Shown: positions 1-64,000, numbered from the stretch's first letter. The stretch: DNA of 64,000 bases from an uncultured Eubacteriales bacterium (GCA_964449165.1 CAYVAT010000001.1:79159-143158), one strand, 5' to 3'. Notes: a model not told the origin generated them from the sequence alone. Numbers and translations: made by a program.

Positions 1-362
1 ACTGCGGGACACCTATCAATCCCCTGTCTGTTCATGGACAGACTGAGGGAGCTGTGGTCATGGGAGCAGGCGAGACGCTCATGGAAGAAGTGGTCTTCGA
101 TGAAAAGGGTAACATTCTTAATCCCAACCTCCATGACTATCTGTTGATGACCATCAAAGATGCTCCTGAGATCTTCAGCGGGATCGTAGAATCCTATGAA
201 CCAGAGGGGCCGTTTGGAGCTAAAGAAATCGGGGAAGGCTCGATTCTTCCTGTTTTACCCGCATTAGCCCATGCCATCGCCAATGCCACCGGAGTTTGGA
301 TAAAAGATCTTCCCATCACTCCGGAAAAAATCCTCAAGGCGCTTAAAAGGAAGGAGCCTTAG
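1..362 (+). CDS. Xanthine dehydrogenase/aldehyde oxidase family molybdopterin-binding subunit, C-terminal fragment (5' end outside window)
   Basis: The ORF is open from the window edge (codon phase starting at nt 3) and translates CGTPINPLSVHGQTEGAVVMGAGE...KEIGEGSILPVLPALAHAIANATG. This matches the conserved C-terminal region of XDH/CoxL-type Mo-hydroxylase large subunits. Stop at 360-362. Confidence 0.6.
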   Translation, partial: CGTPINPLSVHGQTEGAVVMGAGETLMEEVVFDEKGNILNPNLHDYLLMTIKDAPEIFSGIVESYEPEGPFGAKEIGEGSILPVLPALAHAIANATGVWIKDLPITPEKILKALKRKEP

Positions 363-363
363 C

Positions 364-381
364 GAAAGCATCCCTGCTTTC
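364..381. terminator. Hairpin between convergent genes (7-bp stem GCGAAAG-CA/TG-CTTTC, 4-nt loop); weak bidirectional terminator candidate
   Basis: Inverted repeat gaaagca-tccc-tgctttc read directly. No clear U-run follows. Confidence 0.2.
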
Positions 382-483
382 TCCGCTCTGATATTTCCCT
401 GCACCTTTTATCTCCAGTCACTTTGTGCATGACAAAAAATAAGCCATTTCCTCAAAAATGAGTAGCTATAGTATTCCTTTTTT

Positions 484-1236
484 CTATGTGTTCTCTAGGT
501 TAAGAACAATCTGGGGGAGGATCTTTCCGGCCTCATCGTGGATCACATAGTCGGCCAGATCATCCAGAGGAGTTGGCTCTTTATTGATGATGACTAGGGC
601 AGCTCCTCCCTCTTTGGCTCTCAAGGGAATATCAGCTGCTGGGTAGACAACAAGAGAACTCCCTACTGCAAGAAGGAAATCACAGTTGGCTGCCTCTTCA
701 TAGGCCATTTGGAGAATCTCAGGATTCAAGGGCTCGCCGAAGAAGATGACTGTTGGCCTGAGAACGCCCCGGCATTCCGGACAAAGAGGAGGGCATTCGG
801 TCTTCAGCAAAGTGAAGGCTTGGTCTATTGAGCAGGCAAGAGAGCATTCCATACAGGAAATGACCCTGGTTGTTCCGTGCAGTTCAATGACAGAGGAAGA
901 GCCGGCTTCTTGATGAAGTCCGTCGACATTCTGAGTCACCACAGTTCGCAACTTACCTGCTTGTTCCATCTCGGCTAATGCCAGATGAGCAGGATTGGGC
1001 TTGATTTTTTTGAGCAGGGGGTAGCGGATTTCGCGGAAAAAATTCCAGTAATAGGAGGGATCCTGAAGGAAATTATTTATGCTGGCATACAGATTAGGGT
1101 CGTATTTGGTCCACAGGCCTCCTTCTCCTCTATAGGTAGGGATCCCGCTTTCAGCAGAGATGCCTGCACCAGTGAAAGCAACTACATATCGGGAATTTTT
1201 TAGGCCAGCAGCTATGTCTTTCACGATATTGTTCAT
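484..1236 (-). CDS. cobB: NAD-dependent protein deacylase, Sir2/sirtuin family
   Basis: GAGISAESGIPTYRG, QNVDGLH and a Zn-ribbon (CMEC...CPEC) are present. 250 aa is typical of CobB. Confidence 0.85.
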   Translation of the reverse strand: MNNIVKDIAAGLKNSRYVVAFTGAGISAESGIPTYRGEGGLWTKYDPNLYASINNFLQDPSYYWNFFREIRYPLLKKIKPNPAHLALAEMEQAGKLRTVVTQNVDGLHQEAGSSSVIELHGTTRVISCMECSLACSIDQAFTLLKTECPPLCPECRGVLRPTVIFFGEPLNPEILQMAYEEAANCDFLLAVGSSLVVYPAADIPLRAKEGGAALVIINKEPTPLDDLADYVIHDEAGKILPQIVLNLENT

Positions 1237-1281
1237 GTTCCTTTGCTCGACTTCTTCTTCTATAGAACTGCTTATCTCCCC

Positions 1282-2220
1282 TCATTTTTTCTCTCTTTTC
1301 TTGTGCTCCAGGGTTCGGACAACCTTGGTCAAGGATTCGAGAAAGGGTGTGGGAGAGCCGATTTTTTTCCCGTAGTCGATGATCGGCTGGAAGATGTATT
1401 CGATGGGATTACCTGCTTCCAGGTCGATGGAGGTGGAGGGCTTGTGATTACCAGCATTATCCAGATAAGCAAGGCAATTCTCGAAGAAGGTGCGCTCGTA
1501 TTTGAAGCCAAGTTTTTTGGCCACTTGTATGCATTCAGAGAGGATCTGTTCGCAGAGGAAGCGTGTCTCTTCCCTTTCCATGGCCTGTTTCATAGTTAAT
1601 CCTGTGGTAGCGCAGACCGGCATCAGAGCAGCATTGAGGATGGTCTTTTTCCATTCGAACTTTTTTATTTCAGGAGTGTGGACTGTCTCCAGACCCGCGC
1701 CGCTTATGATCCGGGCGATTTCGTCTGCAGTAGACTTGTTTTTAGAGGACAGGACTCCGATATAATTGGGTGGATTGAAAAAGGAGAACCTGACAGTACC
1801 TGGTTTGACGATCATCCCCGCATAATTGATCACAAACCTCAGGATATCATTCTTGCTGAATTTCTCGGCTGCTCTGTCCTCATTATCTATCCCGTTTTGA
1901 AGAAGGACGATTTTTTGGCCCGGCTTATGGATCATTTTCAATTCATCCAGGAGTGTATCAAGATAGTTAAACTTTACCGCCACGAAAATCAGGTCCACAT
2001 CAAACTTGTTCAGGTTCGCTGCGAAGTGACCCGTACCCTTGATTCTTGTGGTGAAATTGTCCCTTACTCCAGTGACCGTGATTCCTTTCTCTTTTATGGC
2101 TTGAATCAGTTCTTTTTTAATATCCACGATGTAGACATTTTCATCGCTCCGGGAAAGATAGGCGGCCATGATGCTTCCCACTGGCCCTGCTCCAATGATA
2201 CCGATGTTGTATTTTCCCAT
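1282..2220 (-). CDS. panE: 2-dehydropantoate 2-reductase (ketopantoate reductase, ApbA/PanE family)
   Basis: N-terminal Rossmann motif IGIIGAGPVGS. Length 312 aa with a PanE-like C-terminal domain. SD AGGAGAG precedes the ATG. Confidence 0.75.
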   Translation of the reverse strand: MGKYNIGIIGAGPVGSIMAAYLSRSDENVYIVDIKKELIQAIKEKGITVTGVRDNFTTRIKGTGHFAANLNKFDVDLIFVAVKFNYLDTLLDELKMIHKPGQKIVLLQNGIDNEDRAAEKFSKNDILRFVINYAGMIVKPGTVRFSFFNPPNYIGVLSSKNKSTADEIARIISGAGLETVHTPEIKKFEWKKTILNAALMPVCATTGLTMKQAMEREETRFLCEQILSECIQVAKKLGFKYERTFFENCLAYLDNAGNHKPSTSIDLEAGNPIEYIFQPIIDYGKKIGSPTPFLESLTKVVRTLEHKKREKK

Positions 2221-2312
2221 TTGCTCTCCTGCTATTCTATCTTCGGTTTGTTTTTGCAGTTATTATAGAAGAAGCCTATCCTCATTTCAAACAAAAACCT
2301 GTTTTCTCCATC

Positions 2313-2341
2313 TTGACACGATTTCAAAGAGTCTGTATCTT
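2313..2341 (+). promoter_or_regulatory. Candidate sigma70-type promoter for the ior-acd operon (TTGACA, 17-nt spacer, TATCTT)
   Basis: Perfect -35 TTGACA at 2313-2318, a 17-nt spacer, and a -10-like TATCTT at 2336-2341, about 95 nt upstream of the iorA ATG. Inferred by consensus only. Confidence 0.3.
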
Positions 2342-2439
2342 TAGATTTAGCTAATCTATTCGATCAGCCCCCAAAAGACTGAATTCAGAACAGGGAGCTG
2401 GATGAATTCCATTTTTTAAAAATCATCGAGGAATGGACT

Positions 2440-4035
2440 ATGAAACAAAAGGTCTTATTAGGAGATGAAGCAGTAGCCTTAGGCGCCATCCATGCGGGTC
2501 TTTCCGGAGGATATTCCTATCCTGGAACTCCCGCCTCGGAGATCATGGAATTTTTAATTAAACACGCTAAAAAGGGAAAAAAGTTTAAAGCCTCATGGTC
2601 GGTTAATGAAAAGGTTGCTTATGAGGAAGCATTGGGTGTCTCGTATGCCGGTAAGCGAGCTTTGGTTTCCATGAAACATGTGGGTCTGAACGTGGCCGCT
2701 GACCCCTTCATCAATTCTGCCATCACTGGTGCCAACGGAGGATTGGTGGTTGTGGTAGCCGATGATCCAAGCATGCATAGCTCCCAGAATGAACAGGACA
2801 GCCGTTATTATGCTCAGTTTGCCCAGGTTTTTTGTTTTGAGCCTTCAAACCATCAAGAAGCCTATGATATGAGCAGAGAGGCCTTTGATGTTTCCGAAAA
2901 GCTGGGCATTCCGGTCATGGTCAGGATGGTTACCCGGCTCTCCCACAGCCGTTCCCGGGTTTTGCCCCGTCCCTCCCGGAGGCAGAATTCTCTCCGCTTG
3001 GGAGTGGACAAAGACTGGACTCTTCTTCCAGTCAACGCCCGAAGGAGATTCAAGATTCTGCTGGAAAAACAGAGCGAGCTGCTTAAGGTATCCAATGAAT
3101 CCCGATTCAATTCTCTCCGGCTTAACAAGGGTGTTCCCTCGCTGGGTATTATAGCCTCCGGGATTGCATATAATTATGTTCTTGAAAATTATAAGAAAGG
3201 GGAAAGTATTCCTTCGATTTTAAAGATATCCACTTACCCTCTTCCTGAAGGACTGATTCAAGAGCTGGTCAACAACGTGGAGACCGTCTTGGTGGTCGAG
3301 GAAGGTTATCCTTTTATCGAGAAGTCGTTGAAGGGGATGTTTGGCATTAGAGGAAAATGTCTTATCGGAAAGTTAAGCGGTCATTTGCCGTTAACAGGGG
3401 AGCTTTCTCCTGAAATCGTTCGGCAAGCTTTGAACATGAAGCCCACTGAAAAACGAACCATAATCGATTTTCCGTTTCCCCCGCGGCCTCCTCAACTTTG
3501 CGCAGGTTGCCCTCATGCAGACACTTATAAGGTATTGAATAAGGCTTTGGAATCCTACTCCCAGTCCAACGTTTTCAGCGATATAGGATGCTACACTCTC
3601 GGAGCTCTTCCTCCTTACAATGCTATTCACAGTTGTGTTTGTATGGGTGCATCGATCGGGATGGCTAAAGGGGGGTCTGAGGCCGGGATCCATCCGTCTT
3701 TGGCTGTTATAGGAGATTCGACATTTGCCCATTCTGGCTTGACGCCACTCCTGGATGCGGCAGCATCCAACACCAACATGACAGTCATTATCCTGGATAA
3801 TTCTACTGTGGCCATGACCGGAGGGCAGCCCACCTATGCATCAGGAGAGGGACTGTTGAGGATGATCGAAGGCGTTGGCGCAGATAAAAAACATACCCGA
3901 GTTATCGAGCCGCTTCCCAAGAATTTCGAGAAGAATGTCCAGATTCTGAAAGAAGAAATCGATTTCCAGGGTCTTTCCGTCATCGTGGCAGCAAGAGAAT
4001 GCATCCAGGAAGCCCGAAAAAGTAAGAGGAGCTAA
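2440..4035 (+). CDS. iorA: Indolepyruvate:ferredoxin oxidoreductase subunit alpha (TPP enzyme)
   Basis: N-terminus GDEAVALGAIHAGLSGGYSYPGTPASEI matches IorA. A CAGCPH Cys motif is present. The gene is followed 3 nt later by iorB. Confidence 0.8.
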   Translation: MKQKVLLGDEAVALGAIHAGLSGGYSYPGTPASEIMEFLIKHAKKGKKFKASWSVNEKVAYEEALGVSYAGKRALVSMKHVGLNVAADPFINSAITGANGGLVVVVADDPSMHSSQNEQDSRYYAQFAQVFCFEPSNHQEAYDMSREAFDVSEKLGIPVMVRMVTRLSHSRSRVLPRPSRRQNSLRLGVDKDWTLLPVNARRRFKILLEKQSELLKVSNESRFNSLRLNKGVPSLGIIASGIAYNYVLENYKKGESIPSILKISTYPLPEGLIQELVNNVETVLVVEEGYPFIEKSLKGMFGIRGKCLIGKLSGHLPLTGELSPEIVRQALNMKPTEKRTIIDFPFPPRPPQLCAGCPHADTYKVLNKALESYSQSNVFSDIGCYTLGALPPYNAIHSCVCMGASIGMAKGGSEAGIHPSLAVIGDSTFAHSGLTPLLDAAASNTNMTVIILDNSTVAMTGGQPTYASGEGLLRMIEGVGADKKHTRVIEPLPKNFEKNVQILKEEIDFQGLSVIVAARECIQEARKSKRS

Positions 4036-4038
4036 GGT

Positions 4039-4614
4039 ATGAAGCAGGATATAATACTGGCGGGAGTAGGGGGACAGGGAATTCTTTCTATCGCTTTTGT
4101 CATCGATAATGCAGCCTTGGAAGAGGGATTGAACTTCAAACAGGCTGAAGTCCATGGCATGGCCCAGAGGGGAGGAGCAGTCCAGTCGCATCTTAGGATA
4201 TCCAGCGAAGTTATTTACAGCGATCTCATCCCAAAGGGAGAGGCGGATATGATATTGAGCGTCGAACCGTTGGAGACCCTCCGCTATTTTGATTATCTTT
4301 CTCCAGAGGGAATAGTGGTATCCAGCTGCTCTCCCTATATCAACATCCCGGATTACCCGAATCTTGAAACGATTCTGGATAAGATTAAAGGTGTGGATCG
4401 GAGAATCATCGTTGATTCTCAGAGATTAGCCAAGGAAGCTGGCTTTTCCAAGGCACAGAACATGGTTGTGTTGGGCGCGGCTTCTTCTTATTTGATCCTG
4501 AAGAGAGAAAGCCTGGAAAGGTTCATCCGCGCTCTGTTCGAGAGGAGAGGTGAGAAAGTGGTGGAAATTAATCTGGAGGCTTTCCGATTGGGCCGCGAAG
4601 CCGCATCTTCTTGA
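4039..4614 (+). CDS. iorB: Indolepyruvate:ferredoxin oxidoreductase subunit beta
   Basis: MKQDIILAGVGGQGILS is the pyruvate/ketoisovalerate oxidoreductase gamma-like fold typical of IorB. 191 aa. Confidence 0.8.
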   Translation: MKQDIILAGVGGQGILSIAFVIDNAALEEGLNFKQAEVHGMAQRGGAVQSHLRISSEVIYSDLIPKGEADMILSVEPLETLRYFDYLSPEGIVVSSCSPYINIPDYPNLETILDKIKGVDRRIIVDSQRLAKEAGFSKAQNMVVLGAASSYLILKRESLERFIRALFERRGEKVVEINLEAFRLGREAASS

Positions 4615-4668
4615 TCAGATGTCGCCTTAAGCTTCAGGGATTTTTATGAGAGTTATCCGGAGGAGAAA

Positions 4669-7035
4669 ATGCAGATCAACTTTAAAGACATAAGCAAAAT
4701 TTTCCAGAGGTCTGAACAGGATGGGAGAAGCTTTCTTCTTGAACATGAAGTGTACCAGATATTGAAGGAGACAGGGATCAAGACCCCGCGATGTCTCTTT
4801 AAGAAGAAAGGTGAGAAGGTGGCGGAGAAGGAATTAATCGTCCTCTCAAGCACGTCTCTTGTGGTCAAAGTGGTTGCACCTATGATTGTCCACAAAACAG
4901 ATGTGGGAGGGATACGGTTTGTAAAGAAGGATGCCCGTGAAATAAACCAGGCTTGTGAGAAGATGCTGCAGACAGTGCCCAGGAAATTTCGGGATTGGGT
5001 GAAGAAATTTCCTGAAGTCGATAAGAAAAAGGTTCTTTCAATAAAAGAGATAGAGAAAAAAATCGAAGGTTTCTTGATTTGCGAGATGATCGATTACGAC
5101 AGAACAGGCTTTGGGACAGAGCTTCTCATGGGGATACGCAACTCAAGGGAGTTCGGACCTATCCTCACCATGGGAGTGGGAGGAGTGGAGATAGAATATT
5201 TGAGTGCCAGGATCAAAGAGGGGAAAGCCATCTCCATAAGTTCGGCTCATGTTTTACCCAAAAAAGACATCCTGTCTGTTCTCGAACCTCTTGCTGTTTA
5301 TGATAAATTGGTGGGTAAAGTCAGGGGGAGAGAGGCTTTGCTTACCAAGGAAGAGCTGGTGGAGACATATTATCGGTTTCAGCAGTTAGCTGCCTATTAC
5401 TCGCCATATGAGACCCATCATCCCTACGTGATCGAGGAAGCTGAGGTCAATCCCTTTGTCGCTTCCAGGAAAAAGCTTATCGCTCTTGATGGGATGTGCC
5501 GCTTTTCCCGAAATCATCAAAAGTCCAGAAAAAGCCGGTTTAAGAATATCCAGTATCTTTTGAAGCCTCGGAGTATCGGTATCATCGGTGTTTCCGAGAA
5601 GATGAATGTCGGCCATATCATATTGAATAACATCCTAAAGGAGGGGTTTTATAAGTGGAATGTGTATGTGGTCAAGCCTGGAAAAGAAGAGATAGAAGGA
5701 TGTGTCTGTGTGCCTGCCATAGCTGATCTGCCAAAGACAGTGGATCTGTTCGTGGTCACCGTGGCTGCTGAGCAGAATTATCAGGTGATGAAGGAGCTTA
5801 TCGAATACCAGAAAGCCCGCTCTGCAATCATCATTGCTGGAGGAATTGGGGAAAAGAAGGGAACACAGGTTCTGGAGGAGAAGATCAAGGAGATACTGGA
5901 GAAAGGCATTAAAGAAGGAAAGCTGACTCCTGTGGTCAACGGCGGAAATTGCCTGGGAATCTACTCCATGCCCGGGAAGTATGATACCACCTTTGTCCCC
6001 GAATACAAGCTCCCTCGCATCACAGGTCAGAAGACTAATCTGGTTTACATCAGCCAGAGCGGAGCATTCATGATTTCCCGGATGAGTAAGCTCCCCAACA
6101 TCGAACCGCTCTATGCCATATCTGTGGGAAACCAGATTGATTTGACCATCTCCGACTACCTCAGCTACTTTGCAGACGACAGGGAGTCAAAGGTTTTTGG
6201 CATCTACGTGGAAGGATTCCTGCCTGGAGACGGTTTGGCCCTGGCCGAGGCGGCCCGGGAAGTTGTCAAGCAGGAGGGGAAGATGATCGTGCTCTACAAG
6301 GCCGGGAGAACTCCTGAAGGGAAGGCAGCCACAGCCAGTCATACCGCTTCCGTGGCCGGTGATTACAGCATCACCAGTTCGATCATGGAAGAGATGGGCG
6401 TGATTGTGGCTGAGACCATTTTTGAGTTCGAAAACTATGTGAAAAACCTCTCTTTCTTGGCAGATAAGGATATTCTTGGTAACCGGATAGCGCTCATCAG
6501 CAATGCTGGTTTTGAGTGTGTAACCATGGCGGATAACTTGAAGAATGATCAGGAGTTTAAGCTGGCCCAGCTCTCTGCGAAGACGGTCAAACGCATTACC
6601 GATGTTCTGAAGGCATCAGGAATTCACCGCTTCCAGGATGTTCACAATCCCCTTGATACGACTCCGGTTGCCGATGATAGTGTTTTTGCGGAGTGTGTCT
6701 GGGCCATGCTCAAGGATGAAAATGTGGATTGTGCCATTGTTTCCCCTGTTCCCATGACTCCCTCTATGCAAACGCTGGTGCCGGGAAGATTCCATGATGA
6801 GAATGTCTATCATCCCAAGAGCATCGTCATGCGCCTGATCGATATTTTCCACAAGACCACTAAACCTTTCGTGGTCAACATAGATGCAGGGGATATTTTT
6901 AAACCCATGGTGGATTGTCTGGAACAAGCCGGCGTCCCCACGTTTCGGCGTTCAGATATCGCAGTTCAATTTTTAAGAAAATACATCAACAACCGTCTCA
7001 AGATAAGAAAAAAATACGCCGAAATCTCCTCCTGA
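4669..7035 (+). CDS. Acyl-CoA synthetase (ADP/NDP-forming), fused ATP-grasp and CoA-binding/ligase-CoA domains
   Basis: N-terminal ATP-grasp (HEVYQILKETGIKTP, VVKVVAP...HKTDVGG). It is followed by a succinyl-CoA-synthetase-like CoA-binding domain (KPRSIGIIGVSEK...) and a ligase-CoA domain. 788 aa. Co-directional with iorAB. Confidence 0.75.
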   Translation: MQINFKDISKIFQRSEQDGRSFLLEHEVYQILKETGIKTPRCLFKKKGEKVAEKELIVLSSTSLVVKVVAPMIVHKTDVGGIRFVKKDAREINQACEKMLQTVPRKFRDWVKKFPEVDKKKVLSIKEIEKKIEGFLICEMIDYDRTGFGTELLMGIRNSREFGPILTMGVGGVEIEYLSARIKEGKAISISSAHVLPKKDILSVLEPLAVYDKLVGKVRGREALLTKEELVETYYRFQQLAAYYSPYETHHPYVIEEAEVNPFVASRKKLIALDGMCRFSRNHQKSRKSRFKNIQYLLKPRSIGIIGVSEKMNVGHIILNNILKEGFYKWNVYVVKPGKEEIEGCVCVPAIADLPKTVDLFVVTVAAEQNYQVMKELIEYQKARSAIIIAGGIGEKKGTQVLEEKIKEILEKGIKEGKLTPVVNGGNCLGIYSMPGKYDTTFVPEYKLPRITGQKTNLVYISQSGAFMISRMSKLPNIEPLYAISVGNQIDLTISDYLSYFADDRESKVFGIYVEGFLPGDGLALAEAAREVVKQEGKMIVLYKAGRTPEGKAATASHTASVAGDYSITSSIMEEMGVIVAETIFEFENYVKNLSFLADKDILGNRIALISNAGFECVTMADNLKNDQEFKLAQLSAKTVKRITDVLKASGIHRFQDVHNPLDTTPVADDSVFAECVWAMLKDENVDCAIVSPVPMTPSMQTLVPGRFHDENVYHPKSIVMRLIDIFHKTTKPFVVNIDAGDIFKPMVDCLEQAGVPTFRRSDIAVQFLRKYINNRLKIRKKYAEISS

Positions 7036-7159
7036 TCGAAGTGGAATTTCCTCAAAAACTCCTGGATGTATAATTTGCTTGCTACTTGTCTTTGTTTTTT
7101 ATACCATGACAAAAAATCAATAGGAACAGTGATAAAACTTTAAATTCAGTGAGGGAATT

Positions 7160-8449
7160 ATGGGAGAAAGAACGCCTTTCCCAAGAGTTTTTTGGGTAGC
7201 TAACAGCGTCGAAGTCTTGGAACGCTTTGCCTATTACGGCATTTACATCGGCTTTGGCATATACATGCAGCAGCTTGGTTTTTCCGCCGGGCAGTTGGGG
7301 ATCGTCCAGAGCATCTTCCTGTTTTTTTCATACGGAATTCCCGTGATATCCGGTACGTTTGCCGACCGGTTCGGGTTCAAGAAAGTGCTCATCGTCTCCT
7401 ACCTGGCATATCTGCCTTCGATATTGCTTCTGATCGCCACAAAATCCTTTTCCGGAATTGCCTTGACCATGCTCAGCATCGGTCTGGCTGCTGGTATCTT
7501 CAAGCCGCTTATTGCGGGTACAGTCAGAGCCGTGACGGACAGAACAAACAAAACCCTCGGTTTCGGTATCTTCTACGCTATGGTCAACATTGGTGCATCT
7601 TTCGGGCCTATAATCATGGGCAAGCTGAGGGTCATTTCCTGGAATTATGCTTTTTTGGCTGGAGCGGTGTCCATAGGGTTGATGCTTTTGGTCACGATTT
7701 TCTTCTACAAAGAACCCGAAAGAGAAATCGAGGGAATCACACTCGGCAAGAAATTCAAGGATATCGCCATCGCTTTTTCAGACTGGAAGTTTGCTGTGTT
7801 TATCGTGCTGTTGGGGTTGTTCTTCTGGCTTCCCTTTTGGGCATTCTTTAATCTGTGTGCTCTCTATGTTGACAGAAATATAGATACGGCCCAGCTCTAT
7901 CTTAATCTGAAAAGTGTTTTTGGCAGCGGCTTTGCCAACTTCTTATCCCATACTGACGAGGCAGGGGTGAGGCGTATACTGGGAGAAACTATCTCTCATA
8001 CAGGCTATATCATCATGATTTTTCAGATCTTGGTTTCCCGCATCGTCGAAAGGTTCAAAGCCATCCCCACCTTTCTCTCCGGCCTTTTTGTAGCAGCTGT
8101 CGGATTGGGGATTCTGGGATATGCAAAAGTCTCTGCTCCGGCCTTCATATTCCTCGGAATTTTCTTTTTTGCTTTCGGCGAGATGATCTCCTCCCCCAGA
8201 ATTCAGGAGTACATCACCTGGATTGCCCCCAAGGAAAAAGCAGGCCTCTACATGGGGCTTAATTTCGTGGCCCTCTTGATCGGGGCAGCCCTGAGCGGTG
8301 TGACGTACACTTCCCTCTATGGGGCCTATCTCAAGATGAATCATCCGGAATACATCTGGTATACAGCAGGAGGTCAGCTTATATTGGGAATATTCCTCAT
8401 CTTGATATTCGTAAAATCGGCCGGTGAATTCAAAGAACGGGAGGAGTAG
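7160..8449 (+). CDS. MFS-type transporter (12 predicted TM segments)
   Basis: Hydrophobicity pattern and length of 429 aa. Substrate not inferable. Confidence 0.55.
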   Translation: MGERTPFPRVFWVANSVEVLERFAYYGIYIGFGIYMQQLGFSAGQLGIVQSIFLFFSYGIPVISGTFADRFGFKKVLIVSYLAYLPSILLLIATKSFSGIALTMLSIGLAAGIFKPLIAGTVRAVTDRTNKTLGFGIFYAMVNIGASFGPIIMGKLRVISWNYAFLAGAVSIGLMLLVTIFFYKEPEREIEGITLGKKFKDIAIAFSDWKFAVFIVLLGLFFWLPFWAFFNLCALYVDRNIDTAQLYLNLKSVFGSGFANFLSHTDEAGVRRILGETISHTGYIIMIFQILVSRIVERFKAIPTFLSGLFVAAVGLGILGYAKVSAPAFIFLGIFFFAFGEMISSPRIQEYITWIAPKEKAGLYMGLNFVALLIGAALSGVTYTSLYGAYLKMNHPEYIWYTAGGQLILGIFLILIFVKSAGEFKEREE

Positions 8450-8510
8450 GGAGGCCTTTTTCTTCATTCAGCTTTTATTTTGAGAATATAAGTTAAAAGA
8501 GGAGGGTTTG

Positions 8511-9692
8511 ATGCTCATAAGAGAGAAGGTGGAGCAGGCGATAAAAATTTTGGATGAATACGATATTGACTGCTGGGTGACATTTGTCAGAGAGAGCGGG
8601 ATCGTCAGAGATCCTATGCTGGCTTATCTGGTGCAGGCCGATGTAACCTGGCAATCGGCCTTTATTATCACCAGATCTGGAGAGACATACGCCATCGTGG
8701 GGCAGATGGACAGACAGACCATCGAGGACCTGGGAGTTTACAAGCACATCTTGAGTTATGTCAAGGGGATCAAGGAGAGCTTGATAAACACTTTTAAACA
8801 GATCAATCCTTCCACGATTGCCGTGAATTACTCCAAAGACAGCGAGATAAGCGATGGATTAACACATGGCATGTATCTAACTCTTTTCGACTTCCTTGCA
8901 GAAATCGGATTTGAAGAAAGGCTTGTCTCTGCTGAAAAGATTACCTCAAGCCTCAAAGCAAGGAAAGCAGAGTATGAAATCGAGCGGATGAAGAAGGCCA
9001 TCGCTCACACTCTAGATATCATTGCCTTGGCCAGATCATTCATCCAGCCTGGGAGATCAGAGAAGGAAATCGCCTCGTTCATGATTCGGGAAGTGGAAAA
9101 GAAAAACCTGGAATTTGCTTGGGAGAAGTCTCATTGCCCTGCGGTTTTCACGGGTCCGGAAACAGCAGAAGCTCATTACAAGCCCACTGACCGAAAGGTG
9201 GAGAGAGGGCATGTCCTCAACATGGATTTCGGTGTCAAATACCAGGATTACTGCGCGGATATGCAAAGGACGTTTTACATACTCGAAGAAGGACAGGAGC
9301 AGGCGCCCCCTGAGGTACAGAAGGGTTTTGAAACGATCGTGACTTCCATCGAGCTGGCAAGAAAAGTCCTGAGACCCGGAGTCATAGGACGGGATGTGGA
9401 TGCTGCTGCCCGGGAATACATCATTTCGCAGGGATACGAAGAATTCCCCCACGGTCTCGGGCATCAGGTGGGCCGGTTCGCCCATGATGGGACAGCTCTC
9501 CTCGGGCCTCCCTGGGAAAAGTATGCCCGAAAGCCCTTTGAGCCAATAGAGGAGGGGATGGTCTTTACCATCGAGCCCAGGCTGAAGGTCCCAGGACGGG
9601 GCATTGTGACCATCGAAGAGATGGTTGTCGTGACAGAGCGAGGAGCCGAGTTCCTGGCTGAGCCTCAAAAAGAATTGATTCTGGTGAAATAA
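8511..9692 (+). CDS. M24 family metallopeptidase (Xaa-Pro aminopeptidase/prolidase-like) with creatinase-like N-domain
   Basis: Pita-bread-fold metal ligand context (HGLGHQVG, DMQRTF, TIEP). The probable start is the ATG at 8511, preceded by AAAGAGGAGGG. The track start at 8508 is a TTG. Confidence 0.8.
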   Translation: MLIREKVEQAIKILDEYDIDCWVTFVRESGIVRDPMLAYLVQADVTWQSAFIITRSGETYAIVGQMDRQTIEDLGVYKHILSYVKGIKESLINTFKQINPSTIAVNYSKDSEISDGLTHGMYLTLFDFLAEIGFEERLVSAEKITSSLKARKAEYEIERMKKAIAHTLDIIALARSFIQPGRSEKEIASFMIREVEKKNLEFAWEKSHCPAVFTGPETAEAHYKPTDRKVERGHVLNMDFGVKYQDYCADMQRTFYILEEGQEQAPPEVQKGFETIVTSIELARKVLRPGVIGRDVDAAAREYIISQGYEEFPHGLGHQVGRFAHDGTALLGPPWEKYARKPFEPIEEGMVFTIEPRLKVPGRGIVTIEEMVVVTERGAEFLAEPQKELILVK

Positions 9693-9700
9693 GCCTGTCC

Positions 9701-9719
9701 TGTAAAGACGGTTTACAGC
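9701..9719. terminator. 7-bp hairpin (CTGTAAA/TTTACAG) between convergent genes; weak terminator candidate
   Basis: Inverted repeat read directly. No U-run. Confidence 0.2.
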
Positions 9720-10934
9720 TTACTTCTCGAGTATCGAAGCGGCCACCACATTGGCCACTCGGCTGCGTATGGAGACGATATTCCCTTTGTCTTCGGGATG
9801 CACACTGTTGGTCAAGAATATGACGATTGTCTCGGTGTCAGGGTCGATGATCAAAGACGTGCCCGTATATCCGGTGTGACCGAAGGCGTTCGGTCCGAAC
9901 AGGTCGCCTTGATTGGTTGAATAGTCAGACTCCAGGTCCCAGCCCAGTCCGCGTCCGGCAAAGTCCGTTATGCTGTAAATTTCCGTCATCCTCTCCACGG
10001 CCAAAGGGCTCAGGATGCGCACTCCTTTGAATTCTCCCTTGTTGAGCATCATCTGGGCAAAGACAGCCAGATCATCTGCCGTCGAAAACAGACCTGCATT
10101 TCCCGAGACACCTCCCAACAATCTGGCCAAAGGATCGTGAACGACTCCGACAAGCGGCTCTCCGTCGTACACCTGTGTCGGGACACATCGAGCAAGGAAT
10201 CTTTCAGGCGGCACAAACATCGTGTGATCCATTTTCAGCGGTTTAAAAATATTTTCCCTGGCAAATTCCGCGATATTTTTTCCCGAGACTTTCTTTACAA
10301 CATAAGAGAGAATGATGAAGCCCAGACAGCTGTAATGGAACTCTTCACCCGGAGCGCTCAGCTTATCCAATCGGGCGATGTGTTCAACCATGGATTCCAG
10401 AGCCACCGGATTCCCATATTTTTCTTCTACTTCCTTCACATCGGTATAAGGGGGGAGACCGGATGTATGAGTGAGAAGATGCCACAAGCGTGCCTGCTCC
10501 CCTTTTTTCCCTTCTTCATCAACATAGACCGAAAACAGAGGAACAAAATCCGTTACTTTGTCCCACAACCGGATCTTTCCCCTTTCCACAAGGATCATCA
10601 CCGATGTGGCGGTGGCGATCGGCTTGGTGATCGATGCCATATCGAACATCATCGAGATACCCATCGGAGCCCATTCCGGAATCCATTGACTGTGTCCAAA
10701 AGCCTTGCGCCAGACTATCTTCCCTTTTCTCGCGACGAGTATCACAGCTCCCGGAAAGTCTTTGCGCTCGATGGCTTCCCTGATGATTCCATCCACGCGG
10801 GAAAGCTGAGCTGTCGACATTCCCACGGATTCTGGTCTGGAGTGAGGCAGAAATTCTGTTTTAACTTTGCATACGCTGAGAAAGATAAAGGTAAGCGAAA
10901 AAAACATAAAGAATTTTTTCAGGCTCGGTTTCAT
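9720..10934 (-). CDS. Secreted serine hydrolase, beta-lactamase/PBP (S12) family
   Basis: Signal peptide and an SxxK motif (SITK). Length 404 aa fits class-C beta-lactamase-like hydrolases. Confidence 0.75.
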   Translation of the reverse strand: MKPSLKKFFMFFSLTFIFLSVCKVKTEFLPHSRPESVGMSTAQLSRVDGIIREAIERKDFPGAVILVARKGKIVWRKAFGHSQWIPEWAPMGISMMFDMASITKPIATATSVMILVERGKIRLWDKVTDFVPLFSVYVDEEGKKGEQARLWHLLTHTSGLPPYTDVKEVEEKYGNPVALESMVEHIARLDKLSAPGEEFHYSCLGFIILSYVVKKVSGKNIAEFARENIFKPLKMDHTMFVPPERFLARCVPTQVYDGEPLVGVVHDPLARLLGGVSGNAGLFSTADDLAVFAQMMLNKGEFKGVRILSPLAVERMTEIYSITDFAGRGLGWDLESDYSTNQGDLFGPNAFGHTGYTGTSLIIDPDTETIVIFLTNSVHPEDKGNIVSIRSRVANVVAASILEK

Positions 10935-11516
10935 TTGGACGCCTCGTATTAATCAATCAAAAAACATATAACAGAGAATCACCCACGGTGTCAAAACCTG
11001 AAAAATTTAAGACGGGCTTAAGATTTTCTGTTTAGAACATGACCAGTATTTCGATGGGAGCAGGAACTGCTTTCAGCTATCAGGTACGGAAGGGTATTTT
11101 CGTATTAATAGCGATTGCGTTTAACTTCAATCCGTAAAAGCAAAAAATGAGGACTTCGAAGCTTAAAAGCCTAAAAAAATCCAAAAAATTGGAATTGATT
11201 CAATATTTTGGATTTATTACTCTCTGAATAAATATAAGAATAAATGTAAATGATTATTTATAAATAACTTAGACTGTCATTGTTATTGGCATGGATTTTG
11301 CATCTCTAAATTTAAATAATAAATTATACTTTATACAGTATTATGCCCACAAAAAGAAAAAAAATTTATGTAAAGGGGGTGATAAAAAGAGAAAGGTAAG
11401 AAAACAAATTTCTTTAGTTCTCCATAACCTTTTTCTAAAAGGCGGGAGAGGGCATCCTGTGAAAGCAGGATAAGGTTGAAAAAACTAACAAGTCAAAAAG
11501 AATTAAGGAGGAGAAA
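10935..11516. promoter_or_regulatory. 580-bp AT-rich leader/promoter region upstream of the outer-membrane receptor gene
   Basis: Strong drop in GC with A/T runs. It contains a hairpin atcctg-tgaaag-caggat. An AAGGAGGAG ribosome-binding site precedes a TTG start at 11517. Confidence 0.3.
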
Positions 11517-14500
11517 TTGGCAAGAAAATCAATTAAAGTCCTGATGGTTGCTTTACTCACCATCGGACTTGCCTCTTTCTTAGGTGCTCAAGGAAAACTG
11601 ACAGGCACAATTTCAGGTACAATCCTCGATAACGAGGGGAACTCTCTTCCTGGCTGCACGGTTACTGTAACAGGGGTTGCCTTACAGGGTAAGATGACGT
11701 TTGTGACAACTGAAGCTGGAGCCTTCCGCTTCCCTGCTCTTCCTCCTGGCACAGGTTATACCCTAACCTTAGAGATGCCGGGCTTCAAGACTGTCCTCAG
11801 AAAAGGCTTAAACGTCAGTATCGGTAAAGACACAAATGTTGTGATCAACATGGAAGTGACCACGATAGAAGAAGAAGTGACAGTTATCGGAGTATCCCCT
11901 ACAGTAGACGTCAAAACATCCAAAACAGCTGTTAACTACTCCAAGAATTATATCTATAACATTCCCATGGCCAGAGACCTTTATGATGTTCTCAATTCTA
12001 TTCCTGGCTCTGTTTCCGAAGATGTGAGCTATCGGCGAACATCCTACATTTCTGGAGGCACGGTTAGAGGCAATCAGTATTCAGTTGACGGAGTTAGCAT
12101 CAACGATCCTGTGGTCATGTACCCCATGACCAACATCAACATCGATGTTTATGAAGAAGTGGAGTTTGGATTAGGGGGCTATCCGGCAGAAGTGGGTATT
12201 GCCGACGGCGGATTCGTTAACATCGTCACAAAATCCGGAGGAAACGAGTTCCACGGCGGAGCCACAGTTGAATATTACAACAAAGACATGCAGAAAAGTC
12301 TTTTGAGCGCGGAAGACCTAGAGGCTGTAGGCCTGACAAAACCTGCTGGCTGGAATACATGGCAAGACTTCGCCTTATCCGTAGGCGGCCCTATCATTAA
12401 AGACCGCCTGTGGTTTTTCACCAACGGCCGGTTTTTCAAATGGGAGCGGGATTTTAACCACATTATTTGGGATGACACTATAGCTGCTGGGACAAGGGTT
12501 TATACTCTGGATGCTGCTCCCCACGATGAATACGACATATTCGGCAAATTAACCTTCCAGCTCGCTTCCAACGTTCGCCTGATGACAACCTATAACTTAG
12601 CTATTATCGACGAGCAGTTCTACACCAACCGCATCGGATCTAACCTGGATGTGACCTCTACTACAAGATGGGACCACGAAATGGGACATACCATAAGCTC
12701 CCAGCTCAACTGGGTATTAAGCCAGAACATGTTCGTCGATGCCCGCGTGGGATATATCAGACGCTTTTTCCCTATTCCCTACAGCGAATTCGCCATTTCA
12801 GATGCTCCCCAGCTCTACGACAGATACTATGGAATTTACAGGAATAACCCCCGCTTCGAGGAAACTTATCTTCGCCACAGGTTTAACCCTTCAGTTGCTA
12901 TTACTTTATTCCAAGATGATCTTCTCGGTGCCAGCCATGAAATAAAAATAGGGGCTGAATACGAATGGACAGATGGAAACTGGGATTGGTGGAGAGAAAA
13001 TCCTTGGCTAATTTATACTTACGAAGGAGGTCCTTCCTATCCTACTTCTACAGAGCCTTATAGATACCGTCTCTACAATCGTATCTGTGGAGGAACGGAA
13101 GGCTCTACTGTCGAATCAGAGAGTATGAAACATTATGGCTTCTTCATCCAGGACAGCGTGACAATAAAGAGCCGCCTGACTTTGAACTTGGGAATACGGT
13201 TTGATACAAGCACAGGAAGATTCAACGACCAGCATCACAGCGCAACCCAAGATCCTTACGGCGTTCTTCCTTTACTGTTAGCTGCAGACCCAACAACAGT
13301 TTACGATGAGTGGGATATTCCAGGAGAAAATGTCCTGACATGGAGTCATCTCTCACCACGTCTTGGATTCTCCTTTGATGTTTTTGGAGACGGCAAGACT
13401 TCGATTAGGGGTTCCTGGTCAAGGTACAACGAATACCTGATGATCCAGTACTTCTCCCTTGCCAACCCCATGTATCCAAATAGCGGTGGTTGGTACTGGT
13501 ACGACGATAACAATAATTTCGTTATTGAACCTACGGATAGATTCTCGATGCGTTACTTGCCGACTGACCCCCGTGTCTATACTCTAGAAGACGAGATTAA
13601 CCTCGATGCAAACGCTCCTTACACGGATGAATTCACCTTCGGAATAGAAAGAGAAATGGCAAAAGACTTAAGCATTGGCCTCACCTTCACCTACAAGCGC
13701 AAAACAAACATCTTTGAAGATGTCAATGATTTCGGATTAGGAAAGGATTTAGCCTGGCAGGGTTACCGTCCGAACAGTCCTTACTGGACACAGTTTACCT
13801 TCAATGATCCTGGAGACGACGGTGAATTCGGAACAGCTGATGACATCACATCCTCCTGTTATGCTCGTCTTGCCAACGCCCCTGATATCCACTATTTTCT
13901 GACAAACGTTGAGGGCGGCTATCGAAAATACTCGGCTCTTCAGCTCATCGTCAACAAGAGAATGTCCAACCGCTGGCAGCTTCTTGGGTCTATAACCTGG
14001 AGTAAATCCTGGGGCAACATCGGTGGTGATTACGGCAGTTCCTACGGCGCCAGTGGTACTTTTGACACTCCTAACTCCTTTATCTATGAAGGCGGAAGGC
14101 TTGACTATGACCGTCCCCTCAACATCAAGATCCAGAGCACTGTTATTCTCCCCTACGACTTCGTCCTCAGCACCTACTTCAACCACCTGAGCGGTTCGCC
14201 CTTTAGGAGAACCGTTACAGTCTATATTCCTGAGAATGACATGTACTGGGATCCTGGCGAGGCAATTTCCGTTCCTACTGAACTCGGCGGAACCAGACGC
14301 AATGCACCTGTGACAACCCTTGACCTGAGGCTGGAAAAGAGATTCCGCCTTGGCGAGATTGGGACTATAGGCGGCTACGTCGATATTATCAATGCCCTAG
14401 GCAGAAGCGGCTATAATATCACCTCTAACCCTGGCGGCTATGTTGATTACTCGGATCCTTCGAACCCGACTTTTGAAAGATTCGGAAATTACGGCGATAT

Positions 14501-14555
14501 CACCGGCGCTTACGGAAACAGAGTGTTCAAGGTCAGCCTGCGCTTTACCTTCTAA
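11517..14555 (+). CDS. TonB-dependent-receptor-like outer-membrane beta-barrel protein with N-terminal carboxypeptidase-regulatory-like domain
   Basis: Signal peptide, then a CarbopepD_reg-like Ig domain (GTISGTILDNEGNSLPGCTVTVTG). 1012 aa, with a C-terminal ...LRFTF ending in aromatic Phe typical of OMP barrels. TTG start with a strong SD. Confidence 0.7.
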   Translation: MARKSIKVLMVALLTIGLASFLGAQGKLTGTISGTILDNEGNSLPGCTVTVTGVALQGKMTFVTTEAGAFRFPALPPGTGYTLTLEMPGFKTVLRKGLNVSIGKDTNVVINMEVTTIEEEVTVIGVSPTVDVKTSKTAVNYSKNYIYNIPMARDLYDVLNSIPGSVSEDVSYRRTSYISGGTVRGNQYSVDGVSINDPVVMYPMTNINIDVYEEVEFGLGGYPAEVGIADGGFVNIVTKSGGNEFHGGATVEYYNKDMQKSLLSAEDLEAVGLTKPAGWNTWQDFALSVGGPIIKDRLWFFTNGRFFKWERDFNHIIWDDTIAAGTRVYTLDAAPHDEYDIFGKLTFQLASNVRLMTTYNLAIIDEQFYTNRIGSNLDVTSTTRWDHEMGHTISSQLNWVLSQNMFVDARVGYIRRFFPIPYSEFAISDAPQLYDRYYGIYRNNPRFEETYLRHRFNPSVAITLFQDDLLGASHEIKIGAEYEWTDGNWDWWRENPWLIYTYEGGPSYPTSTEPYRYRLYNRICGGTEGSTVESESMKHYGFFIQDSVTIKSRLTLNLGIRFDTSTGRFNDQHHSATQDPYGVLPLLLAADPTTVYDEWDIPGENVLTWSHLSPRLGFSFDVFGDGKTSIRGSWSRYNEYLMIQYFSLANPMYPNSGGWYWYDDNNNFVIEPTDRFSMRYLPTDPRVYTLEDEINLDANAPYTDEFTFGIEREMAKDLSIGLTFTYKRKTNIFEDVNDFGLGKDLAWQGYRPNSPYWTQFTFNDPGDDGEFGTADDITSSCYARLANAPDIHYFLTNVEGGYRKYSALQLIVNKRMSNRWQLLGSITWSKSWGNIGGDYGSSYGASGTFDTPNSFIYEGGRLDYDRPLNIKIQSTVILPYDFVLSTYFNHLSGSPFRRTVTVYIPENDMYWDPGEAISVPTELGGTRRNAPVTTLDLRLEKRFRLGEIGTIGGYVDIINALGRSGYNITSNPGGYVDYSDPSNPTFERFGNYGDITGAYGNRVFKVSLRFTF

Positions 14556-14588
14556 GTAGAAACAAACACAAGCTCAAGCAGATAATCA

Positions 14589-14621
14589 AAGAGGGGAGGA
14601 TTTCCTCCCCTCTTTTTTTTT
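14589..14621 (+). terminator. Rho-independent terminator (9-bp GC-rich stem, U9 tail)
   Basis: aaGAGGGGAGGatttCCTCCCCTCttttttttt lies 35 nt after the stop of the receptor gene. Confidence 0.65.
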
Positions 14622-14761
14622 AAAAAAGGGAAAAGATTCTTACATCTTTTTCGCCTGAAGCTGAAATTCAGCCTCGCTGAAAAATTATTTTGAAATAGTT
14701 AAAATTTGGGATTAAAATAATACAGAAATAGCGATATCAAACCATCGAACCACCAATCGAA

Positions 14762-16906
14762 ATGAAAAAAAATTGTTTTTTTCCTTCTTGCTTTTTGTCT
14801 TATCTTTTTCTAAGTTTACTTTTACCTTTTTCTCCTCTGTACTCTAGCCAAAATAAACAAGAAGATAAACTAAATTTTCTCCTCATTACGATTGATACCC
14901 TAAGACCAGATAGGTTGAGCTGTTACAGCAGCAGACACCTGAAAACACCGAACATTGACGATTTAGCCAGCAGAGGAACTTTATTCTTGAAAGCATTTGC
15001 CCACACTTCTACTACCTTGCCTTCCCATACAAATATTCTTTTAGGTACTATGCCTCTCTATCATGGAGTTCATGAAAATTCCAATTTTATCGTTAGAGAG
15101 CAATTTTTAACCTTAGCCGAGCATTTAAAGAATCATGGCTATTCCGCAGCCGCTTTTGTGGGTGCCTATCCCCTTGATTCAAGATTTGGACTTGCTCAGG
15201 GCTTTGATGTCTACGATGATAATTATGATACCAGGCGCACCGAGCAGAGCGATATTGGAGAAAGAAAGGCGGAAGTTGTTGTGAAAGGTGCTCTGGAGTG
15301 GTTAAATGGCCAGAAATCTCCCTGGTTTTTGTGGATTCATTGTTGGGATCCTCACGATCCCTATGAACCTCCAGAGCCTTACAAGACTCAATACGAGAAA
15401 CATCCTTATGACGGAGAAGTTGCTTACGTCGACTTTGTTTTGGGAAAGCTTCTCCTTCATCTGAAAAAAAATGATCTGTCTGAGCAGACTATGATTATTT
15501 TTACTGGAGATCATGGAGAGTCACTGGGGGAACACGATGAAAAGACTCATGGTTTTTTTGCTTACAATTCGACAATCTGGGTGCCTCTCATCATTTCTGT
15601 TCCTGGTATAAAAGCTGGGGAAGTTCATCAAAATGTCATGCATGTGGATATATTCCCTACAGTTTGTGATGTTCTTAAAATCGAAAAGCCATCGTTTCTC
15701 CAAGGCATTTCACTTCTACCTGCCTTAAAAGGCAAGAAGCTTCCAAAGAGAAACATATATTTTGAGTCACTCTCTCCTTATTACAGCAAAGGTTGGGCGC
15801 CGTTGAGGGGCTATATTTATGGCAAGGAAAAGTTTATAGAATCACCTATTCCTGAGCTCTATAACTTAGAGAAAGATTTTAATGAACTTGAAAATCTGGC
15901 TGAACGAGAAAAATTAGATAAGTACAGAAAAAAACTTAATCAAATTATCAAAAAACAATCCCTGAATGAAAATATTAAGGCAGAACAGAGGATAGATAAA
16001 GAATCTCTGGAAATATTGAAGAGCCTGGGATATGTCTCAAGCTCTCGTGTCCCAAAAAAAGAAAGTTATAGCCCTGATGAAGATGTAAAAGTCCTTCTTC
16101 CCTATCATTACAAATGCGCGAAGGCCATGGATGTTTATTACAAGGATCACAAATTTAGCGAGGGAATCGAGCTCCTGAGAGAGGTTATTACTGAGAGAAA
16201 AGACATTTCCACAGCCTATATAAACCTATCCGAACTTTATAGAGATCAGGGAAGGTTGACCGATGCTCTCGAGACTCTGAAGCTGGGGCTTGGATTCATT
16301 CCCCAAAATTATGAAATTCTATCCACATATGTTCAGTATCTAGTGGAAGCTGTTCAGTATGATGAGGCTATTGATGTTTTCGCCGCAAAGAGTTCACCTC
16401 AAATGGAGTATGATCCTGAAATATGGAATTATATAGGTCTTGCATATTGGCACAAAGGAAATTTCGAGATGGCTTTAAATGCTTTTGAGAAATCTATCTC
16501 GATAGATAATAAATATCCTATCGCCTTTAATAATCTTGGGGCCCTTCACTATTCCATCTTCCTGAAGACAAAAGATTTAGAAGCTTACAAAAAATCAGTG
16601 CAGAATTTTAAAAAGGCTATTGAGCTCGACCCTTATTATTCAACCGCTTTTCAAGGATTAGGAGTTGCTTATGCCCAAGTCGGCGATTTTGAAGAGGCGA
16701 TCAGCTGCTTGGAGAAAGCATTGGAATTAAGGCCTGATTTTGATCAAGCTGTTTATGATTTAGGTATAGTCTATATGAAAAATGGCGAAACAATCAAAGC
16801 TTACGACTGTTTCATCAAAATAAAAGCAAGCCCGTATTATCAGCTTCTTTCACCTGGGGCGAGGGAAAAATTGGACGTTCTAATCCAAAGAACTAAGCCT
16901 AAATAA
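14762..16906 (+). CDS. Sulfatase-like hydrolase/transferase (alkaline-phosphatase superfamily) fused to C-terminal TPR repeats
   Basis: N-terminal LLITIDTLRPDRLSCY (the DTLR-type motif of sulfatase-like enzymes; no C/S-x-P-x-R FGly motif is visible). The C-terminal ~280 aa are TPR-like. Signal peptide present. Confidence 0.7.
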   Translation: MKKNCFFPSCFLSYLFLSLLLPFSPLYSSQNKQEDKLNFLLITIDTLRPDRLSCYSSRHLKTPNIDDLASRGTLFLKAFAHTSTTLPSHTNILLGTMPLYHGVHENSNFIVREQFLTLAEHLKNHGYSAAAFVGAYPLDSRFGLAQGFDVYDDNYDTRRTEQSDIGERKAEVVVKGALEWLNGQKSPWFLWIHCWDPHDPYEPPEPYKTQYEKHPYDGEVAYVDFVLGKLLLHLKKNDLSEQTMIIFTGDHGESLGEHDEKTHGFFAYNSTIWVPLIISVPGIKAGEVHQNVMHVDIFPTVCDVLKIEKPSFLQGISLLPALKGKKLPKRNIYFESLSPYYSKGWAPLRGYIYGKEKFIESPIPELYNLEKDFNELENLAEREKLDKYRKKLNQIIKKQSLNENIKAEQRIDKESLEILKSLGYVSSSRVPKKESYSPDEDVKVLLPYHYKCAKAMDVYYKDHKFSEGIELLREVITERKDISTAYINLSELYRDQGRLTDALETLKLGLGFIPQNYEILSTYVQYLVEAVQYDEAIDVFAAKSSPQMEYDPEIWNYIGLAYWHKGNFEMALNAFEKSISIDNKYPIAFNNLGALHYSIFLKTKDLEAYKKSVQNFKKAIELDPYYSTAFQGLGVAYAQVGDFEEAISCLEKALELRPDFDQAVYDLGIVYMKNGETIKAYDCFIKIKASPYYQLLSPGAREKLDVLIQRTKPK

Positions 16907-17005
16907 TAGGGAAAAAAGGTTCTTACTTTACCCCTTTTGATGTTGCGAACTTAAGAAAGCTGAGGTATGATCAAAATTAAAGTAAAGATTTAAGCAGGAG
17001 GAAAA

Positions 17006-18052
17006 ATGAAAAAGATTTCAGGTGCCATAAAATTAATAATCTGCTGGAGCCTCTGCCTTCTGTTTGTTTTCTGCGCCGGTAAAGGTCCTGGGAAATTATC
17101 CCTTGATCCCACAAGTCAGAAGTTCCTGGATAACATAAGCTACATCATTCTTCCTGTCGAAGAGAAAATATTCAGAGAAATGCCTTCCGAAGATAGGGGA
17201 GAGTTTATCCGGGATTTCTGGGCGAGGCGAGACCCAGATCCTTCTACTCCGGTCAACGAATTCCGCCAGGCTTATTACGCCCGCTTAGCCACAGCCGATA
17301 AAACCTTTCGGGCAGGAATGCCCGGCCGGAAGACAGACAGGGGAAGAATTTACATTCTTCTGGGTCCTCCGACAAACATCATTAGAAAAGCGATGGGGGA
17401 TGTTCCTTACGAAGCAGGCAAATATGTCAAAGCAAGTACCCTTGAAACAGGAACTTTAACAGAAAGGCCGACTGAAATCTGGGTCTATGATCAATACCCT
17501 GAATATTTTTCAGGCCCGTTGCGCCTTATTTTCGTCGACTATAACAGCACCGGCAACTATAAACTAACTACAAACATAGAGATTACTCCTTTTTCCATGG
17601 TTTCACCGACATGGGATGAGCCTGACTTGGCAAAATATCATTTGCTAGGCGAGATTGAGAGGGACGAACGAAGTCTGGGTGAGCTTGGAATTTTTGACTA
17701 TGATGTTTCGGCGGATGTCATTAGAATAAAAGACAGCTCTTCTGCTTCGATTTTTATCAAAATCCCCTATGCCAGGTTGGATTATCGACAGGAAGGGGAA
17801 AACTATTCCTGTGATTTATTGATCTCCGCTGAAGTAAGGGATAGTCAACAGAGGATCCTCGCCAGAAAAGAGGAACCCTTTTCCCTGACTTTTTCTAGAG
17901 AACGACTAAAGGAGATGATCGCCAATAAAATGTCTTTCGATAAAGTATGGGAGCTTGACCTTCCCTTAGAGAGTGAGTTTATCTATTTTAGCCTGACCGA
18001 TAATGTTAGAGGAAAAAGACTGCGCAAGCTGCTCCGAACAAAAGGGAGCTGA
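17006..18052 (+). CDS. Hypothetical lipoprotein/secreted protein
   Basis: Signal peptide with Cys (LFVFCAG), an AGGAGG ribosome-binding site, and coding periodicity. No family recognised. Confidence 0.5.
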   Translation: MKKISGAIKLIICWSLCLLFVFCAGKGPGKLSLDPTSQKFLDNISYIILPVEEKIFREMPSEDRGEFIRDFWARRDPDPSTPVNEFRQAYYARLATADKTFRAGMPGRKTDRGRIYILLGPPTNIIRKAMGDVPYEAGKYVKASTLETGTLTERPTEIWVYDQYPEYFSGPLRLIFVDYNSTGNYKLTTNIEITPFSMVSPTWDEPDLAKYHLLGEIERDERSLGELGIFDYDVSADVIRIKDSSSASIFIKIPYARLDYRQEGENYSCDLLISAEVRDSQQRILARKEEPFSLTFSRERLKEMIANKMSFDKVWELDLPLESEFIYFSLTDNVRGKRLRKLLRTKGS

Positions 18053-18059
18053 ATAGTCC

Positions 18060-19058
18060 TTATTGTTTCTTGATTAATTCTTCCACCTTAAGAATCAGGT
18101 TCTGGATTGTTTCGGCCTGAGGGTCATCAGGAGCCAATTCTAAAAATTTCTTAAGGCTCTCTATAGCCAGCTTATATTCGCCCCTATTCAAGTAAGCATA
18201 GCCTAACTTCTGGTAGGGAGCTGCCCAGTTCTCTTTGACTTGAGCAGCTAATTTGAAATATTCAATTGCTTTGTCTGTCTCTCCTTGATTGAAGTATATT
18301 TCTCCGATATTGAAAGGTATGGTTTCATCTCCCGGAAAAATATCTATAGCCTGTTTTAAATATTCCCTGGCTTTCTCAAGGTCACCCTTCTTAATATAGC
18401 ATTCGCCCAAGCTTATCAGAGCTCTGGCAGCACTTTCATCACCTTCAATAGAGCCTTTTTCTTCCTTCACCTTGTTCAAGATCTCATTGAAGGCTTCGAT
18501 CGCTTTATCATACTCGCCCATTTCCTGGTAACAACTGCCGATATTAATATTGACCTGATAAATGGTAGGATTACTCTCAAGAAATTCCTTATACTTTACC
18601 ACTGCCTCGCTGTATTTTTTCTGTTCATAAAGCTCGTTGCCTTCCTCAAAAATCGGAATAGTCTCTTCGTCCTGAATAGCTGGCATATTCACTCCAGTCG
18701 TTTGAATCTTTCTCAAGATAAACTCGAGTGGAGGATTTTTACTCGAAAATTGACTGATACTCATCTCATGGTAGGTCGTTCCATATCCTTCTTTGCTCAC
18801 CGTAATCCGGAAAAAACCTGTTCCTAGACCAGCAATAGCCCAATGTCCCTTATCGTCAGATTCACCCTCAAACTTGGTACCGTACCTAAGATGCTGGGCG
18901 ACAACTTTAGCTCCTTCTATCGGATTTCCCGCTTCATCTTGAACTGTCCCCCGAATCCTTCCCTTCCCTCGGCCCTGCTGGCCGAGAAGAGTTAAAGTCA
19001 AGCTCAGGCTTAGAAGAAAGACAAGGAAGATTATGGATATGTTTTTATTTCTCACCAT
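18060..19058 (-). CDS. Carboxypeptidase-regulatory-like domain plus TPR repeat protein
   Basis: N-terminal GRIRGTVQDEAGNPIEGAKVV...GHWAIAGLGTGFFRITVSKEGYG (CarbopepD_reg-like). The C-terminal half is TPR-like repeats. Signal peptide present. Confidence 0.6.
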   Translation of the reverse strand: MVRNKNISIIFLVFLLSLSLTLTLLGQQGRGKGRIRGTVQDEAGNPIEGAKVVAQHLRYGTKFEGESDDKGHWAIAGLGTGFFRITVSKEGYGTTYHEMSISQFSSKNPPLEFILRKIQTTGVNMPAIQDEETIPIFEEGNELYEQKKYSEAVVKYKEFLESNPTIYQVNINIGSCYQEMGEYDKAIEAFNEILNKVKEEKGSIEGDESAARALISLGECYIKKGDLEKAREYLKQAIDIFPGDETIPFNIGEIYFNQGETDKAIEYFKLAAQVKENWAAPYQKLGYAYLNRGEYKLAIESLKKFLELAPDDPQAETIQNLILKVEELIKKQ

Positions 19059-19244
19059 ACGCTCCTTTAATCGCTCAGAAAGTTATTTTAATTTATGCCA
19101 CCTGAAAATTCAACTCTGTTTTTACTAACCTTGGGACTCAATTAACCTGATATTTTGATGACTTGATTGATAAAAAGAAATCCTCTCTCTCTTCACTTAC
19201 TCCAGATGACAATCTTTCTTAATAGCAGAACTTAAAAGTATAAC

Positions 19245-20225
19245 TTAGGATTCAACCTTACATTGAAAGTCAAATCCAACCTCGGGGAAAGGGTCGACGA
19301 GAATGAGGGGAATTGTTTTGGGAGAATATTTCTCTGGCTTAATTTTCAAGCCAATCTTGTCAAACTGTTCCTGGGCTTTTTCTTCCTGGCCAAGGTGAAA
19401 ATAAGCTCTTCCTGAATTTTTAAGTGAATTTACTTCCTCAGGATTTTCTGCCAGAATTTCTTGCCAGATTTCAAGAGCTTTGTTGTAATTTCCCTGGTTA
19501 TAATAAACGATTGCTAAATTTTGTTTGGCCCAAATCATGGTTTCTGAAATCCGAGAAAAGCTTTCAATGGCTTGAGCATCTTCCTTCAGATAATAAACAA
19601 CATAGCCTTTCATGAAGCTCAATTCATCACTTTCTTTCTCACTCTTGAGGAGCTCCTCGAGCTCTTTTTTTGCCTTCTTGTATTCCTTAAGAAAGGAGTA
19701 GACCACGAGAAGCTGCTCTCTCGTCTTGATTTCTGGATACTTGTATTTTAAAGCCTCGCTAAATCTTTTACTGGCATTTTTATAATCTTTGTTCTTCTTA
19801 TAAAGCATTCCCAAAGCAAATTTCAGAACTCCTGTTCTTTCTTTGGTGAATACCACAGCCGAACTCCCGCTGAGGTAAGCATCTTCCTGGCCAAAGCTAT
19901 CCATCCTCTTTCCTGCCGATATAGTACTCTTTGCTTTTTCTAACCTTTCAGTTTCAAACTCGACTTTACTCAATGTCTTTAATGAATTTTGAAAATCACC
20001 CTTAAGATAATAGGCCAAACCTAGATAGAGATGGCAGTCGTAGTTGCGGGGATATCTTTTGAGTTTTCTGTTTAAAAGAAGAATGGCTTGATCGATTTTG
20101 CCCTGTTCCAGATACTTACAGGCCCTATTCTCTTCTAAGTACATCTGCTGAGCAGAGCTAAGCGGGATTTCAATCCAAAAAGCCAATAAAACCATTCCCA
20201 CCAATAGAATTAAAAGCTTTTTCAT
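19245..20225 (-). CDS. TPR repeat protein, secreted
   Basis: Signal peptide and repeated 34-aa TPR-like units (..YNQGNYNKALEIWQEIL..). Confidence 0.6.
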   Translation of the reverse strand: MKKLLILLVGMVLLAFWIEIPLSSAQQMYLEENRACKYLEQGKIDQAILLLNRKLKRYPRNYDCHLYLGLAYYLKGDFQNSLKTLSKVEFETERLEKAKSTISAGKRMDSFGQEDAYLSGSSAVVFTKERTGVLKFALGMLYKKNKDYKNASKRFSEALKYKYPEIKTREQLLVVYSFLKEYKKAKKELEELLKSEKESDELSFMKGYVVYYLKEDAQAIESFSRISETMIWAKQNLAIVYYNQGNYNKALEIWQEILAENPEEVNSLKNSGRAYFHLGQEEKAQEQFDKIGLKIKPEKYSPKTIPLILVDPFPEVGFDFQCKVES

Positions 20226-20477
20226 ATTTTCCCTCCTTTAAGGTTTAAGATCAGGCTTTTATTGTTTTTATTATACTAGCTCCAATCTAAATTGTGAAGG
20301 TAAAGCAGGCTTTTTTTGCATCTCCTCGGCTCCCATAAGGAGTGCGTGCTGGATAAGCTGCGGTGGGAGAGGCCTAACCCAACTTGCCCGACATTAAACT
20401 GGACTCATGTCAACCGTTTCAAAGAGAAAGCAAACCTTTAGACTCCCTAATTTTTACCGAACCAGAAATTGCTGTTT

Positions 20478-21143
20478 TTACTGGAACACTTTCTGGAAGA
20501 TATCAACAAGGTCGAGTGCGTATTCAACCTCGCTCAGAGGTATTCCCTTGTTTTCTGCTATGGTAGTGAAGCGTCCGTCCTGGTTGCCGTCTTTTGTGAT
20601 GATAAGATAGTCAGCATAAGGAGCCACTGCATCAATCATCCGCTCGTTGTCGCTTCCCGGAGCCCCTCTTTTTGAGGTGCCTCCGACATGCACACCGATG
20701 ATGAAGATTCCCTTCTCCTTGCAGTAGTCGATGATCTTTTTCAATCGGCTCACCTCCGCATCAACGGTCAGGCCTGATGCTCCCATGCCTTTCAGGCTGG
20801 CACCGATAGCGAAGATTACTGTCTTGTAAGGAGTGCCAGCGGGATAATTTTCGAGATCAGTATGGACTTCCACATGGAATCCGGGACCTGATTCTTTGCC
20901 AGCCAGGCCGACTCCAGCTTCTATCATATCAACGGTGGGAACGTCGCAATAATCATATGTTATACCTGCTTCATCCAGAACGATGTTAACGGTGGTCACA
21001 TCCGGACTCTGACCAGCAGAGGTGGTGAGGATGGGTTGCTGAGCTTTGGGTACTTCTGTTTCCGCCAAAATTGGAGCGGATAGAAAGATGAAAGTTACTA
21101 AACCAAGCACAAAATACAAACTCCATCCGGTTAAATTTTTCAT
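20478..21143 (-). CDS. Hypothetical secreted protein (last gene of a peptidase operon)
   Basis: Signal peptide and a good SD (AAGGGGGATG). Co-directional, 80 nt downstream of the C69 dipeptidase gene. No family recognised. Confidence 0.5.
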   Translation of the reverse strand: MKNLTGWSLYFVLGLVTFIFLSAPILAETEVPKAQQPILTTSAGQSPDVTTVNIVLDEAGITYDYCDVPTVDMIEAGVGLAGKESGPGFHVEVHTDLENYPAGTPYKTVIFAIGASLKGMGASGLTVDAEVSRLKKIIDYCKEKGIFIIGVHVGGTSKRGAPGSDNERMIDAVAPYADYLIITKDGNQDGRFTTIAENKGIPLSEVEYALDLVDIFQKVFQ

Positions 21144-21224
21144 GTCATCCCCCTTTTATGTATGATATCTTGGATTGAAGAATTTATAACCAAAATGAGA
21201 ATTCTCATGCGGCTTTCTCTCTTG

Positions 21225-23000
21225 TTAGTTATGTTCTGTTACAGATCGCGGCTCGAGCTTTTGTTGTTCGATGATAATCCGGAGCCACCAGTCAGGATAT
21301 TGGATGGTTTTTCTCTCTCTGGTTTCCGGGTTATAGATGAAGAGATGGTTATATTTGACCAGCAGCTGGTCGCCCAGTTCCCACCAAGCCTTGATGACCA
21401 TCTCTGCATTGTTCAGGCAGTAAGTGGTTAGGAATTTTCTTGCCAGGTCAGGATCTTGCTTGTAGAGCTCCAAAGCAGCCTTGTCGATAGCCGCAGTGTT
21501 TTTCAGGGCCGGTTTTTCCCACTTTTCCCGGGCTTTTTTCACGTCTTCGATAGCCAGTGAATAAGCGACCTGGGTGTGAAAGCCGACATAATCAAACGCC
21601 CAGCGTGCAGAGTTTCTGTCAAGGATAAAGTGGTCTCCGATTTCGAAAGATTTGGGTATCCCGGTTATCCCCGCGCCATAAAGGGGCATGAAGCAGGAGG
21701 TATCCTGAGCGCCCCAGGCAAGCCAGACGATTCCTCCGATGGGATTGGGAAGCCATCCTCTCGACTGGGTAACAGTGACATATTCGGCACGGTTGTCGCT
21801 GATAAATCTTTTGGTATCCCAGGTCTTTCCGTCAAATTTATAGGGCCTGGTCAGATAGTTGGGATTGGAGAAAGGTCCGGCCTGGAGGGTCTCTCTCAAG
21901 TCGAAATGAGTTCCCTCGTATTTATCCCGGGTGAGGCGCATGACATCCTCCACAGACAATTTCTTATCCGGTTTAACAGAAAACGGAAAATCCATGTTGG
22001 GAACATCCGGGCTGAATTTTTTGGAGGGGGCCACCAGATCGAAGAATCTCCACAGGCGGCCATGCCATCCATGGGTGCTGTTTGCGCTTCCTTCAGTTGG
22101 AGAATAGGCTTTTTTCCAGTTGAAAGGTTCACCGCTTTGCGGATCATAGTATCCGTTCTCTACGGCATAGGAGATAACGTTGGGTGATGCCATGAAATAA
22201 TCGGGTTTATTGAGGTCGATCTCTCCGATTCTTGACTCGTTGGGACAGACGCTGACATGGTCATCCGGTACGCGCTGGGCACACCAGATGGCTCCTGGTT
22301 TTCCGATTTTTGGATTCCACAAAGATCCCGCAGGCATGATTTCGAAGATCCATACCTCGTCGGGGTCAGCCACAGCCAGCATCTCTCCATAATCGGTATG
22401 CCCATATCCATGCTCTTCGGCTAAAGAGCCCATGAGCTTGATAGCTTCTCTTGCGGTCTTGCACCTTTCCATAGCCAGCAGTGTGAGCATGGTGATGTCG
22501 AATTTGGGTGTACCTGTCAGGTTGTTCATCTTGGGGCGGCTGCCGATTGTGGATTCTCCTATTGCCAATTGTTGATCGTTCATGTACCCAAACGCCCCGT
22601 GCACATAGGCATGTGTGTGCTCGAGCTGGGGAATTTCAAGGCCTGTAAAATTCTTCTCGTAAACCACATCCCATTTTAATCCTTCCTCAGGCGGAAAAGT
22701 TTTGAACTGGTTAATATGGTAGATTTTACGCATGGAACCTGGTTCATGATCTGCTGCAGGGATGTAGCGCCAGGTCCAATCACAGACACCGCAGTCACAT
22801 GTGTGAGTTGTGATGACAGAGCCATCGACAGATGCATTTTTTCCTACGATGATCACAGTACACCCTTCGCTCGGACTGTTTGTGACTAGGCATTCATCTT
22901 GCTCCCCCTGAGAATCCGTTAGAGAGAAAGCACCAAAGAGGCCCAGTGAAAGAAATAAAATACAAATGATCATAAAGAATTTTTTTGGATTCATGTTCAC
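21225..23000 (-). CDS. C69 family dipeptidase (Ntn-hydrolase), secreted
   Basis: After the signal peptide, ...EGCTVIIVGKNASVDGSVITTHTCDC is the canonical N-terminal nucleophile Cys context of peptidase C69. A strong AGGAGG ribosome-binding site is present. Confidence 0.75.
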   Translation of the reverse strand: MNMNPKKFFMIICILFLSLGLFGAFSLTDSQGEQDECLVTNSPSEGCTVIIVGKNASVDGSVITTHTCDCGVCDWTWRYIPAADHEPGSMRKIYHINQFKTFPPEEGLKWDVVYEKNFTGLEIPQLEHTHAYVHGAFGYMNDQQLAIGESTIGSRPKMNNLTGTPKFDITMLTLLAMERCKTAREAIKLMGSLAEEHGYGHTDYGEMLAVADPDEVWIFEIMPAGSLWNPKIGKPGAIWCAQRVPDDHVSVCPNESRIGEIDLNKPDYFMASPNVISYAVENGYYDPQSGEPFNWKKAYSPTEGSANSTHGWHGRLWRFFDLVAPSKKFSPDVPNMDFPFSVKPDKKLSVEDVMRLTRDKYEGTHFDLRETLQAGPFSNPNYLTRPYKFDGKTWDTKRFISDNRAEYVTVTQSRGWLPNPIGGIVWLAWGAQDTSCFMPLYGAGITGIPKSFEIGDHFILDRNSARWAFDYVGFHTQVAYSLAIEDVKKAREKWEKPALKNTAAIDKAALELYKQDPDLARKFLTTYCLNNAEMVIKAWWELGDQLLVKYNHLFIYNPETRERKTIQYPDWWLRIIIEQQKLEPRSVTEHN

Positions 23001-23122
23001 CTCCTAAAAATTATATGTCAGCAGGAGCAAAAGGCTTTCCTTGCTTCTTTTTGATTTGTATGTTCTCTGTTCAGACCTGACATAATGAAGAGATATTATA
23101 CACAAAATCAAAAGAAGAGCCA

Positions 23123-24286
23123 CTAGTTGTAGTAAATATTAACCTTGTCCGCTTTCTCAGGATTATGGAAGTAATGTCCAACTCCATTCTTAACCACCTC
23201 TGCATAGCGAGGGACATTGCGGACTCGAATCGCTCTATCTGGAAATTTTCTCGAATACTGATGCATAATCTCCAAAACCACCGAACAGTGCTGACCGACG
23301 CGTTTTGCCATGGGCCATCCTGTCTCATCATAAGGAACAAACAGCTTTTTCTTTTTGGAAAGGCTGAGCAGGAATGGATCCTTTCCGTCAAGGAGTAATT
23401 TCTCCGTCTTAGGCCCGGTGGGCTGATCCAGGAAGGGGATAGGAGCTTCCAGAAGAAAAGGCAATGTATCGGAGTAGTCTCCAATTTCTCGGTGAGAAAG
23501 GCCTCGAAATCCAGAAGGAGAGGGTTCCACATGATTGTCAAATCCCTCCCTGGCCTTTACAGTGAGAGAGCTCATGGTGGCGATTCTTATCGATTTTTCC
23601 GGAGCCACGATACAGTTGGTCACAGGAAACATAGTTTCTGCCCCATGGATGTCAAAGGCGATGTCTACCTTTCCTATCCTCATGATCTGCATCGCACCAT
23701 AGGTGACCTTCTCCATCAGCGGCCCGTTGGGTCGGCCAGGCCATGTCCTGTTAGTGTTCCTCACGTCGATGTAAGAGAGAAGCTGTCTTTCGGGATAGTG
23801 GATATAGACATCGGGATCGGGCCATTGGTCCAGAGGAGCGGCATTGCGGTTTCCCATCCTAAATTTTTTACGGCCCCATTCCGTAGATATCTCAAAATAG
23901 AGGGGATAGCCATCTCCTGGTTTGGTGTTGCGGCTTCCGCTGTTGTTGAAACAGGGAATGATGATCAGGGTGCCCTTATCGACGACGGCGTTTTCGATGA
24001 ACACGAGGGCGGTCAGCAATGCAGAAGGCTCATTGGAGTGGGTATTGGCGATGATGATTGCTTTTCCGCCTTCTTCTTTTCCCTCGAGGAAAAAAACGTT
24101 GGTCTCCGCTGTGGTTTTCCTCAGGCCTTTGGAATATTCGCTCAACTTGGTAACCTTGCTCACTCCCGGCCCTGCCACGATGGGAATCTTATAATGGCGG
24201 TGGCTGTAGAATTGGATACTCGCTGGGACCATAAAAACAACCACGATAAATATCATCACTAATTTTATTTTCCATTCTTCAGCCAT
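23123..24286 (-). CDS. M14-like zinc carboxypeptidase / succinylglutamate desuccinylase-aspartoacylase family protein, N-terminal membrane anchor
   Basis: AIIIANTHSNEP...IIPCFNNSG resembles the Zn-binding HxxE region of the AstE/AspA and M14 fold. The probable start is the ATG at 24286 (MAEEWKIK...), preceded by AAGGAGG. The track start at 24307 is a TTG. Confidence 0.55.
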   Translation of the reverse strand: MAEEWKIKLVMIFIVVVFMVPASIQFYSHRHYKIPIVAGPGVSKVTKLSEYSKGLRKTTAETNVFFLEGKEEGGKAIIIANTHSNEPSALLTALVFIENAVVDKGTLIIIPCFNNSGSRNTKPGDGYPLYFEISTEWGRKKFRMGNRNAAPLDQWPDPDVYIHYPERQLLSYIDVRNTNRTWPGRPNGPLMEKVTYGAMQIMRIGKVDIAFDIHGAETMFPVTNCIVAPEKSIRIATMSSLTVKAREGFDNHVEPSPSGFRGLSHREIGDYSDTLPFLLEAPIPFLDQPTGPKTEKLLLDGKDPFLLSLSKKKKLFVPYDETGWPMAKRVGQHCSVVLEIMHQYSRKFPDRAIRVRNVPRYAEVVKNGVGHYFHNPEKADKVNIYYN

Positions 24287-24348
24287 GTGTCCTCTTTCCT
24301 CCTTCAATCATTTGTTTGAGGAATCAAAGATATCATTAAAGCTCAAGC

Positions 24349-24504
24349 TTAGCGTATTCTGAGCAGACGCAAAATAAGGGGTATGAGAACCAGCAGATAA
24401 AGAATCATGTTGTTGACGCTCTTTTTTTCTCGGATAAAGTTCCAGATAAGCAAGGCTGCTATATAAGCACTTATCAGGTAATAGAGGATCATGATTATGG
24501 GCAT
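24349..24504 (-). CDS. Small hydrophobic protein (51 aa, MPIIMILYYLISAYIAALLIWNF...)
   Basis: A GGAGG ribosome-binding site lies 7 nt upstream of the ATG at 24504, and the ORF begins 11 nt after the upstream transporter's TGA. The 71-aa track ORF at 24564 is an in-frame 5' extension that overlaps the transporter. Confidence 0.4.
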   Translation of the reverse strand: MPIIMILYYLISAYIAALLIWNFIREKKSVNNMILYLLVLIPLILRLLRIR

Positions 24505-24517
24505 GATATCACCTCCA

Positions 24518-25846
24518 TCACATGCTCCAACGCACCAGAAACTCCAAGTGCGCACTGAAGACAATCATCAATATTCCTACCACAGTAATAACTAGCCAGG
24601 GGATCCAGGTGGCTTTCAGGAATCTCCAATAAGAATCTTTATATTCCGAGACCATGACACTGAGCCTGCCGATTAGAGCGGTGGGTGGAAGGCCATCGCC
24701 AAGCGGCCATAATAAGCTCAGTCCTGCAATAACTACCGTGGCATGCAGTCCGATAGAGTCCAAAAACCATACCAGAGGTATCCCAAAAACAGCGGCTGCT
24801 CCATAAGTCAAAACGCCCTCGGATAAAGGAATGAGTACAGCCAAGGAGATAAAAAGTGCGATGAGAGGAGTACTGACGACCGCAAACGAGAGCATGCCCC
24901 TGACGCCCGTAGTTGTCATGATCTGCTGGAGCATGCCCACGACAATCATGGTGGCCAGCAGCGGAAGGAGACGCTTCATGGTTTCTCTGGACAGCCTAAA
25001 GATGTTGATTTTCTTCGGGCTGAGCAGAAGAGCAACGACTCCGGCGATAGTAAACTCAAGGGGCAGTCCCAGGATGGGAACAGAAAAGGGCCAGATCCTG
25101 TAAGCAATGATTAGGCCAAAAAAGATCAGGAAGGGCAGGAGGATTCGCCACCAGCTCATCTTTTCCGGCACTTTGGGCATCTCTTCGAGGGCCCTCTCCA
25201 GGTTCATATCGCCTTCCTTTTTCCATCCGAGAGTAAGGACAGTAAAAGTTCCTAGAATAAGAACAGGAATGCCAAGGGGAAGCTCAAAACCTACATAGGG
25301 AATGGCTGTTCCGGCACAGGTGATCATGGCCCAGATGTTCACCGGCGGTGCTGCTGCGCTTAACCCTGCGACGATGAAAAGGATAGCTGCCACTCTTCTC
25401 CTTGGAATTCCGAGATATTCCAGAGCAAGCGCGATGGGCGCTCCCACAACCAACAGAGAAACACTTCCTGCGCCGGTGAGGGCTCCTGGAATGAGGATGA
25501 TGACCATCAGGACGAGAAGAGCAATGATTCGTCTGTTATAAAGATATTTTATGGTTCCCCTCACGACATAGTTCACACCTCCGGACTCACTGATAATGGC
25601 CATGAAAATTGTGGCTGTGGAGAAAACCAGGATGACGTCCAGATAGGTGAAAGAACCTTCTATGAGATGGCGAGGCAGTTGATCTATGGGCGGTGTCTTG
25701 ATCAATGCTCCCGCAAGGCCTCCTGCCAGTGCGGCCGACAGCATGCTTAATTCAACAGAGAGTTTTCTCCAGCTGGCCAAAGCATAGGCACAGGCCATGA
25801 CGAAGAGGATTATTCCGATTTGGAGAGAGGCACTCTGCAGAGACAT
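24518..25846 (-). CDS. Polytopic membrane transporter-like protein (possibly TctA/DUF112-like)
   Basis: 442 aa with about 12 hydrophobic segments and a GxxPGxxxG-like motif (LIPGALTGAGS). Family assignment is tentative. Confidence 0.5.
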   Translation of the reverse strand: MSLQSASLQIGIILFVMACAYALASWRKLSVELSMLSAALAGGLAGALIKTPPIDQLPRHLIEGSFTYLDVILVFSTATIFMAIISESGGVNYVVRGTIKYLYNRRIIALLVLMVIILIPGALTGAGSVSLLVVGAPIALALEYLGIPRRRVAAILFIVAGLSAAAPPVNIWAMITCAGTAIPYVGFELPLGIPVLILGTFTVLTLGWKKEGDMNLERALEEMPKVPEKMSWWRILLPFLIFFGLIIAYRIWPFSVPILGLPLEFTIAGVVALLLSPKKINIFRLSRETMKRLLPLLATMIVVGMLQQIMTTTGVRGMLSFAVVSTPLIALFISLAVLIPLSEGVLTYGAAAVFGIPLVWFLDSIGLHATVVIAGLSLLWPLGDGLPPTALIGRLSVMVSEYKDSYWRFLKATWIPWLVITVVGILMIVFSAHLEFLVRWSM

Positions 25847-25950
25847 ATTCTTAAATACTCAGCAATTTTAACCTTCGCATTTCGTATTAGTCAAGGAAAA
25901 CAGAGAAAAAAGAACAAGAGGCGGGAGCATCCCAAAACCGAAATGCAGTA

Positions 25951-26135
25951 CTAGTCAGGTAAGCTAATTCGTTAGTCTACGGATTTTCCCAAGCGATGAA
26001 AATCCGCTTATTCCTCGGAGCATCGGTTCCTATCCATCCTCGCCAAGACCCTCCCACCCACCACTATGGGCTTCGGATGGAAATGAACCATGCCTGCTTG
26101 CCTGCGGATGACTTGCTCCTAAGCTTACCTGACTG
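25951..26135. ncRNA. Candidate structured RNA (about 185 nt) closed by a 13-bp perfect terminal helix; class unknown (6S-like length)
   Basis: AGTCAGGTAAGCT at 25953-25965 pairs with AGCTTACCTGACT at 26122-26134. An internal 9-bp hairpin runs 25980-26006 (cGGATTTTC...GAAAATCCg). An imperfect long arm pairs 26021-26039 with 26075-26092. The region lies in a 450-bp divergent intergenic gap. Strand is undetermined. Confidence 0.2.
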
Positions 26136-26291
26136 TTGTTGAAACTGTCACGGAACTGAGGATGTTTATTCCCTACATTTGTTTTTCCATTTACCAAAAA
26201 ATCTGGTAAACTAACTCCCAATATATCCTAATGGGCAGATACTTGAAAAGAGATATTACAACTTCTGGACATTTAAGATGGAGGATCGACC

Positions 26292-26489
26292 TTGACTAAA
26301 TTTTTTCTTTGGCTGATTTTACTGGTGATTTGCTGGCCGCTGGCCCTTTTGGCTCTCCTCTTGTATCCGATTGTCTGGATTCTTCTCCTTCCTTTCCGCC
26401 TCATCGGCATCACAGTGGATGCTGTGTTCCAGCTGTTGAAAGCAATCATCATGCTTCCAGCCAGGGTCTTGAGGGGATCAGGAAGATAA
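26292..26489 (+). CDS. Small 2-TM membrane protein (65 aa), possibly PLDc_N-like
   Basis: TTG start with a GGAGG ribosome-binding site 8 nt upstream. It is highly hydrophobic (FLWLILLVICWPLALLALLLYPIVWILLLPF). The stop lies 5 nt before the DUF2207 ATG. Confidence 0.45.
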   Translation: MTKFFLWLILLVICWPLALLALLLYPIVWILLLPFRLIGITVDAVFQLLKAIIMLPARVLRGSGR

Positions 26490-26494
26490 GAGCA

Positions 26495-28345
26495 ATGTAC
26501 AGAGTATGCCTCTTGAGAACACGTGTCTGGTTCTTATTGGCCTTGGCTTCTCTTGTTTTTCTCATCTGTCCGATTGAGGCGCAGGCGAAGAGTTTCTATT
26601 TTCCAGAAGTTCGCATCGAGGTTCAGATTGAGCGTAACGGCTCATTCACTGTCGATGAATACAGGACATACGATTTTCAAGGGGAGTTTTCCTGGGCCAC
26701 TTTGTGGATTCCACTCCAGGTGAAAAGGGATGGATACAGCTACCAGGTCGCAGTTGAGGAATTTCAGGTTTATGATGAGAGGGACCGTTCTTTGGAAAAG
26801 GAGATTTCGCAAGGCAGAGGAAGATTTGAGGCCAAATGGTACTACAACGCCTTGAACACCCGCCGGACGTTCCACATCCATTATCGGATAAGAGGAGGGA
26901 TTACGAGTTATCCTGATGTTTCGGAGCTTTACTGGCAAATCATAGGCAAAGGATGGGACAGACCCACCCAATATGTAACCATCAATGTCCATCTTCCTGA
27001 TGCTGTCGTCAACAGAGATGATATTCTGGTCTATGGCCATGGACCTCTTTCTGGAAGGTCGGAAATAGTGGATCGGCAGACAGCCCGGTTTATCGTGACC
27101 AGCCTTCCCTCCCACCAGTTTGTGGAAATCCGGATGGTATGGCCGTCCGGGATGGTTGCCGGTGTTCCTTCAAACCGCCATTCCCTCCAGTCCATCCGCC
27201 AGGAGGAGGCTCAATTCGTCCAAGATACTATCTCCAAGATCAAGCAAGCCCAAGAAGCAAGAGAAAGAAAGAGGAGAACACTGCGTCTTTTGCTCCTTAT
27301 CTGGGGAGTCTGGCTTATTGTCGGCTCCTTGATCTGGCTTCTCATCTATGTTCATTACTGGAAAAGAGTGGGCAAGGATTACCGGTTTGAAGATATCCCC
27401 AGATATTCCCGTGAGCCGCCATCCAAGCTGACACCTGCTTTGGTAGAAGTTTTGCTGCGTGAAGGAGGCATGGCAACGCCTCTAGCGTTTACGGCAACTC
27501 TTTTCGACTTAGCCAGGCGGGGTTATCTGGAATTGGAGGACCATTTTGTGGAGAAGAAGAGGATTTTTGGCACCAAGAAGGAGATAAAGACCACTGTGAC
27601 CCTGAAGAAAAACTTCATGGAAGATCCTGGATTGTTTCCTTATGAGCTGGAGTTTTTAAAACTCCTGTTTTTGACCGTCAGCAGTCTGGGAAGCCAGAAA
27701 GATGCAAGATTGGAACTGGACGAATTGAAGCACTATCTTGAGAAAAAACCCCGGGACTTCCAGAAGTGGTACAAAAAGTGGCAGAAGATGGTCGATGAAG
27801 AGGCGAAAAAGCTGGAATTCATCGAACCCAAAAGTAGGAGGATCAAGAATGTTTTCCTGGTATCGACTCTTCCTGTAGCCAGCCTTACCCTCAATCTTGT
27901 GCTTCTTGTTCTGGCTGTCATATTAGTTCCGAAAATCAAACGAAGGGAAATCCATTGGGCCAGGGAAAATGAATTATGGAGAGCCATGGAGCGCTTTCTA
28001 GACGATTTTTCAAGCTTCGAGGAGCTGCCTCCAGAGTCCTATAAACTGTGGGAGCATTACCTTGTCTTTGGCATCGTCTTCGGGAATGCCAAGAAAATAC
28101 TCAAAATGCTTCCAATTATCCTTAAAGATGAACGAGCTGTGGCACCCGCATGGTATTATGGATTCAATCGAGCCGTATTTGCCAGCACGGGGCGCATCGA
28201 AAGCATGGTCAGCAGCATCGAGTCGATGTCTACCTCCATACAGCAGGCCAGTGCTTCTGCTGCACATTACTCCTCAGGCGGAGGAGGAGGATTCAGTGGC
28301 GGAGGCGGTGGCGGCGGAGGCGGTGGCGGAGGCTCTGCCGGCTAA
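26495..28345 (+). CDS. DUF2207-family membrane protein with a C-terminal polyglycine tail
   Basis: The start at MYRVCLL is preceded by GGAAG. It has a signal/TM segment, an extracellular domain, a mid-protein TM region, and a C-terminus GGGGGFSGGGGGGGGGGGGSAG, which is characteristic of DUF2207/YciQ-like proteins. The track ORF at 26309 is an artefactual upstream extension. Confidence 0.6.
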   Translation: MYRVCLLRTRVWFLLALASLVFLICPIEAQAKSFYFPEVRIEVQIERNGSFTVDEYRTYDFQGEFSWATLWIPLQVKRDGYSYQVAVEEFQVYDERDRSLEKEISQGRGRFEAKWYYNALNTRRTFHIHYRIRGGITSYPDVSELYWQIIGKGWDRPTQYVTINVHLPDAVVNRDDILVYGHGPLSGRSEIVDRQTARFIVTSLPSHQFVEIRMVWPSGMVAGVPSNRHSLQSIRQEEAQFVQDTISKIKQAQEARERKRRTLRLLLLIWGVWLIVGSLIWLLIYVHYWKRVGKDYRFEDIPRYSREPPSKLTPALVEVLLREGGMATPLAFTATLFDLARRGYLELEDHFVEKKRIFGTKKEIKTTVTLKKNFMEDPGLFPYELEFLKLLFLTVSSLGSQKDARLELDELKHYLEKKPRDFQKWYKKWQKMVDEEAKKLEFIEPKSRRIKNVFLVSTLPVASLTLNLVLLVLAVILVPKIKRREIHWARENELWRAMERFLDDFSSFEELPPESYKLWEHYLVFGIVFGNAKKILKMLPIILKDERAVAPAWYYGFNRAVFASTGRIESMVSSIESMSTSIQQASASAAHYSSGGGGGFSGGGGGGGGGGGGSAG

Positions 28346-28357
28346 GTTACACCGACC

Positions 28358-28675
28358 TTATTCATCGAATTGAATAAATTCAACAGGAGCACCGTTTTCA
28401 ATGATAAAGGCCACAGTCATTCCTTCTGAAGGGCTGTTCGGTTCGATAAGGATTTCTTTCCCTTTAAGTTCAGCCGCCAGATCATCGACTTGGAAAGCCA
28501 CATGGGGTATGGTTTTAACGAGCTCAGGCAGGGGAGACTCCTCCTCAAACCTCATCCATTCGATTCCGTAAAGGCTGTTCTTGTATCCAGAAACGTACAT
28601 CTTATATTCTGGAAAGTAGGTTTCGTTTTCACGCGGGATTTTGGTCGGTATGCCGATATGATGATATTTTCTCAT
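28358..28675 (-). CDS. VOC/glyoxalase-fold small protein
   Basis: HHIGIPT and IPHVAFQVDD motifs. Its start overlaps the permease stop as ATGA. Confidence 0.45.
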   Translation of the reverse strand: MRKYHHIGIPTKIPRENETYFPEYKMYVSGYKNSLYGIEWMRFEEESPLPELVKTIPHVAFQVDDLAAELKGKEILIEPNSPSEGMTVAFIIENGAPVEFIQFDE

Positions 28676-30051
28676 CGCTCGATCCCAGATTCAGAATTGT
28701 TCCTGGCTTTTCCTCCCCACCTCTTAATCCAGAGATAATAAAAGGGGATTCCCAGACTCACCGTCAGAACAGCGGCCGTGGATTCCAATGGCCTGTTGAG
28801 ATAATTGAAGATCATCAGAATCAGGCTGCTGGCCAGGAAAAAGATGGGAACCAAGGGATATCCCCATGCCTTCACTGCAGACTTCTCACCGATTTTCTTT
28901 TTGCGGGCGCTGAACAATCCAGCCACCGCAAGCCAGGGAAAAATTCCCAAGGCAAAGCCCAGGTAAATCAGTAGCTGTTCAAAAGACCCGATGGCTACCA
29001 TCAGGATTGCTATAGCACCCTGAACAAGAATTGATCTTCCTGGAACTCTGTAGCGGGGATGCACTCTGGAAGCAAAGGGGAGGAAGAGCCGATCTTTGGC
29101 CATAGCAAAGTAAACCCGCGGGCCGATGATGATGTAGGCACTTAGGGATGAAAGAAGGGCAAATCCGATGAGAAAGCTGATTGATTTACCCATCCACTCC
29201 CCAAAAGCTTTGACTGAGGCTGCTTCCACTACAGGGATAACTCCTCTCAATTCAGAATAGGGAACAGCATTGAATATGAAGATGTTTATTATAATGTAAA
29301 GAAAAATGACGATACCAGTTCCGGCAATCAAAGAAAGAGGCAATGTCCGTTTGGGTCGTTTGAGTTCTCCAGCTATATAAGCGCTTGCATTCCATCCGCT
29401 GTAGGAAAACATCACCAGCATCATAGCTGTCCCGAGGGCTATGCCTTTAAACGGTTCGTTTGTATCAGAAGTGAGATTTGAGAAATTTCCCTTTCCCAAA
29501 GCCAATCCTGTTGTTGCCAGTCCAAAGACTATGATTATTTTCAGAAGGGTCAGCGTATTTTGAACCTTTGATCCCAATCGGAGGCCCAAGTAGTGCAAGA
29601 AGGTAAAAATAAGGATGAGAATTATGGCAGATGCTTTCTTGAAGAAGGTAATTTGTGCGGGGGTTAAGGCCAAGAGATGTGGATTTAATCCTGCGAAAAT
29701 GTACTCGGCAAAGCTTATGGCTGAAGCAGCGATAGGTGCGGAGAAGCCTGCAAAGAGACTTGTCCATCCGGTCAGGAACCCGAGCGCTGGATGATAAAGC
29801 CTTTTGAGGTAGATGTATTCTCCACCAGCCACAGGCATTCGGGTCGCCAACTCTGCGTAACAGAGAGCACCGCAGATAGCGATCAGGCCTCCGAAAAGCC
29901 AGCAAAAAATCACCCAGCCAGGACCAGGGAGTTGAGAAGCCATTATCCCGGATGTAGTAAAAATACCTGCTCCGATCATATTGGCCACAACTATGGCCGT
30001 GGCAGAGAAAGGTCCCAGCTTCCTTTCCAGCGAGATATGTTGAGAGGGCAT
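28672..30051 (-). CDS. APC-family amino acid permease
   Basis: About 12 TM segments; N-terminal ATAIVVANMIGAGIFTTSG. 459 aa. Confidence 0.8.
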   Translation of the reverse strand: MPSQHISLERKLGPFSATAIVVANMIGAGIFTTSGIMASQLPGPGWVIFCWLFGGLIAICGALCYAELATRMPVAGGEYIYLKRLYHPALGFLTGWTSLFAGFSAPIAASAISFAEYIFAGLNPHLLALTPAQITFFKKASAIILILIFTFLHYLGLRLGSKVQNTLTLLKIIIVFGLATTGLALGKGNFSNLTSDTNEPFKGIALGTAMMLVMFSYSGWNASAYIAGELKRPKRTLPLSLIAGTGIVIFLYIIINIFIFNAVPYSELRGVIPVVEAASVKAFGEWMGKSISFLIGFALLSSLSAYIIIGPRVYFAMAKDRLFLPFASRVHPRYRVPGRSILVQGAIAILMVAIGSFEQLLIYLGFALGIFPWLAVAGLFSARKKKIGEKSAVKAWGYPLVPIFFLASSLILMIFNYLNRPLESTAAVLTVSLGIPFYYLWIKRWGGKARNNSESGIER

Positions 30052-30178
30052 GGCTATTTTTATTTGCTCAGCATCCTGCGCGCCATTCGATCCTTGGGAT
30101 GGTTTTACTGAAGAATCTGTCCTGTTAATCCACGATGAAGACTTTTGCTCCTTCTTTGCTCAAAGCTGGAAGGCAGAT

Positions 30179-30997
30179 TCAGATTTCTTCGTTCGAAATG
30201 ATCAAGATTCTCCCAGTGCCCATAGAGAGGTAATTATCGCCGTAAGCTTTTTTGAATAAGGTGATAGCCTTTTCTCCTGTGCAGTGGGTGGCTCCGCAAT
30301 TCATAACTCCCAGTTCTTTAAAACTTTGGAGGATCTCTTGCAGTTCCGAATCTTGCTTTGCTCCTAGATGAAAACCTCCGAAAACCAGGTAGATCGGTTT
30401 GTCCAACATTTCCTTTGCCCGTTTGAGGATATTGACTATCCCTTGATGTGAACAGCCTGTTACTATTACCAGGCCTTTTTTGGTGTTTATGATCAGTGAC
30501 TGTTCTTTGATCTGCTCTCCCATCTCCCCGGTCAGGTACACGTCCTGACATATCTCAACAGGATTGTCCACACTCACCACTTTTGCTTTGCTCTTTTCCA
30601 CATCCTGGACAAATTCGGAGGGGAAGGATATTGGCAGGTATACAGTGACATCATGGTTTTTATCCAATACAGTGGACAAACCTCCTGTGTGATCATGATG
30701 GATGTGAGAAATGACGATCAATTCTATTCGGTTCAAATTAACGTTCAGTTGTTGAACATTATGCATCAGGATATCGGGTTGAGTTCCTGTGTCAAACAGA
30801 ATTGTCTTTTCTGTTCCCTCTATCAAGCATGAAAATCCCCAGTCCGTTTTTGTCCCCTCCTTATAAAGATAGTTATCATAGAGGATCGTGAATTTTACAG
30901 GATCTTTGGTATCTGTTCGAACTAGACCAAGGGATACAAATAGAATTAAAAGCAGACAGATGAGCAAAACTTTCCTTGTTTTGGATTTGATGTCCAT
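30179..30997 (-). CDS. MBL-fold metallo-hydrolase, secreted
   Basis: A signal peptide, then VISHIHHDHTGG (HxHxDH). A strong AAGGAGG ribosome-binding site is present. Confidence 0.75.
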   Translation of the reverse strand: MDIKSKTRKVLLICLLLILFVSLGLVRTDTKDPVKFTILYDNYLYKEGTKTDWGFSCLIEGTEKTILFDTGTQPDILMHNVQQLNVNLNRIELIVISHIHHDHTGGLSTVLDKNHDVTVYLPISFPSEFVQDVEKSKAKVVSVDNPVEICQDVYLTGEMGEQIKEQSLIINTKKGLVIVTGCSHQGIVNILKRAKEMLDKPIYLVFGGFHLGAKQDSELQEILQSFKELGVMNCGATHCTGEKAITLFKKAYGDNYLSMGTGRILIISNEEI

Positions 30998-31305
30998 GTT
31001 ATTCCTCCTTTTTTCATTCCTTTAAAAAACTTTTTCTTTTGTTTATTTTTATAGGAAGCTTGGAAGGTCTTTTCATCCTTTTATCCCATTGAGGTAGAAA
31101 TAATTTTAAGGTAGATCATTGTATACAATTTATAGAGTAAAGAGAAGGCTAAAAAGGATTTCAGCGCCTTTTTTTTCTTGACTGAGATTTCAGCCTTATA
31201 ATAAATTAGGGTTTCCGTTTAAATGCATTTAAAATTGTTTTTTTTATTGATTAAGGCTCGCCAGGGAACCGGAATAAAAATTAATACGATGAACAGGAGG
31301 TTTTT

Positions 31306-33339
31306 ATGAAAAAATTTATTAGAAGCACTTTAGCTTCTGGATTGATGTTGTTGGTTCTCGGATCAGGTGCTGCATTCGGCGGAGAAAAGATCAAACTCCT
31401 GACTGATGAGACATTCATGGAAATGGAAACAGTGCGAAATCCCAGTATATCCCCAGACGGGCTGCTGATCCTTTTTTCCCGGGGCTGGGTGGATAAGATG
31501 GAGGATCGCTCCCGAAGTAATCTCTGGATTGTGGATGTAGAGGGACGAAGAGTCCGGGAACTCACTCATGGAAACTGGAGGGATTTTTCTCCTGTCTGGT
31601 CACCTGATGGGAAGAAGGTCGCCTTCCTTTCCGACAGAGATGGAACGACTCAGATTCATGTGATGTGGCTGGACACCAGGGAAGTGGCCCAGCTCACCCA
31701 TGTGGAGAACACACCAAATGATTTGGCTTGGTCTCCTGATGGAAAGATGTTGGCCTTCACCATGTACATTCGCGATGAGAAGCCTATCCTGTCTGTGAAA
31801 CTTCCCAAGAGGCCAAGGGAAGCCAAGTGGGCCAAACCTGCCATCATCATCGACAGGCTTTCCTGGAGAAGAGACGGAAGAGGGCCCATACCCAAAGGAT
31901 ACAGCCATATTTATGTGATCGATGCTGAATTGGGAGGGACGCCGCGGCAGATTACTTCTGGTAACTATTCCCACAATGACCCTCAGTGGTCTGCTGACGC
32001 AAAGACTATTTATTTCAGCGCCATCCGCAAACCTGATGCAGAGTACCTCCATGGTGATACAGAAATTTATTCGCTCGATCTTGAAACTCTTGAGGTCAAG
32101 GCTTTAACAGATAGAAAAGGGCCCGATCGGGGCGCCCGCGTATCTCCTGATGGAAAATGGATTGCCTATACAGGCTATGATGACAAGAACTACACAAGCC
32201 ATCTCTCCAATCTCTATCTCATGGATATCAATGGAGAGGGAAAGCGCCTTCTTGCCGGAAATCTTCCCAGTTCGCCTTATTACTATACCTGGTCGGCGGA
32301 TGACTCCGGACTTTATTATTTGATGGCAGAAAGGGGAGAGTCCAACCTCTATTTCGTTTCCACAGCCGGGAAAATCAACAAGATCACCGAAGGCGTCCAT
32401 TATCTCTCTGGGTTGTCCCTGGCCAAAAATGGACAGCTGGCAACCACTCTTTCCTCTTTTTATAAACCAGGATACCTGGTGACTTTTCATGTGAGCAAGC
32501 CAAAGGATATAAAGAAACTCGTGGATGTCAATGAGGATGTGCTGGCGAATGTGAAACTGGGAGAAGTTGAGGAGATGTGGTTCAAGTCCCCTGATGGACT
32601 GGACCTGCAGGGCTGGTTGATCAAACCCGCCCAGTTTGATCCCAACAAGAAATACCCCATGATTCTCTATATCCATGGTGGTCCCTGGGCTATGTACTCT
32701 GTTCGATTCAGCTGGCCATGGCAGAATTTTGCTGCCAACGGATATGCAGTTTTATACATGAATCCGCGTGGAAGTACCGGCTATGGCCAGGATTTTGTCA
32801 ATGGCATTCAGTTCTCCTATCCTGGTAAGGATTATGACGATTTGATGGCTGGCGTGGATGAAGCCATAGCCAAAGGATTCATCCACGAGGAGAACCTTTT
32901 TGTCTGTGGTGGAAGCGGTGGAGGAGTTCTGACAGCCTGGATTGTCGGGCACACCGACCGCTTCAGAGCGGCTGTTTCGATGAGGCCGGTGATAAACTGG
33001 CATTCATTTGCCGGAACCACTGACGGTTCGATGTGGTACAGGCAGTTTAAGAAATATCCATGGGAAGATCCCGTGGAATATGCAATGCGTTCCCCTCTTC
33101 ATTATGTGGCCAACGTCAAGACTCCAACTATGGTTATGACAGGGGAGGAGGATCTGAGAACTCCCATGGGTCAGAGCGAGGAGTACTACCGTGCCCTGAA
33201 AATGCTCAAGAAGGAAACCCTGCTGGTGAGAATGCCCGGAGAATATCACGGCTGGCGGCGTCCATCCCACAGAGTGCTTCAGCAGCTCTATCTCATGGCC
33301 TGGTTCGAAAAGTACATGAAAAAGAGCGAGGATCAGTAG
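31306..33339 (+). CDS. S9 family serine peptidase (prolyl oligopeptidase/acylaminoacyl-peptidase-like) with N-terminal beta-propeller
   Basis: A signal peptide, repeated WSPDGK propeller motifs, and the C-terminal catalytic domain with GGSGGG (GxSxG) and a conserved His region. Confidence 0.85.
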   Translation: MKKFIRSTLASGLMLLVLGSGAAFGGEKIKLLTDETFMEMETVRNPSISPDGLLILFSRGWVDKMEDRSRSNLWIVDVEGRRVRELTHGNWRDFSPVWSPDGKKVAFLSDRDGTTQIHVMWLDTREVAQLTHVENTPNDLAWSPDGKMLAFTMYIRDEKPILSVKLPKRPREAKWAKPAIIIDRLSWRRDGRGPIPKGYSHIYVIDAELGGTPRQITSGNYSHNDPQWSADAKTIYFSAIRKPDAEYLHGDTEIYSLDLETLEVKALTDRKGPDRGARVSPDGKWIAYTGYDDKNYTSHLSNLYLMDINGEGKRLLAGNLPSSPYYYTWSADDSGLYYLMAERGESNLYFVSTAGKINKITEGVHYLSGLSLAKNGQLATTLSSFYKPGYLVTFHVSKPKDIKKLVDVNEDVLANVKLGEVEEMWFKSPDGLDLQGWLIKPAQFDPNKKYPMILYIHGGPWAMYSVRFSWPWQNFAANGYAVLYMNPRGSTGYGQDFVNGIQFSYPGKDYDDLMAGVDEAIAKGFIHEENLFVCGGSGGGVLTAWIVGHTDRFRAAVSMRPVINWHSFAGTTDGSMWYRQFKKYPWEDPVEYAMRSPLHYVANVKTPTMVMTGEEDLRTPMGQSEEYYRALKMLKKETLLVRMPGEYHGWRRPSHRVLQQLYLMAWFEKYMKKSEDQ

Positions 33340-33351
33340 ATAAGATTCTTA

Positions 33352-34482
33352 TTATGCGATGGGCGGAAGTGTTATTCCTTCCAGCTCAAAAATGACACAG
33401 CGTTCTCCCTCTTCTACCTGGCCAAGGTCAAGAAGTTCATAATCCGCATTCCTCCCTGTTTCGATTGTCCGGTCAGCTTCTTCCTCTGGCACAAAAATGT
33501 AGAATCCGATCCCCCAGTTGAAGGTGGTGAGACAGTCTCGGAGGCTGACACCGAGTTCTAGCATGAACTGAAAAAGCGGCGGGATTTCCTCAATCCATTT
33601 TTTGATTCGATAGGTGAAGGGTCGTTTGTCATAGGCGATCTTTGAAATCCCTCCGCCCGTGCCTCCGAGCAAAGAATGTATCTCGATATTGTTCTCCAGC
33701 AATGTTTCGACAAGCCTGACATAGGATCGGGTGGGGATGAGAGCTTCCTCTCCCAGGGTGTTTCCGTTCGGCAGTTGATGGAGGAACTTTTCTTTAAGGC
33801 TAAGTGCCCGCTTGATCACCAGAGAAATCCCGTTAGAGTGGAGTCCGGATGATGCTGCGCCAATTATGCGGTCTCCGACTCGCAGCTTCTCTCCCGTAAC
33901 CATTCTCTCCGCGGGAGCAACAATTCCTGTGACACAACCTGAAAGAGAAGGGGCGCTCTTTACTGGGGGGGCAGCCTTGATCAGGTAGCGAAGCGAAGGG
34001 GATTCCCCGGCTGGTAAGGCCATCCCGCACATCTCACAGACCTTATAATAACTTTCAGCCAAGTCAAGGCTTCGCTTTTCATCCTGAAACCACTCACTGT
34101 CGCCGGCTGCGACTTCATCAGTATAGATGGCTGGAAGAGCACCCTGGCAGATCACATCATTGGCTGCCATTAGAGCCGCGTCAATGCCAATGCCTTCATA
34201 GTAAGTTCTTCCTGTTCCTGCATGCTGATACATCCATTCGGCAATCCAGTTTTTATTGCCCAGCCCTTCCTGAGTCATGCACCAGAGATGGGATTTGTCT
34301 CCTCGATATCTGAAAACGACTCCGTGGGTTCCCAGGCTTTCCTCTTCGATATAGACATCTCTTTTGTTGGGAAATTTCAGCGTTTTCTTACCAATATGAA
34401 CCATAGCCATCTTGAATGGCTCGATCTTTTCATAATTAACACCTGCCTGGGCATACTCCGATTTTGGCTGTTTCTCTGACAT
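33352..34482 (-). CDS. PurM-family protein (AIR synthase / AIR-synthase-related)
   Basis: YAQAGVNYEKIE, TQEGLGNKNW, IGIDAALMAANDVICQGALP and AGESPSL align to PurM motifs (YKDAGVD, GTDGVGTKL, IGIDLVAMCVNDL, GGETAEMPG). 376 aa is longer than typical PurM. Ortholog versus paralog cannot be decided from the sequence. Confidence 0.6.
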   Translation of the reverse strand: MSEKQPKSEYAQAGVNYEKIEPFKMAMVHIGKKTLKFPNKRDVYIEEESLGTHGVVFRYRGDKSHLWCMTQEGLGNKNWIAEWMYQHAGTGRTYYEGIGIDAALMAANDVICQGALPAIYTDEVAAGDSEWFQDEKRSLDLAESYYKVCEMCGMALPAGESPSLRYLIKAAPPVKSAPSLSGCVTGIVAPAERMVTGEKLRVGDRIIGAASSGLHSNGISLVIKRALSLKEKFLHQLPNGNTLGEEALIPTRSYVRLVETLLENNIEIHSLLGGTGGGISKIAYDKRPFTYRIKKWIEEIPPLFQFMLELGVSLRDCLTTFNWGIGFYIFVPEEEADRTIETGRNADYELLDLGQVEEGERCVIFELEGITLPPIA

Positions 34483-34483
34483 G

Positions 34484-34576
34484 TCAGACCTCTTTGGTTA
34501 ACTCTTCCTGATCAGCCTTTGGAGGATAGTTTGGAATGACGGCAATTGTCTTACCCTTGTATTCGAACATGTTCAT
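34484..34576 (-). CDS. 30-codon small ORF (MNMFEYKGKTIAVIPNYPPKADQEELTKEV) translationally coupled to the PurM-family gene
   Basis: A perfect GGAGG lies 8 nt upstream of the ATG (cttGAGGAGGttataaaATG). The TGA is separated from the PurM-family ATG by one nucleotide (TGAcATG). It falls below the ORF-track length cutoff. Confidence 0.35.
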   Translation of the reverse strand: MNMFEYKGKTIAVIPNYPPKADQEELTKEV

Positions 34577-35160
34577 TTTATAACCTCCTCAAGATTGCCT
34601 GTTTTCAAAATTGACTCTAAATTGAATAATTCCTCCACGAGAGAATGTAAAATAGAAAAATTTTTTAAAATAAGCAAATCCTTTAAATTTTAGGAAGATT
34701 CTGATTGCGTCTATAATGAAAATATTCATCATAGCCAACTGATAAAGTTGGGATTTCCCGTTTCATGAATTTTGTAGCTGCGGCTGTCCAGCTTGCAAAG
34801 CAAAAATAGAATAATGATTCGTTTGTGAAGTGTCAAATTGAAATCCTGCCGGCTTTCCCGAAATGCTTGGTCTGCTGGCGTTCTGATAACATTTTCTCTT
34901 TCCTGTTAATCGTTCTCTACGGATTGATGAGTAAAGAGATTTGTCCCGATTGGTTAGTGAAATGATTGATTGCATCCATCATCAGCAGCTCTCGAGGGAG
35001 TAGAGATATTATCATCGCGTACTGTTTGATTTCCTGAATGAAGGAGCTATAATATTCATGCATTTTTCAGAGTTTATTTGATGGGATCATCAAATTGAAG
35101 GAGAGCTAGTCACCAAATGACTCATAAACCATCCAAAAAATTCAGGAGAGGAGGCACATC

Positions 35161-35775
35161 ATGTCCAGAGTAAAACTTGTGGTGGTCTACTACAGCTCTA
35201 CGGGCACCAACTACCAGATAGCCCTGGCAGTGAAAGAAGCCGCAGAGAAGGCAGGGGCAGAGGTGCGGCTGGGCAAAGTGCACGAGTTGGCACCGGATGA
35301 AGCTATTGACCAGAATCCAGATTGGCGTGCCCACGCGGATGCTGCCAAGGACATTCCTGAAGCCACTCTTGACGATTTGGAATGGGGTGATGCCTACATT
35401 TTTGGCACACCCACCCGGTTTGGCAATGTGGCCGCACAGATGAAACAGTTTATCGATATGACCGGGGGGATCTGGTCTGAGGGGAAATTGACTGATAAAG
35501 TAGTGGCCGGATTCACCAGCGCTCAGAATCCGCACGGAGGCCAAGAAAGTACCCTCTTAGCCCTGTACAACACATTTTACCATTGGGGTTGCATCATAGT
35601 TCCTCCCGGGTACACTGATAAGGCCGTCTTTGCCAGCGGCGGTAACCCTTACGGGGTCAGCGCCAATGCTGCTCCTGGACAGAAAGTCCCGGAAACGGTT
35701 CTCGATGCTGCTCGGCACATGGCCCGGCGTGTGGTGAAAGTGGCTCAGTGGGTTGTCAACGGCAAGAAACAATAG
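35161..35775 (+). CDS. wrbA: NAD(P)H:quinone oxidoreductase, WrbA/flavodoxin-like
   Basis: KLVVVYYSSTGTNYQIALAV is the flavodoxin-like FMN-binding N-terminus. 204 aa. A GGAGAGGAGG ribosome-binding site is present. Confidence 0.8.
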   Translation: MSRVKLVVVYYSSTGTNYQIALAVKEAAEKAGAEVRLGKVHELAPDEAIDQNPDWRAHADAAKDIPEATLDDLEWGDAYIFGTPTRFGNVAAQMKQFIDMTGGIWSEGKLTDKVVAGFTSAQNPHGGQESTLLALYNTFYHWGCIIVPPGYTDKAVFASGGNPYGVSANAAPGQKVPETVLDAARHMARRVVKVAQWVVNGKKQ

Positions 35776-35807
35776 GCTTGTAGTAAGTTGTACTGACAGT
35801 AATTTTC

Positions 35808-38216
35808 TTAAAACTCGAATTCGACGCCTAAAACTGGCAAAAGCCCCCAACCTGAGACGCGGTCGGGCTTTGTGTCGATTGTGTTCCAGTAATAGGAAAA
35901 TACATTCTTTCTGTTATAGACATTCCACACACTGAAGTAGATGATCAGATTGGAGGAGCTGAAGTAGAATCTCTTGTCAAAGCGGAGGTTCAGTGAGTGG
36001 TAAGCCGGAAGCCTTTCGCCGTTGAGATGGGTTTCATCAAAAACTCCACTGTTTACAGCCTGAGAGGCAACGACATCAAAAGGTGTATAGGGAGCTCCTC
36101 CAGCATAAATCCACTTCAGACCGAATTCCCAGAATTTGTTGAGTTTATAGCCGCCTTCTGAGGAGAACACGAGTCTGTTATCATAGACCCTGTTTCTCCA
36201 GACGCCATCCAGCCCCTTGTAGCACGATCGGAAATAAGAGGCGCTGATTACTCCGTAAAGCTTGTTTGCCAGTTTTTTCTGGATCATGAATTCAATGCCA
36301 AGGGATCGGGCCTTGCCGCTATCCAGGAGGCTTTCATGATTTGTGAAATGGTTGCCGTAGAATATCTCATCAAAGATGAATAACGATGGCTGTGCAGGAT
36401 CAACGGGTAGCTGGTTGTATTCTTTGATATATGCTTCCACAGAAAATCTCGTATTATCCGTCAACAAGTGGCGCATGCCCAGGACAGCATGATAGGCTAC
36501 AGGATCCTTTAAACTCTTGTGGCCTTCATTCTGGAAAAGTAGGACGAGGGGCAGATGCTGATGAAAAATCCCTGCCGCCCCATCTATAGATGTTCTGCTT
36601 GAAATCTTCCAGGAGAAGGAGAATCGGGGGGAGAGGTGCCAATTCTGGTTAAAGGTAAAATAATCCCCACGAACTCCCAAATTAAGTGTCAGCTTCGAAA
36701 AAGGATTCCATGTGTGATTGATAAAAGCTGCATACTGGTCGGCGGATGTCCGGTAATCCCACCAGACAGCCGGGGCTGCGTTTCCCAGGACATCGGTAAA
36801 TTCTGCGAGAAAATAATCATAGTTGTTCGTGAGATGCTTGATTTCGATCCCCAAACTCAGCTTGTTGGCCTTGTTGAACCTGTGATAATTGATATTTCTC
36901 AGAGTGAATATCCTTTCCGAGTTCTTCCCCTCCCTTGCCAGTTCCTCTGAGACCGTGTGATAGGTTGTATCTTTGTAATTTATGTAACTCTGGGAAAGGG
37001 ATGTACTTGAATAGCCCTTAGCCCCCCACACAAAGAACCAGTTCACGCCGACAGTATATTCTGTTGAATCCTGGCCGCCGTAAAAACTTTCTTTGTCTTT
37101 GAGGGCATCTTCTTTTTCAGTCCCACTGTCGTCAACACCGCCGATGCCGATAAAGATCAACTTGTTTCTCCTAGAAAGCTCGATATTCAGTTTTCCCTGA
37201 AAGTCATTCCAACTCACAGGTACTCCCTGCCCCATGAGACCGATTAAAAGATCGATATAACTCCGTCTGACAGAGAACATCCATGAGCCTCTGTCTTTAG
37301 CCAGAGGCCCTTCGGCAACCAGACCCATACCCATCATGCTCAGTTCAAGCTGATAGTCCCGCTCATCACGATTTCCTTCTCTGAATGATATATCCATGAT
37401 AGAAGACATCCGGTCCCCATATATCGGAGAGAATCCTCCCGCATAAAAACGGACATCACGGATAAAATCCACATTCAGAAGCCCGATTGCTCCGGATGTG
37501 GATCCCAGGTTAGGATAATGGTTAATGTTTGGAACCTCGATGTTATCTATGTAAAAAGCATTCTCTGCCGGGTTACCTCCTCGGACCACCAGAGTATTCA
37601 CCATATCACTGCTGACCTTGGCGATGCTGGGAAGGCTGGTGAGAATACGGCTGACATCTCCGGCAGATCCCGCCGATCTTCGTATTTCTTCGTTGGAAAA
37701 AATGGATGTGCTCGAAGGCTGCTCTTCCTGCCTGGAGAAGTAACTGGCGGTTACGGTTACTTCCTCTTCCTGAATGACATTGTCCAGCCTGAGGAGAACC
37801 TGGACATTTACGGTTCTTCTTGATTTGACGATAACATCGGGTATGAGTCGTGTTATATAAAATCGAGAAGAGATTTCAAGGGTGTAGCTTCCAACGGGAA
37901 TATCTGTAACCGTGAAATTTCCAGCCGTATCCGTATAAATTTCGAACGGAGTGTCAACAACCTTAATCTTTGCTCCAGGTATCGGCGATTTGAGTTCTGC
38001 GTCAACAACGCATCCTTTTATTGTGCCTTTCTGCGATTGTGAATCAGTGTTTCCTTTTGTGTAGCCAAAACTTGAGGCAAGCAAGAGAGCGAGGATGAAG
38101 AATAAAGTTACCAGAGGAAATCTCAGCGCCTTCCTCGTTGATTTCTTTAAGTTTGTCTTACCCTGATTATAGCCCATAGTGAAGAATCTTATCCGAGTCT
38201 TGTTCATTCTGTACAT
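35808..38216 (-). CDS. TonB-dependent-receptor-like outer-membrane protein with carboxypeptidase-regulatory-like N-domain
   Basis: A signal/TM segment, then GTIKGCVVDAELKSPIPGAKIKVVDTP...GSYTLEIS (CarbopepD_reg-like), then a plug and barrel. The C-terminus GVEFEF ends in Phe. 802 aa; the exact start is uncertain (no SD). Confidence 0.65.
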   Translation of the reverse strand: MYRMNKTRIRFFTMGYNQGKTNLKKSTRKALRFPLVTLFFILALLLASSFGYTKGNTDSQSQKGTIKGCVVDAELKSPIPGAKIKVVDTPFEIYTDTAGNFTVTDIPVGSYTLEISSRFYITRLIPDVIVKSRRTVNVQVLLRLDNVIQEEEVTVTASYFSRQEEQPSSTSIFSNEEIRRSAGSAGDVSRILTSLPSIAKVSSDMVNTLVVRGGNPAENAFYIDNIEVPNINHYPNLGSTSGAIGLLNVDFIRDVRFYAGGFSPIYGDRMSSIMDISFREGNRDERDYQLELSMMGMGLVAEGPLAKDRGSWMFSVRRSYIDLLIGLMGQGVPVSWNDFQGKLNIELSRRNKLIFIGIGGVDDSGTEKEDALKDKESFYGGQDSTEYTVGVNWFFVWGAKGYSSTSLSQSYINYKDTTYHTVSEELAREGKNSERIFTLRNINYHRFNKANKLSLGIEIKHLTNNYDYFLAEFTDVLGNAAPAVWWDYRTSADQYAAFINHTWNPFSKLTLNLGVRGDYFTFNQNWHLSPRFSFSWKISSRTSIDGAAGIFHQHLPLVLLFQNEGHKSLKDPVAYHAVLGMRHLLTDNTRFSVEAYIKEYNQLPVDPAQPSLFIFDEIFYGNHFTNHESLLDSGKARSLGIEFMIQKKLANKLYGVISASYFRSCYKGLDGVWRNRVYDNRLVFSSEGGYKLNKFWEFGLKWIYAGGAPYTPFDVVASQAVNSGVFDETHLNGERLPAYHSLNLRFDKRFYFSSSNLIIYFSVWNVYNRKNVFSYYWNTIDTKPDRVSGWGLLPVLGVEFEF

Positions 38217-38456
38217 CTGATTAAATCATACGATTTAATCAGTCGATTAATATAGATAAAAGTAGTCAACTTGTCAATAGAATTTTTAAAATATATAAAA
38301 CTGGTTAGAAAGAAGACCGGCCAGGATGATGATAAAAAAAGATGAAAAAATTGACAATCGGTCTAAATTCTCAGCGGCTTGCCATCACTGTTGAAAAAAT
38401 TTATAATCTAATCAAGCAATTAAAACAAACATTTAAAACAAGAAAGGACTCAAGAT

Positions 38457-39044
38457 ATGAATAGCCAAGAGCTATCGACCAGGGAAAAGATTATTCATGC
38501 GACTATCTTTTGCATAGAAAGAGAAGGAATTCAGGGTGTCACTATTCGTAAAATCGCCAGGGAAGCCGGTGTCAACAGTGCCGCGATTAACTACTATTTC
38601 GGCACAAAAGAGAAACTTTTGGACAAAGCGCTAAGAAAAACTATGGATGAGATGTCCAGCATGCCTGAAGAAATCCTCGATGGAGAGGGCCCGGATCACC
38701 GTGCCCGATTGCAAAATTTTTTTATAGCTTTGATGGATGGGATCCTCCGCTATCCAGGCATCACCAGAGCCCATCTTTACAGCACGATCTTTGAGTATGA
38801 TTATAACACTCTTTTTGTCCGGAGGTTCAATATCTTACTCGAGGATTTGATGAGCAAGATAAGAGGAGTTGAAGCAAAGGACAAGAAAAAAGACCTTAGA
38901 GTAACCTTAGTACAGATAATCTCAGCGATTGTCCTTCCCGCGCTCATGCCCCGGTTTGTCCGCCCTTTTGCCAAAGTCAATTTTGAGGACGCGAAAACGA
39001 GAAAGGATTATGTGGCAAGCCTCTTGGACCATTATTTTGATTGA
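38457..39044 (+). CDS. TetR/AcrR family transcriptional regulator
   Basis: N-terminal HTH GIQGVTIRKIAREAGVNSAAINYYFGTKEKLL. 195 aa. Confidence 0.85.
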   Translation: MNSQELSTREKIIHATIFCIEREGIQGVTIRKIAREAGVNSAAINYYFGTKEKLLDKALRKTMDEMSSMPEEILDGEGPDHRARLQNFFIALMDGILRYPGITRAHLYSTIFEYDYNTLFVRRFNILLEDLMSKIRGVEAKDKKKDLRVTLVQIISAIVLPALMPRFVRPFAKVNFEDAKTRKDYVASLLDHYFD

Positions 39045-39177
39045 CCGGCGATGCTTGCCCTTTTATACTTCAATCTCTTGGAAGCGCTCTAGTCATATGT
39101 TAAATTTCCATCAACTTGACGATCTCAATTACGGATGATGACACTTATTATTTAATTTCAAAGCGAAAGGAGGAAAG

Positions 39178-41055
39178 ATGTTCTCTTTTATCAGGATAAT
39201 GCCCAGAGAAGGGGATGCCGTTGTTTTGCTTTTAACTTTCTTATTTTTCTTAGGGACCGTGAGTTTTGGCCGCACTGAAAAACCTGTCCTTCATGGTCGA
39301 CACTGGATGGCCATCACCGGGAAGCCTCTCGGTGCAACTGCCGGAGCTATGATCTTCCAACAGGGAGGGAATGCTGTTGATGCAACCTGTGCCATGCTTG
39401 CTGCTGTCTGTACCATGTATGATGTCTTGAGTTGGGGCGGAGAGACCCAAGCTCTGGTCTATAATCCGAAGACAAAAAAGATCTACGGCATCAATGCTTT
39501 AGGCGTGGCTCCAACCGGAGCAACTCCAGAGTTTTTTAAGGAAAAGGGATTAAAGTATCCCCCAGGATATGGACCTTTGGCTGCAGTCACTCCTGGGACT
39601 CCAGGGGGATTGATGGTCATGTTGGCTGAGTTTGGGTCCATGAGCCTCAAGGAAATTCTGGAGCCTGCAATCCAGATGGCCAAGGGCTATCCCGTAGAAA
39701 AACAATTGGCAGATAGTATAGAAAGGGATAAAAAGAGGATAAAGGAATGGCCTTATTCAAAGAAAGTCTTGCTCCCTCATCTTGGTAAAGAGCGAGAGGC
39801 CCCTTATCCTGGAGAGATTTTTCGCCAGCCAGATCTGGTCAAGACGCTTGAGAAGCTGGTAGAAGCAGAACAGGAAGCGTTGGCAGAAGGCAAAAGCCGC
39901 AAAGAAGCTATCCATGCTGCCTATGATCGGTTCTACAGAGGAGATGTCGCCAAAGAATTTGTCCGAGGCTGCCAGGAACAGGGCGGGCTCATCACCATGG
40001 AAGATCTGGCTAATTGGAAGGTTTATATCGAAGAGCCGGTGATGACTACTTATAAAGACATCGAAGTCTATAAACTCACTTCATGGGTGCAGGGTCCTGT
40101 CCTCCTCCAGATGCTGAACATGCTGGAGAATTTTGACCTGCAATCCATGGGCTATAACACGGCCAAATATATCCATACCATCTACCAGGTGATGAACCTG
40201 GCTTTTGCCGACCGTGATTTCTATTACGGAGACCCCTATTTTCCACCCCAGGAGCCTATAGAAGGGCTGCTCTCCAAAGAATATGCCAAAGAGCGGATCA
40301 AGCTGATCAACTGGAAGCGGAATGATCCGGATGTCAAGCCTGGCAATCCTTATCCATTCCAAGGAGAGGAAAATCCTTTCCTCCATTTTTTAGAGAAATG
40401 GTCAACAGTGGGAGATATGGATCCCAAGGATTGGAGCGAAGAGCAAAGAGCTTCTTTCGAAGCAGATATTGAAGCGGGGACCACCTCCATTCAAGCTGCT
40501 GATGAAGAGGGGTGGGTTGTTTCCGTCACACCCAGCGGCGGATGGATCCCAGCCTGTATAGCTGGCAAAACTGGGATCGGGATGAGCCAGAGGATGCAGA
40601 GCTTTGTCCTGGATGAAGATGAAAACCCCTTCAATGTCGTCGCTCCGGGAAAAAGGCCCCGAGCCACTTTGACACCAAGCCTGGCTCTAAAGGACGGCAA
40701 GCCTTTTCTATCTTTTGCTGTTCAGGGCGGGGATACTCAAGACCAGAATCTTCTTCAGCTCTTCTTGAATGTAGTGGAGTTCGGGATGAATATCCAGGAG
40801 GCATGCGAAGCACCGAACTTGGTCAGTTACCAGATGAAGAGCTCTTTCGGTCAACATCTGGCTGAACCCGGGAGGCTCCGCCTCAACGAAAAGATTCCTC
40901 CGTGGGTCAGAGAAAAGCTTGGGGCCATGGGATACAAGCTGGATTACAGGAAATATACCTCAGGCCCTCTCAATGCCATTTATTTCGACTGGATACACGG
41001 CACTTTCTGGGGAGGTTCAAGCAACTACGGGGAAGATTACGGAATAGCTTGGTAG
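39178..41055 (+). CDS. ggt: Gamma-glutamyltransferase family protein, secreted
   Basis: A signal peptide and the autoprocessing-site context ...AGTTSIQAADEEGWVVSVTPSGGW. 625 aa. Confidence 0.8.
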   Translation: MFSFIRIMPREGDAVVLLLTFLFFLGTVSFGRTEKPVLHGRHWMAITGKPLGATAGAMIFQQGGNAVDATCAMLAAVCTMYDVLSWGGETQALVYNPKTKKIYGINALGVAPTGATPEFFKEKGLKYPPGYGPLAAVTPGTPGGLMVMLAEFGSMSLKEILEPAIQMAKGYPVEKQLADSIERDKKRIKEWPYSKKVLLPHLGKEREAPYPGEIFRQPDLVKTLEKLVEAEQEALAEGKSRKEAIHAAYDRFYRGDVAKEFVRGCQEQGGLITMEDLANWKVYIEEPVMTTYKDIEVYKLTSWVQGPVLLQMLNMLENFDLQSMGYNTAKYIHTIYQVMNLAFADRDFYYGDPYFPPQEPIEGLLSKEYAKERIKLINWKRNDPDVKPGNPYPFQGEENPFLHFLEKWSTVGDMDPKDWSEEQRASFEADIEAGTTSIQAADEEGWVVSVTPSGGWIPACIAGKTGIGMSQRMQSFVLDEDENPFNVVAPGKRPRATLTPSLALKDGKPFLSFAVQGGDTQDQNLLQLFLNVVEFGMNIQEACEAPNLVSYQMKSSFGQHLAEPGRLRLNEKIPPWVREKLGAMGYKLDYRKYTSGPLNAIYFDWIHGTFWGGSSNYGEDYGIAW

Positions 41056-41115
41056 TAAAATAAAGATCGCTAAAAGCCTTCTGGAAGCATCCTTAAGACC
41101 GTGAGGAGGAAAAAA

Positions 41116-42762
41116 ATGAGGAAAAGAAACTTTGTCTGTTTCATTTCTGTCTTTGTCTTATTAGCTGGTTTGCTTATTGCCGAATGCTGCAAGCCGAGCC
41201 CTCCATCCAAACTTCAGTTTGAGATTTCCTTTCCCTCTTCTATTCATTCAGAGGCCATCACAGGGCGCGTTTTTGTCATGATTGCAAAGAGCGGCGAGAG
41301 GGAGCCTCGTCTCCAGGTTGGCAACTGGTGGAGGAGCGAACCATTTTTTGCAAAGGATGTCCATCAGCTTAATCCCGGAGAAGTTATCCTTATCGATGAG
41401 GATGTTCTGGGATATCCTCCAAAGAGCTTAAAAGACATACCAGCGGGAGATTACTACGTCCAGGGTTTGATAAATGTCTACACTCGATTTCATCGCTCCG
41501 ATGGCCATGTGATTTGGGCTCATATGGACCAATGGGAAGGGCAGAGATTTAACCGGTCCCCTGGCAACCTGTACAGTGAAGTTGAATCCGTCCATCTCGA
41601 CTCAGCCAAGGGATACAGGGTAAAACTGACGCTGGATAAAGTAATCCCTCCCATTGAAGCTCCGCAGGATACCGAATGGGTCAAATATATCAAAATCCAG
41701 AGCAAAATTCTGTCCGAGTTTTGGGGTCATCCCATCTATCTCGGAGCCATAGTCCTCCTTCCCAAAGGATATGACGCTCATCCAGATGTGTATTATCCCG
41801 TGCATTACAGACAAGGACATTTCTCGCTTCGCCCTCCTTATGGATTCAAGGAAAACACCGGTTTCTACAAAGTCTGGACATCAGAAAGCTTTCCCAGGAT
41901 GATCTGTGCTACTTTCCAGCATCCCTGCCCGTATTTCGATGATTCCTATGCGGTCAATTCCTCCAACTGCGGGCCTTATGGAGATGCCATCATGACGGAA
42001 CTCATCCCTTACATCGAAGAACATTTTAGAATTATCCGCAAATCCTACGCCCGAGTGCTTTCCGGCGGGTCCACAGGAGGATGGGAAGCGCTGGCCCTGC
42101 AGATCTTTCACCCTGATTTTTTCGGAGGAGCATGGAGCTTTTTTCCTGATCCTATAGATTTTCGATATTACATGCTGACAAACATCTATGAGGATAAGTG
42201 CGCTTTCTACAAAGAGTATGGATGGCAGAGAGCAGAACGTCCCATGATGAGAGATGTTCACGGCCAGGTCTTAGTCACCTTGAGACATCTCAGCCAGATG
42301 GAGGCTGTTCTTGGCTCCGAAGGACGATCTGGCCAGCAGCTGGACATATGGCAGGCTGTTTACGGGCCTGTCGGCAAAGATGGTTATCCAGAGCCTCTGT
42401 GGGATAAGTTGACAGGGAAGATAGATCACCAGGTGGCTCAATACTTTAAGGAACACTATGATCTCCGCTATTATTTGGAGAAGAACTGGTCTTGGCTGGG
42501 GCCGAAGCTTGTGGGGAAATTGCATGTTTCTTGTGGAGATATGGATAATTTTTATTTGAACGAAGCCGTGTATGAGATGGAAAAATTCCTGAAAAGCACA
42601 AAAAATCCCTACTACGCCGGCTCCTTCCATTACGGACGCCCGAGAAAAGGCCACGGCTGGACTCCCTACGGCCGGAACACAGGCGAACTGGAGAGAGTCA
42701 TGGCCGATCACATCACCAAGAAAACTCCCGAAGAAGAGGATGCAGATCGATGGAAATATTGA
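41116..42762 (+). CDS. Putative esterase (PF00756-like alpha/beta hydrolase) with N-terminal secreted domain
   Basis: ARVLSGGSTGGWEALALQIFHPDFFGGAWSFFPD matches the esterase-family pattern G.S.GG..AL....P..F....SF.P. The ATG at 41116 is preceded by GAGGAGGA. The track start at 41101 is 5 codons upstream. Confidence 0.5.
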   Translation: MRKRNFVCFISVFVLLAGLLIAECCKPSPPSKLQFEISFPSSIHSEAITGRVFVMIAKSGEREPRLQVGNWWRSEPFFAKDVHQLNPGEVILIDEDVLGYPPKSLKDIPAGDYYVQGLINVYTRFHRSDGHVIWAHMDQWEGQRFNRSPGNLYSEVESVHLDSAKGYRVKLTLDKVIPPIEAPQDTEWVKYIKIQSKILSEFWGHPIYLGAIVLLPKGYDAHPDVYYPVHYRQGHFSLRPPYGFKENTGFYKVWTSESFPRMICATFQHPCPYFDDSYAVNSSNCGPYGDAIMTELIPYIEEHFRIIRKSYARVLSGGSTGGWEALALQIFHPDFFGGAWSFFPDPIDFRYYMLTNIYEDKCAFYKEYGWQRAERPMMRDVHGQVLVTLRHLSQMEAVLGSEGRSGQQLDIWQAVYGPVGKDGYPEPLWDKLTGKIDHQVAQYFKEHYDLRYYLEKNWSWLGPKLVGKLHVSCGDMDNFYLNEAVYEMEKFLKSTKNPYYAGSFHYGRPRKGHGWTPYGRNTGELERVMADHITKKTPEEEDADRWKY

Positions 42763-43030
42763 AGAAGCCGGTCTGTTTCTGATTTGAATTCATTTTTGTT
42801 CCCATCATGGGGGACTTTTTCTCGACTAAACATTTAGAGGAAGGACACTGGATATCAGTTTTGTTTTGAGCATTGGAATATTTGTGATTTCGTTGTTTTT
42901 CTTCGCCCACATCTTGAGACTTGAATGGATGAACCGGAGATGATGCCTTCCCTCAAAATAAGGGTAATTTCTTAGGGAAGGAAACAGAGAACTCCAACAA
43001 AAAACATCTTTATTGGAGGACTGAGAGTCC

Positions 43031-43858
43031 ATGGACAGCAGAGGAGCCAGGATCGTTGCTGTTGCTAATCATAAGGGCGGAGTGGGGAAAACAACAACCA
43101 TAGTCAACTTGAGTGCAGCCTTGGCTAAACTGGGTAAAAAGGTGCTGCTCATAGACATCGATCCCGGTGCTCACGCTACCTATAGTCTGGGTGTCCTCGC
43201 TCATAAGAGGAATAAAACAGTCTATCATCTTCTCAAAGGGCAGGTGTCTTTGATGGAGGTCTTGGTAGAGATCGTTTTAGATAAGGAAAGCCTGGATCTT
43301 GTCCCTTCCTCTTTGAGTCTGGCTGAAGCTGAGGTGGAGCTGTCTGGCTTACCTGGGCGTGAATTCCTGTTGAGGGAAGCTTTGAGCTATGAGCTGCCCT
43401 ATGATTTTGTTTTTATCGACTGTCCTCCATCCTTAGGGTTATTGACTCTCAATGCCCTGACCACTGCCTCAGATGTGATTATCCCTTTACAAACAGAGTA
43501 TCTAGCCCTTCAGGGCCTGAGCAAACTTCTGGAGACAGTTGAGGTCGTCAAGGCCCGTTTAAACTCCAAATTGAGGATCTCTGGAGTTATCGGGACCAGG
43601 TTCGATAAGCGCAAAATCCTGAACCGGGAGGTGGTGGAGAAGATTAAGGGATATTTTAAGGACAAAGTCTTTGAGGTACTGATAAGAGAAAATATTTCCC
43701 TGGCAGAGAGCCCTTCCTATGGGCTCACCATTTTTGAGTATTTCCCCAATTCACACGGGGCTCAGGACTACATGGCTCTTGCTAGAGAAATTCTGGAGAG
43801 GGAGAGAGGTGAGCGAGATGAAGAGATTGGGACCTCAGGATCCCTTAAGCTGGATTAA
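43031..43858 (+). CDS. ParA/MinD-family P-loop ATPase (orphan; no ParB nearby)
   Basis: Deviant Walker A VANHKGGVGKTTT. 275 aa. Confidence 0.85.
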   Translation: MDSRGARIVAVANHKGGVGKTTTIVNLSAALAKLGKKVLLIDIDPGAHATYSLGVLAHKRNKTVYHLLKGQVSLMEVLVEIVLDKESLDLVPSSLSLAEAEVELSGLPGREFLLREALSYELPYDFVFIDCPPSLGLLTLNALTTASDVIIPLQTEYLALQGLSKLLETVEVVKARLNSKLRISGVIGTRFDKRKILNREVVEKIKGYFKDKVFEVLIRENISLAESPSYGLTIFEYFPNSHGAQDYMALAREILERERGERDEEIGTSGSLKLD

Positions 43859-44105
43859 GGATACAAGCGAGAAATCAACAAATAGCGGAGAAAAAACGCA
43901 AGAACTTCAAGGAATCAGGAGGGGGTCGCCTGGGGAGAAGAGAACGTTCAGGATTCAAAGTGAAGGGGAAACTCCCGTGGAAGTGACGGTGATCATCAAA
44001 GGAGAAGGAGAAGACCGAACCATCTGTGTCAAGGTGGCTGAACAGGGCAGACAGAAAACGAAGGTAGAGGTCAATACTTCAGACAAGCTGAAGGAAGAGG
44101 AATAG
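43818..44105 (+). CDS. Small highly charged protein (95 aa), overlaps the 3' end of parA by 41 nt
   Basis: The ATG at 43818 is preceded by GGAGAGAGGTGAG. It is K/E/R/G-rich (MKRLGPQDPLSWIKDTSEKSTNSGEK...). The track ORF at 43719 is an upstream extension. Confidence 0.35.
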   Translation: MKRLGPQDPLSWIKDTSEKSTNSGEKTQELQGIRRGSPGEKRTFRIQSEGETPVEVTVIIKGEGEDRTICVKVAEQGRQKTKVEVNTSDKLKEEE

Positions 44106-44106
44106 A

Positions 44107-44153
44107 TTACTTCTGGAAGAGAATCTTCCCACCCACGATGGTGTAGAGAACTT
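44107..44153. repeat. Direct repeat copy 1 (47 nt, 46/47 identical to 48604-48650)
   Basis: TTACTTCTGGaAGAGAATCTTCCCACCCACGATGGTGTAGAGAACTTC versus copy 2 TTACTTCTGGtAGAGAATC... One mismatch. Confidence 0.85.
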
Positions 44154-44172
44154 CCTCCTTCAGCTGATCCCT
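44107..44172 (-). pseudogene. Dead C-terminal stub of an amidohydrolase paralog (RDQLKEEVLYTIVGGKILFQK*)
   Basis: Minus-strand translation matches the last residues of the 48604-50328 amidohydrolase (..EAEVLYTIVGGKILYQK*). In-frame TAA TAA lies immediately upstream, so only 21 codons remain. Confidence 0.5.
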
Positions 44173-44515
44173 TTATTAATTTTCGTTTGCTTGGCTTCAT
44201 TGTTTGCTCAAAAAATGGAATCCATCCCCATTGTCTGGACAGGAAAATGTCTTCTTTAAGGAGATATTTGTACTCGAGTCGAATGCTGCTGGATCCCATA
44301 AGCGCTAATTCCGTTGTATCAAATTTTATGTTATATGTATGAGCTCCGTGCAGTAAATAAATTTGTTCTTTCCAATTCATCTCTCCAAAATATAGTGAAT
44401 ATGTAGACTGTTCCCGATTTTATTTACCCCCAAATTTTCGGGAATTGAGATTTCATTCTCGTTGTTTTAGAATAAATTCACTAAAATCAGAAGTAATTTA
44501 AAAGGAGAAGAAAAC

Positions 44516-45556
44516 ATGAAAACATTTTGCCGCTGTTTGGTGATCATTCTGTCTTTGAGCTTATTAATCTCTGCAAATAACCTTGAAGGCTATTCTGCTT
44601 CCATAAAGGCAAAGTATGGAGATGAGGATACATCCATCAACAGACTAAAAGATGAGATTGCCCGATACGAGAAAATAACAGAGGGATCTGTAGGAGTGGC
44701 CTCTATCCATCTGGAGTCAGGAAGATCTTTTTTTTACAACAGAGATATCCGTTATCCCATGGCAAGCACTTACAAGATTCCGATTGCTGTAAAGCTTTTA
44801 TCCCTCGTTGAAAAAGGAGAGATAAAGTTATCAGACATGGTAGAAGTTCAAAAGAGTGACCTCCATCCCGGGAGCGGGACTATAGCCCGGCTGCTGGACG
44901 ATCCAGGAGTTGTCCTGTCCGTCCAGAATCTTTTAGAGCTGATGCTGCTGATAAGTGATAACAGCGCGACAGATCTTTGTTTAAAAATTGTGGGCGGGTC
45001 TGAATCAGTCACTCAAAAAATGCGTGAAATAGGGATTATGGATATAGATGTCAACCGTCCCACATATGTTGCTATCGCCAATTACTTAGGAGTTACATCC
45101 GTTAAAGAAGGCGAACCCTACTCAGATGAAGAGGCTCTCAAAGAACTAGGGAAGCTGTCAAAGGAACAACGCGAACAAGCCGCTCAGGCTTTCAGCAAAG
45201 ATAAGAAGGACACAGCCACTCCTGCTGCCATGGCGCAGTTGCTGAAAATGATCTGGAATAAGGAAATCCTCAGTAAAGAAAATTCAGAGTACCTTCTTGA
45301 TATCATGAAGCGCTGTCAGACAGGTAAAGCCAGGATTAAAGGTATTCTTCCTCCTAATACCATCGTCCACCACAAAACTGGAACCATAGGAAGCACAACC
45401 AATGACGTAGGGATCATTGAGCTTCCTGGAGATGCAGGAAATCTGATAGCGGTCATCTTCACAAAGGAAGCCAAAATTGACAATGAAAAAAGTGAGGAGG
45501 TCATCGCTCAGATTGCCAGAACATTATACGATTACTTCCTCTTTACCACTGAATAA
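44516..45556 (+). CDS. Class A beta-lactamase-fold protein (penicillin-binding-protein-like serine hydrolase), secreted; omega loop atypical
   Basis: Signal peptide; STYK (SxxK), SDN, KTG and DTATPAAMAQ (compare TEM DTTMPAAMA) are present. The ExxLN omega-loop Glu is not evident (DVNRPTYVA), and a ~40-aa insertion is present. 346 aa. Confidence 0.7.
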   Translation: MKTFCRCLVIILSLSLLISANNLEGYSASIKAKYGDEDTSINRLKDEIARYEKITEGSVGVASIHLESGRSFFYNRDIRYPMASTYKIPIAVKLLSLVEKGEIKLSDMVEVQKSDLHPGSGTIARLLDDPGVVLSVQNLLELMLLISDNSATDLCLKIVGGSESVTQKMREIGIMDIDVNRPTYVAIANYLGVTSVKEGEPYSDEEALKELGKLSKEQREQAAQAFSKDKKDTATPAAMAQLLKMIWNKEILSKENSEYLLDIMKRCQTGKARIKGILPPNTIVHHKTGTIGSTTNDVGIIELPGDAGNLIAVIFTKEAKIDNEKSEEVIAQIARTLYDYFLFTTE

Positions 45557-45762
45557 AGGAGAAACTGGGCGATTTTCTAGATTGAGGCATCACGAGTTTT
45601 CATGAATTATCGTTAATGGCCCGAAAAACTTTTCCTTCTGAAATAAGGCTATTTTCTCCTTTTTGATGCGTTTCAGTATGTGGAGGCTTCGCTGTGACAA
45701 AAGTCAGCTTGAAGTGGGCCTCTGTGGCTGTTTTCTAGGGCAGGACTATAAACTGTTAAAAT

Positions 45763-48129
45763 CTATTCATAGCGGATGGAATCCACTGGATCAGCAAGGG
45801 AAACCTTCACGGTTTGATAACTAACTGCGATCAAAGAAATAGTCAGGACAAGCAAACCAGACAGAAGAAATGTGCTCCATCTGAGGCTTACTCGGTAGGG
45901 AAAATTTAGCAGCCAGTTGCTCATGATCCACCAGGATATCGGCCAGACACATATGTTTGCCAGCAAGACAAGTTTTACAAGATCCCTGCAAAGCAGATAG
46001 AGAAGCGCCCCTCTTGAAGAGCCCAGGATTTTGCGGATTCCGATTTCTTTAGTTCGTCTTTCAGTTGAGAATGATGTCAACCCAAACAGTCCAAGACAGG
46101 CTATGAACACAGCCAGTATTGTAAAATACTTAAGAATACTACCCAAAGTCTCCAAATCCACGTATGATTTGTCTAATTCTTTATCGAGAAAGTCATATTT
46201 AAATGGTAAATCAGGAGCGACTTTTTCCCAGGCTTTTTCCAAAGATACGAGCGAGGTTGAAATACTTCCCGGACGGATACGGACAAAAATATAATTTACC
46301 ACAGGATTTTGAAAAAGGATTAGAGGACCTATCAAGGCATCTGCTACTGATTCAATGTGAAAATCTTTCATTACGCCTATAATTGTGCCCTCGTATGTCT
46401 CTCCGATGGAAAGAGTTTGATTTAACGCTGAATCCACTCCCATAAGCTTTTCAAACATCTCATTAACAATCAAATTTCCCCTTTCGTCTGCGAAATCTTT
46501 CGAAAAACTTCTTCCTTTCAGCATTTTTATCTTCAACGTCTCAATAAAATCATAATCAACAGAAGTAATGTTTATAGGAGTGCTTTCGTCCAATCTTTTT
46601 CCCTTGAAAACCACATTATCGGTCGGTGAGGCAAACCACGTGGGATGATTAAAAGATGCGGTGACCATTTCCACACTGGGATCGCGTTTTAATTCATTTT
46701 TCAACCTTTGGTAGATCTGTCTGTTATTGACATTCGCAATTCCAAGCGGGATCGAGATTACATTTTTTTTATCAAAACCCAGATCTTTATTTTTAAGAAA
46801 ATCAACCTGGTTATAAATAATGCCGGAAATGATGATCAATATGAGTGAAATGCTGATTTGAATAAAAACCAGGATTTTTCTCAATAGAGAACCCTTAAAG
46901 CCTGATTTCATTGTCCCCCGTAGTGTTTTCACAGGCTGAAATGAAGAGAGAAAGAGTGCTGGATAACTTCCCGACAGGAGACCCGTAAACAAAGTTATAA
47001 CGGTCACAAAAAGGATGATCCTTCCGTTTCCAAAACCGGATAGAGTGAAGGTTTCTCCGGTTATTTTATTGAATCCAGGAAGAAAAAGCTCTAAAAGGAC
47101 GGGAATAAAAACAAGTGCTATAAAAGCCAAAAAAACAGCTTCGACGAGGAATTGAGAAATTAGATGTCTTCTTCCGGCGCCAATGACTTTTCGCACGCCG
47201 ATCTCTTTTGACCGGTATTCCGCGCGGGCTGTTGTTAGATTCATGAAGTTGATACACGCCATTGCCAAGATGAGAACTGCCACTAAGGAAAAAACATAAA
47301 CATACTGAATTCTTCCCCGCCCTTCCGGATTGGCAAAATTTGAAAACAGATGGATTTTCGTTAAAGGCTGTAAAAACAATTCTATATTAGTGTCTTTATC
47401 ATAGGTCTTGATGATACCAGTAATTTTCTTCTCGAAGTCTCGGAAATCTGTATTTTCTTTCAAACGTATGTATGTTGATGCCATACTGAAATCCCAGGTC
47501 TTTGTCTTCCATCCCAATTTTTCAACGATTTCGAAAGGAACGGCCATGTCAAACTGTAGATGGGAATTGGACGGTATATTCTTAATAACTCCGGTTACAG
47601 TAAAATCGAACCTGTTATCCAGTGTTAGTATTTTCCCAACTGGGTCTTTATTTCCGAAATACTTATCGGCGGTCTTTTCTGTTATGACTATCGAATTGAG
47701 ATTGTTGAGCGCAGTATTTTTATCACCTTTGAGAAAAGGGAAGGTAAACATACTGAAAAAAGCCGGATCCACGGTTATTATTAGGTCTTCATAATATTTC
47801 TTCTCCTTATAGCTTATTACCCTTTCACCAGTCCAGGCATGTCTTGTAGTTTCCTTGATCTCAGGGAAATTTTCTTTAAGCGTAGGCGATAATAGCCCGG
47901 GCGTATAGAAACCATATCTAACGTCATCAGGAATATTGCGTTTTTCAATTACCCTATAAATTGAGGAAGCATTTTTATGAAACCTATCAAAACTCAACTC
48001 ATGCACCACCCAGACCGATATGAGAATAAATGCGGTGATGCCGAGTGCAAGCCCCGAGATGTTAATAAAAGAATAGACTATTTGTCTTCTGAGATTTCTT
48101 ATTGCAATCATTAAGTAGTTTTTAAACAT
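45763..48129 (-). CDS. ABC transporter permease, FtsX/MacB-like with two FtsX domains (no adjacent ATPase gene)
   Basis: 788 aa with two 4-TM FtsX-type modules and large extracytoplasmic loops. SD AAGGGGAG. Confidence 0.8.
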   Translation of the reverse strand: MFKNYLMIAIRNLRRQIVYSFINISGLALGITAFILISVWVVHELSFDRFHKNASSIYRVIEKRNIPDDVRYGFYTPGLLSPTLKENFPEIKETTRHAWTGERVISYKEKKYYEDLIITVDPAFFSMFTFPFLKGDKNTALNNLNSIVITEKTADKYFGNKDPVGKILTLDNRFDFTVTGVIKNIPSNSHLQFDMAVPFEIVEKLGWKTKTWDFSMASTYIRLKENTDFRDFEKKITGIIKTYDKDTNIELFLQPLTKIHLFSNFANPEGRGRIQYVYVFSLVAVLILAMACINFMNLTTARAEYRSKEIGVRKVIGAGRRHLISQFLVEAVFLAFIALVFIPVLLELFLPGFNKITGETFTLSGFGNGRIILFVTVITLFTGLLSGSYPALFLSSFQPVKTLRGTMKSGFKGSLLRKILVFIQISISLILIIISGIIYNQVDFLKNKDLGFDKKNVISIPLGIANVNNRQIYQRLKNELKRDPSVEMVTASFNHPTWFASPTDNVVFKGKRLDESTPINITSVDYDFIETLKIKMLKGRSFSKDFADERGNLIVNEMFEKLMGVDSALNQTLSIGETYEGTIIGVMKDFHIESVADALIGPLILFQNPVVNYIFVRIRPGSISTSLVSLEKAWEKVAPDLPFKYDFLDKELDKSYVDLETLGSILKYFTILAVFIACLGLFGLTSFSTERRTKEIGIRKILGSSRGALLYLLCRDLVKLVLLANICVWPISWWIMSNWLLNFPYRVSLRWSTFLLSGLLVLTISLIAVSYQTVKVSLADPVDSIRYE

Positions 48130-48603
48130 CGCTCCCCTTCAGATAATAGACATTTACCCTTCAAATCTTTCATTTTATGCAATAATTATGCCATTTAGAC
48201 TTGCTGAAGAATCCATATGAATATTTAAAAAACAGTGTCCGATAATAAACCATATGATGCACGGAATCGGACGATTTTGCAGCTCTCATGTTCTTTGGAG
48301 TTCTGATCATTTCCCCGACCATCGGACTGATGACCGTGCTCCACTAGGCCATCTGAGCCGCCTCGGCTAATCGTTTGGATTCCCTATGATATGACTAGGG
48401 AATGGGGATTGATCCCAATCATTCATACCGGAGCGAGGACACAGGATTAGCTGCAGCAGCGCGGACAGTCTGGGAGGATGTTGAAAACGAGGAAATCTAT
48501 TAAGTAATATATCCACGGAGCTTCAGCTTTGAACCAGGGCACAATAAAAATATCCCCCCGAAGCCTTGGCGGCTGTCAAAAAATAGGCCAGATCGCAAAA
48601 AGG

Positions 48604-48650
48604 TTACTTCTGGTAGAGAATCTTCCCACCCACGATGGTGTAGAGAACTT
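48604..48650. repeat. Direct repeat copy 2 (47 nt), identical to the 3' end of the amidohydrolase CDS
   Basis: See copy 1. It covers the stop codon and the last 15 codons of the amidohydrolase (minus strand). Confidence 0.85.
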
Positions 48651-50328
48651 CAGCCTCCAGAATCTCATCCTCGGGTACGGTCATGATATCCTTGGATAGG
48701 ACAGTGATGTCAGCCAGCTTGCCAGGTGTTAAGGAGCCGAGGATATCCTCCTGGAAAGCTGCATAAGCTCCGTTTATGGTGTAAGAGCGCAGGGCTTCTT
48801 CCCGGCTCATACGCTGATCAGGATAGAAAACGGTTCCGTCCTTCATCTTCCGCGTCACCGTTGCGTAGAAGCAAGGGATAGGATTAACGTCCTCGACGGG
48901 AGCGTCTGTTCCATTGCAGATAACAGCTCCGGTTTTCATCAGCTTCTGCCACACATAGGCTCCTTCTTCGGCTCTCTTTTCTCCCAGTCTTTTGATAACC
49001 CAGGGTCCATCAGAAGTGCAGTGGATTCCCTGCATAGAAGGGATCACACCCAACTGGCTAAAACGGGGAATATCATCGGGATGGAGATGTTGGGAGTGCT
49101 CGATTCGCCAGCGCAGGTCTTTTTTATCAGGGTGAGCTTTGAACGCTTCTTCGATGATGTTGAGCACCTCTCTATTTCCCCGATCTCCGATGGCATGGAC
49201 ACAAAGTTGAAAATCGTTCTCGATGGCGATTCTGGCGGTTTCTTTGATCACCTCAACGGGAGTGGTGTTTAAGCCGACGCTGGCGGGTAGATCTGTGTAA
49301 GGCTCCAGAAACCAGGCTCCGTGGGCACCCAAGGCGCCATCTATGAGCCGTTTAATCGAACGGACAGTTAAGTGATTATTTCCCAACCCCATAATTCTGT
49401 ATTCGGAGAGGCGATTTTTCAATTGTTCGTTGCTTTCCCGAATCATCACATAGAGCCGGATTCCCAGTTTGCCCTCTTCGGCAAATTCTTTGAAAAGATC
49501 GATGGTTTCAAATGAGGAACTGGCGTCATGAAGAGTAGTGATTCCTTTGGAAAGGCATTCTTGTGCAGCCAGCTCAACCACTTTTCTTTTCTCGGCATCA
49601 ATCTGCTCAGGAGTGCGCTTTTCCTGGTATTGACTTAGGGCCTTGTTCACCAGGTCTTGCGCGGCCTCACGAAACACACCGATGGGATTGCCTTCAGGAT
49701 CTCTGACGATTTCACCTCCGGGAGGATCGGGAGTTTCTTTAGTTACTCCTGCCAGCTCCATGGCTTTGGCGTTGGCAAAGGAAGAGTGGCCGCTGGCATG
49801 GTTCAGCAGAACTGGATTATCAGGAGAAACCTGGCTCAGAGAATGATGATATGGCAGGCTGTCCACATTGGGCTCAGGGATTTTATCCCATTTTTCTTGA
49901 TGCCAGCCCCTGCCCAATATCCACTCTCCCGGCTGAGCTTTTTCTGCAGCCTCTTTAACCATGGCCACTATTCCATCCCAGTTTCTGACATGCATCAGGT
50001 CCAATCTCAGCTTGGCTTGCCCGACACTTGTGAAATGGGCATGGGAATCGATGAATCCAGGGATAACCAGCTTCCCTCCTATGTCAATCACCTTGGTTGT
50101 CTTGGAAATATAGGGATCGATATCTTTGTTACTCCCCACGGCTGCGATGGTATCACCTCGAACAGCTAAGGCTTCTGCCTCTGGCTTTGTTTCATCTACG
50201 GTCACTATTTTGCCATTTATCAAAACGAGGTCTGCTGGTTCTTTCTTCTGTGCACAACTGAAGAAAAGGTTGATAACTGTCATACACAGAACAAAAAGGA
50301 TAAGCTTGGGTATGAATTTTTTAGACAT
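48604..50328 (-). CDS. Amidohydrolase-family metal-dependent hydrolase, lipoprotein
   Basis: A lipobox-like FFSCAQ after the signal peptide. The HxH metal site (FIDSHAHF), a downstream His/Asp pattern and a C-terminal ...VLYTIVGGKILYQK fit the amidohydrolase_3 architecture. 574 aa. A strong AAGGAGG ribosome-binding site is present. Confidence 0.8.
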   Translation of the reverse strand: MSKKFIPKLILFVLCMTVINLFFSCAQKKEPADLVLINGKIVTVDETKPEAEALAVRGDTIAAVGSNKDIDPYISKTTKVIDIGGKLVIPGFIDSHAHFTSVGQAKLRLDLMHVRNWDGIVAMVKEAAEKAQPGEWILGRGWHQEKWDKIPEPNVDSLPYHHSLSQVSPDNPVLLNHASGHSSFANAKAMELAGVTKETPDPPGGEIVRDPEGNPIGVFREAAQDLVNKALSQYQEKRTPEQIDAEKRKVVELAAQECLSKGITTLHDASSSFETIDLFKEFAEEGKLGIRLYVMIRESNEQLKNRLSEYRIMGLGNNHLTVRSIKRLIDGALGAHGAWFLEPYTDLPASVGLNTTPVEVIKETARIAIENDFQLCVHAIGDRGNREVLNIIEEAFKAHPDKKDLRWRIEHSQHLHPDDIPRFSQLGVIPSMQGIHCTSDGPWVIKRLGEKRAEEGAYVWQKLMKTGAVICNGTDAPVEDVNPIPCFYATVTRKMKDGTVFYPDQRMSREEALRSYTINGAYAAFQEDILGSLTPGKLADITVLSKDIMTVPEDEILEAEVLYTIVGGKILYQK

Positions 50329-50462
50329 GATAACCTACCTCCTTGTATGAATTAGCCACTGGTTTTTCGATTGTATAACATTTGTGCTTCAGATGGAAAT
50401 TCGGGACATGTACCGATTTTTTTCAAAATCGGTAACGTATCCCTTGAATTTCATCTATTCTT

Positions 50463-52130
50463 CTATCTTTTCTGCTCGCTTTTCTTGTGGAAATCTTGTT
50501 TTTGACAGAGGATCCATCCATCGGGATCGATTGTGACTTCCAAAGGTTTCTCTGCAAAAGGAAATTCGAAGGTGTTATATTCTTCCTTTATCCAGACCCT
50601 TTTCCTCACTGTGCCAGAAGGAAGTTTTACCTGAACTTCTATGGGCATTTCATAAAGAGGAAAATCTGCCTGAATTTGGCTGATAACAATTTTTACCTTT
50701 CTTTGACCGGATGCATATCCCCATCCAAACTGATAGATGGGAAAGCCGGCTTGATAAATCCATTGATCGAAAAACCATCCCAGGTCTGCACCGTACACCT
50801 GTTCGCACACAGCGCGGAAATCCTCTGTCGTGGCATTGGAGTAGGCATAGTCTTCAGCGTATTTTCTTAAGATTTTCCAAAAGTTTTCTTCCCCAACCAC
50901 GAACCTCAACATATGGAGAACCCAGGCGGCTTTTTCGTATTCGATAACGCAGAAGAGATGCTCAGGCGGCGGATCGAAGATGGGATGCTCCGCACCTCGA
51001 TGACGATTGAAATAGGTATCCTTGAATTCCTTCATCCTCGATTTGAGTCCTTCAAAGCCATGGAGATGCTCGTGCCAGAGGGCATCCGAATAGGTGGCAA
51101 AACCTTCATTCAGCCAGATATCCGCCCAATCGGCTGGAGTGACCAAGTCTCCCCACCATTGATGGGCCAATTCGTGAGCAATGATCCAATCATAGCGGTG
51201 ATCTCCGGTAACTAGCGTCGAGGAGTAAGAAGTGCAGGTCTGATGCTCCATGGATGCACCTCCCGGAATTGTAGCCATTCCGTATTTCTCATCCAAGAAA
51301 GGATATTCGCCGAAGGCTTCCGAGAAAAATTCGATCATGGGGACTGTTACCGAGAAATCTTCCAGCGCCTGGGAAAGATGTTCTGGGTAGGCAAAGTAAA
51401 GAACATCCATGGCTTGTGTGTCTGAAGAATAAGAATCAGAAAACGATTCATAGTTGGTAGCTGCCACTGAAATCAGATAAGTGGCGATGGGATAATTCTC
51501 TTTCCAGTAATAAGTCACGGTTCCATCGGTGTTTTCAGTGATGTCCATAAGATTTCCGTTTGAAGCGACCGTCATCCAACCCGGGACCGTGATCCTCATT
51601 TCGACTGTAGCTTTATCTGAAGGAAGATCAAAGCAGGGGAACCACTGGCGGGCTTCGATTGGTTCATCCAGACTCCAGATGATGGGTTGATCCTGATGAT
51701 AGGAGAAATTAAGCCCGGATTGAGGATAGCCTTGATAGCTTACCATGATCTCGAACTGCTCATCTAGCTGATACTGTCGATCCAGGAAGATATCAAGCTG
51801 CTCATCCTGATGCACAAAACTCAGTGAATTTCCGTTTTGATTGATCTGAGTCACCATCATGTTATCCGCCAGATGAAGAGTGATTTCTACGAGATTATCC
51901 ATGAGGCTTTGTGCCAGGATTATGGCTTTTCCTTGCATACTTTGGGAGTCAAAGTCAATTTTCCACTCGAATTGATAGTGGATGATATCGAAGACGTGTT
52001 CTGGAGCCTGAGCGAGAAGTTCCCGGAAGTCATACTTCAAGCCTTGCTTATGAAAAGAAATCTCTTGGGTAAAAAGTGAATTGAGAAAAAGGATAAGGAG
52101 GGCAATAACGAGAGCTGTAATTCTTTTCAT
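50463..52130 (-). CDS. M1 family aminopeptidase (aminopeptidase N-like), secreted
   Basis: HELAHQWWGD (HExxH) and NEGFATY (a conserved Glu ligand roughly 18 residues downstream), plus a signal peptide. 555 aa. Confidence 0.85.
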   Translation of the reverse strand: MKRITALVIALLILFLNSLFTQEISFHKQGLKYDFRELLAQAPEHVFDIIHYQFEWKIDFDSQSMQGKAIILAQSLMDNLVEITLHLADNMMVTQINQNGNSLSFVHQDEQLDIFLDRQYQLDEQFEIMVSYQGYPQSGLNFSYHQDQPIIWSLDEPIEARQWFPCFDLPSDKATVEMRITVPGWMTVASNGNLMDITENTDGTVTYYWKENYPIATYLISVAATNYESFSDSYSSDTQAMDVLYFAYPEHLSQALEDFSVTVPMIEFFSEAFGEYPFLDEKYGMATIPGGASMEHQTCTSYSSTLVTGDHRYDWIIAHELAHQWWGDLVTPADWADIWLNEGFATYSDALWHEHLHGFEGLKSRMKEFKDTYFNRHRGAEHPIFDPPPEHLFCVIEYEKAAWVLHMLRFVVGEENFWKILRKYAEDYAYSNATTEDFRAVCEQVYGADLGWFFDQWIYQAGFPIYQFGWGYASGQRKVKIVISQIQADFPLYEMPIEVQVKLPSGTVRKRVWIKEEYNTFEFPFAEKPLEVTIDPDGWILCQKQDFHKKSEQKR

Positions 52131-52453
52131 AGACCATTTATTATAGGCTTTTTATTCCGCTACAGGCAATCACAAAGACGGGAGCAAAAAAAAGAATTGA
52201 TGTGATAAAAACTCTGTTTGACTCATGACTGAGGAATTGTTATTTTATGATCTGCAGAAAGGTCATGGATAACAATCCTTCCTTTAAGCAGCTTTCAATC
52301 TATTGGTGTAATCCATTTCTTGTATTTTCCTTCAAACCTCAAGAGACAAAAATCCATTGTTTGGAAAAAGGATTAACTTTTCACATACGATGTAACGAAA
52401 ATATTAAAGGAAAGGTATTTATTTTTAAAAAGATATAAATTAAGGAGGCAAGT

Positions 52454-53986
52454 ATGAGGAAGTATTTTAAACCTATTCCTCGGAGAAAGTTTTTAAAAGC
52501 AGGTCTAACAGGCGGAGTGATTGCAGCAACGCTTCCTGTATGGAAGCTTTTTTCTTTTACTGACCCTCCCCAGGATTTTCATGTCAATCCTGCTTGTAAC
52601 CTCTCCAAGGAAACTCTGGAAAAACTGATCAAGATTGCGCTTCAGAGAGGTGGTGAATTTGCGGAAGTGTACGTGGAATACAACGTGGGAAATCAGATTT
52701 ATCTGGAAGAGAATAAGATCTATGGAGCGGGAAGAGGAGTGGATATGGGTGTTGGCATCCGAGTTCTTCACGGCGAAAAAACAGGATACGCCTACTCAGA
52801 TGATCTGGATTTTGAAAAGCTTAAACAGACAGCAGAGGTGGCCAGCTTTATTGCCGCTGAAACAGAAGTCAAGGAGCCTGTGGGATTGAAAGCTCAAAAG
52901 ATACCCCAGTACTACATGGTCAAGGTATCTCCTGATAGCATCGTTCCCAAAGATAAAGCCAAGCTCCTCTGGAAAGCGAATTCTGTAGGCCGGGAATACG
53001 ATCAAAGAATCAACCAGGTTAATGTCAGCTTCGCCGATACCAACAAGAAAATCATCATCGCCAACTCAGAGGGAACATGGGTGGAAGATGTACAGACTCT
53101 ATCCAGACTGCTTGTGAGCATCAATGCCATCGAGGGCGAAAAGCGCAGCCGCGGTTATGCCTACAAGGATGGGACACTCGGTTATGAACATTACGATTTA
53201 AAGGTCGCCGAAGAGCTGGCCAGAGAGGCAGGGAGGATAGCCATAGCCATGCTCCCGGCTGAGAGCGCTCCAGCAGGAGAATACCCGATTGTGATGGCCA
53301 AAGGGCACTGCGGCACGTTTTTCCACGAGGCTATTGGGCATAGCCTGGAAAGTGACGGCATTCGGAAGAAGACGTCCTGCTTTTGGGATAAAAAAGGGAA
53401 AATGATTGCCTCTGAAGTTACTTCTCTTGCTGATGATGGGACTGTGCCTGGATCACGAGGAACCATCAATGTCGATGATGAGGGAACTCCGGGCCAAAAA
53501 ACTATTCTTATCGATAAGGGGAAATGCGTCAATTTCCTCTACGATCGGTTGAACGCCAAACTGATGAAGGCGCAGTTAACCGGAAACGGAAGGAGAGAAT
53601 CCTACCAGCATTATCCCATCCCCAGGATGACCAATACCTATCTTTTAGCCGGAAATGATGACCCTGAGGAGATCGTAAAATCCATAAAGAAAGGAATGTA
53701 CATAGCTCGGATCGGGGGAGGAAATGTCTCTTGGGTTACAGGGCGGTTTGTTTTTTCTGTTCCTGAAGGATATCTCATCGAGGACGGCAAAGTGACTAAA
53801 CCACTCAAGGGTATTCAGCTCATGGGGAGGGGACCTGAGGTCTTGATGAATATCGTCATGGTAGGCCCAGACTTGGAGATCTGGGGCGGTGGTACCTGCG
53901 GTAAAGATGGCCAAGGCAAACCTGTCTCTGACGGGAATCCAACCCTGAAGGTTTCCAAAATCACCATCGGCGGAGCAAAGGTGTAA
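52454..53986 (+). CDS. tldD: TldD-family metalloprotease with twin-arginine (Tat) signal peptide
   Basis: MRKYFKPIPRRKFLKAGLTGGVIAATLPVW has the RRxFLK Tat motif plus an h-region. HEAIGHSLE is the TldD HExxxH. 510 aa. Confidence 0.85.
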   Translation: MRKYFKPIPRRKFLKAGLTGGVIAATLPVWKLFSFTDPPQDFHVNPACNLSKETLEKLIKIALQRGGEFAEVYVEYNVGNQIYLEENKIYGAGRGVDMGVGIRVLHGEKTGYAYSDDLDFEKLKQTAEVASFIAAETEVKEPVGLKAQKIPQYYMVKVSPDSIVPKDKAKLLWKANSVGREYDQRINQVNVSFADTNKKIIIANSEGTWVEDVQTLSRLLVSINAIEGEKRSRGYAYKDGTLGYEHYDLKVAEELAREAGRIAIAMLPAESAPAGEYPIVMAKGHCGTFFHEAIGHSLESDGIRKKTSCFWDKKGKMIASEVTSLADDGTVPGSRGTINVDDEGTPGQKTILIDKGKCVNFLYDRLNAKLMKAQLTGNGRRESYQHYPIPRMTNTYLLAGNDDPEEIVKSIKKGMYIARIGGGNVSWVTGRFVFSVPEGYLIEDGKVTKPLKGIQLMGRGPEVLMNIVMVGPDLEIWGGGTCGKDGQGKPVSDGNPTLKVSKITIGGAKV

Positions 53987-53997
53987 AGGAGGGGAAA

Positions 53998-55341
53998 ATG
54001 GATTACAAGAGTTTGGCTGAAGATATCATAAAAAAGGCATTGAAATTAGGAGCGGATGAGGCCGAAGTTTATCTGGAAACCAACCGTGATTTTGAGCTTA
54101 CAGTCAGGAATGGAGATGTGGAAACCATCAAGCAGGCCACTTCCAAAGGTATTGGCTTGACTGTATTCAATGAAAAAAAACTCGGGTTCTCCTATACATC
54201 TGATTTTTCGGATCAATCTGTGGATGAATTCACAAAAAAGACCATCCAGCTTTCCGAAGTGGCAGATCCTAAACCGTGGAACGGCCTTCCTGATTGCGAG
54301 AAGCAGGAACCGAAAGATCTTGACCTCTACGACCCGTCCGTCGCAGAGATCCCCAACGAGAAGAAGATCAAGATGGCCAAGGAAGCCGAGAAGATTGCTT
54401 TGGCCTATGATAAAAGGATCACCAAATCCGAAGGAGGGTATTTCGGAGATTCTGAAACAGGAATTATCCTGGTCAATTCCAAGGGTCTTTCTCGATCATC
54501 TAAAAGAACAGGAGTTTATTTTGGAGTGGGAGTCGTTGCCGGAGAAGGAAATGATATGCAGTCAGGATGGTGGAGCAGTTCCAAAAGGCACTTTCCAGAC
54601 TTGGATAACATCGAGAATGTGGCCAAGACAGCCGGCAAAAGAGCTGTAGAAAAGTTGGGCGCAAAACCTGTCGAGACCCAAAAAGCACCCGTTGTTTTTG
54701 ACAGGTATGGCGCAGGTGCATTCTGGTATGGGATCTTATTCGCCATGATGGGAGATAGTGTTTACAAGAAGACTACCTTCTTGATGGATTATTTGAACAA
54801 GTCCATTGCTCCTGACTTCATTACCCTGGTAGATGATCCCACCATTCCCAGACACATCTCCTCAGTTCCTTTTGACGGAGAAGGTAAAGTCACCCAGAAG
54901 AATGTTCTCCTCGAAAAGGGAATGCTGAAGATGTTTATCTATGACACCATCATCGCCAGAAAAGCAGGTGTAAAGGTCAACACCATTGCCAGGAGGTCTG
55001 GATACCGTTCTATCCCATCTGCCGGGTTCTTGAATGTCATCATTCAAAATGGAACAGTAAACAGAGACAAGATCATCTCTGAGATCAAGAACGGCTTCTT
55101 TGTTACAGGACTAAGAGGCATAGGCACAGATATTCCCACCGGAAATTATTCCTGTGGTGCTTCTGGCTTTTGGATAAAAGATGGGGAGGTAGCTTTTCCC
55201 GTGGACGGAATCACACTGGGAGGAAATGCCACCGATATCCTTAAGAATATAGAAGTTGTGGCTGATGACCTTGATATAAGAGGTGGATTGAACACTCCTT
55301 CTTTTAAAGTCTCTGAGATGATAATAGGTGGGAAAAAGTAA
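53998..55341 (+). CDS. TldE/PmbA-family protein (TldD partner), no signal peptide
   Basis: PmbA/TldD fold. It starts 12 nt after tldD with AAAGGAGGGG. 447 aa. Confidence 0.8.
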   Translation: MDYKSLAEDIIKKALKLGADEAEVYLETNRDFELTVRNGDVETIKQATSKGIGLTVFNEKKLGFSYTSDFSDQSVDEFTKKTIQLSEVADPKPWNGLPDCEKQEPKDLDLYDPSVAEIPNEKKIKMAKEAEKIALAYDKRITKSEGGYFGDSETGIILVNSKGLSRSSKRTGVYFGVGVVAGEGNDMQSGWWSSSKRHFPDLDNIENVAKTAGKRAVEKLGAKPVETQKAPVVFDRYGAGAFWYGILFAMMGDSVYKKTTFLMDYLNKSIAPDFITLVDDPTIPRHISSVPFDGEGKVTQKNVLLEKGMLKMFIYDTIIARKAGVKVNTIARRSGYRSIPSAGFLNVIIQNGTVNRDKIISEIKNGFFVTGLRGIGTDIPTGNYSCGASGFWIKDGEVAFPVDGITLGGNATDILKNIEVVADDLDIRGGLNTPSFKVSEMIIGGKK

Positions 55342-55509
55342 ATGTTTTATCCAGCTTCTCTCGGATGATTGCATCCTGGAAGCTGGGCAGTTCAGAGATT
55401 TTTAGCCTGATGTCCAGACTTCGATAAGAAAGGAAAAAGAAAGCCATTTAAAGTTAAATCTTGTGATGATTTCTATTTGAGAGAAAAAGAACAGTAAACT
55501 TACTCATCA

Positions 55510-57075
55510 ATGACGCTGTATGGTATCCTCTCCAGCACAGCAAGGTCCCATCCTGAGAAGTTGGCTGTGGTATGTGGCCAGAAAAGATACAGCTACGCAC
55601 AGTTCAGGCAAAGGGTGGATAGACTTGCTTTGGTTTTTCAATCTTTAGGTATACGGAAAGATGATAAAATTGCAGTGATTCACCAGAACTGCCATCGCTT
55701 CCTGGAAGCTTATTTTGCAGCGGCCAAGATAGGAGCGGTTATTGTTCCCATTAATTACAGACTGGCATCGCAGGATTTCGTCTTTATCCTCAACGACTCC
55801 CAGGCTAAGCTCCTCATAGCTCAGCTCCATCTTGTATCCTCGGTTGTTGGGAGGAGAAAGGTTCTGCCTCTGTTGAAAAATGTAATTTTTACGGAACCTT
55901 TCGATGCAAAATGGAAGGATTCAGGATTTTTTGGATACGATCAGTTGTTGCAGCAGATAGACGAAAGAGAGAGATATTCCCCGGAGATCGAAGAAGGGGA
56001 CATGGCTCAAATATACTACACCAGCGGCACGACAGGAAGGCCAAAAGGCGTGATCCTCACCCATAAGAACAACCTGGTGCATGCAGAAGGAACAATCTTG
56101 GAGCTGGGTCTCTCCTCCAGTGATTACTGGCTTCATGTTTCGCCGATGTTCCACTTGGCAGATGCATGGGCTGTATGGTCCGTGACCAAGGTAGCAGCCA
56201 CGCATGTAATGGTCCCCTGTTTTGAACCAAAACAGGTTTTGGAAGCTATAGAAGAACACAAGGTTACCTTGAGCAACTTCATACCCACCATGCTTAATGT
56301 CTTGGTCAACACTCCAGATATCAAGAGTTATGATTTTTCTTCTTTGAGATTGATACTCAGCGGGGGGGCGCCTATCGCTAAAGCAGTGGTAAGAAAGGTG
56401 GTGGAGATATTTGGATGTGACTACATCCAGACCTATGGTCTGACCGAGACCAGTCCTTTTTTAACAATGTCGATTCTCAGAGATGAGATGAAGCACCTTC
56501 CCTTTGAAGAGAGGCTTAGATACATGGTTACTACAGGCAGGCCATTCTACAATGTAGAGCTTAGAGTAGTAAGAGAGGATGGCAGCGAGGTCCTCTCAGA
56601 TGAGAAGGAGGTGGGAGAGATTGTGGTCAAGGGTCCGACCATCACTGCCGGATATTGGAACTTACCTGAGGAAACCTCAAAACGCATCAAAGATGGCTGG
56701 CTCCAAACCAGGGATTTGGCAGTAGTAAATCCAGAAGGGTATGTAACCATCGTGGATAGAAAGGACGACATGATTATCACTGGCGGGGAAAAGGTCTACT
56801 CCATCGAAGTGGAAAGTGTTCTCTACTCACATCCGTCCATCTTGGAGGTTGCAGTTATCGGGCTTGAACATCCTCTTTGGGGAGAGAGTATAACCGCTGT
56901 CGTTGTCCCCAAGGCTGGGGAAAAGATCTGTGAAGAGGAGGTGGTTACCTTCTGCAAGGAGAGGTTAGCGCATTTTAAGGCGCCTAAGAAAGTGATTTTA
57001 GCAAAGCAGTTGCCAAAAACAGGTTCTGCCAAGATTTATAAATATAAATTACGAGAAATTTATGGAAAGGAGTAA
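55510..57075 (+). CDS. AMP-dependent acyl-CoA synthetase/ligase (fatty-acid--CoA ligase-like)
   Basis: AMP-binding signature YTSGTTGRPKGV; 521 aa; C-terminal ...GKIYKYKLRE. Confidence 0.8.
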   Translation: MTLYGILSSTARSHPEKLAVVCGQKRYSYAQFRQRVDRLALVFQSLGIRKDDKIAVIHQNCHRFLEAYFAAAKIGAVIVPINYRLASQDFVFILNDSQAKLLIAQLHLVSSVVGRRKVLPLLKNVIFTEPFDAKWKDSGFFGYDQLLQQIDERERYSPEIEEGDMAQIYYTSGTTGRPKGVILTHKNNLVHAEGTILELGLSSSDYWLHVSPMFHLADAWAVWSVTKVAATHVMVPCFEPKQVLEAIEEHKVTLSNFIPTMLNVLVNTPDIKSYDFSSLRLILSGGAPIAKAVVRKVVEIFGCDYIQTYGLTETSPFLTMSILRDEMKHLPFEERLRYMVTTGRPFYNVELRVVREDGSEVLSDEKEVGEIVVKGPTITAGYWNLPEETSKRIKDGWLQTRDLAVVNPEGYVTIVDRKDDMIITGGEKVYSIEVESVLYSHPSILEVAVIGLEHPLWGESITAVVVPKAGEKICEEEVVTFCKERLAHFKAPKKVILAKQLPKTGSAKIYKYKLREIYGKE

Positions 57076-57201
57076 AGAAAGAAATTCTTGCTTTTCTGGA
57101 TGAATTATCTGATAATTATAGCTTCCTGACGTTCACTTCTTTGAGTTAAAAACAAAAAGGGGTGTTTCGTTTCAGGGAGAGATATATTTTCGAGGTGTAC
57201 T

Positions 57202-57456
57202 ATGTCATTTCAGATTTATGTGGGCAACATTTCCTATGGGATGAGAGAGGATACTCTTAAAGAGCTTTTTGAGCAGTACGGCGAGGTGACTTCAGTAAAG
57301 ATCGTTAAAGATCGGATGACCGGAAGATCCAGAGGTTTTGGTTTTGTAGAGATGTCCGATAAAGATGAAGCAGAAAAAGCCATCGAAGCCCTGAACGGGA
57401 CTGATGTAGACGGTAGAAACATCAGGGTCAATGTTGCTCGATCAAGAAGAGAATAG
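57202..57456 (+). CDS. RRM-type RNA-binding protein
   Basis: RNP-2 IYVGNI and RNP-1 RGFGFVEM. 84 aa. Confidence 0.85.
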   Translation: MSFQIYVGNISYGMREDTLKELFEQYGEVTSVKIVKDRMTGRSRGFGFVEMSDKDEAEKAIEALNGTDVDGRNIRVNVARSRRE

Positions 57457-57482
57457 GGAATTGAATTTTTAAAGTGAGGGTA

Positions 57483-57691
57483 ATGGGAAAAAAAGTAAAG
57501 AGCGGAGATTCAGTCAGAATTTTCTACGCAGGGAATTTCGGGGAATGAAGTTTCAACTCACTGATAAGTAGGGAGATGCTTTGTTGGTTGTGGTGAAAGA
57601 AGTACTTGACCAATCGATTAAATTGGACACTATTTATCCGCTTGCCGGAAAGACTCTTGTTTTTGATATAAAGCTTAAAGAGACACTCTGA
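57483..57691 (+). pseudogene. FKBP-type peptidyl-prolyl isomerase (SlyD/FkpB-like) remnant with internal deletion and frameshift
   Basis: The N-terminal piece MGKKVKSGDSVRIFYAGNFGE* spans 57483-57548 (compare MK.EKGD.V.VHY.G.L.DG). The C-terminal piece in another frame, ...VKEVLDQSIKLDTIYPLAGKTLVFDIKLKETL*, spans 57572-57691 (compare ...HPLAGKTLVFDVELVEI). The ~80-aa central PPIase core is missing. GAGGG SD at the start. Confidence 0.55.
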
Positions 57692-57988
57692 AGCTTGAAG
57701 TATAATCTTTGTCTTTTAAGGAATATACTTCACTCCCGCTTCTTTACCAAATCTCGCTTTCAGGATAAAAATAACAAAATCCCGCTCTTTCTCTCTTGTG
57801 ACTTTATAAGCGGCCAGTGGGGACATCTTTCCTCTTTCTCTGCCTCAAATGGAGGCTTTAATCTAGACCTATTTTTCTGCCTTTGTGAAATTGATTGTTA
57901 ATATCCAGAAGTGTATGGAAAACAGGGGCTTTTATTTGACTGTACGTTTTCTTTGCAATAAGCTTCTTTAGGGAAAACAGAAAGAGAG

Positions 57989-58381
57989 ATGTATGCCTTT
58001 CTGGATAAATTCTTCTTTATCTTCCATTCCGCTCTCATGATTTTTATTCTTTTTGGCTGGACATGGAAGAAGACCAGATTGGCCAATCTTATCGTGATCT
58101 TGTTGACAGCATTTTCCTGGTTTGTGTTGGGGATATGGTATGGGTTCGGCTTTTGTCCGAGTACAGAGTGGCACTGGCAGGTCAGGGAAAAGTTGGGACA
58201 TTACCATATGCCCACTTCTTACACCAAATTCCTCGTTGATTCCCTCACCGGTCTCGATGTGAGTCAGAAGATTGTAGATGTTTTTGCAGTTCTTTTTTTG
58301 ATACTGGCCTTTATCAGCTCAGTTTGGATGAATGTGAAGGATTTGAGAAAAAGGAAAAAAAATGAAAAGAGAAATGGCTAA
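57989..58381 (+). CDS. DUF2784-family small membrane protein
   Basis: Three or four TM segments and an FGFCPSTEWHWQVREKLG motif resembling the CPLT..E..LR core of DUF2784. 130 aa. Confidence 0.55.
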   Translation: MYAFLDKFFFIFHSALMIFILFGWTWKKTRLANLIVILLTAFSWFVLGIWYGFGFCPSTEWHWQVREKLGHYHMPTSYTKFLVDSLTGLDVSQKIVDVFAVLFLILAFISSVWMNVKDLRKRKKNEKRNG

Positions 58382-58391
58382 CCCTAAAGTT

Positions 58392-59147
58392 TTAAAAGAG
58401 AATTCGGGTTTCAATCCCTTCGCTAGCAAAGACAGCTTTCAGACTTTGGCTGATGCGGTGGAAAAAGGCTGGGCTAAGACCGGACTCTAAGCGGAATCGA
58501 CGGTAGTGGCTGGCAACCTTCCCCTTGTAATTCATGCAATCGATGTAGACAAAATTCACTGTTCCGAGGAGTTGTTGTGCCAGGTTCTGAGGATTCTGGG
58601 GGAGGATGGGCCCGATAAAGGCATAAGTCCTGATTCCGCTCCGGTGAAGAGTTGCCAAAGCCTTTATCCGTTCTGGAATAGAGGAGGATCGAGGTTCGAA
58701 AAGCTTCCTTATATTATCATTATCAGTGGTGATGGTCAGCCCCACCTCACACTGCTCAAAACCGCGCAGAAGATCAACGTCTCTGGTCACTAATACTGAT
58801 TTAGTCAGGATGGAGACAGGGCGTTTGTGGTTCAGGAGTACTTTCAGACACTGGCGGGTGAGTTTATACCGCCGTTCCAGGGGTTGGTAGGGATCTGTTA
58901 CTGAGCTGATTATCACTTCCCATTGGTGGGCGCGTTTGATTTCCTTGGCCAGAAGGGCAGGAGAATTGATTTTAACATCCACGAATTGTCCCCATTTTTC
59001 CCTGTGCCCGGTGAATCTTCTCATGAAAGTGGCATAGCAGTACAGGCAGCCGTGCTGGCATCCGATGTACGGATTGAGACAGTAGGTCTTCTCTTGAATT
59101 CGTGAACGGACTAGGATTTTTTTTGACAGTCTTTCCTGGACGATCAT
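58392..59147 (-). CDS. Radical SAM protein (SPL/DNA-photolyase-like family)
   Basis: CQHGCLYC (Cx3Cx2C) is near the N-terminus. 251 aa. Confidence 0.7.
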   Translation of the reverse strand: MIVQERLSKKILVRSRIQEKTYCLNPYIGCQHGCLYCYATFMRRFTGHREKWGQFVDVKINSPALLAKEIKRAHQWEVIISSVTDPYQPLERRYKLTRQCLKVLLNHKRPVSILTKSVLVTRDVDLLRGFEQCEVGLTITTDNDNIRKLFEPRSSSIPERIKALATLHRSGIRTYAFIGPILPQNPQNLAQQLLGTVNFVYIDCMNYKGKVASHYRRFRLESGLSPAFFHRISQSLKAVFASEGIETRILF

Positions 59148-59343
59148 CTAAATATGCTGATTTTATACCACAAAAGGAAGAATTTTTGCCAATTTCCTTT
59201 TTGACATCCAAATTTTCCTATGATATTTTTTCTGCGCAAAAAACTGAAGATTCCTTACTTAAATTTTAACAGATGTTAAAGGGAAAAATTCACACTCAGA
59301 TTCGCCAATCGACTACCAATGTGTTCCTAGAATCAATCGCTGA

Positions 59344-60903
59344 ATGAGAAGGATGTCTTTGATGAAAAAAACATTCTTGATAACCTTGATTTTATTCTTG
59401 GTTCAGGGATGGAACTTGCCGCTGGGCTCGAAGACAATTACCTTGATTCACTCCAACGATACTCATGGAACTTACAAACCCAATGAAATCAGATGGGATG
59501 ACCAAGTGAGGTTGGTAGGAGGGATGGAATCAGTGAGTCATTATATCAATGCAGTAAGGGAAAGTGAAAAGGACATCATGCTGATTGACCTTGGGGATAT
59601 CTTGACAGGAACACTAGCTGTAGAAATCAGATATCAGGGAGTGGTTGGCGGAGCAATGATAGAGTTTCTCAACAGGTTGGGATATGAGGTGTGGTGTTAT
59701 GGCAATCATGAGTTTGACAGAGGGCAGCAGACCGCATTGGGATTGTCCAACCTGGCTAATTTTCCCACGGTGATGTCTAATCTCGTCTATAAAAAAAATA
59801 ACCAACTCTTTCCTGCAGAACCATACCATATCTTTGACAAAGCGGGATTAAAAGTGGGGATCATTGCGGTCATGGAAGAAGATTTCCTGTTAGAGGTTCA
59901 GAAAGAATATGTAGAAGGGCTGGATGTTCTGCCTATTATTCCCACCCTGAATTCCTATATTCCAGGAATGGACAAAAGGAGTGACTTGATTATAGTCCTT
60001 TTCCATGGGCCTTTTGAGGAAGGATTAAGAATAGCGGAGAGAGTAGGAGGAATTGATGTTATCCTGGTTGCCTCTGAAGATGGGAAATTTGAGGAAACCA
60101 ATGGTGTTCTGGTTAAATCAACCTTAGGTCATCAGAGGACACTAGGGTATTTAAAACTGGAAGTCAAGGATGATAGAGTAGTCAGCTACGAAGAAAAACT
60201 AATCTGGCTCTGGGCTGATGTTTGTTTAGACCCTTTGCCTCAGGTTTCTGCTCTGGTCAAGGAAATCGATGCTGCCATCCAATCTGATTATGCCAGGGTG
60301 ATAGGTGAGGCCAAAAAGGACTTGAATAAGAGAGATTATCCTATGGGGAATGCTTCAGTTGAGATGGCTTTGGGAAACTGGATAACTGATGTTATGCGGT
60401 GGAAAACCGGAGCCCAGATCGGACTCCACAACAGTGGCGGAATCAGAGCAGGCATCCTGGCCGGACCTATCACCAGGGAAGATGTGTTCAACGTTTCTCC
60501 TTTCCATTCCACTCTGGTCTTGTTTGAACTCACAGGTCAACAACTCAAAGATATGCTGGAAAGGGATGTGGAAAGAGGAATGGATAGACTTCAAGTTTCA
60601 GGGCTGAGGTACAGGTTTTACCCGAAGCAATCCAGGCCTTATGGCGAGAGAATTACCTCTATTGAGATCGATGAAGATGTGTTAGTTAAAGAAGGCGAGG
60701 TCATCTTTCCCAAAAAAGTATACACTGTGGTCAGCAATAATTACGTGGTGGGGCATGCGGAGGATAAATTCCTTGGATTTCCGGTTGAGCAGACAAAGGA
60801 TACGGGTTTCATCCTTTACCAGGTTCTGATGGAGTGGCTGGAAAGACACAAGGTTCTCGACCATAGTATAGAGGGGAGGATTGCCGAAATTAATCTTGAT
60901 TGA
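59344..60903 (+). CDS. Bifunctional metallophosphatase/5'-nucleotidase (UshA-like), secreted
   Basis: Metallophosphoesterase motifs (DTHG, GNHEFD) and a 5'-nucleotidase C-terminal domain. Signal peptide from the second or third Met (MKKTFLITLILFL). Confidence 0.8.
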   Translation: MRRMSLMKKTFLITLILFLVQGWNLPLGSKTITLIHSNDTHGTYKPNEIRWDDQVRLVGGMESVSHYINAVRESEKDIMLIDLGDILTGTLAVEIRYQGVVGGAMIEFLNRLGYEVWCYGNHEFDRGQQTALGLSNLANFPTVMSNLVYKKNNQLFPAEPYHIFDKAGLKVGIIAVMEEDFLLEVQKEYVEGLDVLPIIPTLNSYIPGMDKRSDLIIVLFHGPFEEGLRIAERVGGIDVILVASEDGKFEETNGVLVKSTLGHQRTLGYLKLEVKDDRVVSYEEKLIWLWADVCLDPLPQVSALVKEIDAAIQSDYARVIGEAKKDLNKRDYPMGNASVEMALGNWITDVMRWKTGAQIGLHNSGGIRAGILAGPITREDVFNVSPFHSTLVLFELTGQQLKDMLERDVERGMDRLQVSGLRYRFYPKQSRPYGERITSIEIDEDVLVKEGEVIFPKKVYTVVSNNYVVGHAEDKFLGFPVEQTKDTGFILYQVLMEWLERHKVLDHSIEGRIAEINLD

Positions 60904-61075
60904 ATCATATAACTTGCATTATTCATAGACATACGACATTTGTCGGAAAGCGAGTACATGCGCAGATTTTGTGAAATCGGATATGTGTCCCTTAGTTTCT
61001 TGGATAATGCGCATTCGTTTAAATTATTCATGGATTACCCAGGATAATTAAGACACAAGAGCGGAGAGGAGAGAG

Positions 61076-61573
61076 ATGATGTCAAAGGATAATGCCCAGA
61101 AAGTCTTTGAGGTTCTGGAGAGATTGAGTATTACTTATGTTCGGCATCAGCATCCCCCTGTTTTTACAGTCGAACAGGCAGAGCAACACTGGAAAAACAT
61201 CACCGGCGCCCACTGCAAGAATCTCTTCCTACGCAACAAGAAGGGCAACCGTCACTACCTGGTCATTCTGGAGGCATCCAAACAGGCAGATCTCAGAACT
61301 TTAGCCCAGAAATTAGGGGAAGACAGGCTTAGTTTTGCCTCTCCAGAGCGGCTCATGCGCTTTCTTGGCCTTGAGGCAGGATCTGTATCTCCATTCGGCC
61401 TGATAAATGACAGCCAGAAACAGGTGAAGGTTATCGTGGACAGCGGTTTAAAGGAAGCTGATTTGGTCAATTTCCATCCCAATATCAACACGGAAACCGT
61501 GGGGATAACCTATTCAGACTTTGAGAAATTCCTGTCCTGGATTGGCCATAATGTCCGTTATGTCCATTTTTAA
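61076..61573 (+). CDS. YbaK/ProX-type aminoacyl-tRNA trans-editing deacylase
   Basis: GAHCKNLFLRNKKGNRHYLV and GSVSPFGL are motifs of the YbaK/ProX editing domain. 165 aa. Confidence 0.75.
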   Translation: MMSKDNAQKVFEVLERLSITYVRHQHPPVFTVEQAEQHWKNITGAHCKNLFLRNKKGNRHYLVILEASKQADLRTLAQKLGEDRLSFASPERLMRFLGLEAGSVSPFGLINDSQKQVKVIVDSGLKEADLVNFHPNINTETVGITYSDFEKFLSWIGHNVRYVHF

Positions 61574-61585
61574 AGGAGAAAAACA

Positions 61586-62644
61586 ATGCCTTTTGATATC
61601 TCCATCGAGCCGTTCCGAGGCGATCTGGAGGCGCTCCAGAAGATGGCTATATCCTCCTGGCAGGATGAATACGGAATTTCCTCCTTTCCCAATCTTTACC
61701 GACCTGCCTTTGTTCGGTTTCTGACGGGTTGTGTGCCAGATAAGAGGCATTTCGTAGCTGCCTATAAGGGGGATGAACTCGTTTCCTTTTTTGCCAACCT
61801 GCCGCGCCGCTTTCGTTTTCAGGGAAAGGCCTACAAGGCAGTTTTGAGCTGTCTTATCGTTACTCGTAAAGAAATGTTTCGCCGCGGTCTGGCCCTTGAC
61901 GTTGTCAAGGAAGCTCTCGAGCTTAACAAAGAGTTAGATTATGATTTCGCTCTGCTCTATCTTGAAACCGGTCACCGCTCTAATTTCATGATAAAAAAAC
62001 TCGAGGAAGCAGGCCATCCGGTGGAATGGGTCAAGAAGATGCATGTTTTGGGACGCGTTCTCGACCTCGATCGAGTGTCTACCTCTGAGGGATTAAAAGC
62101 ATGGGAGCGAGCAGCCATAAAAGTTTTGGGCGGAGACAGGCTGCCTAAATCGGAATCTTCTTTAAAATTGCGTTATTATAGGCCAGAAGATCTTGGTGCG
62201 TGCCTGGATTTGCTCAATCAATACCAGGAAAAAGTTCGACTAGCCCGCATTTGGGATCGGGATGAACTGGCTTGGGAGCTTGACTTTCCAGATGTCTCGA
62301 AGACTCTGGTTTATGAAAAGAACGGAAGAGTGGAAGGCTTGATCAGCTTTCTTTATCATGATCACCTGGGCAAGACTCAAGAGCGATGGGCCTGGATCAA
62401 TCATCTGGCCTATTCGAATCTGACACCCCGAGAGCGGGTTGCTTTTGTCAATGCCTTTCTCCTTCATATCAAGCAGGCAGGCTGCGTGGGTACCCTGGAG
62501 TGGACCAAAAAGTATTACCCCACGAGGCCGCTTTATCGAGCCCACTTTTTCCCTTACTTCCGGTCTTTAAACATGTACTCTTGGACCTTTAACCCAGAGA
62601 TTTCACTACGCAATATTCCAGATGTCTATGAAGTTCAGATATAA
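61586..62644 (+). CDS. Hypothetical protein, possibly acyl-CoA N-acyltransferase (GNAT-like) fold
   Basis: An SD AAAGGAGAAAAAC precedes the ATG. 352 aa. A weak GNAT-like segment (RRGLALDVVKEALEL). Assignment is tentative. Confidence 0.4.
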   Translation: MPFDISIEPFRGDLEALQKMAISSWQDEYGISSFPNLYRPAFVRFLTGCVPDKRHFVAAYKGDELVSFFANLPRRFRFQGKAYKAVLSCLIVTRKEMFRRGLALDVVKEALELNKELDYDFALLYLETGHRSNFMIKKLEEAGHPVEWVKKMHVLGRVLDLDRVSTSEGLKAWERAAIKVLGGDRLPKSESSLKLRYYRPEDLGACLDLLNQYQEKVRLARIWDRDELAWELDFPDVSKTLVYEKNGRVEGLISFLYHDHLGKTQERWAWINHLAYSNLTPRERVAFVNAFLLHIKQAGCVGTLEWTKKYYPTRPLYRAHFFPYFRSLNMYSWTFNPEISLRNIPDVYEVQI

Positions 62645-62805
62645 ATCCTATTTGATGTTCGTGTTCTTGCTTGTTTGTTTTTTCTTTCAGTATTGCCTTC
62701 CATTTTTCTTTATCCATGGATTCCTCTTTCTCGATTAAAAGAATGTTTTGTGTGGGTTTTTTTATGCAGAGAAACGATCAATTTCTTGCAGGCTCCTATT
62801 ATAAG

Positions 62806-62838
62806 AAAAAAAAGGGGGATTGTCCTCCTTTTATTTTC
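62806..62838. terminator. Intrinsic terminator-like hairpin (A-run, GGGGG/CCTCC stem with one G-U pair, T-run)
   Basis: aaaaaaaaGGGGGattgtCCTCCttttatttt. Symmetric A/T flanks suggest a bidirectional terminator. Confidence 0.4.
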
Positions 62839-62876
62839 ATTTTTTGATGAATTTGGATATTATATCTCTAATAATC

Positions 62877-63083
62877 ATGTCTTCGCATGAACCCTTCGCT
62901 CTCGATCCCAGCAGCAAACTCCCGGAAGAAGTCGGAGCCCTCAACATCGATATGCTTTTTCAAGGCGGGATCGTCTCTTCATTTGGAAGAGTGACAATAA
63001 GAGAGAACAGAGTTTCCAATCGGCTGTCTGTTCAATCCAAGGAAGGTCCGGTTGCAGATTTAACTTTGGAGACAGTCCCATGA
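62877..63083 (+). CDS. Possible 68-aa upstream ORF coupled (ATGA) to the amino acid permease
   Basis: MSSHEPFALDPSSKLPEEVGALNIDMLF...; its TGA overlaps the permease ATG at 63080-63083. No strong SD. The track ORF at 62820 is an upstream extension. Confidence 0.25.
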   Translation: MSSHEPFALDPSSKLPEEVGALNIDMLFQGGIVSSFGRVTIRENRVSNRLSVQSKEGPVADLTLETVP

Positions 63084-64000
63084 CCGGAGAAAAATTACGA
63101 CAACCCACGCTCCGCAAGGTGCTCGGCCTCCCCGACGGCATTGCCCTCTTGATCGGTATCACCATCGGGGCAGGTATCTACTCCACACCGCAAATCATCG
63201 CCGGCTATTTGAGTTCTTTCCGCATCATCATCGGCTTCTGGATTTTGGTGGGCATTTTTGTTTTTGTGAGCGGGCTGATTTATGCAGAACTCGGGACACG
63301 TCTTCCTCATACTGGGGGGGAATATATTTATATCAGCCGCTGTTTTGGTCCTTTTGCCGGATTCATGTTCGGCTGGGCTCAGCTTTTCATCATAAGAACC
63401 AGTCCTGCGGCAGGACTGGCCATCATTACTGCCGATTATCTGGGTTATTTTATCAAGCTGAGTAATATTATCCACACAATCGTCGCCCTGGCTGTAATTG
63501 CTCTATTTGGGATTATCAATTATGCAGGCGTCAAGCAGGCAAGCTTCTACCAGAAAATTGCCAGCCCCTTGAAGGTGGCTGGCCTTTTTGCTCTGGTGGT
63601 TATCGGGTTAATCCTGATACAGAGCCATGGAAACCTGTTATCCACCGAGGCCCCGCCTGCCGCCAATCTGGGGCCAATCGCCAATGTAGTGGCCGCCTTG
63701 ATGATGGTATTTTTCGCTCACACAGGCTGGGATCGGGTTGGTTATGTGGCTGGAGAGATGAAGAATCCAAGGAGAGTGATCCCTTTAAGCTTGATTATCG
63801 GTTTAGGGATCATCGTGGTTATGTATGTTTTAACCAACGTGATCTATTATCGCACTCTGGGAATGGAGGGCATGCGAGAGAGTGTCATCATTGCTTCCGA
63901 TGCAGCTACAAGGCTGATTGGCCCAATCGGTGCAGGTTTTATTGCCGTGCTGGTCATGGTATCAACCACCAGCAGCATCAACGGAACCATGATGACAGCA
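63080..64000 (+). CDS. APC-family amino acid permease (3' end beyond window)
   Basis: The ORF is open to the window edge (not in the track). MTGEKLRQPTLRKVLGLPDGIALLIGITIGAGIYSTPQIIAGY... is a typical APC N-terminus with many TM segments. Confidence 0.85.
   Translation, partial: MTGEKLRQPTLRKVLGLPDGIALLIGITIGAGIYSTPQIIAGYLSSFRIIIGFWILVGIFVFVSGLIYAELGTRLPHTGGEYIYISRCFGPFAGFMFGWAQLFIIRTSPAAGLAIITADYLGYFIKLSNIIHTIVALAVIALFGIINYAGVKQASFYQKIASPLKVAGLFALVVIGLILIQSHGNLLSTEAPPAANLGPIANVVAALMMVFFAHTGWDRVGYVAGEMKNPRRVIPLSLIIGLGIIVVMYVLTNVIYYRTLGMEGMRESVIIASDAATRLIGPIGAGFIAVLVMVSTTSSINGTMMTA

Follow-up and report, generated by a model that had tools for sequence, protein, structure and literature searches.

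A short direct repeat at the 3′ end of an amidohydrolase gene as the probable scar of an old insertion bounding a strain-variable islet in Aminicenantes

The islet described here lies between a ParA-type ATPase gene and an amidohydrolase gene in a 64,000-nucleotide stretch of DNA from an uncultured Aminicenantes bacterium (GCA_964449165.1 CAYVAT010000001.1:79159-143158), referred to throughout as the window (Table 1). The parA gene is found in the same syntenic position in loci L005–L012, L022, L177 and L178. An exact-match search with the protein of the small ORF that overlaps its end returned one contig only, which ends in the repeat described below. On the other side of the islet, the amidohydrolase has orthologues of 74–95% identity that carry the name Aminicenantes amidohydrolase, and within this group the gene belongs to the conserved core.

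Table 1. Features of the islet and its flanks, in window coordinates.
Feature	Position	Strand	Basis
ParA-type ATPase gene, left flank of the variable spot	43031..43858	+	Pfam AAA_31/CbiA; syntenic in relatives
Small ORF, 95 aa, overlapping the parA end	43818..44105	+	No family match; stop 1 nt from the stub stop
Repeat copy 1, dead amidohydrolase 3′ stub	44107..44172	-	Comparison with copy 2; same stub in L006
AT-rich spacer between stub and bla unit	44173..44461	.	Present in window and L006
Class A beta-lactamase (bla) unit: 346-aa gene (44516-45556) plus 54 nt upstream	44462..45556	+	NCBIfam NF033103, motifs, structure matches
3′ remnant of a DUF234-family gene, 22 codons (ILKRIKKEKIALFQKEKFFGP…)	45614..45679	-	Aligns with the 142-aa DUF234 ORF of L176
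Permease module: 788-aa duplicated MacB_PCD/FtsX (ADOP-like) gene (45763-48129) plus 5′ and 3′ untranslated flanks	45680..48527	-	Pfam, NCBIfam, comparison with relatives
76-nt tract directly downstream of the amidohydrolase stop	48528..48603	-	Common to L094/L095
Repeat copy 2, functional 3′ end of the amidohydrolase, 15 codons and stop (…EVLYTIVGGKILYQK and stop)	48604..48651	-	Sequence comparison, translation
Amidohydrolase, 574 aa, Amidohydro_3, YtcJ-like, target gene	48604..50328	-	Pfam PF07969, E=1.3e-108

The islet is bracketed by a direct repeat. Comparison within the window places the copies at 44107–44154 and 48604–48651, in the same orientation and identical at 47 of 48 positions, which bears out the 46/47 repeat of a first-pass annotation and extends it by one base. 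Copy 1 has the sequence TTACTTCTGGAAGAGAATCTTCCCACCCACGATGGTGTAGAGAACTTC and copy 2 is the same sequence with a single mismatch (A at 44117, T at 48614); the longest exact run shared by the two is 37 nt. At up to three mismatches the 48-nt repeat has two matches in the window and none in 100 shuffles, in agreement with the earlier view that the copies are too similar for chance in 64 kb. Ungapped similarity around the repeat reaches 63 nt at 90% (repeat family D1), and the extended homology between the copies covers approximately 66 nt.

Copy 2 was correctly recognized in the first-pass annotation as the true 3′ end of the 574-residue amidohydrolase gene, comprising its last 15 codons and stop, and the description of copy 1 as a dead stub behind TAA TAA likewise stands. 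Copy 1 translates as two stops followed by RDQLKEEVLYTIVGGKILFQK and a further stop, the in-frame TAATAA lying at 44173–44178. The part of the stub at 44155–44172 is a diverged continuation of the amidohydrolase end with a one-codon deletion. In addition to this deletion, the stub's innermost 15 nt carry 3–4 differences from every gene allele, against 0–1 in the next 48 nt. The decay of similarity noted earlier just inside copy 1 is real (4/15 differences against 1/48; Fisher p=0.01).

The bla gene scores 208.8 against NCBIfam model NF033103, for which the cut-off is 200, and the nearest sub-model is that of subclass A2. A signal peptide is present, as are the catalytic motifs ASTYK (S-x-x-K), SDN and HKTG (K-T-G). 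With this curated cut-off passed and the motifs in place, the product is a predicted class A beta-lactamase. Its best solved-structure matches are also class A beta-lactamases, from which it differs at the omega loop, where approximately 40 residues are inserted or divergent (~181–218, outside both aligned stretches). Homologues of 76–83% identity lie in unrelated loci, and in L179 and L180 the homology is restricted to the bla unit of Table 1, in unrelated genomic contexts.

The permease is a single polypeptide in which Pfam recognizes MacB_PCD and FtsX in two stretches each. Its best NCBIfam match is ADOP (TIGR03434), with 301.7 bits; because this score misses the family cut-off of 622.3, the protein is regarded as a relative of ADOP and not as a certified member. 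ADOP are acidobacterial duplicated orphan permeases, for which the lack of an ATPase partner is the defining habit (PMC3914696). The permease resembles them in its two MacB_PCD plus FtsX halves, in its acidobacterial host (Aminicenantes) and in the absence of a nearby ABC ATPase gene; among the ORFs scanned between 31.3 kb and 62.6 kb of the window, none has an ABC_tran domain. The orphan state of this duplicated permease, first taken to be unusual, is therefore typical of Acidobacteria (ADOP-like). The module is the strongest compositional outlier of the window (GC3 of 0.40 for the permease gene against ~0.52 in the flanks; tetranucleotide z-score 3.85), and the nearest homologue of the permease is 65% identical. 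A comparison of GC content between interior and flanks, as proposed in the first-pass annotation, revealed a real difference with lower GC inside. From its composition, its distant homologues and the bla homologues in unrelated loci, the cargo looks foreign.

Both junctions recur in independent assemblies, and an assembly chimera is very unlikely for that reason. The junction from amidohydrolase to permease is spanned by the JGI contigs L001 and L002, of which L001 runs on into bla, and is partly assembled in L095. The other junction, from bla through the stub and the small ORF to parA, is spanned in L006, a JGI contig from a different strain and sample. The Logan k-mer contigs L003 and L004 stop within the repeat, which is how a k-mer graph behaves, and might suggest that a short repeat had been collapsed or joined chimerically during assembly. 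Such an artefact is scarcely credible, however, as these contigs contain the two copy-1-specific flanks, with copy-1-specific bases on both sides, and the exact repeat of just 37 nt is below typical read length.

In sister Aminicenantes lineages with an amidohydrolase 76–91% identical, the site is empty and the repeat sequence is present once. In these unoccupied loci the parA locus directly follows the amidohydrolase, with a stop-to-stop gap of 1 nt in L009–L012 and L178, 143 nt in L177 and 106 nt in L022. The small-ORF stop of the window lies 1 nt from the stub stop, matching this geometry. In L009, the stretch 11669–11726 aligns to window 48660–48603 and also to 44163–44106. The single-copy empty sites therefore indicate that DNA was inserted at the convergent junction, duplicating approximately 90 nt, and they agree with the insertion at the amidohydrolase 3′ end that had been proposed. 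The reciprocal half of the duplication is seen in L006, L005 and L176, where 23 nt left over from the small ORF stand behind the amidohydrolase stop; in the window, a degenerate trace of the small-ORF 3′ end may survive in the 76-nt tract at this position. The empty state of the sister lineages could in principle be the product of precise deletion between the repeats, and not ancestral. Whatever the origin of these empty sites, the stub itself demands an earlier empty state.

The stubs of the window and L006 show 0/48 differences, with 3/15 in the innermost 15-nt patch, whereas the L006 stub matches L006's own gene end at only 42/48 positions. On this comparison the stub is older than the split of the window and L006 lineages. 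The near-identity of the two copies was considered as a sign of a recent event and rejected, since the stub predates this split; the copies look near-identical because the window gene still has the allele that gave rise to the stub. The order of events among the lineages is read from few contigs and no formal phylogeny, and is to be taken as provisional.

At least six configurations occur at this site in relatives with an amidohydrolase 76–95% identical. These are the empty site; bla; bla with a 211-aa protein and a TonB-dependent receptor; a DUF234 fragment with bla; the permease with bla; and bla without parA. The pair of core genes is constant while the accessory genes between them differ from one related genome to another, also among strains from shared samples, and the insert measures 1.5–5 kb across strains. 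The 4.45 kb of the window had been taken as one acquired segment, a view that has to be abandoned as its bla and permease parts vary independently, L006 carrying the stub and bla without the permease. In L005, L007 and L008, the stretch 44115–44410, which comprises most of the spacer and most of the stub, is swapped for a 3.3-kb module with the TonB-dependent receptor, and the module end corresponds to window 44114. Module breakpoints at 44114, 44411, 45614, 45668, 45680 and 48527 do not describe a discrete unit with constant ends. The block missing from L095 in comparison with the window (48527..45668) has (T/A)TCAAA on both sides; microhomology at the deletion junctions consists of TCAAA in this case and AGCC(A)TG for L006 compared with L176. 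The DUF234 remnant, of which the window keeps 12 nt more than L095, is left over from a previous cargo. A comparison of the window with L006 gives a mosaic, with identity of 97–100% on the parA side and 91–94% in the 3′ half of bla. On the amidohydrolase side it is 92–96%, measured against L005, and among these few genomes the mosaic break falls inside bla.

When ORFs of the islet and its surroundings (window, L005 and L176) were scanned with Pfam, NCBIfam and PHROGs, no integrase or recombinase was detected, and the earlier statement that integrase and transposase genes are lacking holds for every scanned ORF. A transposon or insertion sequence was considered and rejected, since no transposase was found, the inverted repeats near the ends are weak (71–77%; I1 and I2) and the duplication is 48–90 nt instead of short. 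The islet DNA has no match in plasmid or phage collections, viral contigs do not contain the repeat core, and no stub-like sequence occurs at the boundary between permease and bla.

The repeat is probably what remains of an old event in which foreign DNA entered between the amidohydrolase and the small ORF; approximately 90 nt were duplicated in the process, and a strain-variable islet developed afterwards. The insertion would have taken place, where the two genes end tail to tail, in an ancestor of the Aminicenantes species group concerned, and the duplicated DNA would run from the final ~66 nt of the amidohydrolase across the 1-nt spacer into ~23 nt at the 3′ end of the small ORF. The gene-side copy would then have kept the amidohydrolase intact next to a truncated small-ORF remnant, and the parA-side copy an intact small ORF next to the truncated stub. 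Most likely a circular DNA with a ~90-nt copy of the junction would have entered by a single crossover inside the conserved GAAGTTCTCTACACCATCGTGGGTGG tract, in the manner of prophage e14 in icd, by means of a recombinase encoded elsewhere or lost since. One ~90-nt fragment would account in this way for both truncated ends and for the abrupt loss of identity at the stub's inner edge, although this loss could also reflect junction damage or local decay and not the crossover point. It counts against this account that no recombinase gene, circular form or second site with the same cassette was found, and so do the negative searches of viral contigs and of plasmid and phage collections. Subsequently, cargo genes (the class A beta-lactamase, the DUF234-family gene, the ADOP-like permease and the TonB-dependent receptor) would have been gained, truncated and deleted via microhomology, and also exchanged among co-occurring strains through homologous recombination in the flanking core genes, so as to leave bla, the DUF234 remnant and the permease module in the window.

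The same geometry of two truncated reciprocal copies would also arise by illegitimate recombination or repair, for instance through nicks staggered by ~90 nt that are then filled in, or through a template switch during replication. The target would then be copied at insertion, the incoming DNA would carry no att-like homology, and the later history would be the one given above. This route is conceivable but rather unlikely. In its favour, no recombinase was found, the stub corresponds over its last 48 nt essentially to the allele of the window itself, and later rearrangements of the islet used 5–7-nt microhomologies; such repair events therefore do occur here. The stub's innermost 15 nt, with their codon deletion and 3–4 differences against 0–1 in the next 48, would however be easier to understand if they came from a different allele. 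Furthermore, duplications of ~90 nt far exceed the known products of transposition or end joining.

It appears improbable that the junction is a reusable attachment site for integrase-less cassettes served by a recombinase encoded elsewhere (cis-mobilisable or integron-like), with a conserved 26–37-nt tract as its core and each cargo a separate site-specific insertion. If true, an uncultured phylum would possess a system of cis-mobilisable cassettes. Several independent changes do end within ~10 nt of the stop–stop junction, the receptor module at 44114 and the permease-bearing tract starting right after the stop (48603–48598), but other event ends are scattered (44411, 45614, 45668 and 45680) and show plain microhomology. 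Nor are there further repeat copies at cargo boundaries; two copies per locus are confined to the window and L006 among ~180 loci, a recombinase is absent nearby and viral contigs gave no match. L006 retains an identical 26-nt core between diverged arms, which needs no special explanation because no coding stretch of the gene is better conserved than this core in any lineage. The orientation of the stub, which is that of the gene, and the inward decay of its similarity would also suit the last remnant of a tandem amidohydrolase paralogue, mostly deleted, with the intervening genes native. This origin is very hard to sustain. A second amidohydrolase is absent at the site in all syntenic loci of relatives, and two full-length paralogues, named in the first-pass annotation as the mark of plain tandem duplication, stand there in no locus. 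The reciprocal 23-nt small-ORF remnant beside the intact gene is not expected from simple gene duplication, the stub lies exactly 1 nt from the small-ORF stop like the real gene at empty sites, and the cargo is compositionally foreign with homologues in other loci.

With the insertion at the gene junction as the preferred reading, the locus is an islet in decay that varies between strains and is bounded by a duplication of its target gene, similar to icd/icdC of e14 and without a recombinase. The cryptic prophage e14 in E. coli icd leaves a displaced 3′ fragment, the icdC pseudogene (PMC13626634). Similarly, direct repeats built from the 3′ end of the target gene (47/48) bracket the inserted DNA, with the intact gene at one end and a short dead C-terminal copy in the same orientation at the other. 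The copies are similar and not identical in both systems, and relatives free of the insert have a single copy. Unlike e14, the islet contains no integrase, excisionase or phage gene, is small (1.5–5 kb) with a content that is not a fixed unit, and its duplication also takes in ~23 nt of the convergent neighbour gene.

In horizontal-transfer hotspots that lack recognizable mobile-element genes, turnover proceeds by homologous recombination within the core genes on either side (Oliveira, Touchon and Rocha, 2017; PMC5635113). The islet resembles them, as far as a handful of metagenomic contigs shows, in its constant flanking core genes, varying accessory genes, mosaic flank identity and lack of integrase and transposase. 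It differs in that the founding insertion left a visible target duplication, an outcome not produced by the double-crossover model itself. The difference in cargo between close strains at this site is an ordinary kind of genome variation, of which the islet provides a fresh example.

The DNA between the two repeat copies is an old, decaying and strain-variable islet, and not a recently acquired unit of 4.45 kb. The first-pass annotation had described a near-identical direct repeat and an insertion, both of which stand, together with a single 4.45-kb segment and an anomalous orphan permease, neither of which does. The repeat copies share the same orientation and are identical at 47 of 48 positions, one base more than previously given, the sole mismatch being an A at 44117 against a T at 48614. 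The longest exact run is 37 nt and ungapped extension gives 57/63. As was claimed, this exceeds chance; with up to three mismatches allowed, the repeat occurs at two sites in the window and at none in 100 shuffles. Copy 2 is the genuine 3' end of a minus-strand Amidohydro_3 gene encoding 574 aa (…PEDEILEAEVLYTIVGGKILYQK, then stop), and GAAGTTCTCTACACCATCGTGGGTGG is sequence carried by the amidohydrolase. Copy 1 is the dead stub already recognized, translating as RDQLKEEVLYTIVGGKILFQK between stop codons (the in-frame TAATAA before, one after). The stub stop is 1 nt away from that of the small ORF.

Features of the islet, its flanks and further window ORFs
Feature	Position	Strand	Location
Gamma-glutamyltranspeptidase gene	39178-41055	+	left flank
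Esterase-like gene	41101-42762	+	left flank
parA	43031-43858	+	left flank
Small ORF, 95 aa, no family match	43818-44105	+	left flank
Copy 1 (stub)	44107-44154		
141-aa ORF, no family match	43955-44380	-	across the stub
Class A beta-lactamase gene (bla), 346 aa	44516-45556	+	between repeat copies
DUF234-family gene 3' remnant, 22 codons	45614-45679	-	between permease gene and bla
Permease, 788 aa, two MacB_PCD+FtsX halves	45763-48129	-	between repeat copies
Copy 2 (gene end)	48604-48651		
Amidohydrolase, M1 peptidase, two TldD/PmbA genes			right flank
PF00144 gene, 404 aa	9720-10934	-	

Short-word BLAST found no third copy of the repeat where permease and bla tracts meet, and among ~180 related loci two copies are present only in the window and in L006, a locus from a different strain. 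Having no family match and crossing the insertion junction, the 141-aa ORF that spans the stub and lies partly antisense to the small ORF is almost certainly spurious.

The site is uninterrupted in several relatives. In L009-L012 (amidohydrolase 91% identical) a 1-nt gap separates the amidohydrolase stop from the convergent small ORF, with parA beyond it, and 11669-11726 of L009 (GCA_964429795.1) aligns to both window copies. The same empty arrangement is observed in L178 (87%), L177 (83%) and L022 (76%), with 1, 143 and 106 nt, respectively, between the stop and the small ORF. The stub thus occupies the exact place of the real gene end in these relatives, and the alignments indicate that DNA was inserted at the tail-to-tail junction of the amidohydrolase and the small ORF. 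The proposed insertion at the amidohydrolase 3' end is supported by these empty sites, where the amidohydrolase directly adjoins the parA locus; no syntenic relative carries a second full-length amidohydrolase at the site, an arrangement that had been named as evidence against it. Among the matches listed in a metagenome scan with the amidohydrolase, all relatives were at or below 78% identity, which is uninformative on close strains.

A chimeric join is very unlikely, because independent contigs, found by exact-protein look-ups, carry the junctions. Contigs L001 and L002, from two JGI samples, have the M1-amidohydrolase-permease order at 99.5-99.9% identity, with L001 extending into bla, and this confirms the gene-side junction. 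L006 has bla, stub, small ORF and parA on one contiguous stretch. Two Logan contigs terminate or start inside copy 1, both carrying copy-1-specific bases; k-mer graph breaks are expected at a 37-nt repeat. The similarity of the copies could also be ascribed to gene conversion or to a recent event. In its last 48 nt the stub shows no difference between the window and L006, so that it predates the split of these two lineages, which argues against recent acquisition of the 4.45-kb unit. Compared with the gene ends, this tract has 1 difference in the window, 3 in L095 and ~6 each in L006, L009 and L176. Gene conversion is therefore unneeded, the 47/48 match falling within normal between-lineage variation, and the near-identity of the window copies points to a source allele that has been kept. 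Over its inner 15 nt, the stub has 3-4 differences from every gene allele plus a codon deletion, and the window and L006 stubs differ from each other at 3/15 positions. This bears out the decay of similarity noted just inside copy 1 (in the window, Fisher p=0.01 relative to the final 48 nt). The patch represents either a damaged junction or the margin of another allele that came with the incoming DNA.

The two ends of the islet are reciprocal. In L006, L005 and L176 the sequence CCTAT(T/C)(C/G)CTCTTCTTTTAGCCTG, a 23-nt remnant of the small ORF 3' end, comes after an intact amidohydrolase and before the cargo; on the other side the stub (~66 nt of the amidohydrolase end) adjoins an intact small ORF. 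These remnants imply that one ~90-nt junction fragment is present twice, each copy truncated on the side that faces the cargo. Only a degenerate small-ORF remnant may be left in the window, within the tract that follows the amidohydrolase stop (48603-48528) and that L095 shares. A circular molecule carrying a copy of the ~90-nt junction would produce this geometry on integrating by a single crossover at the junction, for which the cryptic E. coli prophage e14 at icd/icdC is a model (PMC13626634). A staggered break with subsequent fill-in would give the same geometry. The single-crossover circle is favoured over the staggered break because one fragment explains both truncated ends and the allele change at the inner edge of the stub; we infer this step, since the analysis found neither a recombinase nor a circle nor a second integration. 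The islet fits the described picture of transfer hotspots without mobility genes (PMC5635113).

Cargo states of the site in the window and related loci
State	Loci
Empty	L009-L012, L178, L177, L022
bla only	L006
bla + 211-aa protein + TonB-dependent receptor	L005, L007, L008
142-aa DUF234 fragment + bla	L176
Permease + bla	window, L001, L002
bla joined straight to esterase gene, without stub, small ORF, parA, permease	L094, L095

The islet is composite, with cargo differing across at least six states in relatives, and is not the single acquired segment first envisaged. Variants occur within one sample: 3300056889 holds L001 and L006, and 3300057013 holds L002 and L007. The receptor module substitutes for window 44410..44115, reducing the stub to AGAAGTAA; as a candidate copy of the window receptor at 35808-38216, the L005 receptor was rejected, the two being unrelated. 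Two junctions directly show subsequent turnover by microhomology-mediated deletion. Removing the DUF234 tract from an L176-like state yields L006, where AGCC(A)TG marks the join; removing 48527..45668, which (T/A)TCAAA borders on both sides, from the window yields L095. L176 still has the 142-aa DUF234 ORF where the window keeps its remnant. As this remnant is 12 nt longer in the window than in L095, with 9/12 of those positions matching L176, the comparison suggests a deletion of the permease in L095 and not its gain by the window through insertion into an L095-like state. Between 44715 and 41123 the window and L006 are 97-100% identical; within bla, identity over the 3' half is 91-94%, and the amidohydrolase side is mostly 92-96% identical to L005, which has the same amidohydrolase allele as L006. 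The mosaic identity between window and L006 suggests exchange through homologous recombination in the flanks.

No new mechanism is revealed, and the islet is a fresh case of a familiar type. Metagenomic contigs alone nevertheless suffice to trace its formation and decay fully in the uncultured phylum Aminicenantes: the founding target duplication, the unoccupied sites of sister lineages and six or more cargo states in close relatives, some from the same sample, are visible together. It also places the class A beta-lactamase gene of an environmental anaerobe in exchangeable DNA, of some relevance to environmental resistance gene surveys.

The surroundings vary too. In L095 (4919-4921, against window 42771-44463) bla meets the esterase gene 3' end directly; with parA, small ORF and stub all absent, the parA/small-ORF pair is itself dispensable. 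The M1 peptidase gene, which lies upstream of the amidohydrolase (window 50463-52130 region), is mostly deleted in L094/L095 (ENA DRR027590/1; window 51987..50577 missing) and truncated in L178 (51936..50991 missing), so that instability extends in some lineages to this flank as well. A ~50-nt sequence bounded by inverted ends (TCCATCC…GGATGGA) is intergenic at window 26033-26081. It recurs, in one orientation or the other, in the spacer between the M1 and amidohydrolase genes of L176 (4419-4468) and L009-L014, but not in that of the window, and is a possible small dispersed repeat.

The comparison of 44154-48603 with its flanks, proposed earlier, identifies the permease module as the strongest compositional outlier of the window (tetranucleotide distance z-score 3.85, GC z-score -2.5). 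GC3 is 0.40 for the permease, an intermediate 0.44 for bla and ~0.52 for flanking genes. A second low-GC, tetranucleotide-atypical block (14500-21000; GC 0.39-0.41, z-score up to 3.1) contains sulfatase-TPR, GWxTD-domain and TPR genes. Outside this strain, the nearest homologue of the permease has 65% identity and is also from Aminicenantes. Homologues of bla stand in unrelated contexts, beside MazE/PRiA4-type genes in L179 (83% identity) and among housekeeping genes in L180-L183 (76-77%), with DNA similarity confined to window 44462/44440-45556. The 26-nt core is absent from the viral contigs scanned, and distant BLAST of the 4.45 kb gave no match in plasmid or phage collections. In agreement with the earlier reading, Pfam scans of most larger window ORFs found no integrase or transposase, nor any ABC ATPase. 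The window has no tRNA and no credible Rfam match, terminator-like sites at the junctions are at chance density, and the small ORF and the 211-aa cargo protein match neither PHROGs nor Pfam. The amidohydrolase has homologues of 74-95% identity in metagenome bins of Candidatus Aminicenantes (Acidobacteriota). Bins with clear Aminicenantes orthologues and synteny are often titled 'uncultured Eubacteriales bacterium' (e.g. CAYSCW010000012.1), which looks like mislabelled taxonomy.

The bla product scores 208.8 against the NCBIfam class A cut-off of 200, carries a signal peptide together with the STYK, SDN and KTG motifs, and has matches among solved class A structures. The PF00144 gene is a second beta-lactamase-fold gene, of serine hydrolase/class C type and normal composition (GC3 0.57). 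ADOP proteins (acidobacterial duplicated orphan permeases) by definition lack an adjacent ATPase partner. The best NCBIfam model for the permease is ADOP (301.7 bits, under the cut-off of 622.3), so its orphan state, previously considered unusual, is expected in this phylum; the family is mentioned in PMC3914696. A second 788-aa window ORF (4669-7035) was rejected as a paralogue, being unrelated. Finally, six more distant Aminicenantes loci (L032, L033, L035, L038, L045, L054; amidohydrolase 69-74% identical) have one or two ADOP-like paralogues, 34-47% identical to the window permease, just upstream of the amidohydrolase orthologue and oppositely oriented, and this recurrent neighbourhood might reflect a functional link.
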